NCBI RefSeq assembly: GCF_001412615.1
Contig: NZ_CP013011.1
Location: forward strand, 1 to 32,000
DNA length: 32,000 nt
Direction of reading: 5' to 3'
Source of the DNA: Pyrodictium delaneyi
GTDB lineage: Archaea > Thermoproteota > Thermoprotei_A > Sulfolobales > Pyrodictiaceae
In this document: positions 1 to 32,000 of the stretch, in pieces
Layout: each line of letters starts with the position of its first letter
Numbering within the stretch: the first letter of the stretch is position 1
Translations under genes and position numbers: made by a program
Notes under the pieces: generated by a model
Told to the model about the DNA's origin: nothing
The model's database searches: none
What the model saw: the letters and a program-made list of their open reading frames with translations, nothing else

Positions 1-11
1 GCACCGCCGCG

Positions 12-638
12 TCACCCCTCTGCCGCCGTGCTTGCTGGCTTGTTGGCCGCCAGCGGAGTGACGTAGCGGTCGAGCCCGCTCGGCTCCTGCTGCTCCGCCG
101 TCACCTTGAGGCGCTTGTCCTTGACGAGCTCGGGGTTCCTGGTGATGGTGATGAGCCAGCCTAGGATGCTGCGGAACTGTATGAGCCAGTGTATCGACGC
201 CTCTGCCGCGCGCCGCACGTACTCGTAGTCCAGCTTGCTCGGGCTGTCCATGCTGCTGAGCTCCTTCTCTATCTCGCTGAGCCTGACGCGGTTCAGCTCC
301 AGGGCCTCGCCGAGCGCCTTGTTGAGCCACTCCAGCACTGCCAGTATCACCGTGGGACGGGGCACGTAGACGCAGGGCGCCCCGCCAGCGCTGTAGCAGC
401 CCATGAACACGTCGGGACTCTCCTCGGCCAGCACGCCCAGCAGCCGCTGGATGTCCACAGTGCCCTCGAGCGCCCTGCCACGCTGAATGTCCAGCACCAC
501 AACGTCCATAGAGCCGCCGCCCACGCTCACTCGGACAGGGTTGCCGAACTCGCCGCCCACATCGTACCAGCGCCGCTCCCCGCCAGCCTTCCCCCTGACC
601 ACGGGAAGCCAACCATTACCGCCAGCCATCGTCACCAC
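12..638 (-). CDS. Hypothetical protein (provirus), 208 aa from GTG 638; ATG at 629 is an alternative start
   Basis: Long ORF with protein-like composition. A GGGGGTGGTGA SD-like run lies just upstream. Its start overlaps the stop of the upstream small ORF (TGGTGACGATG). Confidence 0.55.
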   Translation of the reverse strand: MVTMAGGNGWLPVVRGKAGGERRWYDVGGEFGNPVRVSVGGGSMDVVVLDIQRGRALEGTVDIQRLLGVLAEESPDVFMGCYSAGGAPCVYVPRPTVILAVLEWLNKALGEALELNRVRLSEIEKELSSMDSPSKLDYEYVRRAAEASIHWLIQFRSILGWLITITRNPELVKDKRLKVTAEQQEPSGLDRYVTPLAANKPASTAAEG

Positions 639-757
639 CCCCTCTTCACCACCTTCTCGTAGTAGTCGTGGGCGCCACGGAACCCCATGCAGCGGTCATA
701 GCACTCCTTGTTGTCGCCGCAGACCACGTGGCACGAGTCCCACCGAGACAGCACCAT
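632..757 (-). CDS. Small Cys-rich protein, 41 aa (MVLSRWDSCHVVCGDNKECYDRCMGFRGAHDYYEKVVKRGW), not in the ORF track
   Basis: Hand translation. ATG is preceded by GAGGGGTGA. The stop overlaps the start of the next gene. A C-x3-C-x5-C-x3-C pattern suggests a small metal-binding or disulfide module. Confidence 0.35.
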   Translation of the reverse strand: MVLSRWDSCHVVCGDNKECYDRCMGFRGAHDYYEKVVKRGW

Positions 758-764
758 CACCCGC

Positions 765-935
765 TCACCCCTCGGTCTCGTCCCTGTAGCGCAACGTCAC
801 CACGACCTCGAGATCTGTGCCTGGGACGTCGAAGCTGGCGCTGACGTGCGTGGCGCCGAGCCTCTCCAGCAGCGCCTTCATAGCACGCAGCAGCTCCCCG
901 TCCACAGGCAGCCTCTGCTGCAGAACCTGCACCAC
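765..935 (-). CDS. Small hypothetical protein, 56 aa (VVQVLQQRLPVDGELLRAMKALLERLGATHVSASFDVPGTDLEVVVTLRYRDETEG), not in the ORF track
   Basis: Hand translation. The GTG start lies 3 nt after GGGGGTGA, which also contains the stop of the upstream 84-aa ORF. Composition is far more protein-like than the Arg/Gly-rich 757..942 frame in the track. Confidence 0.4.
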   Translation of the reverse strand: MVQVLQQRLPVDGELLRAMKALLERLGATHVSASFDVPGTDLEVVVTLRYRDETEG

Positions 936-938
936 GGG

Positions 939-1193
939 TCACCCCCTTGGGCAGACAAGCTCAGCGATGAAGCGCGCATACCCGAGCTTGTAGGCCAGGT
1001 AGACCTTCTCCACGGGCGTCAGCTCCTCGCTGTTCAGTATCTCCTCGAGCACCTCGCTGACCTTGCTGTGCTCACGTACCCACTTCGCCAGCATGCCTGC
1101 TAGATCCTTGTGGCGCGCATCGTCTATCCCCAGCGCTTCCTCGACCGTCCTCTTGCTGTGGTCGAACCTGTAGGTGAACCGCACCATCCCCAT
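939..1193 (-). CDS. Hypothetical protein, 84 aa (provirus)
   Basis: ORF with balanced helical composition. It belongs to the same-strand chain of tightly packed ORFs. Confidence 0.55.
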   Translation of the reverse strand: MGMVRFTYRFDHSKRTVEEALGIDDARHKDLAGMLAKWVREHSKVSEVLEEILNSEELTPVEKVYLAYKLGYARFIAELVCPRG

Positions 1194-1199
1194 CCACCC

Positions 1200-1427
1200 C
1201 TAGGCCTTCCTCATCAAGGACCTGACAATCTTCGTCCTGAAGCCGTAGCTGCGTAGTATCCTCGCCATCTCCCTGGCGGTAGCCGCTGACTTGGCTTCGA
1301 GCACCACGCTGTCGGAGAGCGCATATGTTGTGAACCTTGCACCGAAACGAAGCGCTACATCGAAGACCTTCCCGACGCCGTCGCAGTCCTTAACTGGATA
1401 AGTGAACACATAGTATATCCTCGCCAC
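1200..1427 (-). CDS. Hypothetical small alpha/beta protein, about 75 aa from GTG 1427 (ORF open to 1472)
   Basis: GTG 1427 lies 7 nt downstream of AGGGGTGA and just after the stop of the RHH gene. The alternating beta/alpha-like pattern (ARIYYVFTYPV...VVLEAKSAATAREMARILRSYG) is protein-like. Confidence 0.5.
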   Translation of the reverse strand: MARIYYVFTYPVKDCDGVGKVFDVALRFGARFTTYALSDSVVLEAKSAATAREMARILRSYGFRTKIVRSLMRKA

Positions 1428-1440
1428 CGCGCGGTCACCC

Positions 1441-1668
1441 CTAGGCAGTGGCTGGAGCAGCCAGCCCAGCACGGGCTACCTTGCCGTGCATCCTCGCTAT
1501 CTTGCTGCGAAGCTGCTCGCTTAGCGTGCCAGTTGTTATCAACTCTACTATCGCTCTGGCTCCTAGCTCGTATATCTCATACTTCTTCATACCCAGGTCT
1601 ACAGCGAGGTGCTCTATAGTTCGGTCGAGCTCGGTGTCTACGTAGACCGACACGCGGGTGCGACTCAT
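1441..1668 (-). CDS. Ribbon-helix-helix (CopG/Arc-like) DNA-binding protein, about 75 aa from ATG 1668
   Basis: N-terminus MSRTRVSVYVDTELDRTIEHLAVDLGMKKYEIYELGARAI fits the RHH beta-strand/helix/helix pattern. GGGGTGGAG lies before the ATG. The TATA/operator module at 1706-1732 lies upstream. Confidence 0.6.
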   Translation of the reverse strand: MSRTRVSVYVDTELDRTIEHLAVDLGMKKYEIYELGARAIVELITTGTLSEQLRSKIARMHGKVARAGLAAPATA

Positions 1669-1705
1669 GGTTCTCCACCCCTGCGCACACGCGCAGTCGT
1701 GTAAC

Positions 1706-1732
1706 TGTACAGTTGCGCAGAAGTATAAAAGC
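1706..1732 (-). promoter_or_regulatory. Promoter module copy 1: TATA box (minus strand GCTTTTATAC) followed by pseudo-palindrome TGCGCAACTGTACA
   Basis: This 27-nt block is 23/27 identical to 2314-2340. It sits about 40-60 nt upstream of the RHH gene start. Confidence 0.6.
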
Positions 1733-1733
1733 A

Positions 1734-2294
1734 TTACTGAGTCTCGTCCAGGAAGCGCTGAAGAATGTTTATGACTCTGCGGATGGACTTCGCGTAGTTC
1801 ATAATAGCGTAGCGGTATAGCACGCTCTGCTTTTCAAGGGTAGAAACTAGCTCTTCGAGTTCGTGGACAGCTTTGCGCACCTTCTCCAGGTCCAGCTCTG
1901 CCTTCTGCTCCACCTTCTGCTCGACATGATGCACGTTAAGGTTGACAACTATCTGGCTGGCCTCGCTTATCTTCTGAATCTCAGCGCCAGAGAGCCTAGC
2001 GGTCGCCGCTATCGCTGCTCCTATGCTCTTCTTGAGAAGCTCCATGCGCCGCCTGTCTTCCCTGACAAACTTCTTATAGATGATCTTGTAGGCGAGAGGG
2101 AGTCTTATGCATAGTACATCTGTTGTCGAGAAGAGGTCCTGGGTGCTTAGGAGCCCCTCTATCTCCTTCCTAACTTGCTCTTCGGGAGTGTATACAGTAT
2201 ACATACTGTATACAGGCGCCCCTTCAGAATAGGGGGGAGAGCTATCTTCGGGTTCATGCTCATTTGCTCTTCTGAGCTTGCCCTCTTCATGCAT
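1734..2294 (-). CDS. Hypothetical protein, 186 aa, helical/coiled-coil-like C-terminal half (provirus)
   Basis: ATG start lies about 20-45 nt downstream of promoter module copy 2. The charged heptad-like stretch (EQKVEQKAELDLEKVRKAVHELEELV) is protein-like. Confidence 0.55.
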   Translation of the reverse strand: MHEEGKLRRANEHEPEDSSPPYSEGAPVYSMYTVYTPEEQVRKEIEGLLSTQDLFSTTDVLCIRLPLAYKIIYKKFVREDRRRMELLKKSIGAAIAATARLSGAEIQKISEASQIVVNLNVHHVEQKVEQKAELDLEKVRKAVHELEELVSTLEKQSVLYRYAIMNYAKSIRRVINILQRFLDETQ

Positions 2295-2313
2295 AACTGC
2301 ACACCAGTACAGA

Positions 2314-2340
2314 TGTACAATTGTGCACTAGTATAAAAGC
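2314..2340 (-). promoter_or_regulatory. Promoter module copy 2: TATA box plus pseudo-palindrome TGCACAATTGTACA
   Basis: Paralogous to 1706-1732, with the same spacing between TATA and palindrome. It lies directly upstream of the 186-aa gene. Confidence 0.6.
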
Positions 2341-2384
2341 GCTTAGGAGTACCTAAATAGATACACAACAGCATAGTAGAAGTG

Positions 2385-2398
2385 GTGCACAATTGTGA
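2385..2398 (+). promoter_or_regulatory. Third, inverted copy of the operator (GTGCACAATTGTGA) overlapping the start of the wHTH gene
   Basis: 12/14 match to the reverse complement of the copy-2 palindrome. A TATA-like CCTAAATAGATA at 2352-2363 lies about 25-30 nt upstream, implying a leaderless transcript starting near GTG 2395. Confidence 0.5.
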
Positions 2399-2640
2399 GC
2401 ATCGAGAAGCGCAGTCTCAAAGGCCAGATAAGGCTAATACTAAAGATGATGCAGATACTGGCTGAGAAGGAGCTTAACTTCAAGCAGATAGCCGAGGAGC
2501 TAGCCGTGCAGGAGAGGACAGTAAGCAAGTACGCAGAACTCCTCTATGATCTAGGCTTTGCAGACATAGAAATACGGGGCCCCAACAAGATAGTAAAGCT
2601 TACAGAAAAAGGACGATGTATAGTAAAATGCTTAGGCTAA
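2395..2640 (+). CDS. Winged helix-turn-helix transcription regulator, 81 aa (GTG start)
   Basis: LNFKQIAEELAVQERTVSKYAELLYDLGFADIEIRGPNKIVKLTEKG is a classic HTH plus wing pattern. The gene is divergent from the RHH/186-aa genes and shares their operator. Confidence 0.65.
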   Translation: MSIEKRSLKGQIRLILKMMQILAEKELNFKQIAEELAVQERTVSKYAELLYDLGFADIEIRGPNKIVKLTEKGRCIVKCLG

Positions 2641-2811
2641 GCCTAGCTCGCTACGCAGCTCGTCAAGGCTCATCTGCCTAATATGCTCCTTAACCAGAGT
2701 GTACCTTTTCCACGCATCCTCGAGATCCCTAGCCTTGGTGAAGACTTCATCCTCTATGAGCTCTAGTAGTCTTAGGATCTCTGCCTGTGTGCAGCCCACG
2801 GCTAGTCCCAT
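2632..2811 (-). CDS. Small hypothetical protein, 59 aa (MGLAVGCTQAEILRLLELIEDEVFTKARDLEDAWKRYTLVKEHIRQMSLDELRSELGLA)
   Basis: This is the only protein-like part of the 252-aa track ORF. It starts at ATG 2811, downstream of the 166-aa gene. Confidence 0.4.
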   Translation of the reverse strand: MGLAVGCTQAEILRLLELIEDEVFTKARDLEDAWKRYTLVKEHIRQMSLDELRSELGLA

Positions 2812-2882
2812 ATCTTGGAGTGCAGATGGGAGTGGATGAGGGAGAGGGGCGACATGATGTAAAAAGCTGGGCTGGGGGTGGG

Positions 2883-3383
2883 CTACTTCTCTGGTGTGCA
2901 TATGACGCCGTATGTGTAGCCTATTGCTGTCTTGCCGTCTACTAGGCCCTCTATGTGCAGCGAGTATGTCGCTCCTGGCTTGCATGGCTTGTCCAGCTCT
3001 ATCGCTATCTTGTAGCTGCCTGCGCCCTGTAGCTCCACGGTCTTGTCTACTATTCCGTTCCCTACGAGCACGTGTATCGCCGTGCAGTTCCTGTTGTAGA
3101 TGTTCAGCTCCAGGCGGTCGGAGCGCAGCATCGGCATACCTGTGACGCTGAACGCGCAGTAGGCCTCCTCCACGGGCTGCTCCTGCTTCACCACGGTGAC
3201 GCCGCTCGCAGTGGCGGTGGATGCCGTCGCCGCGTGGGTCGCTGTCGTGGCCGTTGTGGCTGCCTCCGTGGCTGTAGTTAGGGCTGTTGTAGTGCTTGTG
3301 GTCGCTGGCGTCTGCTGGGTGAGTATGTAGGCCGCTGCGGCTAGGGCTAGCGCAGCCAGCGCGGCGGCCAGAACCTTGTGCAA
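2883..3383 (-). CDS. Secreted or membrane-anchored protein with a Thr/Ala-rich linker and a C-terminal beta-rich domain, 166 aa (TTG start)
   Basis: N-terminal hydrophobic segment AAALAALALAAAAYIL is followed by TPATTSTTTALTTATEAATTATTATHAATASTATAS. A TATA-like TATATT lies about 28 nt upstream. Confidence 0.65.
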   Translation of the reverse strand: MHKVLAAALAALALAAAAYILTQQTPATTSTTTALTTATEAATTATTATHAATASTATASGVTVVKQEQPVEEAYCAFSVTGMPMLRSDRLELNIYNRNCTAIHVLVGNGIVDKTVELQGAGSYKIAIELDKPCKPGATYSLHIEGLVDGKTAIGYTYGVICTPEK

Positions 3384-3422
3384 GACCCATCAGTATTACC
3401 TATTCGCAATATAGGGGCTGGG

Positions 3423-5321
3423 CTAAAAAGGCAGAAGAGAACGTATGAATGCTACTACTGCACGCATCTTCTCCAGTATCCATGAGAAGAACTCGACCAC
3501 CTTGAAGGGGTCATAGACTAGTATCGCTACTACTAGCGCTGGGAACAGAGCCACCATTGCCTGCATTACTGGCCCCAGCAGCGTCACCTGCGATGCCGCC
3601 GCTCTAAACAAGTCCACGAACTTCCCGAAGAAGCTCCACACGTCGCTCATCAGATCCTTGAGCGGCTCTGGTATGAGGGCGGATACTCCCTGGACAATGT
3701 AGCTTCCAACGCTCTTCAGCGCGTCGTATAGTGGCGCGAAGACCGCCCGAAGCGCCCGTACCAAGGGGTTGGCGGGCTGGCTGGCGGTGTCGGGCCACAC
3801 GAGTACATCCACGTAGTATACTAGGTAGTAGCGTCTCGTTGCGTCCTCGAGCTTCACAGTCCACACGAACGTGAAGTTCGTGCTAGCATCCACGCTGGGC
3901 AGTTGGTCAGCGTAGCGGAAGGCTGGATCCCCAGCCCACAGGGTAGCGAAGCTCCTCTCCGTGATATCGAGTTCTCCGCCGTAGTAGCTAGTCCATGACA
4001 TACTGGTATCCGCGGGGTCGAAGCTGGTAGTCCACGACCATGACACCTGGGCGCACACGTAGTCGCTCACTGTGTGGTTGCTCTCGGTGACAACCATGCC
4101 GCTGGCCACGTCTACGGGCCACTCGCTGGACAACAGGTTCTCGAAGACTATCCACTCCGTGGCAGTCCCCGAGACCCCGCCAATCTGCCCGTTGAAGCCT
4201 ATGGGGAGCTGGGAGCCGCTTAGCGGGCTGATTACTACGTATTCCTCTTTCCTGCCGCCACATGTCGCTATTGTTAAGTTGTCGTAGGTGAAGTTGTAGG
4301 TGAAGCCCGTGGCGTCCGCTGTGCCAGTGTCGACTGTTGCACAATCGCCGAAGCAGTAGACGCTGCCGTCTCCAGGGATCGGGAATGTTAGGCTTATCGT
4401 TATCGTTGCTGTGAAGTTTGCTATCGAGGTATCGTTAACCCTTAGGTCTAGACCATAGGTGAATGGCGGGTGCGACAATGCGCCATAGTTTGTGAAGTTA
4501 TAGGCATTGAATATAGAGTCTATGGTGACGCTGTAGCTGCTGGGCGCTATCCAGGATGGTGGCTGCACGTAGATGCCCACGAGCCGTGTAATGTAGGAGC
4601 CATCGGCGCTATAGTAGTAGTAGAAGAAGTCCGAGGGAGACGCTAGGATACTGACAGTCCATGTAACTTTTACATAGTCGCCTGTAGCATCAACGACTAT
4701 GCGCTGGCTGGTTATCGTGATCGTGCCCGTCTTGTATGCTAGCGTCCACTCCTTGGTGAACACTTGAGTTACTAGTCCTGTGGTGTTCTCTACTCTCGTG
4801 CCCACAAAGGCTATAGGGTCTATGGTTGTACCGTTCTCGAGCACATAACCAGGTGCATATATGTATGTGAAACTCACTCTGCCACGTATAGTATTGTTGA
4901 ACGGGTTGAACATCACGTATGTATCATCATCTGCTTTCTCGCCATATAGTGTTGAGCGCACGTACTCGTGAATGTTCACCACGAAGTATGTCTCGTTTAT
5001 CAAGTCCGCTATAGTGTATGCCCTAGCGGTTTGCGTGGCGCTCGAGGATAGCGCTCTCCTCACTGGCTCGGGTAGGTGCCCCTGCCCCACTACCCAAAGC
5101 CTACCATGCTTATCCAGCACTGTGTAAAGCTGCTTACCCTTCCAGACCTTGAGCATCCACTCTAGCTGCTCCCTCGAGAAGTAGTCGTATATCCAGTGGG
5201 AGCCCCCGAAGAGAAGCTCTGGCTCCGTGACTCCTAGCGCCGCCAGTATGCTAGCCGCGTGGCTGTAGAGGACTAGGAATGTCAGTATGCCCGCTGCCAG
5301 CGCCCTCCGTAGCTTCCCCAC
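3423..5321 (-). CDS. Large envelope/fibre-like glycoprotein candidate, 632 aa, hydrophobic N- and C-termini
   Basis: GTG start abuts GGAGGTGAT. N-terminal signal/TM segment is ALAAGILTFLVLY. C-terminal hydrophobic segments are LLGPVMQAMVALFPALVVAILVY. I counted 11 N-x-S/T sequons by eye (NET, NNT, NGT, NTT, NFT x4, NDT, NLT, NHT). Confidence 0.8.
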   Translation of the reverse strand: MGKLRRALAAGILTFLVLYSHAASILAALGVTEPELLFGGSHWIYDYFSREQLEWMLKVWKGKQLYTVLDKHGRLWVVGQGHLPEPVRRALSSSATQTARAYTIADLINETYFVVNIHEYVRSTLYGEKADDDTYVMFNPFNNTIRGRVSFTYIYAPGYVLENGTTIDPIAFVGTRVENTTGLVTQVFTKEWTLAYKTGTITITSQRIVVDATGDYVKVTWTVSILASPSDFFYYYYSADGSYITRLVGIYVQPPSWIAPSSYSVTIDSIFNAYNFTNYGALSHPPFTYGLDLRVNDTSIANFTATITISLTFPIPGDGSVYCFGDCATVDTGTADATGFTYNFTYDNLTIATCGGRKEEYVVISPLSGSQLPIGFNGQIGGVSGTATEWIVFENLLSSEWPVDVASGMVVTESNHTVSDYVCAQVSWSWTTSFDPADTSMSWTSYYGGELDITERSFATLWAGDPAFRYADQLPSVDASTNFTFVWTVKLEDATRRYYLVYYVDVLVWPDTASQPANPLVRALRAVFAPLYDALKSVGSYIVQGVSALIPEPLKDLMSDVWSFFGKFVDLFRAAASQVTLLGPVMQAMVALFPALVVAILVYDPFKVVEFFSWILEKMRAVVAFIRSLLPF

Positions 5322-5334
5322 ATCACCTCCCCCG

Positions 5335-5622
5335 CTAGTAGATAATCAGTATCAGTACCGCAATCGGGCCGAACACGATAATCAGAGTAGCAATGATATC
5401 GACTAGCCCGCTAAGGTCTAGCACTACTGTCTTGTCCACCCAGGCAGTACCATTGTACTCCTTCACGGGGATAGTTATCGTCGAGAAACCGTTAGCGTTA
5501 ATCGTGTTAACAATGCTGTTCTTAGCTGCTATCGCTATGTCCAACAGGAATCCGTAGTAGACCACGAGGCTTATCAATCCTATAGCGAGGAGCTGCACCT
5601 TACGCTGAAGACTCCGCCTCAT
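5335..5622 (-). CDS. Small membrane protein, 95 aa, two hydrophobic helices, NGT sequon in the loop
   Basis: The ATGA overlap couples it to the 78-aa gene. Its C-terminal half (TVVLDLSGLVDIIATLIIVFGPIAVLILII) resembles the VDLS...hydrophobic helix region of the 78-aa protein. Confidence 0.65.
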   Translation of the reverse strand: MRRSLQRKVQLLAIGLISLVVYYGFLLDIAIAAKNSIVNTINANGFSTITIPVKEYNGTAWVDKTVVLDLSGLVDIIATLIIVFGPIAVLILIIY

Positions 5623-5855
5623 ATCTCGACACCCAGGTCTCTTAGGCCGCTAATGATTAGGAGAAGTGGTGCAAACACCTTCACGAGATCCCACATCACG
5701 CTTAGATCGACTGTCGTGCTGCCGATGGTTACTGCGCTGAGATCCATGTTGATGTTGCCTAGTATCGCTGCTATGGCTCCCGCTAGTCCAAGCTTCACTA
5801 TCCCTCGCAGAATCCGTCCAAGCCATGTGTTTGATACTGCGCTCTGCCAGGACAA
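5619..5855 (-). CDS. Small hydrophobic two-helix protein, 78 aa, capsid-protein-like paralog (TTG start)
   Basis: GGGGAG SD-like run lies 5 nt upstream. It shares GLAxxIxA, NM..GST.V.DL and GLR(D/K)xGV blocks with the 64-aa protein. Confidence 0.65.
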   Translation of the reverse strand: MSWQSAVSNTWLGRILRGIVKLGLAGAIAAILGNINMDLSAVTIGSTTVDLSVMWDLVKVFAPLLLIISGLRDLGVEI

Positions 5856-5864
5856 GACACTCCC

Positions 5865-5921
5865 CGACTAGAGTCGAATAAGAAAAAAGATTCTGGGATA
5901 AGACTGTTTCGACTCTAGTCG
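5865..5921. repeat. Perfect 14-bp inverted repeat (CGACTAGAGTCGAA / TTCGACTCTAGTCG) flanking a 29-nt loop that carries a T-run on the minus strand
   Basis: Read directly. It lies between the 64-aa and 78-aa genes. Minus-strand TCTTTTTTCTTATT may act as a terminator and/or a TATA-like element. Confidence 0.6.
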
Positions 5922-5925
5922 AAGG

Positions 5926-6120
5926 CTAGAGGCTCACGCCAGCCTTCCTCAGACCCTTAAAGAATAGGGCTAGTCCACCGAACGCTAGACCGAGCCCAGG
6001 AATGAAGCCTAGATCTATAGTCACTGTGGAGCCGCCGATTGTCATGTTGTACTGCATGTAGCCGCTTAGGGCGCTGGCGGTTGCGCCTCCTAGAGCCATT
6101 ATGGTGGCCGCTAGCCCCAT
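5926..6120 (-). CDS. Small hydrophobic two-helix protein, 64 aa, major-capsid-protein-like candidate with an NMT sequon in the inter-helix loop
   Basis: MGLAATIMALGGATASALSGYMQYNMTIGGSTVTIDLGFIPGLGLAFGGLALFFKGLRKAGVSL. The architecture (two hydrophobic helices, glycosylatable loop, about 60-75 aa) matches fusellovirus VP1/VP3-type capsid proteins. Confidence 0.65.
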   Translation of the reverse strand: MGLAATIMALGGATASALSGYMQYNMTIGGSTVTIDLGFIPGLGLAFGGLALFFKGLRKAGVSL

Positions 6121-6226
6121 GGTTACTAGGCCTATGAAGAGGTTCCTGCTGTACTTGCCTATGGTTTGCCTGCGCCTTGGCCTGTAGCGTCTGGCCAGAG
6201 TCCCACCCCGAGGCTCTCCGATTCTA

Positions 6227-6240
6227 CGACACTAGTCGAA
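6227..6240. promoter_or_regulatory. Third copy of the CGACnCTAGTCGAA palindromic motif, next to a TATA-like GATTAAATTC on the minus strand
   Basis: 13/14 match to 5910-5923. It lies in the divergent control region between the structural module (minus) and the RHH/ATPase/integrase module (plus). Confidence 0.45.
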
Positions 6241-6289
6241 AGAATTTAATCTTGGTGAATCCAGGATCATATACTGGTGACTCCGACGC

Positions 6290-6436
6290 ATGTCTAAGTC
6301 GGACTACGTGCAACGGACGGTTAGACTCCCAGCCAAGCTCGACGAGATGATAGAGCAGTACGCGAAGGAGTGGGGACTAACGTACCAGGATGCAATCGTG
6401 CACATACTCCTCGAGTGCTTCGAAGGTGAAGAGTAA
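6290..6436 (+). CDS. Ribbon-helix-helix protein, 48 aa (MSKSDYVQRTVRLPAKLDEMIEQYAKEWGLTYQDAIVHILLECFEGEE), not in the ORF track
   Basis: Hand translation. RTVRLPAKLDEMIE...AIVHILLE is the RHH signature. A TAATG stop/start overlap links it to the next ORF. Confidence 0.55.
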   Translation: MSKSDYVQRTVRLPAKLDEMIEQYAKEWGLTYQDAIVHILLECFEGEE

Positions 6437-6741
6437 TGCTGGGCTTCGGAAAGAAGGACTGTAGTCTAGACAGCTTTGGAGAAGACGAGATAGTAGAGTA
6501 CGTGGTCGCAAACCGCAGCGTTAGAGAAAAGCTCATAGAGCGTATCAAAGAGGACGTAGAGGATGCCCTCGAGGCTACGCTAGTCAACGCGATAAGGGCT
6601 GCCAACGAGAGGCCCCCGATATGGTGGCAGTGGCTCTTCCTGCTAGCAGCGGGGGCTATGGCTGGGCTTGGCCTCGGAATCGTGATTGCGATGAAAACGG
6701 GCATTGCTGGCGGGCCTAGTCTACCGCCGCCGCCAGGGTGA
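6436..6741 (+). CDS. Hypothetical protein with a C-terminal TM anchor, 101 aa
   Basis: WWQWLFLLAAGAMAGLGLGIVIAM hydrophobic segment. The ORF is translationally coupled on both sides. Confidence 0.55.
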   Translation: MLGFGKKDCSLDSFGEDEIVEYVVANRSVREKLIERIKEDVEDALEATLVNAIRAANERPPIWWQWLFLLAAGAMAGLGLGIVIAMKTGIAGGPSLPPPPG

Positions 6742-7082
6742 TCCCCGTGTCTGCCCCAGGGCCCACGGGCGACTATGGCTTTGCAGTCAAGGAGCTACTA
6801 GAGTATCTGCGGAATAAGGGCCAGATCTGGAGCGCTGCCCAGCTCGCTAGCATCCTGGCGATAGACCACTATGTGCGGAGCCGCTACAGGGTAGACCTTG
6901 GTCTGCAGAAGCTCGTCGACGACTGGGTAAGACATAGCGTCATAGAGGCTGCCAGGTTCGAGACCGTTGCGCAGCGTAACGCCAGCGTCGTAGCCAAGCT
7001 CGCTGCCCAGGTGAACTACGTAGAGGAGCAAGGTACACGGACGCGTGTGCTCCCCCTGGGTAGGAGAAGGAAGGAACAGTAG
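6738..7082 (+). CDS. Hypothetical protein, 114 aa, possibly wHTH-like (GTG start overlapping the upstream stop)
   Basis: GTGA overlap with the upstream ORF. Composition is protein-like (AVKELLEYLRNKGQIWSAAQLASILAI). Confidence 0.5.
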   Translation: MIPVSAPGPTGDYGFAVKELLEYLRNKGQIWSAAQLASILAIDHYVRSRYRVDLGLQKLVDDWVRHSVIEAARFETVAQRNASVVAKLAAQVNYVEEQGTRTRVLPLGRRRKEQ

Positions 7083-7097
7083 TATATGGTGTAAGCC

Positions 7098-7730
7098 TTG
7101 CAGGCCGCCGCAGCGGAGACCGCAGCGCTCGAGATACGCAGTGCCAGGCTGCGCTGGGTACGCCCTCTCCACCAGATCAACATAGTCGGGGTAATGGGCG
7201 CGGGCAAGACAACACTGCTCATGAAGCTCTGGGCTCTCTTCAAGCGCAATCACAGGCCCGCGACAAGCATCTACTTCCAGTTCGAGCGAGACCTGCTGGA
7301 CGAGTTCTGGGAAGCAGTGAAGAGCATAGAGACTCCCTACGCCTACGTGGCTATAGACGATATTAGCTTCGCCCTGAGCCGCGGGGATAGGGAATTCCTC
7401 CACAGCCTAACCAAGATACGCCATCTCAACCGCAGGGTGAAGAAGTGGGTAGTAGCCACTGCCATGCACTACGGCAAGGCTACTCTCCCATTCCTGCGAC
7501 AGAGCCACACCAAGGTGCTGCTGAGCCTAGTAGAGCCAGAGGAGATCGAGAGCCTACGCTGGAGCTTTACGGTGCAGGCTCTCTGGGACTACTACTACGT
7601 CTATGTCAGCGATCCACTAGGCCACTGGGCGCTCTTCAACTGGCTCGGCCAGATCTTCATAACACGGATACACAAGCCGCGCCGCGTACGATGCTGGGAC
7701 ATAGTTGTTAATGGGCCCGAGTGCGTCTAG
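7098..7730 (+). CDS. P-loop NTPase, 210 aa (TTG start)
   Basis: Walker A is GVMGAGKTTL and Walker B-like is YVAIDDISF. It lies immediately upstream of the integrase-N fragment. Confidence 0.75.
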   Translation: MQAAAAETAALEIRSARLRWVRPLHQINIVGVMGAGKTTLLMKLWALFKRNHRPATSIYFQFERDLLDEFWEAVKSIETPYAYVAIDDISFALSRGDREFLHSLTKIRHLNRRVKKWVVATAMHYGKATLPFLRQSHTKVLLSLVEPEEIESLRWSFTVQALWDYYYVYVSDPLGHWALFNWLGQIFITRIHKPRRVRCWDIVVNGPECV

Positions 7731-7922
7731 GTGGTGTTCATGCTCATAGAGGAGTATCTGATACGCATGCTTGAAGAGGATAGGGAGCTGCGGGAGCTGG
7801 CTAGGCAGCTGCCAGCGGATAGGCTGCGCGTGGCAGTGGAGCGGGCGCTTGCCTCTGCCAGGCAGGCAGCCTACACGGAGTTCAAGAGGAGCCTCAGAGC
7901 CATGCTGCTGCAATCCTGCTAG
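7731..7922 (+). CDS. Small helical hypothetical protein, 63 aa (GTG start abutting the ATPase stop)
   Basis: The TAGGTG junction with the ATPase gene suggests coupling. Composition is helical and charged. Confidence 0.4.
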   Translation: MVFMLIEEYLIRMLEEDRELRELARQLPADRLRVAVERALASARQAAYTEFKRSLRAMLLQSC

Positions 7923-8036
7923 TGTTGCAGTCGAGCTTCTTCCCCGTTGTTGCAGCAGAGCAATTCCGCCACGTAGCCTGACAGGTCTCTGATGAGGAGT
8001 TGGAGTATTCCTGAGCAGTGCGGGGTGGACTGAAAC

Positions 8037-8345
8037 ATGGTGCTGCAACCCATGTACGTGTATATCCGCAGCGTGCGCCGCGGTAAACGCGTCCACCGCT
8101 ACCTTGTGGTCGAAGAGTACCTAGGATCTGGTAGGCGCCGCACTCTTCTCCGCCTGCCAGCAGAAGAGGCAGGCAAACTACTCCTAGAGCTGGCAAGGAG
8201 AGGCATCTACAGCCAAGCAGAGTTAGAGAGGGTGTGGTGCGGGGGGTGGGATTTGAACCCACGCAGGCCTACGCCAGCGGGTCCTCAGCCCGCCCCCTTT
8301 GACCTGGCTCGGGCACCCCCGCACCCAGGTTGCTGGGCCGTGTAG
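8037..8345 (+). pseudogene. N-terminal fragment of a split SSV-type tyrosine integrase, Int(N), reading through attR/tRNA-Leu
   Basis: MYVYIRSVRRGKRVHRYLVVEEYLGSGRRR...LPAEEAGKLL resembles the basic beta-hairpin-like N-terminus of SSV1-type integrases. From about codon 67 the ORF is simply the antisense translation of the tRNA gene (GGWDLNPRRP from GGGATTTGAACCC). This is expected when attP lies inside the int gene. Confidence 0.55.
8235..8322 (-). tRNA. tRNA-Leu (anticodon GAG), class II, CCA encoded
   Basis: Folded by hand. Acceptor GCGGGGG/CCCCCGC. Anticodon stem GCGGG/CCCGC with loop CUGAGGA. Long variable arm. T-arm GUGGG-UUCAAAU-CCCAC. Discriminator A plus CCA. Confidence 0.9.
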
Positions 8346-8384
8346 AGAGCTGGGATAGAGAGGAGGGTTTTTGAAGCTTAACGG

Positions 8385-8501
8385 TGGCGCCGGGGGCGGG
8401 ATTTGAACCCGCGCGCCCCTCCACGGGGCAGTGGGTCTCCCGACCCCTGGAGCCGGAAAAGGTCTCGAGCCCACCGCCTTGGACCGCTCGGCCACCCCGG
8501 C
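8385..8501 (-). tRNA. tRNA-Ser (anticodon CGA) with an intron of about 27 nt at the canonical 37/38 position (about 8437-8463), CCA encoded
   Basis: Acceptor GCCGGGG/CCCCGGC. D-arm GCCG-AGCGGUCCAA-GGC. Anticodon stem GUGGG/CCCAC with CUCGAG, the intron, then A. Long variable arm UGCCCCGUGGAGGGGCGC. T-arm GCGGG-UUCAAAU-CCCGC. Confidence 0.85.
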
Positions 8502-8575
8502 ACCCATGAGCCGTATTCTAGAGATACCTAGTTAGGGGGCTTTTACCCCTTGCTTACATCTATGTGCTGTTATAG

Positions 8576-9493
8576 CTATACCGGCACATAGATTGGGTTA
8601 CTGTCTGTTGCTACGTCATTATAGCTGTCTAGTATACTGCGTATTGGCTTTGGCAGCGTGAACATCCATTGATGTGTTACACCGTCATAGAAGCGGAGTT
8701 CTCCCCTGATGCGCTCCTTTATCAGTTTGTCCACTGCGTCAGGGCTGAGATTAGACGGGTCTATGCTATTCGACGCCGCAACGAACCCCCATACACCGTT
8801 ATAGCTTCTGACATACGTTATGTATGGCCTTGTTATATTGAACACAGAGGCTATGGTGTTTCTGATGGTGGCGTAGACCCGTGGCGTTAATATAGGAGAC
8901 GAAGCTTGTGTCACCATAGCGCCTCCCGGCTTGAGTACCCTAGATACGAGCCTATAGAATTCTAGTGTATATAGCAGTGCTGCTGGCCCACCCTCCATGG
9001 GGTCGACAAGGTCTAGAATCACAATATCAAACTCCATATCGGTTGTGCTAAGGAATTTCCTTCCATCATCTAGAACTAGCTTTAGCTTTTCATTATCAAA
9101 AGCTCCCTGGTGCCATTCAGGTAGGTACTTCTTTGCCAGCTCTATTAGCTCGGCATCTATGTCTACCATTACCACTTGCTCGACACACTTGTGTTTAAGC
9201 ACCTCACGCGCTGTAGCACCTTCACCACCACCAATTATCAGAACATCCTTCGGGCATTCATGCGCAATCATTATTGGGTGTACAAGCGCTTCATGATACC
9301 AATGCTCATCAAACAAACTGCTCTGAACCTTCCCATCTAGCACCAGAGACTTACCTATTCCAGCTAGCTCGCCGATAAGGTACTCCTGGAACTTAGTCGC
9401 ACCAGCAGCATATACTTTCTCGACACTCCTAATGCACGCTTCGCCCTCGGTAATCCACTCAGCAACTATTCTCCATGGGAGTTTTTGCCCCAA
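8576..9493 (-). CDS. speE: Spermidine synthase / polyamine aminopropyltransferase, 305 aa (TTG start)
   Basis: LVLDGKVQSSLFDEHWYHEALVHP, VLIIGGGEGATAREVLKH and VMVDID are the SpeE family signatures. Confidence 0.9.
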   Translation of the reverse strand: MGQKLPWRIVAEWITEGEACIRSVEKVYAAGATKFQEYLIGELAGIGKSLVLDGKVQSSLFDEHWYHEALVHPIMIAHECPKDVLIIGGGEGATAREVLKHKCVEQVVMVDIDAELIELAKKYLPEWHQGAFDNEKLKLVLDDGRKFLSTTDMEFDIVILDLVDPMEGGPAALLYTLEFYRLVSRVLKPGGAMVTQASSPILTPRVYATIRNTIASVFNITRPYITYVRSYNGVWGFVAASNSIDPSNLSPDAVDKLIKERIRGELRFYDGVTHQWMFTLPKPIRSILDSYNDVATDSNPIYVPV

Positions 9494-9798
9494 GATCCTA
9501 TACCCCCTACCCAGAGCTTGCCGGAGTTCTCGTAACGGCTAGCGCCTCCTCTCCGGGAAACCCAAGTGACGGCAGCGGCGCTAGAGGGGGAGTATAAACA
9601 CGGTGCAGGATGAGTAGCTTTCTGGAGCAGTGTTACACTCTATAGTTACTTCGGTAATACAACACACTCCATGAACAGAAACAGAATGGACAAATGAACG
9701 CCACGTATCTCTAAAATCTGGTGACTTGCAACAGAAAAGCAGACTCGAATAGGACTACCATGCTAGTTTTGGTGTCGCAATTCGGAGAACTTGAGGAG

Positions 9799-9876
9799 TG
9801 GTGGGCCCGCGGGGATTTGAACCCCGGACCTCCGCCGTGTAAGGGCGGCGTCCTAACCAGGCTAGACGACGGGCCC
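9799..9876 (-). tRNA. tRNA-Val (anticodon UAC), CCA encoded
   Basis: Acceptor GGGCCCG/CGGGCCC. Anticodon stem CCGCC/GGCGG with loop CUUACAC. T-arm CGGGG-UUCAAAU-CCCCG. Discriminator A plus CCA. Confidence 0.9.
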
Positions 9877-10075
9877 ACCCGCGGGCCTCCACCATCAAAC
9901 TCATGGGGAGGGGTCGGGGTTATTAAGCTCTACGTTTAGTAGGCTGCCCCTACTAGCGTTACATATGGATAAGTATTACTTATAGAGGCCTTCTCTAAGT
10001 TTACTAGCTTTATCCAGAGACCTAGGCGGGAGTAATTAAGTATGGATGACCCCACTCCGACTTTTAGGCCAGTAA

Positions 10076-10148
10076 GGGGGATGACGAGGTTCGCTAGGGG
10101 CGAGCACTATTTTGGCGATGAGCAAGTATGGCGGAGGCTGACCTCCCC
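10076..10148 (+). ncRNA. Candidate C/D-box sRNA
   Basis: C-like box AUGACGA (10081-87), 12-nt spacer, GCGA (D'-like), C'-like GCGAUGA (10115-21) and D box CUGA (10138-41). A 5-bp terminal stem pairs GGGGG with CCUCC. The second spacer is 16 nt rather than 12. Confidence 0.3.
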
Positions 10149-10193
10149 GGTTACACTGCTAACGTTTGGTACGTTTGGTCATGGCTACTAAGC

Positions 10194-11729
10194 CTAGCCT
10201 AGGCTTCCTCTTATTACTCCGGCACGCGCTATAGCTTGCTCGGCTGCCTCCTTTATGCCGAGCTTTATTGCGCGCTCGGCGCTTCGGAGCGTCTCTATGT
10301 ACTCCTCCTGGGGCTCTGGCGCGTTACCACCAATGAAGTCCCTAGTTATCGCTATGTCCTCCTTTAGTAGTTGTAGAGCCTTCTCGTCCTTAATGTAGCT
10401 CATTACTACTTCTGGGACATAGAACCTTATGTCGTATTCCGCGTCGCGCCTCAGGAGCGGTAGTACTTTTAGCAGATACTCTACAGCCTCGCTGCCTAGC
10501 TCTTTCTCTATTCTCTTGAGGCCTCTGCCTAGCCCGATTAGCGATGGTGGTATACCCATCGTGTAGAGACTGGCCGCATAGGATATTGCCCGAGGGAGTT
10601 TAAGGTCTCTAGGCGGCTTCATGGATAGGAGTTCCTTCTCCGCTGCGAACGCCAGGCTCTTGTCAATGCTGCGAGGGTATTCTCCATGCGAGAGTCTCGC
10701 TCTTCTTCGAGGTACAAAGGACGCCACATGAGGTATTAACTCGATTATACGCAACACGAACCTAAGGTATTCTGCCGTGAATAGCTTAGCTATGTTTATC
10801 AGCAGCTTTTCCTCATCCGCGCTCAGTATACGCGGTCTCTCATGTAGATTGTCTAGAAGTACATTCACAACCTTCTCGACTGCACGAGGACCTTGGTCAT
10901 ACCTTATGCCAGACTGTATTGTCGCAGTAGAGTATCCTCTATATTGCTTCACGAATATGTCAACGCTCCATGGGGACAAATGACCACGGAATGGCAGCGC
11001 GCCTACACCCATTATCGGGTGAACTCTAGTGTTCTCGTCCTCGGCCCACTTGTAGAGCCGCGAGAGAGCATAGACCAGCGCTATACTCGAAGCAGGATGC
11101 CCATAGGCTAAGGCCGTATCTGACTTGCCTAGGAGAACCCTATAGTGGCTATAGTGTAGCCCTAGGTGCGTAAGGAGCGCATTCTTCATACCTTCAAGGA
11201 TCTTATCTACATGGAGTAGCGACTCCATATCTTCGACGAGGGGTATAACCTCTATATAGCCTGTCTTTACACCTAGCTCTTCCTCCGCAAGACGTTGCAT
11301 CTTAAGGATTCTCCTCTGCAACACATAGACCTCATACCCGCTAGAACACATTGGAGTTATAATGTATCTTACTGCTGGCGAGCCGGCTTTGACGATAGAC
11401 TTCTTATTAGCTACTAACACGCCCCAAAGCACCATAATCTGGCGTTCCGGCTCCTCTAGCCTCTCCGAAGGTATGCGTGGTGTCAGTAGGAAGTCCTCAC
11501 CAGGCTGTAGACCATGCCGCAGGGTCTCCTCTACAACCCAGGCTACCTGATGGTACGGTGTGAGCTTACCCTCATAATCTATCATTTTTTCGTCAAGGCC
11601 CAAGCCACCACGACTGCGGGGGAGTAGATCGCGTAGAGCTTCCTCTACCTCCTCCTCTACACTGAACCCCCGACTAGCCGAATCCGGATGCTGAGTAGCC
11701 ATCGCCAGAGGTACTGGATACCCTAGCAC
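10194..11729 (-). CDS. ppcA: Archaeal-type phosphoenolpyruvate carboxylase, 511 aa
   Basis: The N-terminal VPLAMATQHPDSA motif and a length of about 510 aa are characteristic of the archaeal-type PEPC family. Confidence 0.85.
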   Translation of the reverse strand: MLGYPVPLAMATQHPDSASRGFSVEEEVEEALRDLLPRSRGGLGLDEKMIDYEGKLTPYHQVAWVVEETLRHGLQPGEDFLLTPRIPSERLEEPERQIMVLWGVLVANKKSIVKAGSPAVRYIITPMCSSGYEVYVLQRRILKMQRLAEEELGVKTGYIEVIPLVEDMESLLHVDKILEGMKNALLTHLGLHYSHYRVLLGKSDTALAYGHPASSIALVYALSRLYKWAEDENTRVHPIMGVGALPFRGHLSPWSVDIFVKQYRGYSTATIQSGIRYDQGPRAVEKVVNVLLDNLHERPRILSADEEKLLINIAKLFTAEYLRFVLRIIELIPHVASFVPRRRARLSHGEYPRSIDKSLAFAAEKELLSMKPPRDLKLPRAISYAASLYTMGIPPSLIGLGRGLKRIEKELGSEAVEYLLKVLPLLRRDAEYDIRFYVPEVVMSYIKDEKALQLLKEDIAITRDFIGGNAPEPQEEYIETLRSAERAIKLGIKEAAEQAIARAGVIRGSLG

Positions 11730-11855
11730 CGTCGTCTACCCCTAGCCGCCGCATAGCGGCAGAGAACTCACATATAAGCTACTCTCTCAGCGGCTAGAGG
11801 CCCGAGGCATGGAGCTGGGCTATCTCAACCACATAGTGTTCGGGGGTCTCGCGCT

Positions 11856-12803
11856 TTGGCCGGTAGCGTGCGGGTTAGGGCATATTCGAGTAGTGCTAAC
11901 CTAGGCCCTGGCTTCGACGTTCTAGCAGTAGCACATACAGCCTATTACGATGAAGTGGAAGTAAGGCTTGAGCCGGGTACAGGCCAAGTAGTTGTGGAGT
12001 CCGTCTACGGTCCTTATGCGTCCCAAGCAGGAAGAGCTGACACTGCGAGAAGGGCTGTAGAAGAGCTGCTAAAGATAACCGGAACAGACGTGAGCAACCA
12101 CGACATAGTTCTTCGCGTCTATAAAGGAGTCCCTCCTGGTAGAGGCCTTGGCAGCAGCGGTGCCTCAGCCGCTGCCGCTGTTAAGGCCGTCGAATTATTG
12201 CTCGACCTCAATGTATCAGATAGTATACTCGTAAAGGCAGCCGGCCGAGGCGAAGCTGCTGCTGCTGGTTCACCTCACTACGATAATGTTGCTGCAAGCC
12301 TACTCGGTGGCCTAACCATAGTCTCTTTCGATAAGGACGGGCAACTCTATGTATCCCGCATAGAGGTTGATGCTTGGTTTGCATTATTTGTACCAAAAAT
12401 AGAGATAGGTTCGTCAAAAACAAAACTTATGAGGGAGATTCTGCCCCGCCAAGTCAGCCTTGACATAGCAGCCAGAAACTGGGGTAGATTGGCCATGTTA
12501 ATCGCAGCTGCCATGAGGGGCGACCTCAGATTAATGGGTCACATGATGATGCAAGACGAAATCGTAGAACCAATTAGATCTAGATATATTCCATGCTATG
12601 ATACTGTCGTAGAAGCTGCATTGGAGGCTGGAGCTCTAGGAGTAACCATTAGCGGAGCAGGCCCAGCGCTAATAGCACTAGCTTCGTCGCGCGAGGACGC
12701 GACAAGGATAGCCGAAGCAATGACGAGGAGCTGCAAGTGCTGCGAGATAGAGGATGTAAAAATAGCCCAGACAGCCGGGCCAGCAACAAAGGTAAAGTGG
12801 TGA
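11856..12803 (+). CDS. thrB: Homoserine kinase, 315 aa (TTG 11856 or GTG 11868 start)
   Basis: SSANLGPGFDVLA and the GHMP-kinase motif PPGRGLGSSGASAAA. Confidence 0.9.
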   Translation: MAGSVRVRAYSSSANLGPGFDVLAVAHTAYYDEVEVRLEPGTGQVVVESVYGPYASQAGRADTARRAVEELLKITGTDVSNHDIVLRVYKGVPPGRGLGSSGASAAAAVKAVELLLDLNVSDSILVKAAGRGEAAAAGSPHYDNVAASLLGGLTIVSFDKDGQLYVSRIEVDAWFALFVPKIEIGSSKTKLMREILPRQVSLDIAARNWGRLAMLIAAAMRGDLRLMGHMMMQDEIVEPIRSRYIPCYDTVVEAALEAGALGVTISGAGPALIALASSREDATRIAEAMTRSCKCCEIEDVKIAQTAGPATKVKW

Positions 12804-12809
12804 CACATC

Positions 12810-13970
12810 ATGACGCGTTATAATGCTACGGGAGCGATTCACTCGTTAAGAAAGCCGATAGAGGCAAACGACATAATAGCTCCAATAAGTATCTCTGCTA
12901 TATATAGATTCATAGAAGTGACTACGCCTCCTGTAGAGGAAATAAAGTATAGCCGTGAAAACAATCCTACAGTACTGCGGCTAGAAGAGGCCCTTGCCGC
13001 TGCTGAATCAGCTAAATGGTGTTTAGCATTTAACACTGGCATGTCCGCCATATCGGCATTAATGCTCAATGCATTACCCAACACCAAAAGGATCGTAGCA
13101 AGCCGGCTACTATACGGCTCTACTCGCACCCTACTAGAGAAAATTACAAGCCTTCGTGGAGACATAGAATTAGAGTATGCTGGACCGCCCTGGGATGAAC
13201 TACTCTCAGCCATAAAGGGTTCAGACCTAGTATTCATAGAGACTGTTGGTAATCCTACTCTCCGTATACCACCCATAGACGAGATAATCAAGATATGCGG
13301 CCAAGAAGGCTGCACAGTTGTAGTGGACAACACTTTTGCTACACCTGTCATATATAGGCCGGTCGAAGCTGGCGCCGACATAGTAGTTGAGAGTATGACC
13401 AAGTACATAGGTGGCCACAACGACGTACTGGGCGGGCTGCTTTGTAGCAACCATATCAAGCTAAAGGAGAGTATATGGGAATGGAGAAAGCTCACAGGAA
13501 CTATAATACAACCCCTCGATGCATATCTTGTAGCAAGAGGACTAAAGACACTACACCTTAGGGTGAAGTACTCCTCTGAAGCTGCCATGGAAATAGCCAA
13601 ATGGCTAGCAGATAGGCCAGAAGTAGTCAAAGTACATTACCCAGGGCTTCCAGACCACCCAGACCATAGCATAGCTAGCAAGTTGTTCGACGGACTATAT
13701 GGTGGCGTAGTCTCGTTCGAGATAAAGGGCGGTGCTGTGGCTGCCAAGAAATTCCTTAATGCACTAAAGACTATAGTACCCGCACCAAGCCTAGGCGGTA
13801 CAGAGAGTATAGCCACATATCCTTACGAGAGCAGTCACAGGAATCTTAGCGAGGAGGAGAAACGTAAACTCGAGATAACACCAGGGCTCATAAGGCTAAG
13901 TGTGGGTCTCGAGAACGTTGAAGACTTAATAGCTGACATAGAAAATGCATTAAAAACATCGCAAAGCTAA
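12810..13970 (+). CDS. Cys/Met-metabolism PLP-dependent enzyme (cystathionine gamma-synthase/beta-lyase or O-acylhomoserine sulfhydrylase family), 386 aa
   Basis: VVESMTKYIGGHNDVLGG contains the PLP-lysine motif S-x-T-K-Y-x-x-G-H. The gene is adjacent to thrB. Confidence 0.85.
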   Translation: MTRYNATGAIHSLRKPIEANDIIAPISISAIYRFIEVTTPPVEEIKYSRENNPTVLRLEEALAAAESAKWCLAFNTGMSAISALMLNALPNTKRIVASRLLYGSTRTLLEKITSLRGDIELEYAGPPWDELLSAIKGSDLVFIETVGNPTLRIPPIDEIIKICGQEGCTVVVDNTFATPVIYRPVEAGADIVVESMTKYIGGHNDVLGGLLCSNHIKLKESIWEWRKLTGTIIQPLDAYLVARGLKTLHLRVKYSSEAAMEIAKWLADRPEVVKVHYPGLPDHPDHSIASKLFDGLYGGVVSFEIKGGAVAAKKFLNALKTIVPAPSLGGTESIATYPYESSHRNLSEEEKRKLEITPGLIRLSVGLENVEDLIADIENALKTSQS

Positions 13971-14009
13971 GATACTAAACTCTACTCCATTAACACATTA
14001 AGTTAATTC

Positions 14010-14567
14010 TTATTCTACATACTCCCTAAGTATCTTCACTGCTTCGTCGAATAGCTGCGGAGACTCTAGCCCCCGGAGGCCCTCAAGTTTTTCTGCAAGA
14101 CTAGCATCTCTCAATACTGTTCTCACCCATGCCGTTAGATACCCATTCTTAATCACATAGGAGAGTTCTTCGGGACTAACAATCCTATATACAACTATTG
14201 CCGCTAGCTGTTTCGTACTGAATACTCTTAGAGGAACAACCTGGCCCTGGACTACGAAGTAGAATGGCTCAACCATCTCCCGAGTAGGTTTGGCTTCAAC
14301 ATCTTCTCTAGGCTGTTGCCTTTCCTCTTCTATTTTCTCCGTTTCCGTGAAAAGAGCCAAGCCCTTATCGGTTATCTTTACTTTGTTCCCTATTTTTGTG
14401 ACCAGACCGAGTTTTTCCAGTTCCGAGGCATACTTCCTAACCGTAGATGTCTTTATGCCCACGAGCGCTGCGAGTTCACTTACATCGCTCTCCTTTTTAT
14501 CTGCAAGAATTTCGAGTATCTTCCTCTTCGTGGATGTGAGTTCTTTAAAAGACATGTTGATCTGCAC
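14010..14567 (-). CDS. Transcription regulator, N-terminal wHTH plus an uncharacterised C-terminal domain, 185 aa
   Basis: KRKILEILADKKESDVSELAALVGIKTSTVRKYASELEKLGLVTKIGNKVKITDKG. A palindromic TATA, CCTTATAAGG, lies about 40 nt upstream. Confidence 0.7.
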   Translation of the reverse strand: MQINMSFKELTSTKRKILEILADKKESDVSELAALVGIKTSTVRKYASELEKLGLVTKIGNKVKITDKGLALFTETEKIEEERQQPREDVEAKPTREMVEPFYFVVQGQVVPLRVFSTKQLAAIVVYRIVSPEELSYVIKNGYLTAWVRTVLRDASLAEKLEGLRGLESPQLFDEAVKILREYVE

Positions 14568-14743
14568 CCCGCGGGGCTCTGTAGAGGCTATCTACATAAT
14601 CAACTCCTTATAAGGTAATACCATCATGAATGTTTGAGAAAGCAAGTACCCTCTGCCCCAGGCCGCCATAACCCCCATTTTAGACGTGAGCAGCGACAAG
14701 CGTAACAGTAACCACTCTTAAAGGAACTCTACAAGGGGAAGCA

Positions 14744-16798
14744 ATGAAGCTGCATAGTCTGGCTGCAGTAATCCTTTTAGCCACACTAGTCTTGAATCAT
14801 GTGTCGCTCCTCGCTACCTCTATGGAGCCACTATATCAGTGGACTAGCACAGTGGAACTTCAGGTACCAGGTGTAGCATTAACACCCAACGGTTACATAG
14901 GCACCATGTCTAAGCTAATAGTAACTGTTGCATGGCCTGGAAAAGGTATAGTATACTTCTCTGCCGATCCACTAACAGAATTAGATACACAAGCTGCGGC
15001 AAGAATGGCGGCGCTTATAGCATCAATATTAGCTGGCGTAAATTACTATTCATACGACTACTTTATACGTTTAGAGTCAAATACATCTATAGTAGGCGGA
15101 CCCAGTGCGAGCGGCGCTATGGCTGTAGCCATTCTTGCAGCACTACGTGGCATAAATGTACCGACAAACTTCTCCATGACAGGAATGGTTGATCCCGATG
15201 CCACTTTGGGGCCTGTTGGCGGCATCCCACAGAAACTCGAAGCTGCCGCTAGGGCAGGCGTGAAGGTCTTCGTCATACCCATTGGGGAACGCTATAGCAC
15301 GGATCTTAATACGGGCGAGAAAGTAGACATAGTAGCTCTTGGGAGGGAACTAGGCGTCAACGTGATAGAGGCAAGCACTATAGCTGACGCTTATGAGATA
15401 GCAACCGGTGACAAGCTAACTCCCAAAAACGTTACACTCGACATCAGTTACCCGCCATGGCTTGTTTCAAGTCTCAATGAGAGCATTAACTTCTATAAGA
15501 AAACTGCACGCTCGAACATGACGTGTGCCGAGGAAGCACTATCTGGCCTATCAACATCTTTGGCCTCGTCTTTGGTAGATATACTGCGTGATGCCAAGCA
15601 CAATATGGATGTAGGAACAAAACTGGAGGCTGCTGGAAAGCTCTATGCTGCTGCCTCTAGATACTTTGCAGCTGCTATCGAGACAACTTATGCATGCAAC
15701 ACTGCAAAAGCATATAGCTCGACTAACCCACTACAAGTGCTGACGAAATTGTCAATGAGCTATATAAATGAGACAACAGCTATACTCCAAAATGTCGAGA
15801 ACAAGTTCAACGAGTCTCTAAGAGCTAATATGACCTCAATAACTGATGTACAACTTCAACTATACATAGCCTCTATGACTAGACTTCTGGACGCAAATAG
15901 CAGCCTAAACACTGCCTCAGCCCTGCTAGGCATAGCCGAGAAGGCTGCCAGCTACCAAGCATTACAAGCATTGAGTAGAGCGCTACAGGCAGCAATATAC
16001 GCCTATTACAGGGCGTTGACCGCCAACCACTGGCTGACGCTGGCACTGCAAGCCGCAGACGATGGGGAGCCTATCAACCTAGACCTTCTATATAGGAGTG
16101 TAGAGACCTATACTTACTTTGCGGAATCAGCCGTAAACTATCTCCAAACCCTTGGTGTAAACATAGCAGATACAGCTGAGCAAATAGCGCTAGCAAAGGA
16201 TGTAATACAACGAGGCATGGAGAGAAGAGACCCTGTCAAAGTATTACAAGCACTAGCTTACACAGTGAAGGGTTTAGCCGATGTTAATAGCCAGCTCCAC
16301 GCAGTGTTCAATACAGGCATAGCTGTTCTCGATGCATCAAAGAGAAGTCTCTCCGTACTGCTACAAAGACTGGCAGATCTCAATGTCACACTGATACTCC
16401 CACTGCTCTACACAGAGTATGCCGACACGCTGGTTGACGTGAATGCCAAGCTAGGTCTGTATGTACAATCGTCAAGCTACGCATTACTACTTGCTTTAGT
16501 AGCAAATAAGCAAGCAGGAACCCCGATAACTGCTTTACAAGGTGGAGAGAAGTGCTCCTCAGAGACGATGACAGTCACGAAGACAACTACCATAGTAAAC
16601 ACTACTACAACTACAGTTGAAAAGACTATAACAGTTACTAGTACAACTACAACCACTGAGACTATCAGCAAAACCGTAGCTGGAGAGACTGGGTCTACAA
16701 GATCATCGCCAACTCTCCAGCTATTAAGCTACGTACTAGTAGCCGGAATAGCACTGGCTGTGGGTGTTGCATCAGAACGCATGAGAAGACAGCCATAA
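14744..16798 (+). CDS. Secreted, membrane-anchored Lon-like (S16) serine protease-domain protein with a long helical region, Thr-rich stalk and C-terminal TM anchor, 684 aa
   Basis: Signal peptide is AAVILLATLVLNHVSLLA. Lon proteolytic-domain motifs are GGPSASGAMAVAI (Ser) and GPVGGIPQKLEAAARAGVKVFVIP (Lys). Many N-x-S/T sequons are present. TVTKTTTIVNTTTTTVEKTITVTSTTTTTE is followed by LLSYVLVAGIALAVGVA. Confidence 0.75.
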   Translation: MKLHSLAAVILLATLVLNHVSLLATSMEPLYQWTSTVELQVPGVALTPNGYIGTMSKLIVTVAWPGKGIVYFSADPLTELDTQAAARMAALIASILAGVNYYSYDYFIRLESNTSIVGGPSASGAMAVAILAALRGINVPTNFSMTGMVDPDATLGPVGGIPQKLEAAARAGVKVFVIPIGERYSTDLNTGEKVDIVALGRELGVNVIEASTIADAYEIATGDKLTPKNVTLDISYPPWLVSSLNESINFYKKTARSNMTCAEEALSGLSTSLASSLVDILRDAKHNMDVGTKLEAAGKLYAAASRYFAAAIETTYACNTAKAYSSTNPLQVLTKLSMSYINETTAILQNVENKFNESLRANMTSITDVQLQLYIASMTRLLDANSSLNTASALLGIAEKAASYQALQALSRALQAAIYAYYRALTANHWLTLALQAADDGEPINLDLLYRSVETYTYFAESAVNYLQTLGVNIADTAEQIALAKDVIQRGMERRDPVKVLQALAYTVKGLADVNSQLHAVFNTGIAVLDASKRSLSVLLQRLADLNVTLILPLLYTEYADTLVDVNAKLGLYVQSSSYALLLALVANKQAGTPITALQGGEKCSSETMTVTKTTTIVNTTTTTVEKTITVTSTTTTTETISKTVAGETGSTRSSPTLQLLSYVLVAGIALAVGVASERMRRQP

Positions 16799-16827
16799 TA
16801 TGACTAACAGTTCATATGGAGCTAGGC

Positions 16828-17703
16828 CTAAACCCATGGCACGTCCCCGGGATCCTTGACGTTAATCATCACGCTGATTTTTAGCCCGAGACTCTGTAGA
16901 GCTTTACTGACATCCATACTGACACGCTCATAGTCTATTCTTACTGATCTCCGGATAGCCGCTGGATGTGATCTCCTCGGCACCCAGACAGTAATCTCAA
17001 TTTCTACACCATCTGGCATCCTCTTGGAGGAAATGCCTGCAACACTATAGCCCACCATGCTGGCGAGAATACTCGCCGCCTTATACAGCGGTGTATCATG
17101 CATCAAGCTCTCTCTAGCAAGCGCCTCTGGGGTCCTAGAGAGATACACTGCCAGTTCACGCGAAAGCAGGAGCGCATATTCTACACGTGGATCGTCTAAA
17201 TCAAGCTTGTGCAGTTTGTCCTCTAAACCAGCTCTAATCGCCAATGAGTATGCCTGAAGCACTGTACGCTGTGGCAGAGTCTCTATACCGCAGCCCGTAG
17301 CCGTTATAACTTCGGACTCAGCTACAATAGACGGTGCTCCTTTCCGTTTTACCAGCCAGGCCGCAGCTACTACCGAACTCCTACCACATCCGCGGAAGCA
17401 ATGCACAAGTACCGGTTCATCCATCCTTCTAACGATATATGCCAACTCGGGAAGTGTTGGGGCATTGTACTCTCCTATAGGCCGCCAAACTAGCTTAACA
17501 GTACTCCCTAGGCTGCGTGGGTCGTAGCCGCCACCATATACGTGCTCTATGGGTGTTGCCAGCGACACTATGGTGTTAAACATTGAAATTATTTCCTCTA
17601 CATCATCCGGCCTGGGCATTGGAGAGACCGCTATCCGGTTCTTCTCGAGCCAGTACAGCCTAAATCTCGGCGCTATGGAGGGAATAGGCTCCAATCCAGG
17701 CAC
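16828..17703 (-). CDS. Cys-based protein phosphatase (dual-specificity/PTP-like) with an uncharacterised C-terminal domain of about 130 aa, 291 aa
   Basis: VLVHCFRGCGRSSVVAAAWL is the HCx5R(S/T) P-loop. The start lies 3 nt from the stop of the NikR-like gene. Confidence 0.75.
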   Translation of the reverse strand: MPGLEPIPSIAPRFRLYWLEKNRIAVSPMPRPDDVEEIISMFNTIVSLATPIEHVYGGGYDPRSLGSTVKLVWRPIGEYNAPTLPELAYIVRRMDEPVLVHCFRGCGRSSVVAAAWLVKRKGAPSIVAESEVITATGCGIETLPQRTVLQAYSLAIRAGLEDKLHKLDLDDPRVEYALLLSRELAVYLSRTPEALARESLMHDTPLYKAASILASMVGYSVAGISSKRMPDGVEIEITVWVPRRSHPAAIRRSVRIDYERVSMDVSKALQSLGLKISVMINVKDPGDVPWV

Positions 17704-17705
17704 CT

Positions 17706-18152
17706 CTACTCTGTATTCACCTCTACAGTCTTGTTGACTGTTGAGAACGGTATGTATCTTACATTGCAGCCTCTAACTGATGATAGCTTTGTATGCATCT
17801 CAGCTATCTTCCCCGAGGAGCCTTGCACAACGACTATCTCTGTACACAACCCGTTAACATGGATATGCGTAGTACTTAGGATTATATCCTTGTACTCATC
17901 GAGTATAGACGCTACCCTACCCCGGTCAAAGCTGCCAGAGATTATCATAACGCCGCTACACTCGTGGTCATACAGATAATGCTTATACTCGTTTAGAAAT
18001 GACGCTACTGCATGCTCTACGAGCCTAGACCGGTCTGTCCGTAGCCGGGCAGCTAGAGCGTCAAGCTCCTCAGCCATACCGCTGGGGAGAGAGACGCCGA
18101 AACGTCTTCTCCGAGTCAACACTGTATACCTCCTATCGGGATTTAGCCACAA
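17706..18152 (-). CDS. NikR-family metal-responsive regulator (RHH plus ACT-like metal-binding domain), 148 aa
   Basis: RRFGVSLPSGMAEELDALAARLRTDRSRLVEHAVASFL forms the RHH. The C-terminal region GVMIISGSFD...TTHIHVNGLCTEIVVVQGSSGKI follows the NikR H-x-H...C pattern. Confidence 0.7.
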   Translation of the reverse strand: MWLNPDRRYTVLTRRRRFGVSLPSGMAEELDALAARLRTDRSRLVEHAVASFLNEYKHYLYDHECSGVMIISGSFDRGRVASILDEYKDIILSTTHIHVNGLCTEIVVVQGSSGKIAEMHTKLSSVRGCNVRYIPFSTVNKTVEVNTE

Positions 18153-18996
18153 AGGCTACGTAAATGAGGAGCATGACTAGACCGGTTGCACCTGCGGGGG
18201 ATAACCCCAGCATAAGGCTGAGTATGAGGCCTAGCCCGGCAGCGATCAGGGCTGTGGAGACTGATAGTAGTATAGCTTCACGGGCACTACGCGCATACAT
18301 TGACGCCGCTGCACCAGGTAGTAGTATGAGGACGTGTTCCAGGACGAAGCCTACTATTTGAACCATTGTACTTACTACCACACCGACCATCGTGAAGAAG
18401 ATTAGATCATGGAGCCATACTGGCATTCCTGTTATCTTCGCCAGATCCCTCTCAACGCCTAGGTATATCTGCTCTCTGTAGCTTAGTACAACTAGTATAC
18501 ATACTGCTAGAGCCGTAACTACAGCTATCCATGCCTCCCACGAGCTTACGAGCAGTGGGTCACCAAATACTATTGATGTTATGTCTGCCCCACCCGCTGT
18601 TGTCTTGGCGTAGTAGGCTAGTATGACGCTAGTAGAGGCCGAGAAAGAGACGAGAACCGAGGTGGCTATGTCGGGTTCCACACCACTAAATATCATATAG
18701 CCAGCCATATATACTAGCAGTACCGTCACGACTATCGTTGATATGTACGCTGAGGTATTCATACTGCCTGTCACTAGTATTGCTAGAAGTGCAGCTAGCA
18801 AAGCCGAGTGAGGAGTAGCCCCAGCAAGGAAGAAGAGTTTACGTGCTGCAACTAGGGCACTCAGCAACCCGAAGGCTAGCCCAGCAGCAAGTACAGCTAA
18901 CGCCGGGTACACTGATATCCGGACATAATACATTGATAGCGACAAAATGGCAAGGATAGTGGCTATGACGAATACAACGACTTCTGCAATTCTCAA
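18133..18996 (-). CDS. ABC-3 family metal (Zn/Mn/Fe) transporter permease, 287 aa
   Basis: Highly hydrophobic multi-TM protein. It lies between a TroA-like binding protein gene and the regulator, opposite the ABC ATPase gene. Confidence 0.8.
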   Translation of the reverse strand: MRIAEVVVFVIATILAILSLSMYYVRISVYPALAVLAAGLAFGLLSALVAARKLFFLAGATPHSALLAALLAILVTGSMNTSAYISTIVVTVLLVYMAGYMIFSGVEPDIATSVLVSFSASTSVILAYYAKTTAGGADITSIVFGDPLLVSSWEAWIAVVTALAVCILVVLSYREQIYLGVERDLAKITGMPVWLHDLIFFTMVGVVVSTMVQIVGFVLEHVLILLPGAAASMYARSAREAILLSVSTALIAAGLGLILSLMLGLSPAGATGLVMLLIYVAFVAKSR

Positions 18997-19010
18997 CGTC
19001 GGTACCCCTA

Positions 19011-19946
19011 TTACTTTGTCTGTAATATTTTGGCTAATACTTTGATTTCTTCCACTAATTGTTTCAATTTTTCTGGAATTGTTCCGGGTGCATAAGGGGA
19101 TGGAACACGTAACACCGGCATATCGTACTCCTTTGCTAACTCGAGCAGCCCAGCATCTGTGCGGGTAGCCGGATTGTCGTTAAGCACTGCTATGGCTGCA
19201 ACTGTTATCAGTTTATTCTTCATAAGTTTCCTAACTTGTTCTATATCATCCGGAGAGACCGGCACACCATGCTCCTTACTAAGAAGCTTTACAACATCTA
19301 TCCCTAGCCAGTTTACTGCATACTGTATATAGGGAAGCGAAGCTACGGCCTTGACATGGACTCTAGGCGCATTATTAATAAGCTTCTCAACCTCCGCCTC
19401 AAGCATCGAGGCCTGGCCCAGATAGTGGCTACTACAACTTGGTCTTAGAGCAGCTAGTCTAGCTGCAACCTCCTTTAAGAACAAGACATAGTTGTGGGGA
19501 TCGTATATTATCATGTGCGGATTTGCTACTCCTGTATCTGGATTGATGAGCAATCTCATACCCTTGATGCTTGGTATCTCCAGTAGCTTATCTTTACCTA
19601 CTAGCGACCTAAGTTTTATCTCGAAGGACGCATGCCCCAGAGTTATTACTAGATCAGCTTTCTTCACGTGCTCTATATCGTCTATTGTGAGCTGATATTC
19701 GTGTGGATCTACGCTGGACGATGATATAACATAGATCTTGTCATCGCTACAGAGTAGCTGGGATACCTCGTTTTTCAGATTAGGAAAGCTAACAACTATG
19801 AGGAGACCGTCTTCTCTGTCACCGTCTGCGGAGCTATCCGTTTGCCTAATGGTATACATGGTTAATAGCGCTGTCAGGGCAAGAGTAGCTAGTATTAGCG
19901 GTACTAGTGGGCGCCACCTATCCATACATGTCTCCCGAGACATCAT
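19011..19946 (-). CDS. TroA/ZnuA-like metal ABC transporter substrate-binding protein (start at ATG 19946/19943 or 19925; the track extends to GTG 19958)
   Basis: Signal/TM segment is RWRPLVPLILATLALTALL. DPHEYQLTIDDIEHVKKADLVITLGHASFE is typical of cluster-9 binding proteins. Confidence 0.8.
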   Translation of the reverse strand: MMSRETCMDRWRPLVPLILATLALTALLTMYTIRQTDSSADGDREDGLLIVVSFPNLKNEVSQLLCSDDKIYVISSSSVDPHEYQLTIDDIEHVKKADLVITLGHASFEIKLRSLVGKDKLLEIPSIKGMRLLINPDTGVANPHMIIYDPHNYVLFLKEVAARLAALRPSCSSHYLGQASMLEAEVEKLINNAPRVHVKAVASLPYIQYAVNWLGIDVVKLLSKEHGVPVSPDDIEQVRKLMKNKLITVAAIAVLNDNPATRTDAGLLELAKEYDMPVLRVPSPYAPGTIPEKLKQLVEEIKVLAKILQTK

Positions 19947-19949
19947 CTC

Positions 19950-19989
19950 TGTGCACACTGCTTATAATATTTCTCAAACAGTGTGCACA
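19950..19989. promoter_or_regulatory. Divergent promoter with a perfect 11-bp inverted repeat (TGTGCACACTG / CAGTGTGCACA) bracketing the TATA box CTTATAATATT
   Basis: Read directly. The arms are at 19950-19960 and 19979-19989, with an 18-bp spacer containing the TATA element. It lies between the binding-protein and ATPase genes. Confidence 0.65.
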
Positions 19990-20004
19990 AGATGGGGTAT
20001 AGCA

Positions 20005-20802
20005 GTGCAGGAAACATGTAAAGCAAAGGAGGTAGAACTCGTATCAGTTGAGGTATCGTTCAACTCTACTAAGGTACTTGAGGTAAACCATCTCCGCTTA
20101 CAAGGGCCTGCCTTAGTGCAGGTGCTCGGCCCTAACGGTGCAGGAAAGACTACTCTATTGAAGACTATTCTGGGCCTCATTAGTCCTAGGAGAGGCCATG
20201 TCTTTGTATGTAGAGACAGTACGACAGGAAGACCGGATAGGGCTGGCCGTTTTATAGGCTATGTTCCTCAGCTTATTACCACCCTTAACCATTTCCCGGT
20301 AACTCCATGGGAAATAGTAGAGTACGAGATTATGGCGCGTAGTAGGAGTACACCTTTTCCCGGGAGAACAGGGAGCATTAGGGGCCGTGTAGAGGCCTCC
20401 TTGAGGGCTGTAGGCCTCCAGCCAGATGCTTGGTTTAAGCCTCTCCGCAGCCTTAGTGGCGGTCAGCGGCAACGTGCCTTTATAGCCAGAGCGCTTGTCC
20501 ACGATCCTCCGATACTGTTGATGGATGAGCCGTTCTCCGCTGTCGATCCTGGAGGGAGGGTTGAGCTAGCAAAGCTAATAGCTTCGCTAGCTCGTAATCG
20601 CCTCGTCATAGTAACTAGTCATGATCCTATGCTTTTAATAGACTATACTGACCTAGTAGTCCTTGTTAACCGCAGAGTAGTAGCCGTTGGCGAGCCCCAT
20701 GATGTGCTGAGAGAAGACATACTAGTAGAGGTTTATGGCGCCGCTATACTCCGTGTCGGAGATCATATACATATCAGTGATGAGCATAGAATAGTTGGCT
20801 AA
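20005..20802 (+). CDS. Metal ABC transporter ATP-binding protein, about 265 aa from GTG 20005
   Basis: Walker A is GPNGAGKTTL, the signature is LSGGQRQR and Walker B is ILLMDEP. The track ORF start (19738) overlaps the opposite-strand gene. GTG 20005 lies about 35-40 nt after the TATA. Confidence 0.85.
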   Translation: MQETCKAKEVELVSVEVSFNSTKVLEVNHLRLQGPALVQVLGPNGAGKTTLLKTILGLISPRRGHVFVCRDSTTGRPDRAGRFIGYVPQLITTLNHFPVTPWEIVEYEIMARSRSTPFPGRTGSIRGRVEASLRAVGLQPDAWFKPLRSLSGGQRQRAFIARALVHDPPILLMDEPFSAVDPGGRVELAKLIASLARNRLVIVTSHDPMLLIDYTDLVVLVNRRVVAVGEPHDVLREDILVEVYGAAILRVGDHIHISDEHRIVG

Positions 20803-20835
20803 CAGTACAAAGCTCTAGCTCTTAACATACTCTTT

Positions 20836-21702
20836 ATGCACTCACGGGGAAAGGAGCTGAGGAATGAGGCCATGAACCGCCGGTGCAGCCCGGATCTTGT
20901 CCTAGCAGATAACGCTCTAACGAGAGCCTTGAGAGATGCTCTAAAAGCTGTAAAAGATGAGTATCCCCTTCTCGATGAAAGTGTTGAAGAGATAGCTGTG
21001 TCTCGGAGGTTTACCCTTGTCCGGCTAGCCGGTGGAAGTATAGGTATCGCTTTCTCTGGCGAGTATGAACCGCCGCCAGAGGAGCTTATACTTGGGAGTG
21101 TTACTGTCTCTGAGCTAGCCCAATATGCGTGGAGACATCCTAGCCTCACTAGCCTCGCACTCGCCGCTGCAAACGCTGCTACCAATGTGTTGGTCGAAAA
21201 GAAGCCCCACTTGGAGGGTCTCATGTACGATAGAGATGTTGTTGACGTGGTTAATCCGGGGCCAGAGGAGTCTATAGCTCTTGTGGGATATGTACGAGGC
21301 ATTGCACGCAAACTGGCCACGAGAGCAGGCAAGATTGTAGTCTACGAAGATAATCCCGTGCACCGGGCCTTTGCCCGCGAGGACGGGTTCATCACGTATC
21401 CGGGTAGTCAACTACTCCTAGACGCAGAAGACTATGATGTCATAATAGCTACTGGGGCAAGCCTTCTAGACCCTCGCATCATCGCCGTGTTCGCTAACGC
21501 AAAGAGGGCCCGTCTACGTGGCTTTGTCGGCCCGACATCGAGCTTCCATATAGCGGCTGCCAGACCTCTAGGTGCCGACTTCATAGCAGGGATAAGCATT
21601 CCTAGCAGCCACAGAGATACCGTGGCAAGACTCGTTAAGGCAGGCTACGGGTTTAAGCGTATATCACGCTTCGCGACGAAATGGATATGGTTACCGCCAT
21701 AA
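20836..21702 (+). CDS. Putative DUF4213/DUF364-like (heavy-metal-chelation Rossmann-like) protein, 288 aa
   Basis: A pattern such as VSRRFTLVRLAGGSIGIAFS is followed by a Rossmann-like IALVGY...VIIATGASL region. The genomic context is next to the metal transporter. The family assignment comes from memory of the family pattern only. Confidence 0.45.
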   Translation: MHSRGKELRNEAMNRRCSPDLVLADNALTRALRDALKAVKDEYPLLDESVEEIAVSRRFTLVRLAGGSIGIAFSGEYEPPPEELILGSVTVSELAQYAWRHPSLTSLALAAANAATNVLVEKKPHLEGLMYDRDVVDVVNPGPEESIALVGYVRGIARKLATRAGKIVVYEDNPVHRAFAREDGFITYPGSQLLLDAEDYDVIIATGASLLDPRIIAVFANAKRARLRGFVGPTSSFHIAAARPLGADFIAGISIPSSHRDTVARLVKAGYGFKRISRFATKWIWLPP

Positions 21703-22030
21703 CTGCCGCTTTGGGTAGGCGAGGCCTGGAGCAGCGAAATAGTCAATAGCATCGGAAACCAGGAGAACATGGTATTCTTGGGGGCGATGAGGAGCGGTCA
21801 CGGGACGGACCGCCCTCTGACCAGGAGACACGGCGGGCTGGTATGAGGAGCGCATTCCTTGTCCGAGGCCCTCCTAGAGCCCAGCGATATAACTGGGCAA
21901 GCATTATTCTAGGGTCTTCCACCTAGTGGATGAGGAGTGCCGAGTTCGCTGATGGATGCCCCGCGCGGCATAGCAGCCAGCTGATGAGGCCCTTGTGCAG
22001 GCTTCGAGCCGACACTTCACGGCTAGCCTG

Positions 22031-22735
22031 CTACCTACCCTTCACGATACTGTATATTATCTTCTCTACCTCGCTCCGCTCTACCTCATTGACCGGCGGC
22101 CTCCTGCCTACTGTGCAGCCTGCCTCTATTCTCCCGCGGCTACAGTACATAGCCTCACTTAGCTGCCCTCTAAGTTCGGCTGGCGGCAGTATCGCTGCCG
22201 CACGTAGATCGCCCTTACGCACATCCTTGAGGTTCGTGACTATGGTGTAGGTGAATATGCCCCGGGCACGCGTTATGTATAGGTTATCAGCATTAGGATG
22301 CTTAGCCACGCTGAGCACTTCAACACACTCGATATCCACCGCATAGAGGGGATCATTGTCGTCTCCCAAGCTCAGTCTTGCTGGGAGACCGTAGAGCGTC
22401 CTTATCGCATACTTTATCTCTGCTATAGTATGCCTGGTCTTCTGGTCTATCTGAGTCTTCTCCAGCCATTCCCGAGGCAGTAGTATTGCTGCTAGCTCCC
22501 GGGAGAGTTCCTGTAGTTTCTTGGTCGGCTCGCTATGGGCTAGCATAGTGGGCGGCATGAAGCTGAACTTTATCTGCATTAGCGTCGAGCGGACTTCGCC
22601 GTGTAGCTCGAGTGCTTTCTTCCAGTTGACTGGTATCGGTAGCTTCTTCGCCCTTATGATGGACTCCAGCATGCCTAGAGCGTGCTCAGCTACGAGTATC
22701 CTGTAATCGCTACGCGTATCACTCACGACTAGCAC
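22031..22735 (-). CDS. Protein with an uncharacterised helical N-domain (about 130 aa) fused to a C-terminal tRNA-binding OB-fold (Trbp111/CsaA/EMAP-II-like), 234 aa
   Basis: VEVLSVAKHPNADNLYITRARGIFTYTIVTNLKDVRKGDLRAAAILPPAELRGQLSEAMYCS matches the HPNAD(K/N)LY...G...V...P.A.L.G..SEGM pattern of tRNA_bind domains. Confidence 0.7.
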   Translation of the reverse strand: MLVVSDTRSDYRILVAEHALGMLESIIRAKKLPIPVNWKKALELHGEVRSTLMQIKFSFMPPTMLAHSEPTKKLQELSRELAAILLPREWLEKTQIDQKTRHTIAEIKYAIRTLYGLPARLSLGDDNDPLYAVDIECVEVLSVAKHPNADNLYITRARGIFTYTIVTNLKDVRKGDLRAAAILPPAELRGQLSEAMYCSRGRIEAGCTVGRRPPVNEVERSEVEKIIYSIVKGR

Positions 22736-22759
22736 CCCGGAGAGGATATTCTCTCTCCG

Positions 22760-23104
22760 TTACTCCTCCATCTCGGCGAGTCGTTCAAGGGCTAGACGCA
22801 TCTGTGCATACACTATGGGCTTCTTCGCTGTTATCTTCTGCACGAGTTCCTCGACGCTCTTAGCAAAGCTATAGAGGCCGTAGGGCGTGTAGAATACTTC
22901 GCTACAGTGCCACATGTGGGGTTTTAGTGACCCTTCGGCAACAGTCTTTGCATATATCCAGTCGTAGTAGCTGGCTACGGCTATGAGTACACCATCCCCG
23001 TCCCCACAGTATATTAGTGAGCATTCACTGCCGCTCTCTACCTCCACAGCTTTGCTGCAGGCCCCAGCCTTTCTTAGTTCCTCGATGAGCAATTCCGCCG
23101 ACAC
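22760..23104 (-). CDS. Hypothetical protein, 114 aa (GTG start, GGGGAG upstream)
   Basis: ORF with balanced composition, 25 nt upstream of the tRNA-binding-domain gene. Confidence 0.55.
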   Translation of the reverse strand: MSAELLIEELRKAGACSKAVEVESGSECSLIYCGDGDGVLIAVASYYDWIYAKTVAEGSLKPHMWHCSEVFYTPYGLYSFAKSVEELVQKITAKKPIVYAQMRLALERLAEMEE

Positions 23105-23236
23105 ACTCTCCCCTAGTGAAACCAGGCATGCCTAGCAGAAGAAGTCTATGTACCTAATTCTACTCACCGAGGAAGGGCCTCTAGAGGATAGTCAACCACA
23201 GGGATATGGGTAAAATAGAGGAACTGGACGCCAGCG

Positions 23237-24355
23237 CTAGTAGGCCCTGATGCTGCATTGTGCGATGCCGCGTCTGCATAGCCGTAGGGCTGCTTGGAGG
23301 TATTGCTCGCCGCGCTCGTACACCTCTATGAGGTCTATTACGTCTCTCTCTACTAGGTCTATTAGGAGCTCTTCTTCAATCCTTGTTAGACCTAGCTGCT
23401 CTCTACCTATCGCTGCTACCTCTATGCTCTCAGCGAGGCTGAGCGGCGCTTGGCTTATACCCGCAGCGGCAGCTATCCTCGAGGACAACTTCTCTATGAG
23501 CCGCTGCATGTTGCTAAGCTTCTCGTAGGCTTTACGCACGTTAGCCGCTACTAGCCCCAGCTCTTCTAGGTCGTTGGCTTCGCGGAGCGTCTCAGCAGCA
23601 TCATATGCTGATATGACGCTTGTGAGCACTTGTGATAGCCACCTACAATACGGAGCCTCTGGCCCCATACGCTCGCGGCACATTTGTAGCGCTTCTGAGA
23701 GGTCGGCTAGGCTCGAGGTTAGCGTGTCAAGCAGCTGAGCTATCTCTGTAAGCCTTGACGTGACTGTTTCGAGGTGAGCTAGGCTCGTATCTAGACTATC
23801 GGAGCCGACCAGTCTAGCTACTAACATTACTATGTCGTGAACCTTTGCTATTTCCTTTGACTCTAGTCTACGGGCCGCCTCGTATACCTGGACTAGCTGT
23901 TTGCTAATGCTCTCCCACCGGGTTGCGATACGCTCCGCGTTATTAATCAAGTCTCCAGCTCTCTCGGCACCCGCTGATAGCAGCGAATACACTATCGGCG
24001 TTAGAGGTCCACCCGCTCTCACTACTGCTACAAGTAGTCCCATGCTCTGAGGTGATGGACACTCCTCGACATCAAGCGTAGACCCCGTAATGCTGTGCGC
24101 GAGTACCCGGAGTACGCGCTGGCACGCTGTCAGCGACGCCTCGCGTGCCTTGTCATAGTTTGATGCTGCTGTGTAGTCCTTAACAGAGCGTAGTAGATGC
24201 GCTACTTCTTGTCGTAGGCTTTCTGGCGCAACTTGCAGTGCTGTATTTACAGCTTCTATGTTCCCTGCTATCTCTTTCAGCGTCTCCTCTATGCTCTGTT
24301 GAGAGCTTAGCATTGCCTCGTATTCTTGGACTAACTTCTCTAAAGCCCACGCCAC
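23237..24355 (-). CDS. All-alpha, coiled-coil-like protein, 372 aa, partner of the large NTPase
   Basis: The start lies 6 nt after the stop of the 908-aa gene. The sequence is Leu/Ala/Glu-rich and heptad-like throughout. The C-terminal about 50 aa (LGLTRIEEELLIDLVERDVIDLIEVYERGEQYLQAALRL) may form a small helical or wH module. Confidence 0.7.
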   Translation of the reverse strand: MAWALEKLVQEYEAMLSSQQSIEETLKEIAGNIEAVNTALQVAPESLRQEVAHLLRSVKDYTAASNYDKAREASLTACQRVLRVLAHSITGSTLDVEECPSPQSMGLLVAVVRAGGPLTPIVYSLLSAGAERAGDLINNAERIATRWESISKQLVQVYEAARRLESKEIAKVHDIVMLVARLVGSDSLDTSLAHLETVTSRLTEIAQLLDTLTSSLADLSEALQMCRERMGPEAPYCRWLSQVLTSVISAYDAAETLREANDLEELGLVAANVRKAYEKLSNMQRLIEKLSSRIAAAAGISQAPLSLAESIEVAAIGREQLGLTRIEEELLIDLVERDVIDLIEVYERGEQYLQAALRLCRRGIAQCSIRAY

Positions 24356-24361
24356 AGGTAA

Positions 24362-27088
24362 TCACCCTACTATGGCTTCTTCCCTAGCCTCTTTGCGTGC
24401 TTGGTCAACGAGAGGTTGAGATGGAATAATTCGGTCTATGGCCTCGATTATCTTACTCTTGAGCTCTTCAATTCCTGAACCACCTTTCTCGGAGAGCATC
24501 TTCAGCTTGTTCACTAGGCTGACTGCCGTGGATAGGTACTGGACAGCTTCAGCGAGACTGCTCATATTGGATAGATCACTAGTTATCGCCTCTAGCGCTT
24601 TCTTACGCAGCTTGTCAGGCAGCTCCTCGAGGTTAGCCTCGAGGCTTCCATAGATCCTATAGACGGCGGCTAGGTCCTCGGCCAGCTTAGATGCCACAGT
24701 ACCTATAGGCGATACAACCATTGCTGCTATGGAGAGTGCTGCTGAATTGCTTCTTGCTATTTCCTCGGCTTTGGACACTATTGCTTTCATCTCTTCTATG
24801 ATGTTTGCTGCCTCCTCTAGGACGCCGGCGCGGGGGACGTGTTCAACATAGGCTGCTAGTCTCTCTGCCAGTGATGATATCTCGCTGAGACCGGCTTCCG
24901 GCTGGTACTCTTCTAGGCCCAGCAGTATTGCTACTAGCCGTGCTATGCTGGGGCCACGTGCCTGGCCACGTTCTCCACAAGAGGGTGATACGCGCCCTAC
25001 GAGCGTGTACCCTTTCTCCTCAAGCTCCTCGTAGATTTCGGCTATACTGCTGTAAGCCTTGGAGACAGGTTTTGTCCTGGAAGCGCTGTAGTCTACACCA
25101 GCTATTCTAGATGCTTTCTCGGCTAGTGAGCGTGCCCGTTGCTGTAGCGTTGCAAGCTCCGACACTATCTTCCCGGCCGGCTCGGGGCCTAGATCACGAA
25201 TCAATGCTGCAACTGCATAGCCTATCTCACCATAGTCTTGCTCCACGACGTGAGCCCGAGTCTCTATGCTGGCCAGCTCCTGGCCAGCCTTGGAGGCGAG
25301 TACCTCTATCACTAGGCTACGTAGGAGGTCTGCGTAGAGGTTCACCGTCCGCCGGTCGTGACCGGTTAGGTTCTCTGGCAGACACCCAGCAGTTGCTATG
25401 GAGAAGCCATAGAGGAGTGAGTATACGAACAGGCTTAGCCGCGGCCCTGCTTCGACCACCAGGCTCCCGGTGAGGGCCGCAGCAGCCTCCAGCAGCCGCG
25501 GCACTTGTTTCTCTCGTCGTCCAGCATCCGGCTCTATGACGAGTACTACTAGAGGCTCTCCTGAGAGCATTTTGCAAGCGAGTTCTTGGGCATAGGATTG
25601 CAGGCTACGAGCCGGGGCTACTACTAGCTTCAGCCCCCGCTTTTCGAGAAGCTCGTTGAGGCCCAGGAACTCTGAGAGCCTAGAACTATACTCCATTAGC
25701 TCGCCGAGCGCTAGGCTGTTAACAACCTCCACTACCTGGCTTGGACCGGTTCTCCGGGCACAACCTACTAGGGGCGAGCTACTTGCCATCGGGTAGAGTC
25801 GCGCCACCATGCTGGGCCGTAGCGCTGCTACCGGCTCGCTGAATCTCTCTATAGGCGGACTCAAGAGATCGGGGTTCAAGGCTTCAATAAGCTGGGCAGC
25901 GTGGGGATCATCACCATATATCTCCCGGGCGACATCTGCAGCTATTGTGAATAGCTCGCGCAGCGCCTGCGGGTCGTATACTATGAGCCCGTCCCGGCTC
26001 CACGCCAGCGCCGCATGCTCTAGCGCCGAGACAGCATGCTCGACCGAGGAGGCCTGGAAGCCCTTCGCACGCGCATAACGCGTCATCCAAGCCTCTGCTT
26101 CAGAGAGGAGATCTTCTACACGGACCGCCGTCCTAGAGTAGACTACAGCAAGGTTAGCCTCGGGCAGAACCTCGTAGCCTAGCAGCCTGCTTAGCAGTGA
26201 GAGAGGAACAGGGCCCGGGAGGACCGCGAGGAGCGGAATCATCTTCTTGTCCTCTATGAGCCTGCGGACCTCCCGGTAGCCTGTTTTGTCGAAGAGGGGT
26301 ACCCCCTCCACTATCTCGCGTGCAAGCGCTTCCTCGCCGAGAAGAACCGTTTCAACATGTTCGGGACCCTGCTTGAGCGCTGCAGCGAGCTTACCGACCA
26401 CTGTGTCTACTAGCATGCGGGCCCACGCTATACGTCCCTTGGAAGCCCACCACACCATGTTAGCGAGGAGGCTTGCAGCATCAGCCAGTTCACCGCCTAG
26501 GATCTCAACTACCATGCGCTCTATTACGGGCTTAGGGAGTAATGGAAGCGTGAATATCCTGCTACGCCACGCTACGGGGCCAAAGACGGCCTCCTTGAGC
26601 GTTGAAGAGGGGCCGAGGGCCAGCACCACGTATACTTTGGTGCTATGAGTTCTTATGGCCTCAGCCACGCCACGGAAGGGCGATGTCTCGTACTCAACAA
26701 TACCTCTCAGCAGGTCATAGCTCTCCTCGACTTCATCCACAAGGAGGACAACAACCCCACTTGCCTCGCCGAGCTTTTCCCGGGCATACTCCTCTAGTAT
26801 CCTGGGCAGCTCCGACTCATGAACACTACCATAGCGTTCAACTATGTACTCCACTATGTCTGCTAGCTCAACCCGAAGCGCTGCTGCACCAATACTCTTT
26901 GCAAAGGTCTCTAGGTGCCGTAGAAGCGTAGTCTTGCCGGATCCATAGGGAGCCACAACCACCGGCATCCAGTACTCGTCGGCACCACCCTCAACATAGC
27001 TACGAATTAACCCCTCAAGCTCAACTCTTATCCGTCGATGCTCCTCGCTTAAATCACACCATCCCGTTTCAAGACAGCCGGGCTCCAA
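24362..27088 (-). CDS. Large P-loop NTPase, 908 aa: N-terminal AAA/ORC- or BrxC/PglY-like ATPase core, large helical middle and C-terminal regions (TTG start)
   Basis: Walker A is VVVAPYGSGKTTLL. Walker B is VVVLLVDEVEE, about 70 aa later. No TM segments and no nuclease, methylase or protease motifs were recognisable by eye. Confidence 0.8.
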   Translation of the reverse strand: MEPGCLETGWCDLSEEHRRIRVELEGLIRSYVEGGADEYWMPVVVAPYGSGKTTLLRHLETFAKSIGAAALRVELADIVEYIVERYGSVHESELPRILEEYAREKLGEASGVVVLLVDEVEESYDLLRGIVEYETSPFRGVAEAIRTHSTKVYVVLALGPSSTLKEAVFGPVAWRSRIFTLPLLPKPVIERMVVEILGGELADAASLLANMVWWASKGRIAWARMLVDTVVGKLAAALKQGPEHVETVLLGEEALAREIVEGVPLFDKTGYREVRRLIEDKKMIPLLAVLPGPVPLSLLSRLLGYEVLPEANLAVVYSRTAVRVEDLLSEAEAWMTRYARAKGFQASSVEHAVSALEHAALAWSRDGLIVYDPQALRELFTIAADVAREIYGDDPHAAQLIEALNPDLLSPPIERFSEPVAALRPSMVARLYPMASSSPLVGCARRTGPSQVVEVVNSLALGELMEYSSRLSEFLGLNELLEKRGLKLVVAPARSLQSYAQELACKMLSGEPLVVLVIEPDAGRREKQVPRLLEAAAALTGSLVVEAGPRLSLFVYSLLYGFSIATAGCLPENLTGHDRRTVNLYADLLRSLVIEVLASKAGQELASIETRAHVVEQDYGEIGYAVAALIRDLGPEPAGKIVSELATLQQRARSLAEKASRIAGVDYSASRTKPVSKAYSSIAEIYEELEEKGYTLVGRVSPSCGERGQARGPSIARLVAILLGLEEYQPEAGLSEISSLAERLAAYVEHVPRAGVLEEAANIIEEMKAIVSKAEEIARSNSAALSIAAMVVSPIGTVASKLAEDLAAVYRIYGSLEANLEELPDKLRKKALEAITSDLSNMSSLAEAVQYLSTAVSLVNKLKMLSEKGGSGIEELKSKIIEAIDRIIPSQPLVDQARKEAREEAIVG

Positions 27089-27177
27089 TCAGAGAGTCCC
27101 CTTAGCGAGAAATACTGTCTAACCGCCAAGCCGGAGTAGTAAAAACCCTCAGACCCATACACCTTCCTTGACTGGAA

Positions 27178-27253
27178 GTGATGACCCCGCGCCTCCAGAG
27201 CCCAGATCAGCTATTCCGGGCAATCGGGCTGTGAAGAGGGTCTTGAGTGCTGA
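27178..27253 (+). ncRNA. Candidate C/D-box sRNA in a 490-bp ORF-free region
   Basis: Canonical C box GUGAUGA (27178-84), then a 12-nt GC-rich spacer CCCCGCGCCUCC. An internal stem pairs AGCCC with GGGCU. C'-like GUGAAGA (27231-37) is followed by an exactly 12-nt spacer and a canonical D box CUGA (27250-53). The D' box is degenerate and the terminal stem is weak. Confidence 0.35.
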
Positions 27254-27577
27254 TCTACAAAACACGAGAAGAATTCTGGCCATAAACGCTGTTATGGCGC
27301 TAATTACTCATTGCTCTGCACCACCCAGCTGATAGAGGAGCAAAACGCTCACTTCTCTATCTACCACTGCCTTTAACCTAGCACGGATAACACAATGTGC
27401 TGTCCTAGACCAGCTATAATACAACCATCAAGATCCGCATCGTGAATTTGAGAAGCGTGAAGCCATGCTACCGTGATAGTTGGAGAAAAGAGGCCGAAAC
27501 ACATAATGAATGTTGCCACTAAAGGTGTAGCAGGCGGGTTAGAGCTTCCATAGACGAGTAATAGGTTGTTGAAATGA

Positions 27578-27955
27578 TTATTCTTCTACTTTTACGTCTT
27601 TGTGTGTCTCCCATACTCCATGGAGGTTGCAGTAGCTTAGGACGTAGAGTGTACCACTCTTCTCCAGCCTTATGGTTATCGTTATCTCTGGCTCTGCGTA
27701 GACGGGCTCTAGGTCTATCGTCGCTATGTGTATTGGGTTGAATGCGCGGCCCTCTTCGCTGAACCAGATCTCTATGCGGCGTATCGAGTGCTGTACCTGG
27801 TTGGGGTGCGGACCTACCTTTATTGTTATCTTGAAGGGTTCGCCCTTCTTGACTGTGTCTGGTGCCTCGATCTTAGGCGCATGTGTCTCTGCCTTAGAGG
27901 CAGCCGGGCCCGTTGTCTCGGGTGTGTATATTAGTTCTCCGAATGGCTTGGCCAT
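27578..27955 (-). CDS. sor: Superoxide reductase (1Fe-SOR / neelaredoxin type), 125 aa
   Basis: ETHAPKIE, GPHPNQVQHSIRRIEIW and SYCNLHGVWE match the E-K-H-x-P, H-P-x...H and C-N-x-H-G-x-W iron ligand motifs. Confidence 0.9.
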   Translation of the reverse strand: MAKPFGELIYTPETTGPAASKAETHAPKIEAPDTVKKGEPFKITIKVGPHPNQVQHSIRRIEIWFSEEGRAFNPIHIATIDLEPVYAEPEITITIRLEKSGTLYVLSYCNLHGVWETHKDVKVEE

Positions 27956-28062
27956 GACTATCGGCCTCCAGTTTAACAGGAGTTAACTAGCGTTGGATAA
28001 AAGTGTAGCGGGCATCAGAGCGTTTTTAGGAGAAGTAAGTGCTGTAAGGGTGGCTCTAGTCC

Positions 28063-28773
28063 TTGGAGATCGTATTAGAGGTGCCAGTGTTCAGAGAGTG
28101 TCTGATTGTCCGAAGGCTTAACCGCTTCGTGATCGAAGTCGAGATAAATGGTTCTAGAGAGATGGCCCATAACACGAATACTGGGCGGCTCACAGACGTG
28201 CTTGTACCCAAGCGTACCGGGTTATGCATACCGCTAAAGAGGCCGAGAAGGACGCGGTTCCGCCTGTTTGCTGTCGAGTATCGGGGCGGCTACGCCATTA
28301 TCGATACTCGGCTGCAGGAGGATGCATTCGCTGCTGCTGTGGACCGTGGACTTCTCCCGTGGGCCACCAGCTGCCATGTAGCTTCTAGGAGGCCGCAACT
28401 CGGCTCCTCAGTACTCGACTTCCTACTAGACTGCAACGGCTCGGAGATCTATGTTGAGACTAAGAGTGCTGTACTCATGGGCCCTGGAGACATTGCTATG
28501 TACCCCGACTGCCCTACTGAACGAGGCCGAAGACACATACGCGAGATAATAGCGCATGCTAAGAGAGGCGTGAAGATAGCGCTAGTGTTCATCGCCGCCT
28601 TGCCGGGCGCCCGGGGGTTCACACCTAACCCGGAAGGTGACCCGGAGATTCCCGGCCTCGTGCGAAGAGCTGTAGAGGCTGGTGTAATTGTCAAGGCTCT
28701 GGGGCTTGATTTTGATGCTGGGCGGCGAGGGGTCAGGCTTTATGCTCCTAGTCTCCCAGTTGTACTTGCCTAA
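28063..28773 (+). CDS. sfsA: SfsA family protein (sugar fermentation stimulation protein homolog / nuclease-fold), 236 aa (TTG start)
   Basis: RRLNRFVIEV, AHNTNTGRL, YVETKS and the C-terminal HIREII region match the SfsA family pattern. Confidence 0.8.
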   Translation: MEIVLEVPVFRECLIVRRLNRFVIEVEINGSREMAHNTNTGRLTDVLVPKRTGLCIPLKRPRRTRFRLFAVEYRGGYAIIDTRLQEDAFAAAVDRGLLPWATSCHVASRRPQLGSSVLDFLLDCNGSEIYVETKSAVLMGPGDIAMYPDCPTERGRRHIREIIAHAKRGVKIALVFIAALPGARGFTPNPEGDPEIPGLVRRAVEAGVIVKALGLDFDAGRRGVRLYAPSLPVVLA

Positions 28774-28844
28774 CTGCTTCAGCAAGGGGCCTTAGGCCTC
28801 GACTGTCTGGGGACTGCTATACGTATCTCGGGGGCTGGGGCGGC

Positions 28845-29639
28845 GTGGCTGTACTTAATGTGTATAAGTTACTCCTAGTAGACCTCGACGGCGTGGTATG
28901 GCGAGGATCTAGGCTCCTCCGGGAGAATATTGAGTGGTTGAGGCGTGCTAGGAGTAGTGGCATTAGTGTAGTATTCGTGTCAAATAACTCGACTCGGAGC
29001 CGCCGCGTCTATGCCGAGAGGCTTACTCGCATCATGGGCTTTGAGGTCGGAATTGAGGATATAGTTACGAGTGGTTACGCTGTGGCCCGCTGGCTACGCG
29101 AGACTAGCGGTCCTTCCCGAGTTCTTGTTGTAGGCGAGGAGGGGCTTGTAGAGGAACTCCTACAGCAGGGCCACTGGGTACTCAGCATAGGTGATGGCGC
29201 ACGTTGTCCCGTAGACTATGTAGTGGTCGGGCTCGACCGTAACCTGACATATGCCAGGTTGCGTGCTGCCCACCGCGCCATAAGACAGTGTGGTGCACGC
29301 CTAGTAGCCGCCAATGACGACGCCTCCGTCCCTGTAGAGAATGGTGACGAGCCTGGAGCCGGCGCCGTACTTGCCGCCCTAGAGCGTTCAACCGGCGTGA
29401 AAGCGGCCTTCATAGCCGGTAAGCCTAATCCCTACATGTACGAGCTGGTCTTGAAGCAGAGAGGAGTAGAACCACGCCAAGCGCTAGTAATTGGTGATCG
29501 GTGCGACACTGATATCGCTGCTGCAGAGAAGCTCGGGATCGACAGCGTGCTCGTGCTCACAGGTGTCGCTGGGGAGCGGGGAGAACGTTGCAAGGCGACA
29601 TACGTGGTTGATACCCTCGCCGATCTGGACCAGTACTGA
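28845..29639 (+). CDS. HAD-superfamily subfamily IIA hydrolase (NagD-like sugar phosphatase), 264 aa
   Basis: LLVDLDGVVW (motif I), VSNNS (motif II), GKPNPYMY and IGDRCDTDI (motifs III/IV). Confidence 0.85.
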   Translation: MAVLNVYKLLLVDLDGVVWRGSRLLRENIEWLRRARSSGISVVFVSNNSTRSRRVYAERLTRIMGFEVGIEDIVTSGYAVARWLRETSGPSRVLVVGEEGLVEELLQQGHWVLSIGDGARCPVDYVVVGLDRNLTYARLRAAHRAIRQCGARLVAANDDASVPVENGDEPGAGAVLAALERSTGVKAAFIAGKPNPYMYELVLKQRGVEPRQALVIGDRCDTDIAAAEKLGIDSVLVLTGVAGERGERCKATYVVDTLADLDQY

Positions 29640-29653
29640 GGTGCCAGGATCTT

Positions 29654-30499
29654 CTACACACAGCGTGTCATCGCCCCATCAATGACTATCGTAGACCCGT
29701 TTATGTAGCTAGAAATACTACTTAGAAGGAAAGCTATCAGGCCTGCTATCTCCCGTGGTTCTCCGACCCTTCTCATCGGCGTGGGCTCTATCACCCATTT
29801 GCGCCACGCTTGCTCGAAATCCACGCCTTTCATCTCTGCAAGCCTTCTGATATTGCTGCGTGCACCTGGCGTATCAAAACTACCCATCAACACTGTGTTC
29901 GCGCGGATACCACGACCCCCATACTGTCTAGCAATAGTCTTAGCGAGCTGTACGAGGCCTGCACGCGCTGTATCGGCTAGTACAAAGTGAGACATAGGCT
30001 CCTTGACAGTGACCGAGGAGAGGTAGATGAACACACCTCGCCCCTGGTCCAGGAAGCGGGGTAGTAGTAGGCTTGTCAGATAGCCTGGTGCTATGAGGTG
30101 AAGCTGTGCTGCCTCGAGCCAGTCCTCATATCCAGCCTCATGGAGGTAGCACGGCTCGCAGCCTATGTTTCCCGCGTTGAATACTAATGCGTCAAGCCCT
30201 CCGAGTCTACTCCAAGCCTCCTCCACAAGCCTCTCTAGATCCTCACGCCTTCTTAGATCCACGGATATGCCTATAGGTTCTACCCTAGCTGTCTTGCTAA
30301 TCTCTTCTGCCGCTCTAGCTACCGATTCACGTCTACGTCCTACAATTGCTACTCTTGCACCCCATTCAGCTAAGCCGCGGGCCACGTAGAACCCTATGCC
30401 ACGTGTAGATGCGGTAACGAGCACACGTAAACCGTCCAGTCTGAAGGATGCACTCAAGGAGCCTCTCCCCACTGCCCTCAGCGAGGCATTAGGCATCAC
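29654..30499 (-). CDS. Short-chain dehydrogenase/reductase (SDR), 281 aa
   Basis: VLVTASTRGIGFYVA is the TGxxxGIG cofactor motif. NAG and the downstream catalytic-region pattern are present. Confidence 0.85.
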   Translation of the reverse strand: MMPNASLRAVGRGSLSASFRLDGLRVLVTASTRGIGFYVARGLAEWGARVAIVGRRRESVARAAEEISKTARVEPIGISVDLRRREDLERLVEEAWSRLGGLDALVFNAGNIGCEPCYLHEAGYEDWLEAAQLHLIAPGYLTSLLLPRFLDQGRGVFIYLSSVTVKEPMSHFVLADTARAGLVQLAKTIARQYGGRGIRANTVLMGSFDTPGARSNIRRLAEMKGVDFEQAWRKWVIEPTPMRRVGEPREIAGLIAFLLSSISSYINGSTIVIDGAMTRCV

Positions 30500-31187
30500 T
30501 CATGGCAGGGGCTGTTCCACTGCTAACCTTCTCGACGCTCTTTATACACTCCGGAGGCACGTGAGGTGCTAGGTACATTACATGGCTGGCCCGGTACACT
30601 GGCACACCCATCTCAGCTAGACAACGCGGGTCAATACGGAGGAGTACTACCCGACTGCCATGCCGCCTAGCAGCCTCTATGGCCTCCTGGGGCCTCGCTG
30701 CCAGGTGCACCATTAGCCTTCTCATAGGCTTCAAGCCTTCATGTATTATCGAGTTGAGCCTCTCCATTACCGTGCCATGATAGAGTACTTCGGGTAGCTC
30801 GTTTTCGCTGAGTGGCTCGTAGCCCAGCTCTAGCTTCACGCTATGCCCGTATGCTGCTCTTATGCGGCGGTTATCGCTTGAGAGCTGGAAGCGGCCCTTA
30901 GGGTCTAGTAGCGCGACAGCTATCACGTGCTGCCGTGTTACCCACTGGTAGAGGTCTCGGCGCCGCCACCTCTCCCTTATAGCACGTGCGAGCTCTTCTA
31001 CCTCAATCCAGCCTCCAGGACCAAGCTCTAACCCAGCCTCGTGAGGTATGTGGCGAAGGATCGCGCTCATAAGCTTGCTCAGTCTTACGCGCTGCTCACC
31101 AGTCATGAACAATGCTGCCGGCTTATCACAGTGCCAGGGCTCCTCAGTAAATGCCCCACAGACCCTGCAGCGGTATATAGGCTTCAA
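30489..31187 (-). CDS. kptA: RNA 2'-phosphotransferase (KptA/Tpt1), 232 aa if started at 31187; M28 at 31106 is an alternative start
   Basis: RLSKLMSAILRHIPHEAGLELGPGGWIEVEEL and LYHGT are KptA/Tpt1 motifs. The N-terminal 27 aa carry C-x2-C...H-C. Confidence 0.85.
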   Translation of the reverse strand: MKPIYRCRVCGAFTEEPWHCDKPAALFMTGEQRVRLSKLMSAILRHIPHEAGLELGPGGWIEVEELARAIRERWRRRDLYQWVTRQHVIAVALLDPKGRFQLSSDNRRIRAAYGHSVKLELGYEPLSENELPEVLYHGTVMERLNSIIHEGLKPMRRLMVHLAARPQEAIEAARRHGSRVVLLRIDPRCLAEMGVPVYRASHVMYLAPHVPPECIKSVEKVSSGTAPAMSDA

Positions 31188-31244
31188 GGCTCCCCGATCT
31201 ACCTAGGTAGTGTCAAAGAACAGAAATGAAGGCTTCAAATAGTC

Positions 31245-32000
31245 TTACACGCTTCCGCATGCACAGCCTATAGCCTCTTCCTCCATGAGGCGCTCAGCCT
31301 GTACTAGTCTAGCTGCCTCACTGGCCCTGGCCACCGCCTCCTCATATGCCGCTGCAACTACCTCTCCTATGACTTTCACTGCATCGTCAGGGTTTATGCG
31401 CTCTGCTCTGGGGAGCGGGTTTGTCCATAGACTCTTGTACATCGACTCTATGGTCTCGCGGTCAACCTCCTCTAGGTTCATCTTGTCTAGTATCTTCTTG
31501 GCCGTATAGAGCTTCTTTGCTACTATCGGGTGGTGTCTCCAGAGGTGCTGACTACGGAACTCTTCCCATGGTATTCCTGTGCCGGTGTAATATCGCTTGT
31601 AGCTGGTCTTGATGGCGTCCTCTATTAGCCCTGGGTCTTCTAGTATGTCTATCTCTTTCTCACTGAACTCGTGGAGCGCCTTATAGGGGCACATCAGGCA
31701 TGCGACACGGGGTAGGCCGTCATAGTAGTCGGGGTGGACGAGGCCTAGCTCGCGTACATTCTTAACGATGTCGAGTATAGTCCATATGTATATCGGTCTT
31801 ATTCTGCCCCCGTCGTATATCCTCGGACGCTGTGGAGACATCCTGTAGAGGCGGTTGAACCGCTTAAACGCCTCAGTCATACGGTCACCATCGGCTGTTA
31901 CGTCGGGCCTCCTAGCCTTCTTTAGCTGCTTTATCGGCCTCAGTTTCATGTAGGTACACCAACGCTTGCCACGGTACGGCAGACCCTCCTCTAGCAGCCT
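31245..32000 (-). CDS. PAPS reductase/PP-loop family-like protein, 5' end truncated by the window edge
   Basis: The reading frame stays open upstream of the track start (31949) to position 32000 (..LLEEGLPYRGKRWCTYMKLRPIKQL). RWCT..(L/M)K..P resembles the conserved C-terminal motif of PAPS-reductase-like enzymes. Confidence 0.5.
   Translation of the reverse strand, partial: RLLEEGLPYRGKRWCTYMKLRPIKQLKKARRPDVTADGDRMTEAFKRFNRLYRMSPQRPRIYDGGRIRPIYIWTILDIVKNVRELGLVHPDYYDGLPRVACLMCPYKALHEFSEKEIDILEDPGLIEDAIKTSYKRYYTGTGIPWEEFRSQHLWRHHPIVAKKLYTAKKILDKMNLEEVDRETIESMYKSLWTNPLPRAERINPDDAVKVIGEVVAAAYEEAVARASEAARLVQAERLMEEEAIGCACGSV

What the first reader, a model, noticed from the sequence alone, without database searches (positions are those of the whole stretch)
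1..8345. Partial provirus with fusellovirus-like architecture integrated at tRNA-Leu(GAG)
About 8.2 kb next to the 3' end of tRNA-Leu contains no housekeeping-like gene. It holds a regulatory module (RHH, wHTH, repeated operators) and a structural module (three small two-helix hydrophobic proteins, a 632-aa sequon-rich protein, a Thr-rich secreted protein). A second plus-strand module runs RHH, TM protein, P-loop ATPase and integrase-N fragment. Gene packing with ATGA/TAATG/GTGA overlaps is virus-like. None of the proteins is recognisably close to a described virus by eye, so this may be an undescribed spindle-type virus lineage of a Desulfurococcales-like host.
Basis: partly seen in the sequence, partly recalled or inferred. 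Interest (0 to 1): 0.8.

Follow-up and report, generated by a model that had tools for sequence, protein, structure and literature searches.

The report
New small provirus family in Pyrodictium
The first 8.2 kb of the window is most of a roughly 10-kb virus-like element inserted into a leucine tRNA gene of the hyperthermophile Pyrodictium delaneyi; it belongs to a previously undescribed family of very small integrating elements found in hydrothermal-vent archaea.

Summary
The window is the start of the Pyrodictium delaneyi Su06 chromosome. Bases 1-8234 are an insertion next to tRNA-Leu(GAG). The near-identical strain Hulk (99.87% over window 8225-19493) has an empty site there.

ORF 8037-8345 is the N-terminal half of an SSV-type integrase, 54% identical to that of the guttavirus APOV1. 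The matching C-terminal half is Pyrde_2039. Its protein accession directly follows that of Pyrde_2038, the gene that flanks the empty site in Hulk, so the provirus crosses the origin of the circular record.

The element is neither a fusellovirus nor a guttavirus. Apart from the integrase, no protein matches SSV1, APSV1 or APOV1.

It belongs to a new family, with about 30 ATPase homologues in vent and hot-spring data. Members include a closed 7,584-bp circle with an intact integrase gene and a complete 9,051-bp provirus flanked by 61-bp repeats.

The shared core is:
- the integrase
- a small FtsK/HerA-type ATPase, with STIV B204, APBV1 and NSV proteins as best fold matches
- an RHH protein
- two small proteins
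- 3-4 paralogous two-helix membrane proteins
- a membrane-anchored glycoprotein with a variable middle

That it forms virions is inferred, and its shape is unknown.

The parts
12..638 (-). Pyrde_0001, a 205/208-aa protein of unknown function. It is the left-most element gene in the window, in a region of 62-66% G+C.
   Evidence: It is 100% identical to the gene in the Hulk copy, L123 14690-15307. It has no Pfam or PHROG hit.
939..1193 (-). Pyrde_0003, an 82/84-aa protein of unknown function.
   Evidence: In Hulk the homologue is split by a 160-nt tandem duplication.
1200..1472 (-). Pyrde_0004, a 75/90-aa protein of unknown function.
1441..1734 (-). Putative RHH regulator, at the start of the variable regulatory module.
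   Evidence: Weak RHH_1 match, E 0.036. It is 46% identical over 48 aa to an ORF in the small related element L018. It is absent from the Hulk copy.
1734..2294 (-). Pyrde_0006, 156-186 aa, unknown function. RefSeq starts the gene at about 2204.
   Evidence: phrog_11638, E 1.5e-8. It has a homologue in L131, 4736-5194. The RefSeq 156-aa form was retrieved.
2295..2394 (.). Divergent promoter/operator region.
   Evidence: Inverted pair ACAATTGTGCAC/GTGCACAATTGT at 2317 and 2385, a TATAAAAG box at about 2333, and a palindrome at 2189-2214 over the RefSeq start codon.
2395..2640 (+). Winged-helix regulator (Pyrde_0007).
   Evidence: HTH_11, E 1.4e-5, and phrog_11046. The Hulk copy has a different wHTH at the same position.
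2632..2844 (-). Small conserved gene of about 59-70 aa. The exact start is uncertain.
   Evidence: 48% identity over 69 aa by tblastx to a Pyrodictiaceae MAG locus (L030) that also carries an Int(C) next to a partial att.
2883..3383 (-). 166-aa Thr-rich secreted protein (Pyrde_0009).
   Evidence: Signal-like segment at residues 1-23 and 15.7% Thr. It is 98.8% identical in Hulk. It is not part of the family core.
3423..5321 (-). 632-aa membrane-anchored, sequon-rich protein (Pyrde_0010). Proposed adsorption/fusion protein.
   Evidence: Hydrophobic segments at both ends and 11 sequons. A core family of only 13 cluster representatives among 1.84 billion. The N-terminal region and the C-terminal ~250 aa are conserved, and the middle is variable or absent. 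dN/dS is 0.26 against Hulk.
5335..5622 (-). 95-aa two-helix membrane protein (Pyrde_0011).
   Evidence: It is a core gene in all five elements compared.
5619..5855 (-). 78-aa two-helix membrane protein, a paralogue.
5926..6120 (-). 64-aa two-helix membrane protein, a paralogue. Relatives carry an Arg-rich N-terminal arm.
6121..6289 (.). Divergent intergenic region between the structural operon and the ATPase/integrase operon.
   Evidence: A CGACACTAGTCGAA copy at 6227. Two more copies of the motif lie at 5865 and 5910.
6290..6436 (+). 48-aa RHH (Arc/CopG-like) protein, a core gene.
   Evidence: phrog_582, E 3e-6. 45-88% identical in L123, L127 and L129, and present in all five elements.
6436..6741 (+). 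101-aa single-TM protein, a core gene.
   Evidence: 65-72% identical in L127 and L129. One TM segment.
6738..7082 (+). 114-aa protein, a core gene of unknown function.
   Evidence: 71% identical in L129 and present in 4 of the 5 elements.
7098..7730 (+). 210-aa P-loop ATPase (Pyrde_0016) with an FtsK/HerA (B204/A32-like) fold.
   Evidence: About 30 homologues. AF2 model with pLDDT 91. Best PDB matches are the STIV and STIV2 B204 packaging NTPases, TM 0.53-0.55. Best viral match is APBV1 D4QF80, 26% identity, E 8e-9, followed by an NSV protein and A32-like ATPases. tblastn E 9e-6 to Nitrosopumilaceae spindle-shaped virus records.
7731..7922 (+). 63-aa protein, found in P. delaneyi only.
   Evidence: 98% identical in Hulk.
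8037..8345 (+). Int(N), the N-terminal fragment of a split SSV-type integrase. It reads antisense through the tRNA. Residues 1-87 are viral.
   Evidence: 54% identity over 87 aa to the APOV1 integrase, E 5e-28. About 51% identity to the intact integrases of L127 and L129. Alignment.
8235..8298 (.). att core, 64 bp: the 3' two-thirds of tRNA-Leu, including the anticodon.
   Evidence: APOV1 attP matches 8234-8298 at 95%. The att of L124 is exact over 8235-8298 and then diverges. In the relative L131 the equivalent 61 bp is the direct repeat.
8235..8322 (-). tRNA-Leu(GAG), the integration target (attR side).
   Evidence: Identity with strain Hulk ends about 10 nt past its 3' end.

Best explanation
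Window 1-8234 is the larger part of a temperate, virus-like circular dsDNA element of about 9.5-10 kb, integrated in the Pyrodictium delaneyi Su06 chromosome.

**Integration (shown, except attL).** An SSV-type tyrosine recombinase recombined a 64-bp attP, which lies inside its own gene, with the 3' two-thirds of tRNA-Leu(GAG). The tRNA stays intact because attP carries the same sequence, anticodon included. The int gene is split into two pieces:
- Int(N), at 8037-8298, at the tRNA end.
- Int(C), which is Pyrde_2039, at the other end. That end lies beyond window base 1, at the end of the circular chromosome record.

**Family (shown).** The element belongs to an undescribed family of small integrating elements (7.6-9.1 kb measured in relatives) in hyperthermophilic Thermoproteota. 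Two divergent operons are conserved:
- RHH, a 101-aa TM protein, a 114-aa protein, the ATPase and int.
- 3-4 paralogous two-helix membrane proteins, followed by a large membrane-anchored glycoprotein.

**Inferred.**
- The two-helix proteins build a lipid-associated capsid or envelope, as the alpha-helical hairpin capsid proteins do in clavaviruses and spindle-shaped viruses.
- The large protein, with its swappable middle, is the receptor-binding or fusion protein.
- The B204/A32-like ATPase moves or packages the genome.
- The RHH and wHTH proteins, with the palindromic repeats, set lysogeny. The wHTH module is exchangeable, like an immunity region.
For: **It is an insertion.**
- Strain Hulk is 99.87% identical over window 8225-19493 and then continues with other genes.
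- Those Hulk genes (DUF87 ATPase, RPB9, AMP phosphorylase, a 111-aa ORF) correspond to ALL02078-ALL02081 in Su06, that is, up to Pyrde_2038. ALL02082 is Pyrde_2039, the Int(C).
- Pyrde_0001 is the first gene of the window.

**The integrase looks functional.**
- Int(N) is 54% and Int(C) 46% identical to the APOV1 integrase.
- The catalytic residues are aligned.

**The element is mobile and mosaic.**
- Hulk carries a second copy elsewhere, 97.9-99.8% identical over most of its length.
- dN/dS between the two copies is 0.14-0.35.

**The family exists.**
- About 30 ATPase homologues.
- L129 is a closed 7,584-bp circle with an intact int gene.
- L127 has an intact int gene with a tRNA-like attP inside it.
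- L131 is a complete provirus with 61-bp direct repeats 9,051 bp apart.
- Eight core gene families are shared among the five elements compared.

**Protein properties.**
- ATPase fold.
- Membrane protein topology and paralogy.
- Glycoprotein domain pattern.
Against: - The DNA between Pyrde_2039 and the end of the record could not be read. The attL repeat and the total length of the Su06 element are therefore inferred from relatives and from protein accession order.
- No capsid protein homologue of any isolated virus was found: Pfam, PHROGs, phmmer and hhalign were all negative.
- No replication protein was identified.
- The model of the 632-aa protein is poor (pLDDT 54), and its fold search was meaningless.
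- The ATPase fold match is moderate (TM about 0.55) and does not fix its function.
- No virion, excised circle or induction has been shown for P. delaneyi.
- A split int gene could mean the copy is trapped in the chromosome.
Confidence: 0.7

Rival explanations
1. It is an integrative plasmid or another capsid-less mobile element, possibly spread by membrane vesicles. On this reading the membrane proteins and the ATPase serve transfer or host interaction, not virion formation.
For: - No protein is homologous to a proven capsid protein.
- SSV-type integrases also occur on archaeal plasmids and small cryptic elements. The 4.9-kb element in L018, for example, shares only int, an RHH and a wHTH with this one.
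- The genome is very small (7.6-9.7 kb).
Against: - The best sequence and fold matches of the ATPase are proteins of archaeal viruses and viral packaging ATPases.
- A conserved block of 3-4 hairpin membrane proteins plus a large anchored glycoprotein with a variable middle is typical of a virion module.
- No plasmid-type Rep, relaxase or conjugation gene is present.
Confidence: 0.2
2. It is a member of a described family: a divergent fusellovirus or a betaguttavirus like APOV1.
For: - SSV-type integrase, 54% (N part) and 46% (C part) identical to that of APOV1.
- The same kind of target, tRNA-Leu.
- A similar order of ATPase, small ORF and int, and a divergent operon that ends in a large secreted protein.
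Against: - None of the other 17 ORFs matches APOV1, APSV1 or SSV1.
- hhalign of the ATPase, large-protein and small-protein profiles against the APOV1 and SSV1 counterparts gives probabilities of 0-25%.
- The ATPase fold is FtsK/HerA-like, not DnaA-like.
- The genome is about two-thirds the size of APOV1.
Confidence: 0.05
3. It is a dead remnant: a captured provirus that can no longer excise, kept only as chromosomal cargo.
For: - The int gene is split and no free copy is known.
- The Hulk copy has no APOV1-type integrase beside it and sits in rearranged surroundings.
- No exact match was found in the metagenome or IMG/VR collections.
Against: - Both integrase halves are intact with catalytic residues.
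- All core genes are full length and under purifying selection.
- Two strains with 99.87% identical flanking DNA carry the element at different sites, so it moved recently.
- APOV1 and APSV1 are inducible despite the same split arrangement (PMC5882108).
Confidence: 0.2

Closest known systems
[quoted passage not shown]
   Same: - Closest integrase: 54% identity in the N part and 46% in the C part.
- Its attP matches window 8234-8298 at 95%.
- Same order of ATPase, small ORF and int.
- A divergent operon with small TM proteins and a large secreted protein.
- Host in the Desulfurococcales (PMC5882108).
   Different: - No other protein is homologous.
- The APOV1 ATPase is annotated DnaA-like and aligns only at the Walker motifs.
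- APOV1 is about 40% larger.
- The APOV1 virion is known; nothing is known for this element.
Fuselloviridae (SSV1 and relatives) and APSV1
   Same: - SSV-type integrase with attP inside the gene and a tRNA target.
- RHH/wHTH regulators.
- Small proteins with two hydrophobic helices next to a large glycosylated protein.
   Different: - No detectable homology to VP1/VP3, VP4 (C792) or B251.
- No other fusellovirus gene of SSV1 was detected.
- Genome of 7.6-9.7 kb against 15.5 kb for SSV1 and 38 kb for APSV1.
Aeropyrum pernix bacilliform virus 1 (Clavaviridae), and the ATPases of Nitrosopumilus/Nitrosopumilaceae spindle-shaped viruses
   Same: The best viral fold matches of the ATPase are:
- APBV1 D4QF80: 26% identity, E 8e-9.
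- An NSV protein: TM 0.61.

tblastn gives E 9e-6 to Nitrosopumilaceae spindle-shaped virus records. In those viruses the ATPase is described as a core gene (PMC10866085).

The genome is small, and the candidate capsid proteins are hairpin-type.
   Different: - APBV1 is 5.3 kb and, from my own knowledge, is not known to integrate. Its capsid protein could not be compared because the record is not in the collections.
- The NSV-like viruses have about 27-38-kb genomes and mesophilic hosts.
STIV/STIV2 B204 and A32-like genome-packaging ATPases (FtsK/HerA superfamily)
   Same: Best solved-structure match of the 210-aa ATPase: TM 0.53-0.55, E about 1e-5, similar length.
   Different: - 13-16% identity.
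- Those viruses have double jelly-roll capsids, and no candidate for that is seen here.
- The function of this ATPase is therefore inferred only.

Membership tests
SSV-type integrative element (integrase gene split on integration) | A tyrosine recombinase of the SSV1 type (PF16795) with its catalytic residues. | tested here: met
   Pyrde_2039 carries PF16795. R, K, HxxR, H and Y align with the SSV1, APOV1, L127 and L129 integrases.
SSV-type integrative element (integrase gene split on integration) | attP lies inside int, so the provirus is bounded by Int(C) at one end and Int(N) at the other. | tested here: met
   Int(N) at 8037-8345 overlaps the tRNA. The accession of Int(C), Pyrde_2039, directly follows that of Pyrde_2038, the gene that flanks the empty site in Hulk. 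The intact int gene of L127 holds a tRNA-like attP.
SSV-type integrative element (integrase gene split on integration) | Direct repeats of the tRNA 3' part at both ends (attL and attR). | tested here: inconclusive
   attR was seen. The attL DNA of Su06 could not be obtained. The feature is met in the relative L131, with 61-bp repeats 9,051 bp apart, and L124 shows att directly followed by an Int(C).
Fuselloviridae | A VP1/VP3-type major capsid protein homologue. | tested here: not met
   Pfam and PHROGs give no hit. phmmer against all SSV1, APSV1 and APOV1 ORFs gives none. hhalign probability is below 1%, the same as a reversed control. Only the two-helix topology is shared.
Fuselloviridae | A DnaA-like AAA+ ATPase (SSV1 B251). 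| tested here: not met
   hhalign aligns 20 columns at Walker A only, probability 25%. The fold is closest to FtsK/HerA-type ATPases.
Fuselloviridae | A VP4 (C792) end-filament protein homologue, and the typical genome size of a fusellovirus (SSV1: 15.5 kb). | tested here: not met
   hhalign probability 0.04%. Relatives measure 7,584 and 9,051 bp.
Fuselloviridae | A spindle-shaped virion. | not testable with these tools
   This needs electron microscopy of induced cultures.
Guttaviridae (Betaguttavirus, APOV1) | Shared gene content with APOV1 beyond the integrase. | tested here: not met
   tblastn and phmmer find only the integrase. The large protein against orf9-678 gives probability 0.2%. 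The ATPase against orf19-247 gives 12%.
Guttaviridae (Betaguttavirus, APOV1) | An ovoid or droplet-shaped enveloped virion. The family is defined by morphology (PMC5882108). | not testable with these tools
   No particle data exist.
Pleolipoviridae-like membrane virus (considered as an analogue) | Homologues of the pleolipovirus spike, membrane protein and NTPase. | tested here: not met
   PHROGs is built from viruses of bacteria and archaea. It gives no hit for the small or large proteins or the ATPase beyond Walker A. No pleolipovirus protein appears among the top 50 fold matches of the ATPase. No direct profile comparison was run.
New family defined here (P. delaneyi element, L123, L127, L129, L131) | A shared core: int, B204-like ATPase, RHH, 101-aa TM protein, 114-aa protein, two-helix paralogues and a large anchored protein, in two divergent operons. 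| tested here: met
   All-against-all BLASTP clusters. Gene maps.

The most novel reading that the evidence does not exclude
This is the first virus of Pyrodictium, a genus that from my own knowledge grows near or above 100 C, and the founder of a new family of the smallest known integrating archaeal dsDNA viruses. On this reading its helix-hairpin membrane proteins and its APBV1/NSV-like ATPase place it between rod-shaped clavaviruses and spindle-shaped viruses. That would make it a living intermediate for the proposed rod-to-spindle transition.
Probability: 0.3. Interest if true: 0.8.

Novelty: new variant of a known kind. Interest (0 to 1): 0.62.

Why it matters
- **No described virus for these hosts.** I found no virus or provirus described for Pyrodictium or the Pyrodictiaceae in the searchable literature. 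This element would extend the archaeal virosphere to one of the hottest cultivated hosts.
- **A testable system.** P. delaneyi Su06 and Hulk are cultured, and they differ by presence or absence of the element at the att site.
- **A recognisable family.** It has a compact set of eight core genes, complete circular and integrated representatives, and a clear mosaic structure in which the integrase/target, the regulator module and half of the ATPase are exchanged.
- **Possible evolutionary link.** If particles are found, the hairpin proteins and the small B204-like ATPase bear on how membrane-associated archaeal capsids (rod, ovoid, spindle) are related.
- **Annotation.** Pyrde_0001-0018 and Pyrde_2039 are one mobile element that spans the origin of the chromosome record.

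Tried and rejected
**Attempts to read the missing left end of the Su06 element. All failed.**
- Exact look-ups of Su06 proteins: the Su06 assembly is not in the gene-position index.
- Scan of genome contigs with the 111-aa flank protein: no relative found.
- Scan with a 30-mer of the tRNA 3' end. This was a poor choice of pattern, but the loci were useful as a survey of the hot spot.
- IMG/VR exact pattern: nothing.
- Two metagenome exact patterns: nothing.

**Searches that added nothing or little.**
- DNA and protein searches of the phage collection with the element, the 186-aa protein and the 632-aa protein: nothing.
- The APBV1 record is not in the collection.
- The AF2 model of the 632-aa protein is poor, with only residues ~355-510 confident. 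Its BFVD search gave TM of 0.15 or less, so I disregard it.

**Hypotheses considered and rejected.**
- The 399-aa and 256-aa genes at the right of the Hulk copy as its Int(C). There is no integrase similarity and no att repeat.
- A PRD1/STIV-like double jelly-roll virus, suggested by the ATPase fold. There is no candidate capsid gene, and the large protein has membrane anchors.

Full report
**Where the window comes from.** The 632-aa ORF is Pyrde_0010 of Pyrodictium delaneyi, on a 2,023,836-bp contig. ORF 12-638 is Pyrde_0001, ORF 939-1193 is Pyrde_0003, and the ATPase is Pyrde_0016. The window is therefore the first 32 kb of the Su06 chromosome record. Anything to the left of base 1 lies at the end of that circular record.

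**Checking the observation.**
- tRNA-Leu(GAG) is at 8235-8322 on the minus strand.
- Pfam and PHROGs confirm a wHTH (2395-2640), an RHH (6290-6436), a weak RHH (1441-1734) and a P-loop protein (7098-7730). They find nothing housekeeping.
- Hydropathy and sequon counts confirm the other claims. The 95- and 78-aa proteins have two clear hydrophobic segments, and the 64-aa protein has one strong and one weaker one. The 632-aa protein has hydrophobic ends and 11 sequons against about 3.3 expected. The 166-aa protein is Thr-rich and signal-bearing.
- Palindromic motifs recur in the two divergent intergenic regions.

**It is an insertion.**
- A contig of strain Hulk (L002) is 99.87% identical to window 8225-19493. 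Similarity ends about 10 nt beyond the 3' end of the tRNA.
- In Hulk the tRNA is followed by a 111-aa ORF, AMP phosphorylase, an RPB9-like gene and a DUF87 ATPase.
- In Su06 these same proteins are ALL02081 (Pyrde_2038), ALL02080, ALL02079 and ALL02078. The next protein, ALL02082 (Pyrde_2039), is a 285-aa SSV-type integrase C-terminal domain (PF16795), 46% identical to the APOV1 integrase.
- ORF 8037-8345 is the matching N-terminal part: 54% identical over 87 aa to the APOV1 integrase. It reads antisense through the tRNA.
- The catalytic R, K, HxxR, H and Y residues of Pyrde_2039 align with SSV1, APOV1 and the intact integrases of relatives.
- The provirus therefore runs from Pyrde_2039, across the record origin, to window 8234.
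- The attL DNA itself could not be read (see what failed).

**The att site.**
- The attP of APOV1 matches window 8234-8298 at 95%.
- A metagenome contig (L124) carries att followed in frame by an Int(C) visibly very similar to Pyrde_2039 (sequences). It is identical to the window over 8235-8298 and then diverges.
- In a relative, the equivalent 61 bp is the direct repeat.
- The core includes the anticodon. Relatives carry GAG, TAG or CAG versions that match their own target isoacceptor.

**A second copy that moved.**
- Strain Hulk carries the same element elsewhere (L123):

| Window | L123 | Identity |
|---|---|---|
| 1-1454 | 15316-13704 | 99.8% |
| 2836-7042 | 12789-8582 | 97.9% |
| 7533-7908 | 8062-7690 | 86.7% |

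- The regulatory module (window 1455-2835) and the N-terminal half of the ATPase are replaced.
- The Hulk copy abuts tRNA-Val(CAC) and has no APOV1-type integrase. Its flanks correspond to distant Su06 loci.
- Between the two copies, dN/dS is 0.14-0.35 for the 632-aa protein, the RHH, the 101-aa protein, the 114-aa protein and the ATPase. Neighbouring genes are identical, while the ATPase has dS of about 1.9.
- These are real genes under selection in a recombining mosaic, as expected of a mobile element.

**A family, not a singleton.**
- The ATPase has about 30 homologues at 49-84% identity in vent and hot-spring metagenomes and in Desulfurococcales and Acidilobaceae MAGs.
- Four contigs were read:

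| Locus | What it is |
|---|---|
| L129 | Closed circle (126-nt terminal overlap), 7,584 bp, intact 334-aa int |
| L127 | 8,405 bp, not closed; intact 372-aa int with a tRNA-Leu-like attP inside |
| L131 | Complete provirus in an Acidilobaceae MAG; 61-bp direct repeats 9,051 bp apart at tRNA-Leu(TAG) |
| L133 | A right end only |

- All-against-all BLASTP gives a core shared by the Su06, Hulk, L127, L129 and L131 elements. It comprises int, the ATPase, the RHH, the 101-aa TM protein, the 114-aa protein, the 95-aa protein, the 64/78-aa protein family and the large protein.
- Gene order is the same in all: two divergent operons plus a variable arm between int and the regulators.
- By analogy, the Su06 element should total about 9.5-10 kb. 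This is an inference.

**What the proteins look like.**
- *Small proteins.* They form one paralogous family. Each has an N-terminal helix, a short N-x-T/IG..T..DL loop and a C-terminal helix ending in GLR..GV. Some relatives carry an Arg-rich N-terminal arm or a large loop insertion.
- *Large protein.* It has a conserved N-terminal region, a conserved C-terminal ~250 aa ending in amphipathic helices and an anchor, and a middle that is unrelated or absent among relatives. An exhaustive HMMER search found only 13 cluster representatives in 1.84 billion.
- *ATPase.* The model is confident (pLDDT 91).
  - The best solved-structure matches are the STIV and STIV2 B204 packaging NTPases (TM 0.53-0.55), followed by EccC, EssC, HerA and FtsK.
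  - The best viral matches are APBV1 D4QF80 (26% identity, E 8e-9), an NSV protein and A32-like ATPases.
  - tblastn gives E 9e-6 to Nitrosopumilaceae spindle-shaped virus records. In those viruses the ATPase is described as a core gene (PMC10866085).

**Comparison with known viruses.**
- Apart from the integrase, nothing matches APOV1, APSV1 or SSV1.
- Profile comparisons with APOV1 and SSV1 counterparts are negative or limited to Walker motifs:
  - ATPase against APOV1 orf19 and SSV1 B251.
  - Large protein against APOV1 orf9-678 and SSV1 VP4.
  - Small proteins against VP1/VP3, no better than a reversed control.
- The element is therefore not a fusellovirus or a guttavirus. It resembles them in lifestyle and layout.
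- The literature I could search has no description of a Pyrodictium provirus.

**Most likely mechanism.**
- *Shown:* site-specific integration by a split SSV-type integrase into tRNA-Leu(GAG); recent mobility; a conserved family.
- *Inferred:*
  - The hairpin proteins and the anchored glycoprotein form a lipid-associated particle.
  - The ATPase packages or translocates DNA.
  - The RHH and wHTH proteins control lysogeny, with an exchangeable immunity-like module.
- The main rival is a non-viral integrative plasmid. Whether the Su06 copy can still excise is open.

**What failed.**
- The left-end DNA of Su06 could not be obtained.
- Two metagenome exact-pattern scans were empty.
- The model of the large protein was too poor for a fold search.

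Noticed in passing
L123 7253-15700 (strain Hulk, NCQP01000001.1): A near-identical second copy of the element sits on the 5' side of tRNA-Val(CAC). No APOV1-type integrase is beside it. Instead a 135-aa ORF reads through the tRNA in sense, and its HTH part is 50% identical over 38 aa to the APSV1 integrase. The flanks map to Pyrde_0686-0688 and Pyrde_1249-1253 in Su06. How this copy got there is unresolved.
   Followed up: partly
window 8388-8501 (-): tRNA-Ser(CGA) with a 27-nt intron. Rfam and ARAGORN with the intron option find it; the default ARAGORN run misses it.
   Followed up: yes
L123 14059-14378: A perfect 160-nt tandem duplication in the Hulk copy splits the homologue of Pyrde_0003 into 91-aa and 51-aa ORFs.
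   Followed up: no
L131 1706-1935 and 10700-11059: The left att of the complete relative is preceded by a second, different Int(N)-like stretch. The left end therefore carries a full-length int ORF. This suggests successive integrations at the same tRNA.
   Followed up: partly
L003-L122 (tRNA-Leu 3' ends in Thermoproteota genomes): The 30-nt 3' end of tRNA-Leu is identical in more than 120 contigs. Roughly 20 of them have Int(N) or Int(C) fragments of the APOV1-like integrase clade next to it. One is a 4.9-kb element with a decayed integrase (L018). tRNA-Leu genes are a general integration hot spot.
   Followed up: partly
outside the window: Pyrde_0075/0076, Su06: The 71-aa and 49-aa RHH genes at the far end of the Hulk copy (L123 15304-15669) have homologues of at least 90% identity at a third Su06 locus. 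This hints at further related elements in the genome.
   Followed up: no
window 1-1500: G+C of 62-66%, against about 50-58% in the rest of the element and its flanks. This part is 99.8% identical in the Hulk copy. It may be a module of different origin.
   Followed up: no

Follow-up and report, generated by a model that had tools for sequence, protein, structure and literature searches.

A probable split SSV-type integrase gene at the tRNA-Leu(GAG) gene of Pyrodictium delaneyi and the provirus-like element that it probably marks

The window analysed here is a stretch of 32,000 nucleotides (32 kb) from Pyrodictium delaneyi (contig NZ_CP013011.1, positions 1 to 32,000) in which an open reading frame (ORF) on the plus strand runs antisense through an entire tRNA-Leu gene. 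A sequence-only reading of the locus had taken the ORF for the N-terminal fragment, Int(N), of an SSV-type integrase that is fused to an att site at a tRNA junction. This identification is borne out by homology to the integrase of the virus APOV1, by the in-frame position of att, by the empty site found in P. delaneyi strain Hulk and by the behaviour of the homologues in other genomes. The SSV1 integrase (D-335) is the prototype of the type I or 'suicidal' archaeal integrases in the classification of She et al. (review PMC8371274), and the P. delaneyi locus resembles it in that attP lies inside the int gene about 65 codons from its start, overlaps the 3' part of a tRNA gene and would leave int split into int(N) and int(C) upon integration. 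The insertion of a circular element carrying such an integrase into the tRNA-Leu(GAG) gene is, with a high degree of likelihood, the overall explanation of the locus. The mechanism is already known, and the published description of suicidal integrases fits the course of events proposed here (review PMC8371274); the provirus of P. delaneyi is previously undescribed.

The open reading frame and its integrase homology

The three features at the junction are the following.

8037 to 8345, plus strand: int(N) ORF, ATG to stop, 102 aa, very probably the 5' part of an SSV-type integrase gene that has been split
8235 to 8322, minus strand: intact host tRNA-Leu(GAG) gene (ARAGORN), of which the 3' ~60 nt would be the integration target
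8231 to 8298, no strand assigned: att region of inferred extent, the tRNA-proximal junction, named attR in the sequence-only reading

The ORF is present exactly as it had been quoted, from ATG to stop, and its 102-aa translation in the ORF list is MVLQPMYVYIRSVRRGKRVHRYLVVEEYLGSGRRR...WCGGWDLNPRRPTPAGPQPAPFDLARAPPHPGCWAV*. From W67 onwards, which amounts to its last 37 codons, the ORF is the antisense of the whole tRNA-Leu(GAG) gene and takes in the CCA and acceptor stem, the T arm, the variable arm, the anticodon arm and the D arm, after which it extends 23 nt into the host flank and meets a fortuitous stop. The earlier description of this tail as antisense tRNA therefore holds, but its restriction to the T arm and variable arm was too narrow, as both ARAGORN and the Rfam tRNA match (8238..8322, 54.8 bits) place the complete tRNA within the ORF. 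The frame is a composite in which codons 1-64 are viral, codons 65-88 belong to att and are common to the virus and the tRNA, and codons 89-102 are made up of the 5' half of the host tRNA and its flank. The tRNA is identical to the one at the Hulk empty site. A second tRNA gene is located 65 nt from tRNA-Leu at 8388-8501 on the minus strand (114 nt; Rfam, 41 bits); it is missed by ARAGORN, and by eye it can be read as a tRNA-Ser(CGA) gene that has an intron of ~26 nt following its anticodon loop.

Pfam and PHROGs searches with ORF 8037-8345 return no family match, and the ORF contains no catalytic domain. Its affiliation is apparent from comparison with APOV1, which is integrated in a tRNA-Leu gene of A. 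pernix K1 (PMC5882108) and encodes an integrase of the SSV1 type (bioRxiv 10.1101/2021.04.21.440749); the protein is annotated as 'putative SSV-type integrase', and PF16795, the catalytic domain of archaeal integrases, is detected in it (E 9.5e-55). Residues 1-87 of the ORF align with residues 17-99 of the APOV1 integrase at 54% identity over 87 aa (E 2e-29) in BLASTP, and the match is also found by tblastn, while residues 1-55 alone, which lie outside the tRNA, are 51% identical over 55 aa (BLASTP, E 2e-16). A profile of seven full-length integrases has a sole match in the six-frame translation of the window, namely the int(N) ORF (E 1e-27, profile positions 14-89). Because residues 1-55 match the APOV1 integrase on their own and the integrase profile matches only this ORF, the part outside the tRNA is not open by chance. 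Comparison of the sequences makes it very probable that ORF 8037-8345 represents the promoter-proximal part, int(N), of an integrase gene of the suicidal (SSV-type, type I) kind. Among known members of this kind the APOV1 gene is the closest, and the P. delaneyi gene is seen in the window as its int(N) half only.

The alignment of the first ~66 aa to the N-termini of SSV-type integrases, which had been suggested as a check, accordingly finds homology to the N-terminus of the APOV1 integrase. The likeness to the N-terminus of SSV1 specifically, which had also been claimed, lacks statistical support: PF07935, the N-terminal domain of SSV1 ORF D-335-like proteins, does not match ORF 8037-8345 at E <= 0.1 and its gathering threshold is not reached, and hhalign of int(N) against SSV1-type N-terminal alignments gives E values of 0.035-0.2 at a probability below 2% (1.5% at E 0.035). 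The hhalign register is the one implied by the earlier reading (KGRxYxY...EY..G...), and some distant Int(N) relatives (P0098, P0108 and P0112) do match PF07935.

The att site and the empty site in strain Hulk

The left limit of att is defined as the first base identical to the Hulk empty site and the right limit as the point at which identity with the attP segment of APOV1 int ceases. Positions 8234-8298 (65 nt) are 95.4% identical at the nucleotide level to APOV1 12506-12570, which are located inside int in the same frame and at the same in-frame position, and both elements target tRNA-Leu, although the anticodon within att is GAG in the P. delaneyi element and TAA in APOV1. The att site starts at codon ~65-66 of int(N), and the annotated integration site of SSV1 covers codons 64-78 of its int gene. 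The SSV1 att encodes 'DPPGFEPGTSG', unlike the tRNA-Leu-derived peptide of the P. delaneyi int(N). Two properties that identify SSV-type integrases are found at this locus: a recombination site inside the integrase ORF that matches part of a tRNA gene (att 8231/8234-8298) and N-terminal homology to an established member, the APOV1 integrase.

The contig NCQP01000002.1 stems from P. delaneyi strain Hulk (PMC5556600) and contains the same tRNA-Leu(GAG) gene as an empty site. From the junction and tRNA rightwards the two strains are 99.84% identical over 15.7 kb, and identity starts at 8231 with no mismatches in the next 2 kb, whereas leftwards of this position the match is at random level only. 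To the left of its tRNA-Leu(GAG) gene Hulk has host DNA of low GC content that contains an ORF of 111 aa and an AMP/thymidine-phosphorylase-like gene, and this left flank runs ...GAGAAGCTAAGGGAA up to position 5421 of the Hulk segment used for comparison (L002). As Hulk is identical from 8231 onwards and unrelated to the left, positions 1-8230 constitute a strain-specific insertion with its right junction at 8230/8231, and as the flanks are 99.84% identical between the strains and fully identical for 2 kb beside the junction, the insertion is recent. A tRNA-Leu(TAA) gene is also present on the minus strand of the Hulk segment (2573-2660), with 2.85 kb between it and the empty tRNA-Leu(GAG) site on its right. 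The two are 95% identical over 100 nt, which makes the tRNA-Leu(TAA) gene a potential alternative target for the APOV1-like integrase family.

It is proposed that the P. delaneyi chromosome underwent recombination with a circular, virus-like element whose tyrosine integrase was of the SSV type ('suicidal', type I). The attP site inside the int ORF, ~65 codons from its start, would have paired with its identical counterpart, the 3'-terminal ~60-65 nt of the tRNA-Leu(GAG) gene, and the crossover would have restored a complete tRNA gene while dividing int into two parts. The 64 promoter-proximal viral codons (8037-8230) would now be read via att into the antisense tRNA as far as the chance stop at 8345. 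The catalytic half, int(C), should be found on the plus strand at the far end of the element, which lies to the left of the window; there it would follow a second copy of att, and its ORF would begin in att (...WCGGWDLNPRRPTPAGPQPAP...).

Split and rejoined integrases in related elements

The proposed course of events can be compared with the homologues of int(N). A search of 5.8 billion proteins with ORF 8037-8345 yields 134 relatives, at least 120 of which are 56-169 aa in length, and all are short among the matches listed. The aligned relatives (n=41) possess an N-terminal motif, (M)YVYIxxVxxxGRxYxYLVxEEYLGxGKRRT, which is followed by the tRNA-encoded WCGGWDLNPRRPTPxGPxPxPFDxARAPPH. All 41 homologues, like the ORF in the window, continue into the 5' half of the tRNA ('PFDxARAPPH'), whereas the free form of APOV1 diverges after att ('...PAP'); as far as the sequences tell, this continuation marks the integrated state from within the ORF itself. 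In a scan of one genome per species the N-terminal motif is found at 24 loci, and a metagenome scan adds seven more. The split Int(N) ends in an opposite-strand tRNA-Leu gene in all 27 of the 27 loci examined, and these tRNA-Leu genes include all five anticodons (GAG, CAG, TAG, TAA and CAA). At three loci (L010, L013 and L020) the same N-terminus instead runs into a full-length integrase of ~340-360 aa, with neither a tRNA nor a second Int(N) copy. Scans of IMG/VR and of JGI metagenomes with the Int(N) profile recover only APOV1 itself and further split Int(N)/tRNA-Leu junctions.

The complete arrangement is found in locus L016 (JALWEI010000010.1), a metagenome-assembled genome (MAG) of the Acidilobaceae, which contains homologues of the window ORFs at 3423-7730 in the same order and orientation and at ~30-74% aa identity. 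Like the element in the window it ends in an Int(N) fused to tRNA-Leu, and it has the full architecture of att, int(C), genes, int(N) and att. Its perfect 61-nt direct repeats (10168-10228 and 19219-19279) are 9,051 bp apart, and rejoining of Int(N), att and Int(C) produces an uninterrupted ORF of 1,083 nt encoding 360 aa. L016 differs from the window in that its Int(N) (P0048) is only ~48% identical to that of the window, in that its left half has no detectable match to window positions 1-3400, and in that its target is tRNA-Leu(TAG), where it seems to follow a further element in tandem. In L025, a Thermodiscus MAG, 66-nt repeats are located ~8.1 kb apart and the two halves rejoin into a 356-aa ORF. 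The catalytic domain PF16795 is present in the integrases of APOV1, L025 and L016. The sequence context around KxxR and the terminal Y that has been described in SSV1-type enzymes (review PMC8371274) recurs in the rejoined proteins and in the APOV1 integrase; the R...KxxR...Y arrangement within PF16795 that characterises SSV1 is present in homologues of the P. delaneyi int(N). Decay is also encountered: L017 has the same repeat-flanked layout with an int(C) that contains stops and frameshifts and represents a decayed copy, and int(C) is truncated in L005.

Several further observations on these loci are worth recording. The two att copies of L017 (5319-5379 and 10157-10217) differ at the anticodon (CTC versus CTG on the plus strand, for GAG versus CAG), and two further bases differ as well. 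This could reflect the insertion into tRNA-Leu(CAG) of an element whose attP was of the GAG type, or else later mutation of the copies. At the left repeat of L016, positions 9965-11026 encode an intact 353-aa integrase with PF16795 whose N-terminal part is unlike the Int(N) at the right end. From its sequence this ORF looks like the Int(N) of the neighbouring tandem element fused via att to the Int(C) of L016, and on this reading a tandem insertion would provide the chromosome with a complete 'suicidal' integrase gene again, in chimeric form. No third att copy was detected within the 10 kb on the left side of the L016 left repeat. Another MAG (L004) carries at 2650-2937 an Int(N) that is 75% identical to that of the window and lies beside the same spermidine synthase neighbour. 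Its upstream side holds glycosyltransferase and phosphodiesterase genes within ~700 bp of Int(N), the contig ends 2.6 kb upstream, and this Int(N) may be a solo remnant.

On a metagenome contig (L003), positions 5749-6150 are 88.4% identical at the nucleotide level to window positions 7924-8327, a segment that comprises int(N) and the 113 nt upstream of it, and the two elements have nothing else in common. Since L003 is unrelated yet 88% identical over this stretch, and the syntenic L016 has an Int(N) that is only ~48% identical, the int(N)/att module of ~400 bp appears to be exchanged between otherwise unrelated elements.

The provirus-like element, the predicted far half of int and competing readings

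The insertion to the left of the junction contains the following features.

1 to 8230, no strand assigned: right-hand 8.2 kb of an integrated provirus-like element, absent from Hulk and continuing past the left edge of the window
3423 to 5321, minus strand: largest provirus gene (ORF list), 632 aa, hydrophobic at both ends, 28% identical to its L016 homologue over the full length
5335 to 5855, minus strand: two small hydrophobic provirus ORFs of 95 and 78 aa, with 42% and 62% aa identity to L016
6436 to 7082, plus strand: two small provirus ORFs of 101 and 114 aa, with 65% and 74% aa identity to L016
7098 to 7730, plus strand: P-loop NTPase, 210 aa, with weak AAA/P-loop Pfam matches that are all below cut-off and a match to the DnaA-like phrog_5484 at E 0.02
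7731 to 7922, plus strand: small ORF of 63 aa between the ATPase and int(N) (ORF list), without family match
7924 to 8036, plus strand: upstream region of int(N), kept together with int(N) in the otherwise unrelated L003 and presumably the int promoter or leader

The GC content of the insertion is 56.3%, as against 51.5% in the rest of the window and 46.9% in the left flank of Hulk. Within it, the leftmost ~1.5 kb (window 1-1500) reach 62-66% GC compared to ~50-59% in the rest of the element, which suggests a mosaic origin. A block of minus-strand genes that includes the 632-aa gene lies to the left of the NTPase region. The NTPase is 62% identical to its homologue in L016 and has weak matches to ORFs of spindle-shaped viruses of the Nitrosopumilaceae (thaumarchaeal), and it takes the same position upstream of int(N) as the DnaA-like ATPase upstream of int in APOV1, which likewise has a small ORF in between. 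The 632-aa protein is a candidate virion or envelope protein; it has no match in Pfam, PHROGs or a phage database, nor one at the nucleotide level, and is unlike both APOV1 orf9 and SSV1 VP4. At the other end of the insertion, the product of the minus-strand ORF 12-638 is 99% identical to a 'hypothetical protein [Pyrodictium delaneyi]'. A 27-nt direct repeat (TGTACAnTTGnGCAnnAGTATAAAAGC), the copies of which are 85% identical, occurs at window positions 1706-1732 and 2314-2340, ~600 bp apart and near the starts of two divergent provirus genes, and could serve the provirus as a common promoter or operator element.

The integrase fragment is the only gene of the element with a match in APOV1 or in any catalogued virus, and when all 21 APOV1 proteins are compared with the window by tblastn the integrase N-terminus is the sole match. 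The element differs from APOV1 in all of its other genes and in its host, as Pyrodictium belongs to another family than Aeropyrum. A placement in the Guttaviridae as an APOV1-like member (Betaguttavirus) was rejected because gene content beyond the integrase is not common to the two, and a placement in the Fuselloviridae was rejected because the element is not a recognisable fusellovirus and its 632-aa protein is unlike SSV1 VP4. No literature linking P. delaneyi to a provirus was found. We infer that the element is viral rather than a plasmid. More tentatively, positions 1-8230 could be the right arm of a recently acquired, possibly inducible Pyrodictium virus of an undescribed group whose sole link to catalogued viruses is the exchangeable APOV1-like int(N)/att module.

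The sequence-only reading had proposed that a matching Int(C) should be sought at the other end of the element. Neither tblastn with the APOV1 integrase nor the profile of seven full-length integrases applied to all six frames detects int(C) or any PF16795-like sequence in the 32-kb window, which does not contain a second att copy either. A search with an Int(C) profile, which scored 8000 candidates at most, returns 60 PF16795 proteins, none of them from the P. delaneyi source contig; the candidate set was probably crowded by tRNA-antisense ORFs since the query included the att peptide, and the result does not argue that the protein is absent. Because such elements are often larger than 10 kb, the absence of int(C) from the 8.2 kb at hand means little, and int(C) is likewise not seen at most of the split-Int(N) loci for which at least ~10 kb of upstream sequence are available. 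Genomic Int(C) ORFs are typically called from a TTG inside the T arm ('MNPRRPTP...'), including APE_0716.1, the split Int(C) of APOV1 in A. pernix K1. As the insertion is recent and the syntenic relative is intact, the element's own int(C) probably exists at the far end and rejoins in frame with int(N).

The same search results could be accommodated if the locus were a decayed or solo remnant, a genuine Int(N) relic that has lost its int(C) or far att, or retains them in degraded form, and that persists as a fixed genomic island from which no functional integrase can be rebuilt. Both the lack of int(C) in the available 8.2 kb and the lack of a P. delaneyi protein in the Int(C) profile search agree with this, and decay does occur in relatives, as the stops and frameshifts of L017 and the truncation in L005 testify. 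A remnant is nevertheless unlikely given the recent date of the insertion, with 99.84% identical flanks that do not differ for 2 kb beside the junction, and given that int(N) and its adjoining ORFs are open and conserved with L016, an intact element; the unseen int(C) is moreover shared with most split loci that have ~10 kb or more of upstream sequence, and elements often exceed 10 kb.

A second reading takes Int(N) to be functional in its present form, with the 66-aa N-terminal domain expressed from its retained promoter and acting on incoming or resident integrases, for example by interference or through control of excision. The start codon and the upstream region are kept, all homologues remain open ORFs, and the ~400-bp module has 88% nucleotide identity in the otherwise unrelated L003. 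In addition, the N-terminal extremity of IntSSV2 controls multimerisation (review PMC8371274). The openness of the frame through att, however, is forced by the free form of the gene, and the passage through the remainder of the tRNA is short (15 more codons), which leaves a function for Int(N) improbable.

Two other readings are refuted. The ORF could have been an intact classical integrase of the pNOB8 or phage lambda kind, enzymes for which tRNA genes likewise serve as targets (review PMC8371274), or a small host gene in its own right, in either case unsplit and merely abutting the tRNA; but it has no catalytic domain, ends 23 nt past the tRNA and is absent from Hulk, its homologues run into PF16795 only where the tRNA is absent, and att is inside the coding frame, which defines the SSV type. 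The pNOB8-type (type II, classical) integrases were rejected as a class for this gene on the same grounds, as a type II gene stays intact with att outside whereas this ORF is truncated at an att inside its coding frame. Nor is it a chance ORF that stays open in GC-rich DNA antisense to a tRNA and resembles an integrase only by illusion: GC-rich archaeal DNA yields many spurious ORFs, several of which overlap this region on both strands, and the peptide WCGGWDLNPRRPTP, which the tRNA encodes, reappears in any antisense reading of tRNA-Leu or tRNA-Ser (for example in matches of ~30% coverage), yet the part outside the tRNA matches the N-terminus of the APOV1 integrase and dozens of Int(N) ORFs, and is absent at the Hulk empty site.

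The insertion of a circular element with a suicidal integrase, which remains the preferred explanation, accounts for an ORF antisense to a tRNA, which should be treated in annotation as a pseudogene fragment rather than a protein, and it places at 8230/8231 the exact right-hand limit of a mobile element by which two near-identical P. delaneyi strains differ. The known mechanism of suicidal integration is left unchanged by this finding. The points that go beyond it are only mildly novel and all comparative, namely the use of tRNA-Leu genes of all anticodons, the apparent mobility of the int(N)/att module and the apparent formation of a chimeric int by tandem integration. The APOV1-like branch of suicidal integrases is extended to the Pyrodictiaceae, and in the comparative set this branch consistently targets tRNA-Leu genes, with every anticodon represented.

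What the first reader, a model, noticed from the sequence alone, without database searches (positions are those of the whole stretch)
23237..27088. Uncharacterised two-gene module: 908-aa P-loop NTPase translationally coupled to a 372-aa coiled-coil protein
The large protein has a compact N-terminal ATPase core (APYGSGKTTLL, then LLVDEVEE about 70 aa later). About 750 aa of mostly helical sequence follows, with no recognisable effector, TM or nucleic-acid enzyme motif. Its stop lies 6 nt from the start of an all-helical 372-aa partner. The architecture is an N-terminal ORC/AAA- or BrxC/PglY-like P-loop, a huge helical sensor/scaffold and a helical partner. This recalls STAND/BREX-type defence ATPases, but without any of their known companion genes. 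The module is flanked by unusually long ORF-free regions (330 and 490 bp). It could be a new defence, conflict or cytoskeletal/segregation system.
Basis: partly seen in the sequence, partly recalled or inferred. Interest (0 to 1): 0.75.

Follow-up and report, generated by a model that had tools for sequence, protein, structure and literature searches.

The report
Orphan AAA+ ATPase pair from restriction cassette
This Pyrodictium two-gene operon encodes an unannotated AAA+ ATPase and a helical partner; close relatives head a helicase/nuclease DNA-restriction cassette, but this lineage has lost those genes, so its present role is unknown.

Summary
Window 24362-27088 (-) encodes a 908-aa protein and 23237-24355 (-) a 372-aa protein, 6 nt apart, in Pyrodictium delaneyi.

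- **The proteins.** The large protein is an AAA+ ATPase followed by a helical lid, a winged helix, alpha/beta domains and a 330-aa coiled coil. The partner is all-helical and has no structural match.
- **No known family.** Neither protein, nor any distant relative, matches a Pfam, NCBIfam or PADLOC family.
- **The pair is constant.** A partner gene follows the ATPase in all 16 non-redundant close-clade loci that have sequence downstream.
- **Nearest outgroup.** In Thermofilum, Vulcanisaeta, Caldivirga, Culexmicrobium and one Pyrodictiaceae MAG, the pair opens a cassette: ATPase, partner, split DpdJ-like helicase, PLD nuclease. In 3 of 6 loci a TGT (7-deazaguanine) gene lies nearby. This is the position DpdH-DpdI (BrxC-like) hold in Dpd systems.
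- **Derived state.** The Pyrodictiaceae clade nests inside that grade, so the pair-only state arose by loss. It is syntenic and vertically inherited among housekeeping genes.
- **Homology to BrxC/DpdH** could not be shown.

Best reading: a DNA-directed ATPase-adaptor complex descended from a restriction cassette. Whether it still defends or was exapted is unresolved. I class it as a new variant of a known kind, of moderate interest. A conserved C/D box sRNA lies in the upstream "ORF-free" region.

The parts
24362..27088 (-). 908-aa AAA+ ATPase gene (whole ORF including stop)
   Evidence: ORF found and 100% identical to the annotated P. delaneyi protein. AF2 model has pLDDT 86.4. The family alignments are A1 and A2.
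26321..27088 (-). aa 1-256: N-terminal W10-D12-H17 motif, AAA+ alpha/beta core and helical lid. Contains Walker A K52 and Walker B D118/E119. Candidate arginine finger R175 and sensor-2 R219 sit in the signature N210..W213 W214..G218 R219..W222.
   Evidence: Columns invariant or >=90% conserved across 23 members from Pyrodictium to haloarchaea and bacteria. Foldseek matches RuvB, Cdc6, RFC and spastin at E 8e-6 to 4e-4, TM on target 0.4-0.5. The roles of R175 and R219 are inferred from their position in the secondary structure only.
26114..26305 (-). aa ~262-325: winged-helix-like unit (three short helices plus a beta hairpin)
   Evidence: Secondary-structure order in the AF2 model is H268-277, H283-289, H296-303, E315-323. 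RuvB and Cdc6 matches of 310-356 columns extend past the lid. This assignment is an inference.
25379..26113 (-). aa 326-570: helical and small alpha/beta domains, moderately conserved
   Evidence: AF2 secondary structure. Identity to H. butylicus is 58-65% here.
24365..25360 (-). aa 577-908: fast-evolving coiled-coil region, a candidate partner-binding or dimerisation arm
   Evidence: AF2 predicts long helices. PDB profile hits in this region are only coiled-coil noise. Identity to H. butylicus is only 24-34% here, against 73-78% in aa 1-300.
24362..24366 (-). Shine-Dalgarno-like GGTGA overlapping the ATPase stop codon, with 6 nt between it and the partner's GTG start
   Evidence: Read directly from the sequence. 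In relatives the junction ranges from a 17-nt overlap to a 48-nt spacer.
23237..24355 (-). 372-aa all-helical partner gene
   Evidence: ORF found. AF2 model has pLDDT 89.9 and pTM 0.79. No PDB structural match (best E 0.34). Full-length homology to partners in other loci at E 3e-13 to 7e-84. A partner is present downstream in 16 of 16 loci.
23240..23437 (-). Partner aa ~307-372: C-terminal winged-helix-like segment ending in the conserved motif L-x-L-C-x-x-G-h-x-x-C-x-V
   Evidence: The motif is conserved at the extreme C-terminus in all Thermoproteota partners. A Cys-less version occurs in the bacterial partner. The fold assignment is inferred.
27138..27154 (-). Conserved block GTCTGAGGGTTTTTAC(T), probably the BRE/TATA promoter (possibly with an operator) of the operon
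   Evidence: The block ends 46-74 nt before the ATPase start in 9 loci from several genera. This includes L010, where the neighbouring sRNA lies 1.2 kb away, and L011 and L016, where no sRNA was detected in the sequence held. The function is inferred.
22760..23104 (-). 114-aa Cys/His-rich protein, a conserved neighbour of the pair and a possible third component
   Evidence: Identity to the H. butylicus gene is 52%. The gene also lies next to the pair in L002 (on the opposite strand), L023, L049 and L050/51. It has no family hit and is unrelated to DUF123.

Best explanation
**What it is.** The two genes are one operon encoding a heteromeric complex. One subunit is a classical AAA+ ATPase with a winged helix, alpha/beta domains and a long coiled-coil arm. 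The other is a helical adaptor that ends in a winged-helix-like domain.

**Where it comes from.** The pair belongs to an unannotated superfamily found sparsely in archaea and bacteria. Its nearest relatives are the first two genes of a Thermoproteota cassette: ATPase, partner, split DpdJ/DrmAB-like helicase, PLD nuclease. Genes for 7-deazaguanine DNA modification often lie beside that cassette. There the pair sits where DpdH-DpdI (BrxC-like) sit in bacterial Dpd systems.

**Proposed mechanism (inferred).** The ATPase binds ATP and oligomerises on DNA through its AAA+ and winged-helix part. The coiled-coil arm holds the partner. In the ancestral cassette the complex read DNA status and loaded or licensed the helicase-nuclease.

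**State in Pyrodictiaceae.** The helicase, nuclease and modification genes are gone, and the pair persists as a stand-alone, vertically inherited module. I lean to a retained DNA-surveillance role that is either nuclease-free, as in BREX, or uses an effector encoded elsewhere.

**Shown versus inferred.** Shown: the operon, the fold, the family, the cassette association and the nesting of this clade. Inferred: DNA binding, complex formation and the present function.
For: - **Operon and constant pairing:**
- **AAA+ fold:** AF2 and Foldseek. Walker A, Walker B and two arginines are invariant across 23 diverse members.
- **Unannotated superfamily:** no Pfam, NCBIfam or PADLOC family for the window proteins or for 12 distant members. 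The exhaustive profile search finds about 188 clusters at E<=1e-10.
- **Cassette association:** the helicase hits PADLOC DpdJ at 3.7e-50 and the PLD hits DpdK at 2e-10. Orthologous helicase N and C parts lie directly downstream in all six outgroup loci. TGT+DUF6884 lies nearby in three of those six, with QueF, DUF2400 or the Vut_1 transporter beside some of them.
- **Same order as Dpd:** canonical dpd clusters run DpdH (1038-1078 aa), DpdI, DpdJ, then DpdK, which follows directly in one of the three clusters. The preprint 10.1101/2025.09.15.676423 calls DpdHI BrxC-like.
- **Derived state:** the short clade is monophyletic at 100%, nested in the cassette-bearing grade at 100%, and sister to the Thermofilum type at 76%.
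- **Purifying selection on the ATPase:** aa 1-300 are 73-78% identical to H. butylicus, against 60% for a housekeeping neighbour.
- **Fast evolution elsewhere:** the coiled coil (24-34%) and the partner (41%) evolve faster.
- **Conflict-type contexts of distant members:** haloarchaeal plasmids, a DNA methylase, a GHKL ATPase, and PIN plus integrases.
Against: - No helicase, nuclease, methylase or modification gene lies in the 32-kb window or within 8 kb of any short-clade locus.
- The locus is perfectly syntenic among housekeeping genes across Pyrodictium and Hyperthermus. That is atypical for defence genes.
- Homology to DpdH or BrxC is not demonstrated. No HMM hits were found. BrxC structures are present in the PDB set but were not hit. 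hhalign gave 17% against BrxC and 65% over 73 columns against DpdH, and the BrxC-DpdH positive control also failed at 17%.
- DNA binding and ATPase-partner contact are untested.
- Fast evolution of coiled coils is expected without any arms race.
Confidence: 0.45

Rival explanations
1. Exaptation. After losing the helicase and nuclease, the pair was recruited to a housekeeping DNA-maintenance job in Pyrodictiaceae, such as repair, replication restart or chromosome organisation. It may work with a small nuclease or the 114-aa Cys/His protein.
For: - Synteny and vertical inheritance are strict, and the flanking genes are housekeeping.
- The ATPase core is more conserved than a housekeeping neighbour.
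- A conserved promoter block is present.
- In two lineages a DUF123 gene overlaps the partner's 3' end. DUF123 has GIY-YIG-like motifs and a C-terminal Cys cluster, as described for the archaeal repair-candidate family COG1833 (PMC1564403).
- A conserved 114-aa gene sits next to the pair in other lineages.
Against: - The H. butylicus partner gene is split by a frameshift, which suggests it is dispensable.
- The family was found only in Pyrodictiaceae-like lineages and a few MAGs, not across the order.
- There is no similarity to any known repair or chromosome-organisation factor.
- The DUF123 association holds in only two lineages.
- The DUF123 to COG1833 equivalence is from my memory and the observed motifs, not a test.
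Confidence: 0.3
2. A STAND-like or abortive-infection NTPase. The helical C-terminus senses a viral protein, and the partner is a toxic effector.
For: Weak sub-threshold hits to NACHT, AAA_16 and nSTAND_NTPase5 around the P-loop. The C-terminal half and the partner evolve fast.
Against: - All those hits are far below their cut-offs (13 bits against 27-34).
- Foldseek top hits are RuvB, Cdc6, RFC and spastin, not Apaf-1, NLR or Avs proteins.
- There are no TPR, WD40 or LRR repeats.
- The partner has no enzymatic, pore-forming or transmembrane features and no structural match.
Confidence: 0.05
3. A cytoskeletal, segregation or SMC-like system in which coiled coils act as structural elements.
For: Both proteins contain long coiled coils. 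Weak noise-level hits to SMC, Rad50, LmuB and JetC coiled-coil regions were seen.
Against: - Walker A and Walker B are 66 residues apart in one N-terminal AAA+ domain, not split across a coiled coil as in SMC or Rad50.
- The partner has no kleisin-like match.
- No ParA, ParB, SMC or actin-like genes lie nearby.
- All the hits are compositional.
Confidence: 0.05
4. A decaying, functionless remnant of a lost defence cassette.
For: The effector genes are lost. The partner gene is frameshifted in H. butylicus.
Against: - Both ORFs are intact in at least 15 lineages.
- The catalytic residues are invariant.
- The N-terminal 300 aa are 73-78% identical across genera.
- The upstream promoter block is conserved.
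Confidence: 0.05

Closest known systems
DpdH-DpdI of the Dpd 7-deazaguanine restriction-modification system (bacteria)
   Same: - Both have a ~1040-1080-aa P-loop protein followed by an overlapping smaller gene, then the DpdJ-type YprA helicase and a PLD nuclease (DpdK).
- The order and sizes match those of the Thermoproteota outgroup cassette, which in three of six loci also lies next to a TGT/DpdA-like gene, with QueF or a preQ0-transporter gene beside some.
   Different: - No PADLOC or NCBIfam Dpd model hits the ATPase or the partner.
- hhalign gives only 65% over 73 columns for the ATPase and 0.2% for partner against DpdI.
- The partner is larger (330-440 aa against 217-282 aa).
- The helicase is split in two, as in DISARM.
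- DpdE, DpdF, DpdG and DpdD were not seen.
- The window's own clade has none of the companion genes.
BrxC/PglY of BREX
   Same: - The overall plan is similar: an N-terminal AAA+ ATPase with a winged helix, central alpha/beta and helical or coiled-coil regions, and a C-terminal arm. [quoted passage not shown]
- The preprint 10.1101/2025.09.15.676423 equates DpdHI with BrxC.
   Different: - There is no hit to DUF499, BrxC_BrxD, NCBIfam or PADLOC BrxC models.
- BrxC structures 9zdx, 9zll and 9zn5 are in the PDB set but are not found by the family profile or in the Foldseek top 50.
- Walker A and B are about 190 residues apart in BrxC and 66 here.
- No PglZ, PglX, BrxA, BrxB or BrxL gene is nearby.
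- The function is split over two genes.
ORC/Cdc6, RuvB and RFC clamp-loader AAA+ ATPases
   Same: These are the best structural matches for aa ~1-320. They share the AAA+ core, the helical lid and a following winged-helix-type domain.
   Different: - The matches are weak (E 1e-5 to 1e-4, 10-19% identity, TM 0.4-0.5 on the target) and cover only a third of the protein.
- The family-specific motifs (W..D..H, PLR, N..WW..GR.GW), the 590-aa C-terminal extension and the obligatory partner have no counterpart.
DISARM (DrmA, DrmB, DrmC)
   Same: The outgroup cassette has the helicase and its C-terminal module in separate genes, plus a PLD nuclease. This is the DISARM hallmark.
   Different: The DISARM core contains no comparable AAA+/partner pair. 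The helicase scores far better against DpdJ (3.7e-50) than DrmA (2e-16). None of these genes is present in the window.

Membership tests
AAA+ ATPase superfamily | Walker A GxxGxGK[ST] and Walker B hhhhDE in one alpha/beta domain | tested here: met
   APYGSGKT (K52) and LLVDEVEE (D118, E119) are invariant or nearly so in 36 close and 23 diverse sequences.
AAA+ ATPase superfamily | AAA+ alpha/beta core plus C-terminal helical lid fold | tested here: met
   The AF2 model (pLDDT 86.4) matches RuvB, Cdc6, RFC, spastin, FtsH and p97 at probability 1.0 and E 8e-6 to 4e-4. It also matches viral clamp loaders.
AAA+ ATPase superfamily | Arginine finger and sensor-2 arginine | tested here: inconclusive
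   R175 (end of the helix after the sensor-1 strand) and R219 (GR at the start of a lid helix) are invariant. Their roles are inferred from secondary-structure position only. No 3D superposition was possible.
BrxC/PglY (BREX) | Match to BrxC family models (Pfam DUF499 or BrxC_BrxD, NCBIfam, PADLOC) | tested here: not met
   No hit at E<=0.1-1 for the window protein. No hit at E<=0.01 for 12 distant members.
BrxC/PglY (BREX) | Detectable similarity to solved BrxC (9zdx, 9zll) | tested here: not met
   BrxC is in the PDB set. It is absent from the best 60 profile hits (all that were shown, E<=0.4) and from the Foldseek top 50.
BrxC/PglY (BREX) | Profile-profile homology | tested here: inconclusive
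   hhalign gives 6-17% probability, at Walker A only. The BrxC against DpdH positive control also gave 17%, so the shallow profiles lack power.
BrxC/PglY (BREX) | Genomic association with PglZ and a methyltransferase | tested here: not met
   None is present in the neighbours scanned around the pair in the window or in the related loci examined.
DpdH/DpdI (Dpd system) | Match to DpdH or DpdI models | tested here: not met
   PADLOC gives no Dpd hit for the ATPase or partner of the window, L004, L027, L028, L030 or L034. NCBIfam gives none for the window pair or for eight distant members. The same PADLOC run does recognise DpdJ and DpdK next door.
DpdH/DpdI (Dpd system) | Gene order H-I-J-K with DpdA/TGT and preQ0 genes nearby | tested here: not met
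   Met only in the outgroup clade (L004, L007, L026 and others). The window and all short-clade loci lack J, K and TGT.
DpdH/DpdI (Dpd system) | Profile-profile homology to DpdH and DpdI | tested here: inconclusive
   ATPase against DpdH gives 65% probability, E 6e-5, over 73 columns. Partner against DpdI gives 0.2%. The control was insensitive.
STAND NTPases | NB-ARC or NACHT-type NTPase module | tested here: not met
   NACHT scores 13.4 bits against a cut-off of 26.7. nSTAND_NTPase5 scores 12.9 against 34. No STAND protein is in the Foldseek top 50.
STAND NTPases | C-terminal repeat sensor (TPR, WD40 or LRR) and an effector domain | tested here: not met
   The C-terminus is coiled coil. No repeat or effector family was hit.
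SMC/Rad50 with kleisin | ABC-type head with Walker A and B at opposite ends of an antiparallel coiled coil, plus a kleisin partner | tested here: not met
   Both motifs lie within aa 46-122. SMC and Rad50 hits are coiled-coil noise. The partner has no structural match.

The most novel reading that the evidence does not exclude
The pair is the core of an undescribed, ancient AAA+/adaptor module spread thinly across archaea and bacteria, partly on plasmids. On this reading it serves as an exchangeable DNA-sensing front end for different effectors: a YprA helicase and PLD nuclease with 7-deazaguanine modification in Thermoproteota, a DNA methylase in a haloarchaeon, and a GHKL ATPase in a Desulfobacteraceae genome. 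In Pyrodictiaceae it would have been domesticated into a stand-alone chromosomal function. That would be a case of an immune sensor turned housekeeping factor in hyperthermophilic archaea.
Probability: 0.25. Interest if true: 0.7.

Novelty: new variant of a known kind. Interest (0 to 1): 0.55.

Why it matters
- **A new family.** It defines a protein family (ATPase plus partner) that no domain or defence database recognises. It gives the family a diagnostic signature: W..D..H, Walker A and B, PLR, and N..WW..GR.GW.
- **An uncharacterised restriction system.** It links the family to a Dpd/DISARM-like cassette in Thermoproteota that appears to combine 7-deazaguanine DNA modification with a split YprA helicase and a PLD nuclease. 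If confirmed, this would extend deazaguanine-based self/non-self discrimination to hyperthermophilic crenarchaea.
- **A natural minimal version.** The Pyrodictiaceae lineage keeps only the ATPase and adaptor. It could show what such BrxC/DpdHI-position proteins do on their own, or how defence parts are exapted.
- **Limits.** The window's own pair has no demonstrated function, so the practical value at present is as a lead.

Tried and rejected
- **Family libraries.** Pfam, NCBIfam and PADLOC scans of both proteins, of four diverged loci and of eight distant representatives gave only sub-threshold P-loop or coiled-coil noise (ATG17, LmuB, JetC, SMC, SpiroCoCo, mad8). I treat these as compositional.
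- **PDB sequence searches.** The single sequence, the full-length profile and the N-terminal profile gave only coiled-coil or generic P-loop hits.
- **Partner structure.** Foldseek of the partner model found nothing, so the kleisin idea was dropped.
- **Viral structures.** The viral library gave only clamp loaders and generic AAA+ proteins.
- **hhalign against BrxC, DpdH and DpdI.** I built the profiles from fetched plasmid genes. The test is uninformative because the BrxC-DpdH control failed.
- **Partner HMM reach.** It links the close clade to the Thermofilum type (54 bits) and weakly to Vulcanisaeta (25-28 bits). It does not reach haloarchaeal or bacterial neighbours, and reversed-sequence controls reach 18 bits. 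Those distant 'partners' are therefore only positional analogues.
- **The 114-aa protein.** It is not related to DUF123.
- **L018 third gene.** It is not DUF123.
- **Rfam.** It finds nothing in 20500-28500.
- **sRNA target.** No target of the sRNA guides lies in the window.
- **Literature.** No paper mentions Pyrde_0031-0033.
- **Cluster names.** The cluster-member look-up gave no useful organism names.

Full report

Yes. The window holds ORFs of 908 aa (24362..27088, minus strand, TTG start) and 372 aa (23237..24355, minus strand, GTG start). Both are 100% identical over their full length to annotated hypothetical proteins of Pyrodictium delaneyi. The partner is Pyrde_0032.

APYGSGKTTLL is at aa 46-56 and LLVDEVEE at aa 115-122. 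The ATPase stop codon (TGA, 24364-24362) lies 6 nt before the partner's GTG. A GGTGA, the usual crenarchaeal Shine-Dalgarno core (my knowledge), overlaps the stop. This fits co-translation as an operon.

Three details need correcting.
- The sequence after the P-loop is not featureless helix (section 2).
- The downstream flank is only 132 nt, and a conserved 114-aa gene follows it.
- The 489-bp upstream gap is not empty (section 6).

**2. Anatomy of the two proteins**

An AlphaFold2 model of the ATPase, built on 36 homologues, is confident (mean pLDDT 86.4). Foldseek against the PDB matches only the first ~300-350 residues. The hits are RuvB, Cdc6, RFC subunits, spastin, FtsH and p97 (probability 1.0, E 8e-6 to 4e-4, TM about 0.4-0.5 on the target). 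The viral library gives only clamp loaders and generic AAA+ proteins. The N-terminus is therefore a classical AAA+ module with a helical lid.

The model's secondary structure then shows the following domains:
- a three-helix plus hairpin unit at aa ~262-325, which I read as a winged helix (inference);
- helical and small alpha/beta domains up to aa ~570;
- about 330 residues of long helices at aa 577-908.

An alignment of 23 members, from Pyrodictium to haloarchaea and bacteria, has these invariant positions: L115, D118, E119, E121, G159, R175, W213, W214 and R219. Nearly invariant are W10, H17, G51, K52, P137, R139, E166, N210, G218 and W222. By their positions, R175 and R219 are candidates for the arginine finger and sensor 2 (inference). 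If so, ATP hydrolysis would depend on oligomerisation.

The partner model is also confident (pLDDT 89.9, pTM 0.79) and entirely helical. It has no significant match in the PDB (best E 0.34). Its extreme C-terminus carries a conserved L-x-L-C-x-x-G-h-x-x-C-x-V motif preceded by short helices, which looks like a winged helix. The alignment also shows nearly invariant cysteines at C78, C226, C237, C360 and C367, plus a frequent E-C-P at C98. Their role is unexplained.

**3. No known family, but a real superfamily**

Pfam, NCBIfam and PADLOC give nothing above cut-off for either protein. The only hits are sub-threshold P-loop matches (AAA_22, NACHT, AAA_16, nSTAND5) and coiled-coil noise.

The word-indexed search of 5.8 billion proteins finds just 43 relatives, and every source name is a Thermoproteota one. 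An exhaustive profile search of 1.84 billion cluster representatives finds about 188 clusters at E<=1e-10. Most are 1000-1200 aa and match over the N-terminal 230-380 residues. The rest are coiled-coil noise.

A scan of GTDB species representatives adds members in haloarchaea, Desulfobacteraceae, Dehalococcoidia, a Firmicutes MAG and others. None of twelve distant members hits any curated family either. The family is therefore unannotated throughout.

**4. The pair is a constant unit**

In every locus examined, a 330-560-aa gene follows the ATPase, overlapping it or within 50 nt. A partner HMM scores 207-422 bits on that downstream ORF in all 16 non-redundant close-clade loci that have sequence there. 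It also scores on the Thermofilum-type loci.

The partner evolves fast, with pairwise identity of 20-41% between genera, but homology is full-length and significant (E 3e-13 to 7e-84). Beyond Vulcanisaeta the HMM falls into the noise, and reversed-sequence controls reach 18 bits. The haloarchaeal and bacterial 'partners' are therefore only positional analogues.

**5. Context and evolutionary origin**

This is the main result. The closest outgroup comprises ATPases of 1009-1118 aa, 25-31% identical to the window protein. They come from Thermofilum, Vulcanisaeta, Caldivirga, Candidatus Culexmicrobium and one Pyrodictiaceae MAG.

In these genomes the gene order is always ATPase, partner, a ~930-aa helicase, a ~820-aa protein, and, where the contig continues, a ~240-aa PLD protein.
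- PADLOC assigns the helicase to DpdJ (3.7e-50; DrmA 2e-16).
- The next gene matches the following part of the DpdJ model.
- The PLD matches DpdK (2e-10).
- Three of the six loci also carry TGT+DUF6884, and some of them QueF, DUF2400 or the Vut_1 transporter. One has an integrase.

Canonical bacterial dpd clusters that I fetched run DpdH (1038-1078 aa), an overlapping DpdI (217-282 aa), DpdJ and then DpdK, which follows directly in one of the three. The preprint 10.1101/2025.09.15.676423 describes DpdHI as BrxC-like. [quoted passage not shown] In the outgroup, the pair therefore occupies the DpdH-DpdI slot of a Dpd/DISARM-like restriction cassette.

A neighbour-joining tree of the conserved N-terminal region (453 columns, 200 bootstraps) gives these supports:
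- the short, pair-only clade is monophyletic (100%);
- it groups with the cassette-type Thermoproteota sequences (100%);
- the cassette types alone are not monophyletic (1%);
- the short clade is sister to the Thermofilum type (76%).

The pair-only state is thus most simply a derived loss. No helicase, PLD or TGT homologue lies in the window or within 8 kb of any short-clade locus.

Within Pyrodictium the neighbourhood is identical in three genomes: HAD, SfsA, superoxide reductase, [ATPase, partner, 114-aa gene, tRNA-binding protein], DUF364, ABC, ZnuA. In Hyperthermus the core is retained. This is stable vertical inheritance among housekeeping genes.

Between P. delaneyi and H. butylicus, identity varies by region:

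| Region | Identity |
|---|---|
| ATPase aa 1-300 | 73-78% |
| ATPase aa 300-600 | 58-65% |
| ATPase aa 600-900 | 24-34% |
| Partner | 41% |
| Neighbouring tRNA-binding protein | 60% |

The catalytic core is under strong constraint, while the coiled coil and the partner drift or co-evolve.

In H. butylicus the partner is split by a frameshift into 43 aa plus 318 aa. In two other lineages a DUF123 gene overlaps the partner's 3' end. Its sequence shows G-x-Y-x-Y-x-G-S-A, R-x-x-R-H and W-H-I-D motifs and a C-terminal Cys cluster. This matches the description of the archaeal GIY-YIG family COG1833 (PMC1564403). The DUF123 to COG1833 equivalence is from my memory.

Distant members sit in conflict-type surroundings:
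- haloarchaeal plasmids, with the ATPase split in two;
- an N6/N4 DNA methylase directly downstream in Halobellus;
- a GHKL ATPase downstream in a Desulfobacteraceae MAG;
- PIN plus an integrase in a Firmicutes MAG.

**6. The upstream 'ORF-free' region**

I aligned the 370-490-bp upstream regions of four genomes. Three nearly invariant blocks stand out in otherwise unalignable DNA.

Two of the blocks, read on the opposite strand, form a canonical archaeal C/D box sRNA at window 27178-27253 (+). Its parts, in order, are:
- C box GUGAUGA;
- guide CCCCGCGCCUC;
- D' box CAGA (CUGA in two loci);
- a variable loop;
- C' box GUGAAGA;
- guide GGGUCUUGAGUG;
- D box CUGA.

The D guide is nearly invariant and the D' guide highly conserved in 12 loci. 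Rfam does not know this sRNA. In some genomes another gene separates it from the ATPase, so it is an independent gene.

The third block, GTCTGAGGGTTTTTAC, stays 46-74 nt upstream of the ATPase start in nine loci. It is probably the operon's promoter (inference).

**7. Is it a BrxC or DpdH homologue?**

This is not shown.
- HMM libraries that recognise DpdJ and DpdK next door do not recognise the ATPase or the partner.
- BrxC structures are in the PDB set. They are absent from the best 60 family-profile hits and from the Foldseek top 50.
- Local hhalign gives 6-17% against BrxC (Walker A only), 65% over 73 columns against DpdH, and 0.2% for partner against DpdI.
- My positive control, BrxC against DpdH, also gave only 17%. 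The hhalign test therefore lacks power, and the question stays open.
- Walker A and B are about 190 residues apart in BrxC (PMC13326643) and 66 here.

The general plan is alike: AAA+, winged helix, alpha/beta, coiled coil and a C-terminal arm. I file this as 'works like, in the same genomic slot', not as a member.

**8. Mechanism, with shown and inferred steps marked**

Shown:
- the operon;
- the AAA+ fold with intact catalytic motifs;
- the obligatory partner;
- descent from a lineage tied to a helicase/PLD cassette beside deazaguanine genes;
- loss of those genes and stable vertical inheritance in Pyrodictiaceae.

Inferred:
- its coiled-coil arm binds the partner;
- the ancestral complex sensed DNA status and licensed the helicase-nuclease;
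- the Pyrodictium complex still acts on DNA.

Whether it still excludes foreign DNA or was exapted to repair or maintenance is unresolved. I give 0.45 to retained surveillance and 0.30 to exaptation. The STAND-like, cytoskeletal and dead-remnant readings get about 0.05 each.

**9. Verdict**

This is a new variant of a known kind: an AAA+ front end of a modification-dependent restriction system, here effector-less and unannotated. Interest is moderate (0.55). The family and the Thermoproteota cassette are worth describing, but the function of the window's own pair remains a hypothesis.

Noticed in passing
window 27178-27253 (+ strand): A conserved C/D box sRNA gene is transcribed divergently from the ATPase. 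Its order is C box GUGAUGA, guide CCCCGCGCCUC, D' CAGA, variable loop, C' GUGAAGA, guide GGGUCUUGAGUG, D box CUGA. The D guide is nearly invariant and the D' guide highly conserved in 12 Pyrodictiaceae loci. It is not in Rfam. The complement of the D guide (CACUCAAGACCC) resembles a tRNA-Leu(CAA) anticodon stem-loop, with the predicted methylation at C34. That target is unverified, and none lies in the window.
   Followed up: partly
window 27138-27154 (- strand): A 16-nt block, GTCTGAGGGTTTTTAC, is conserved 46-74 nt upstream of the ATPase start in nine loci from several genera. It is longer than a bare TATA box, so it may include a regulator site.
   Followed up: partly
window 22760-23104 (- strand): A 114-aa protein with conserved Cys and His residues (C..C....C and H-M-W-H-C) and no family hit. 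It is conserved next to the pair in Pyrodictium, Hyperthermus and two MAGs, once on the opposite strand.
   Followed up: partly
L001 10718-11841 (Hyperthermus butylicus CP000493): The partner gene is split into 43-aa and 318-aa ORFs in different frames. This is either a frameshift or a sequencing error in the finished genome.
   Followed up: partly
window 23237-24355 (partner protein): Nearly invariant cysteines fall in three nearby pairs: C78/C98, C226/C237 and C360/C367. They could be disulfide staples, which are typical of hyperthermophiles, or metal ligands.
   Followed up: no
L004 4267-15916; L007 1182-15903; L026 5651-17890; also L025, L027, L031: A five-gene Thermoproteota cassette: ATPase, partner, split DpdJ-like helicase, PLD. 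In three of the six loci TGT+DUF6884 lies nearby, with QueF, DUF2400 or the Vut_1 transporter beside some; Caldivirga has an integrase. It looks like an undescribed Dpd/DISARM-like class.
   Followed up: partly
L037 12001-18198 (Haloquadratum walsbyi PL100); L038 11980-17251: Haloarchaeal plasmids carry a variant in which the ATPase is split into two genes of about 550-570 aa, followed by two more hypothetical genes. All are annotated as hypothetical.
   Followed up: no
L003 11665-12159; L005 11776-12273: A DUF123 gene overlaps the 3' end of the partner gene by about 22 nt in two lineages. DUF123 has GIY-YIG-like motifs and a C-terminal Cys cluster and is probably COG1833.
   Followed up: partly
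window 8388-8501 (- strand): An intron-containing tRNA, with an anticodon loop reading CU-CGA-GA (tRNA-Ser(CGA)), is found by Rfam but missed by ARAGORN. It lies next to tRNA-Leu(GAG).
   Followed up: partly
L003 12462-18157: Downstream of the pair in this MAG lies a run of about ten small ORFs (72-261 aa) with no Pfam hit, most of them on one strand. It may be an integrated element.
   Followed up: no
window 1-1000: G+C is 66% here against about 45-58% in the rest of the window. Rfam finds no RNA gene there.
   Followed up: no
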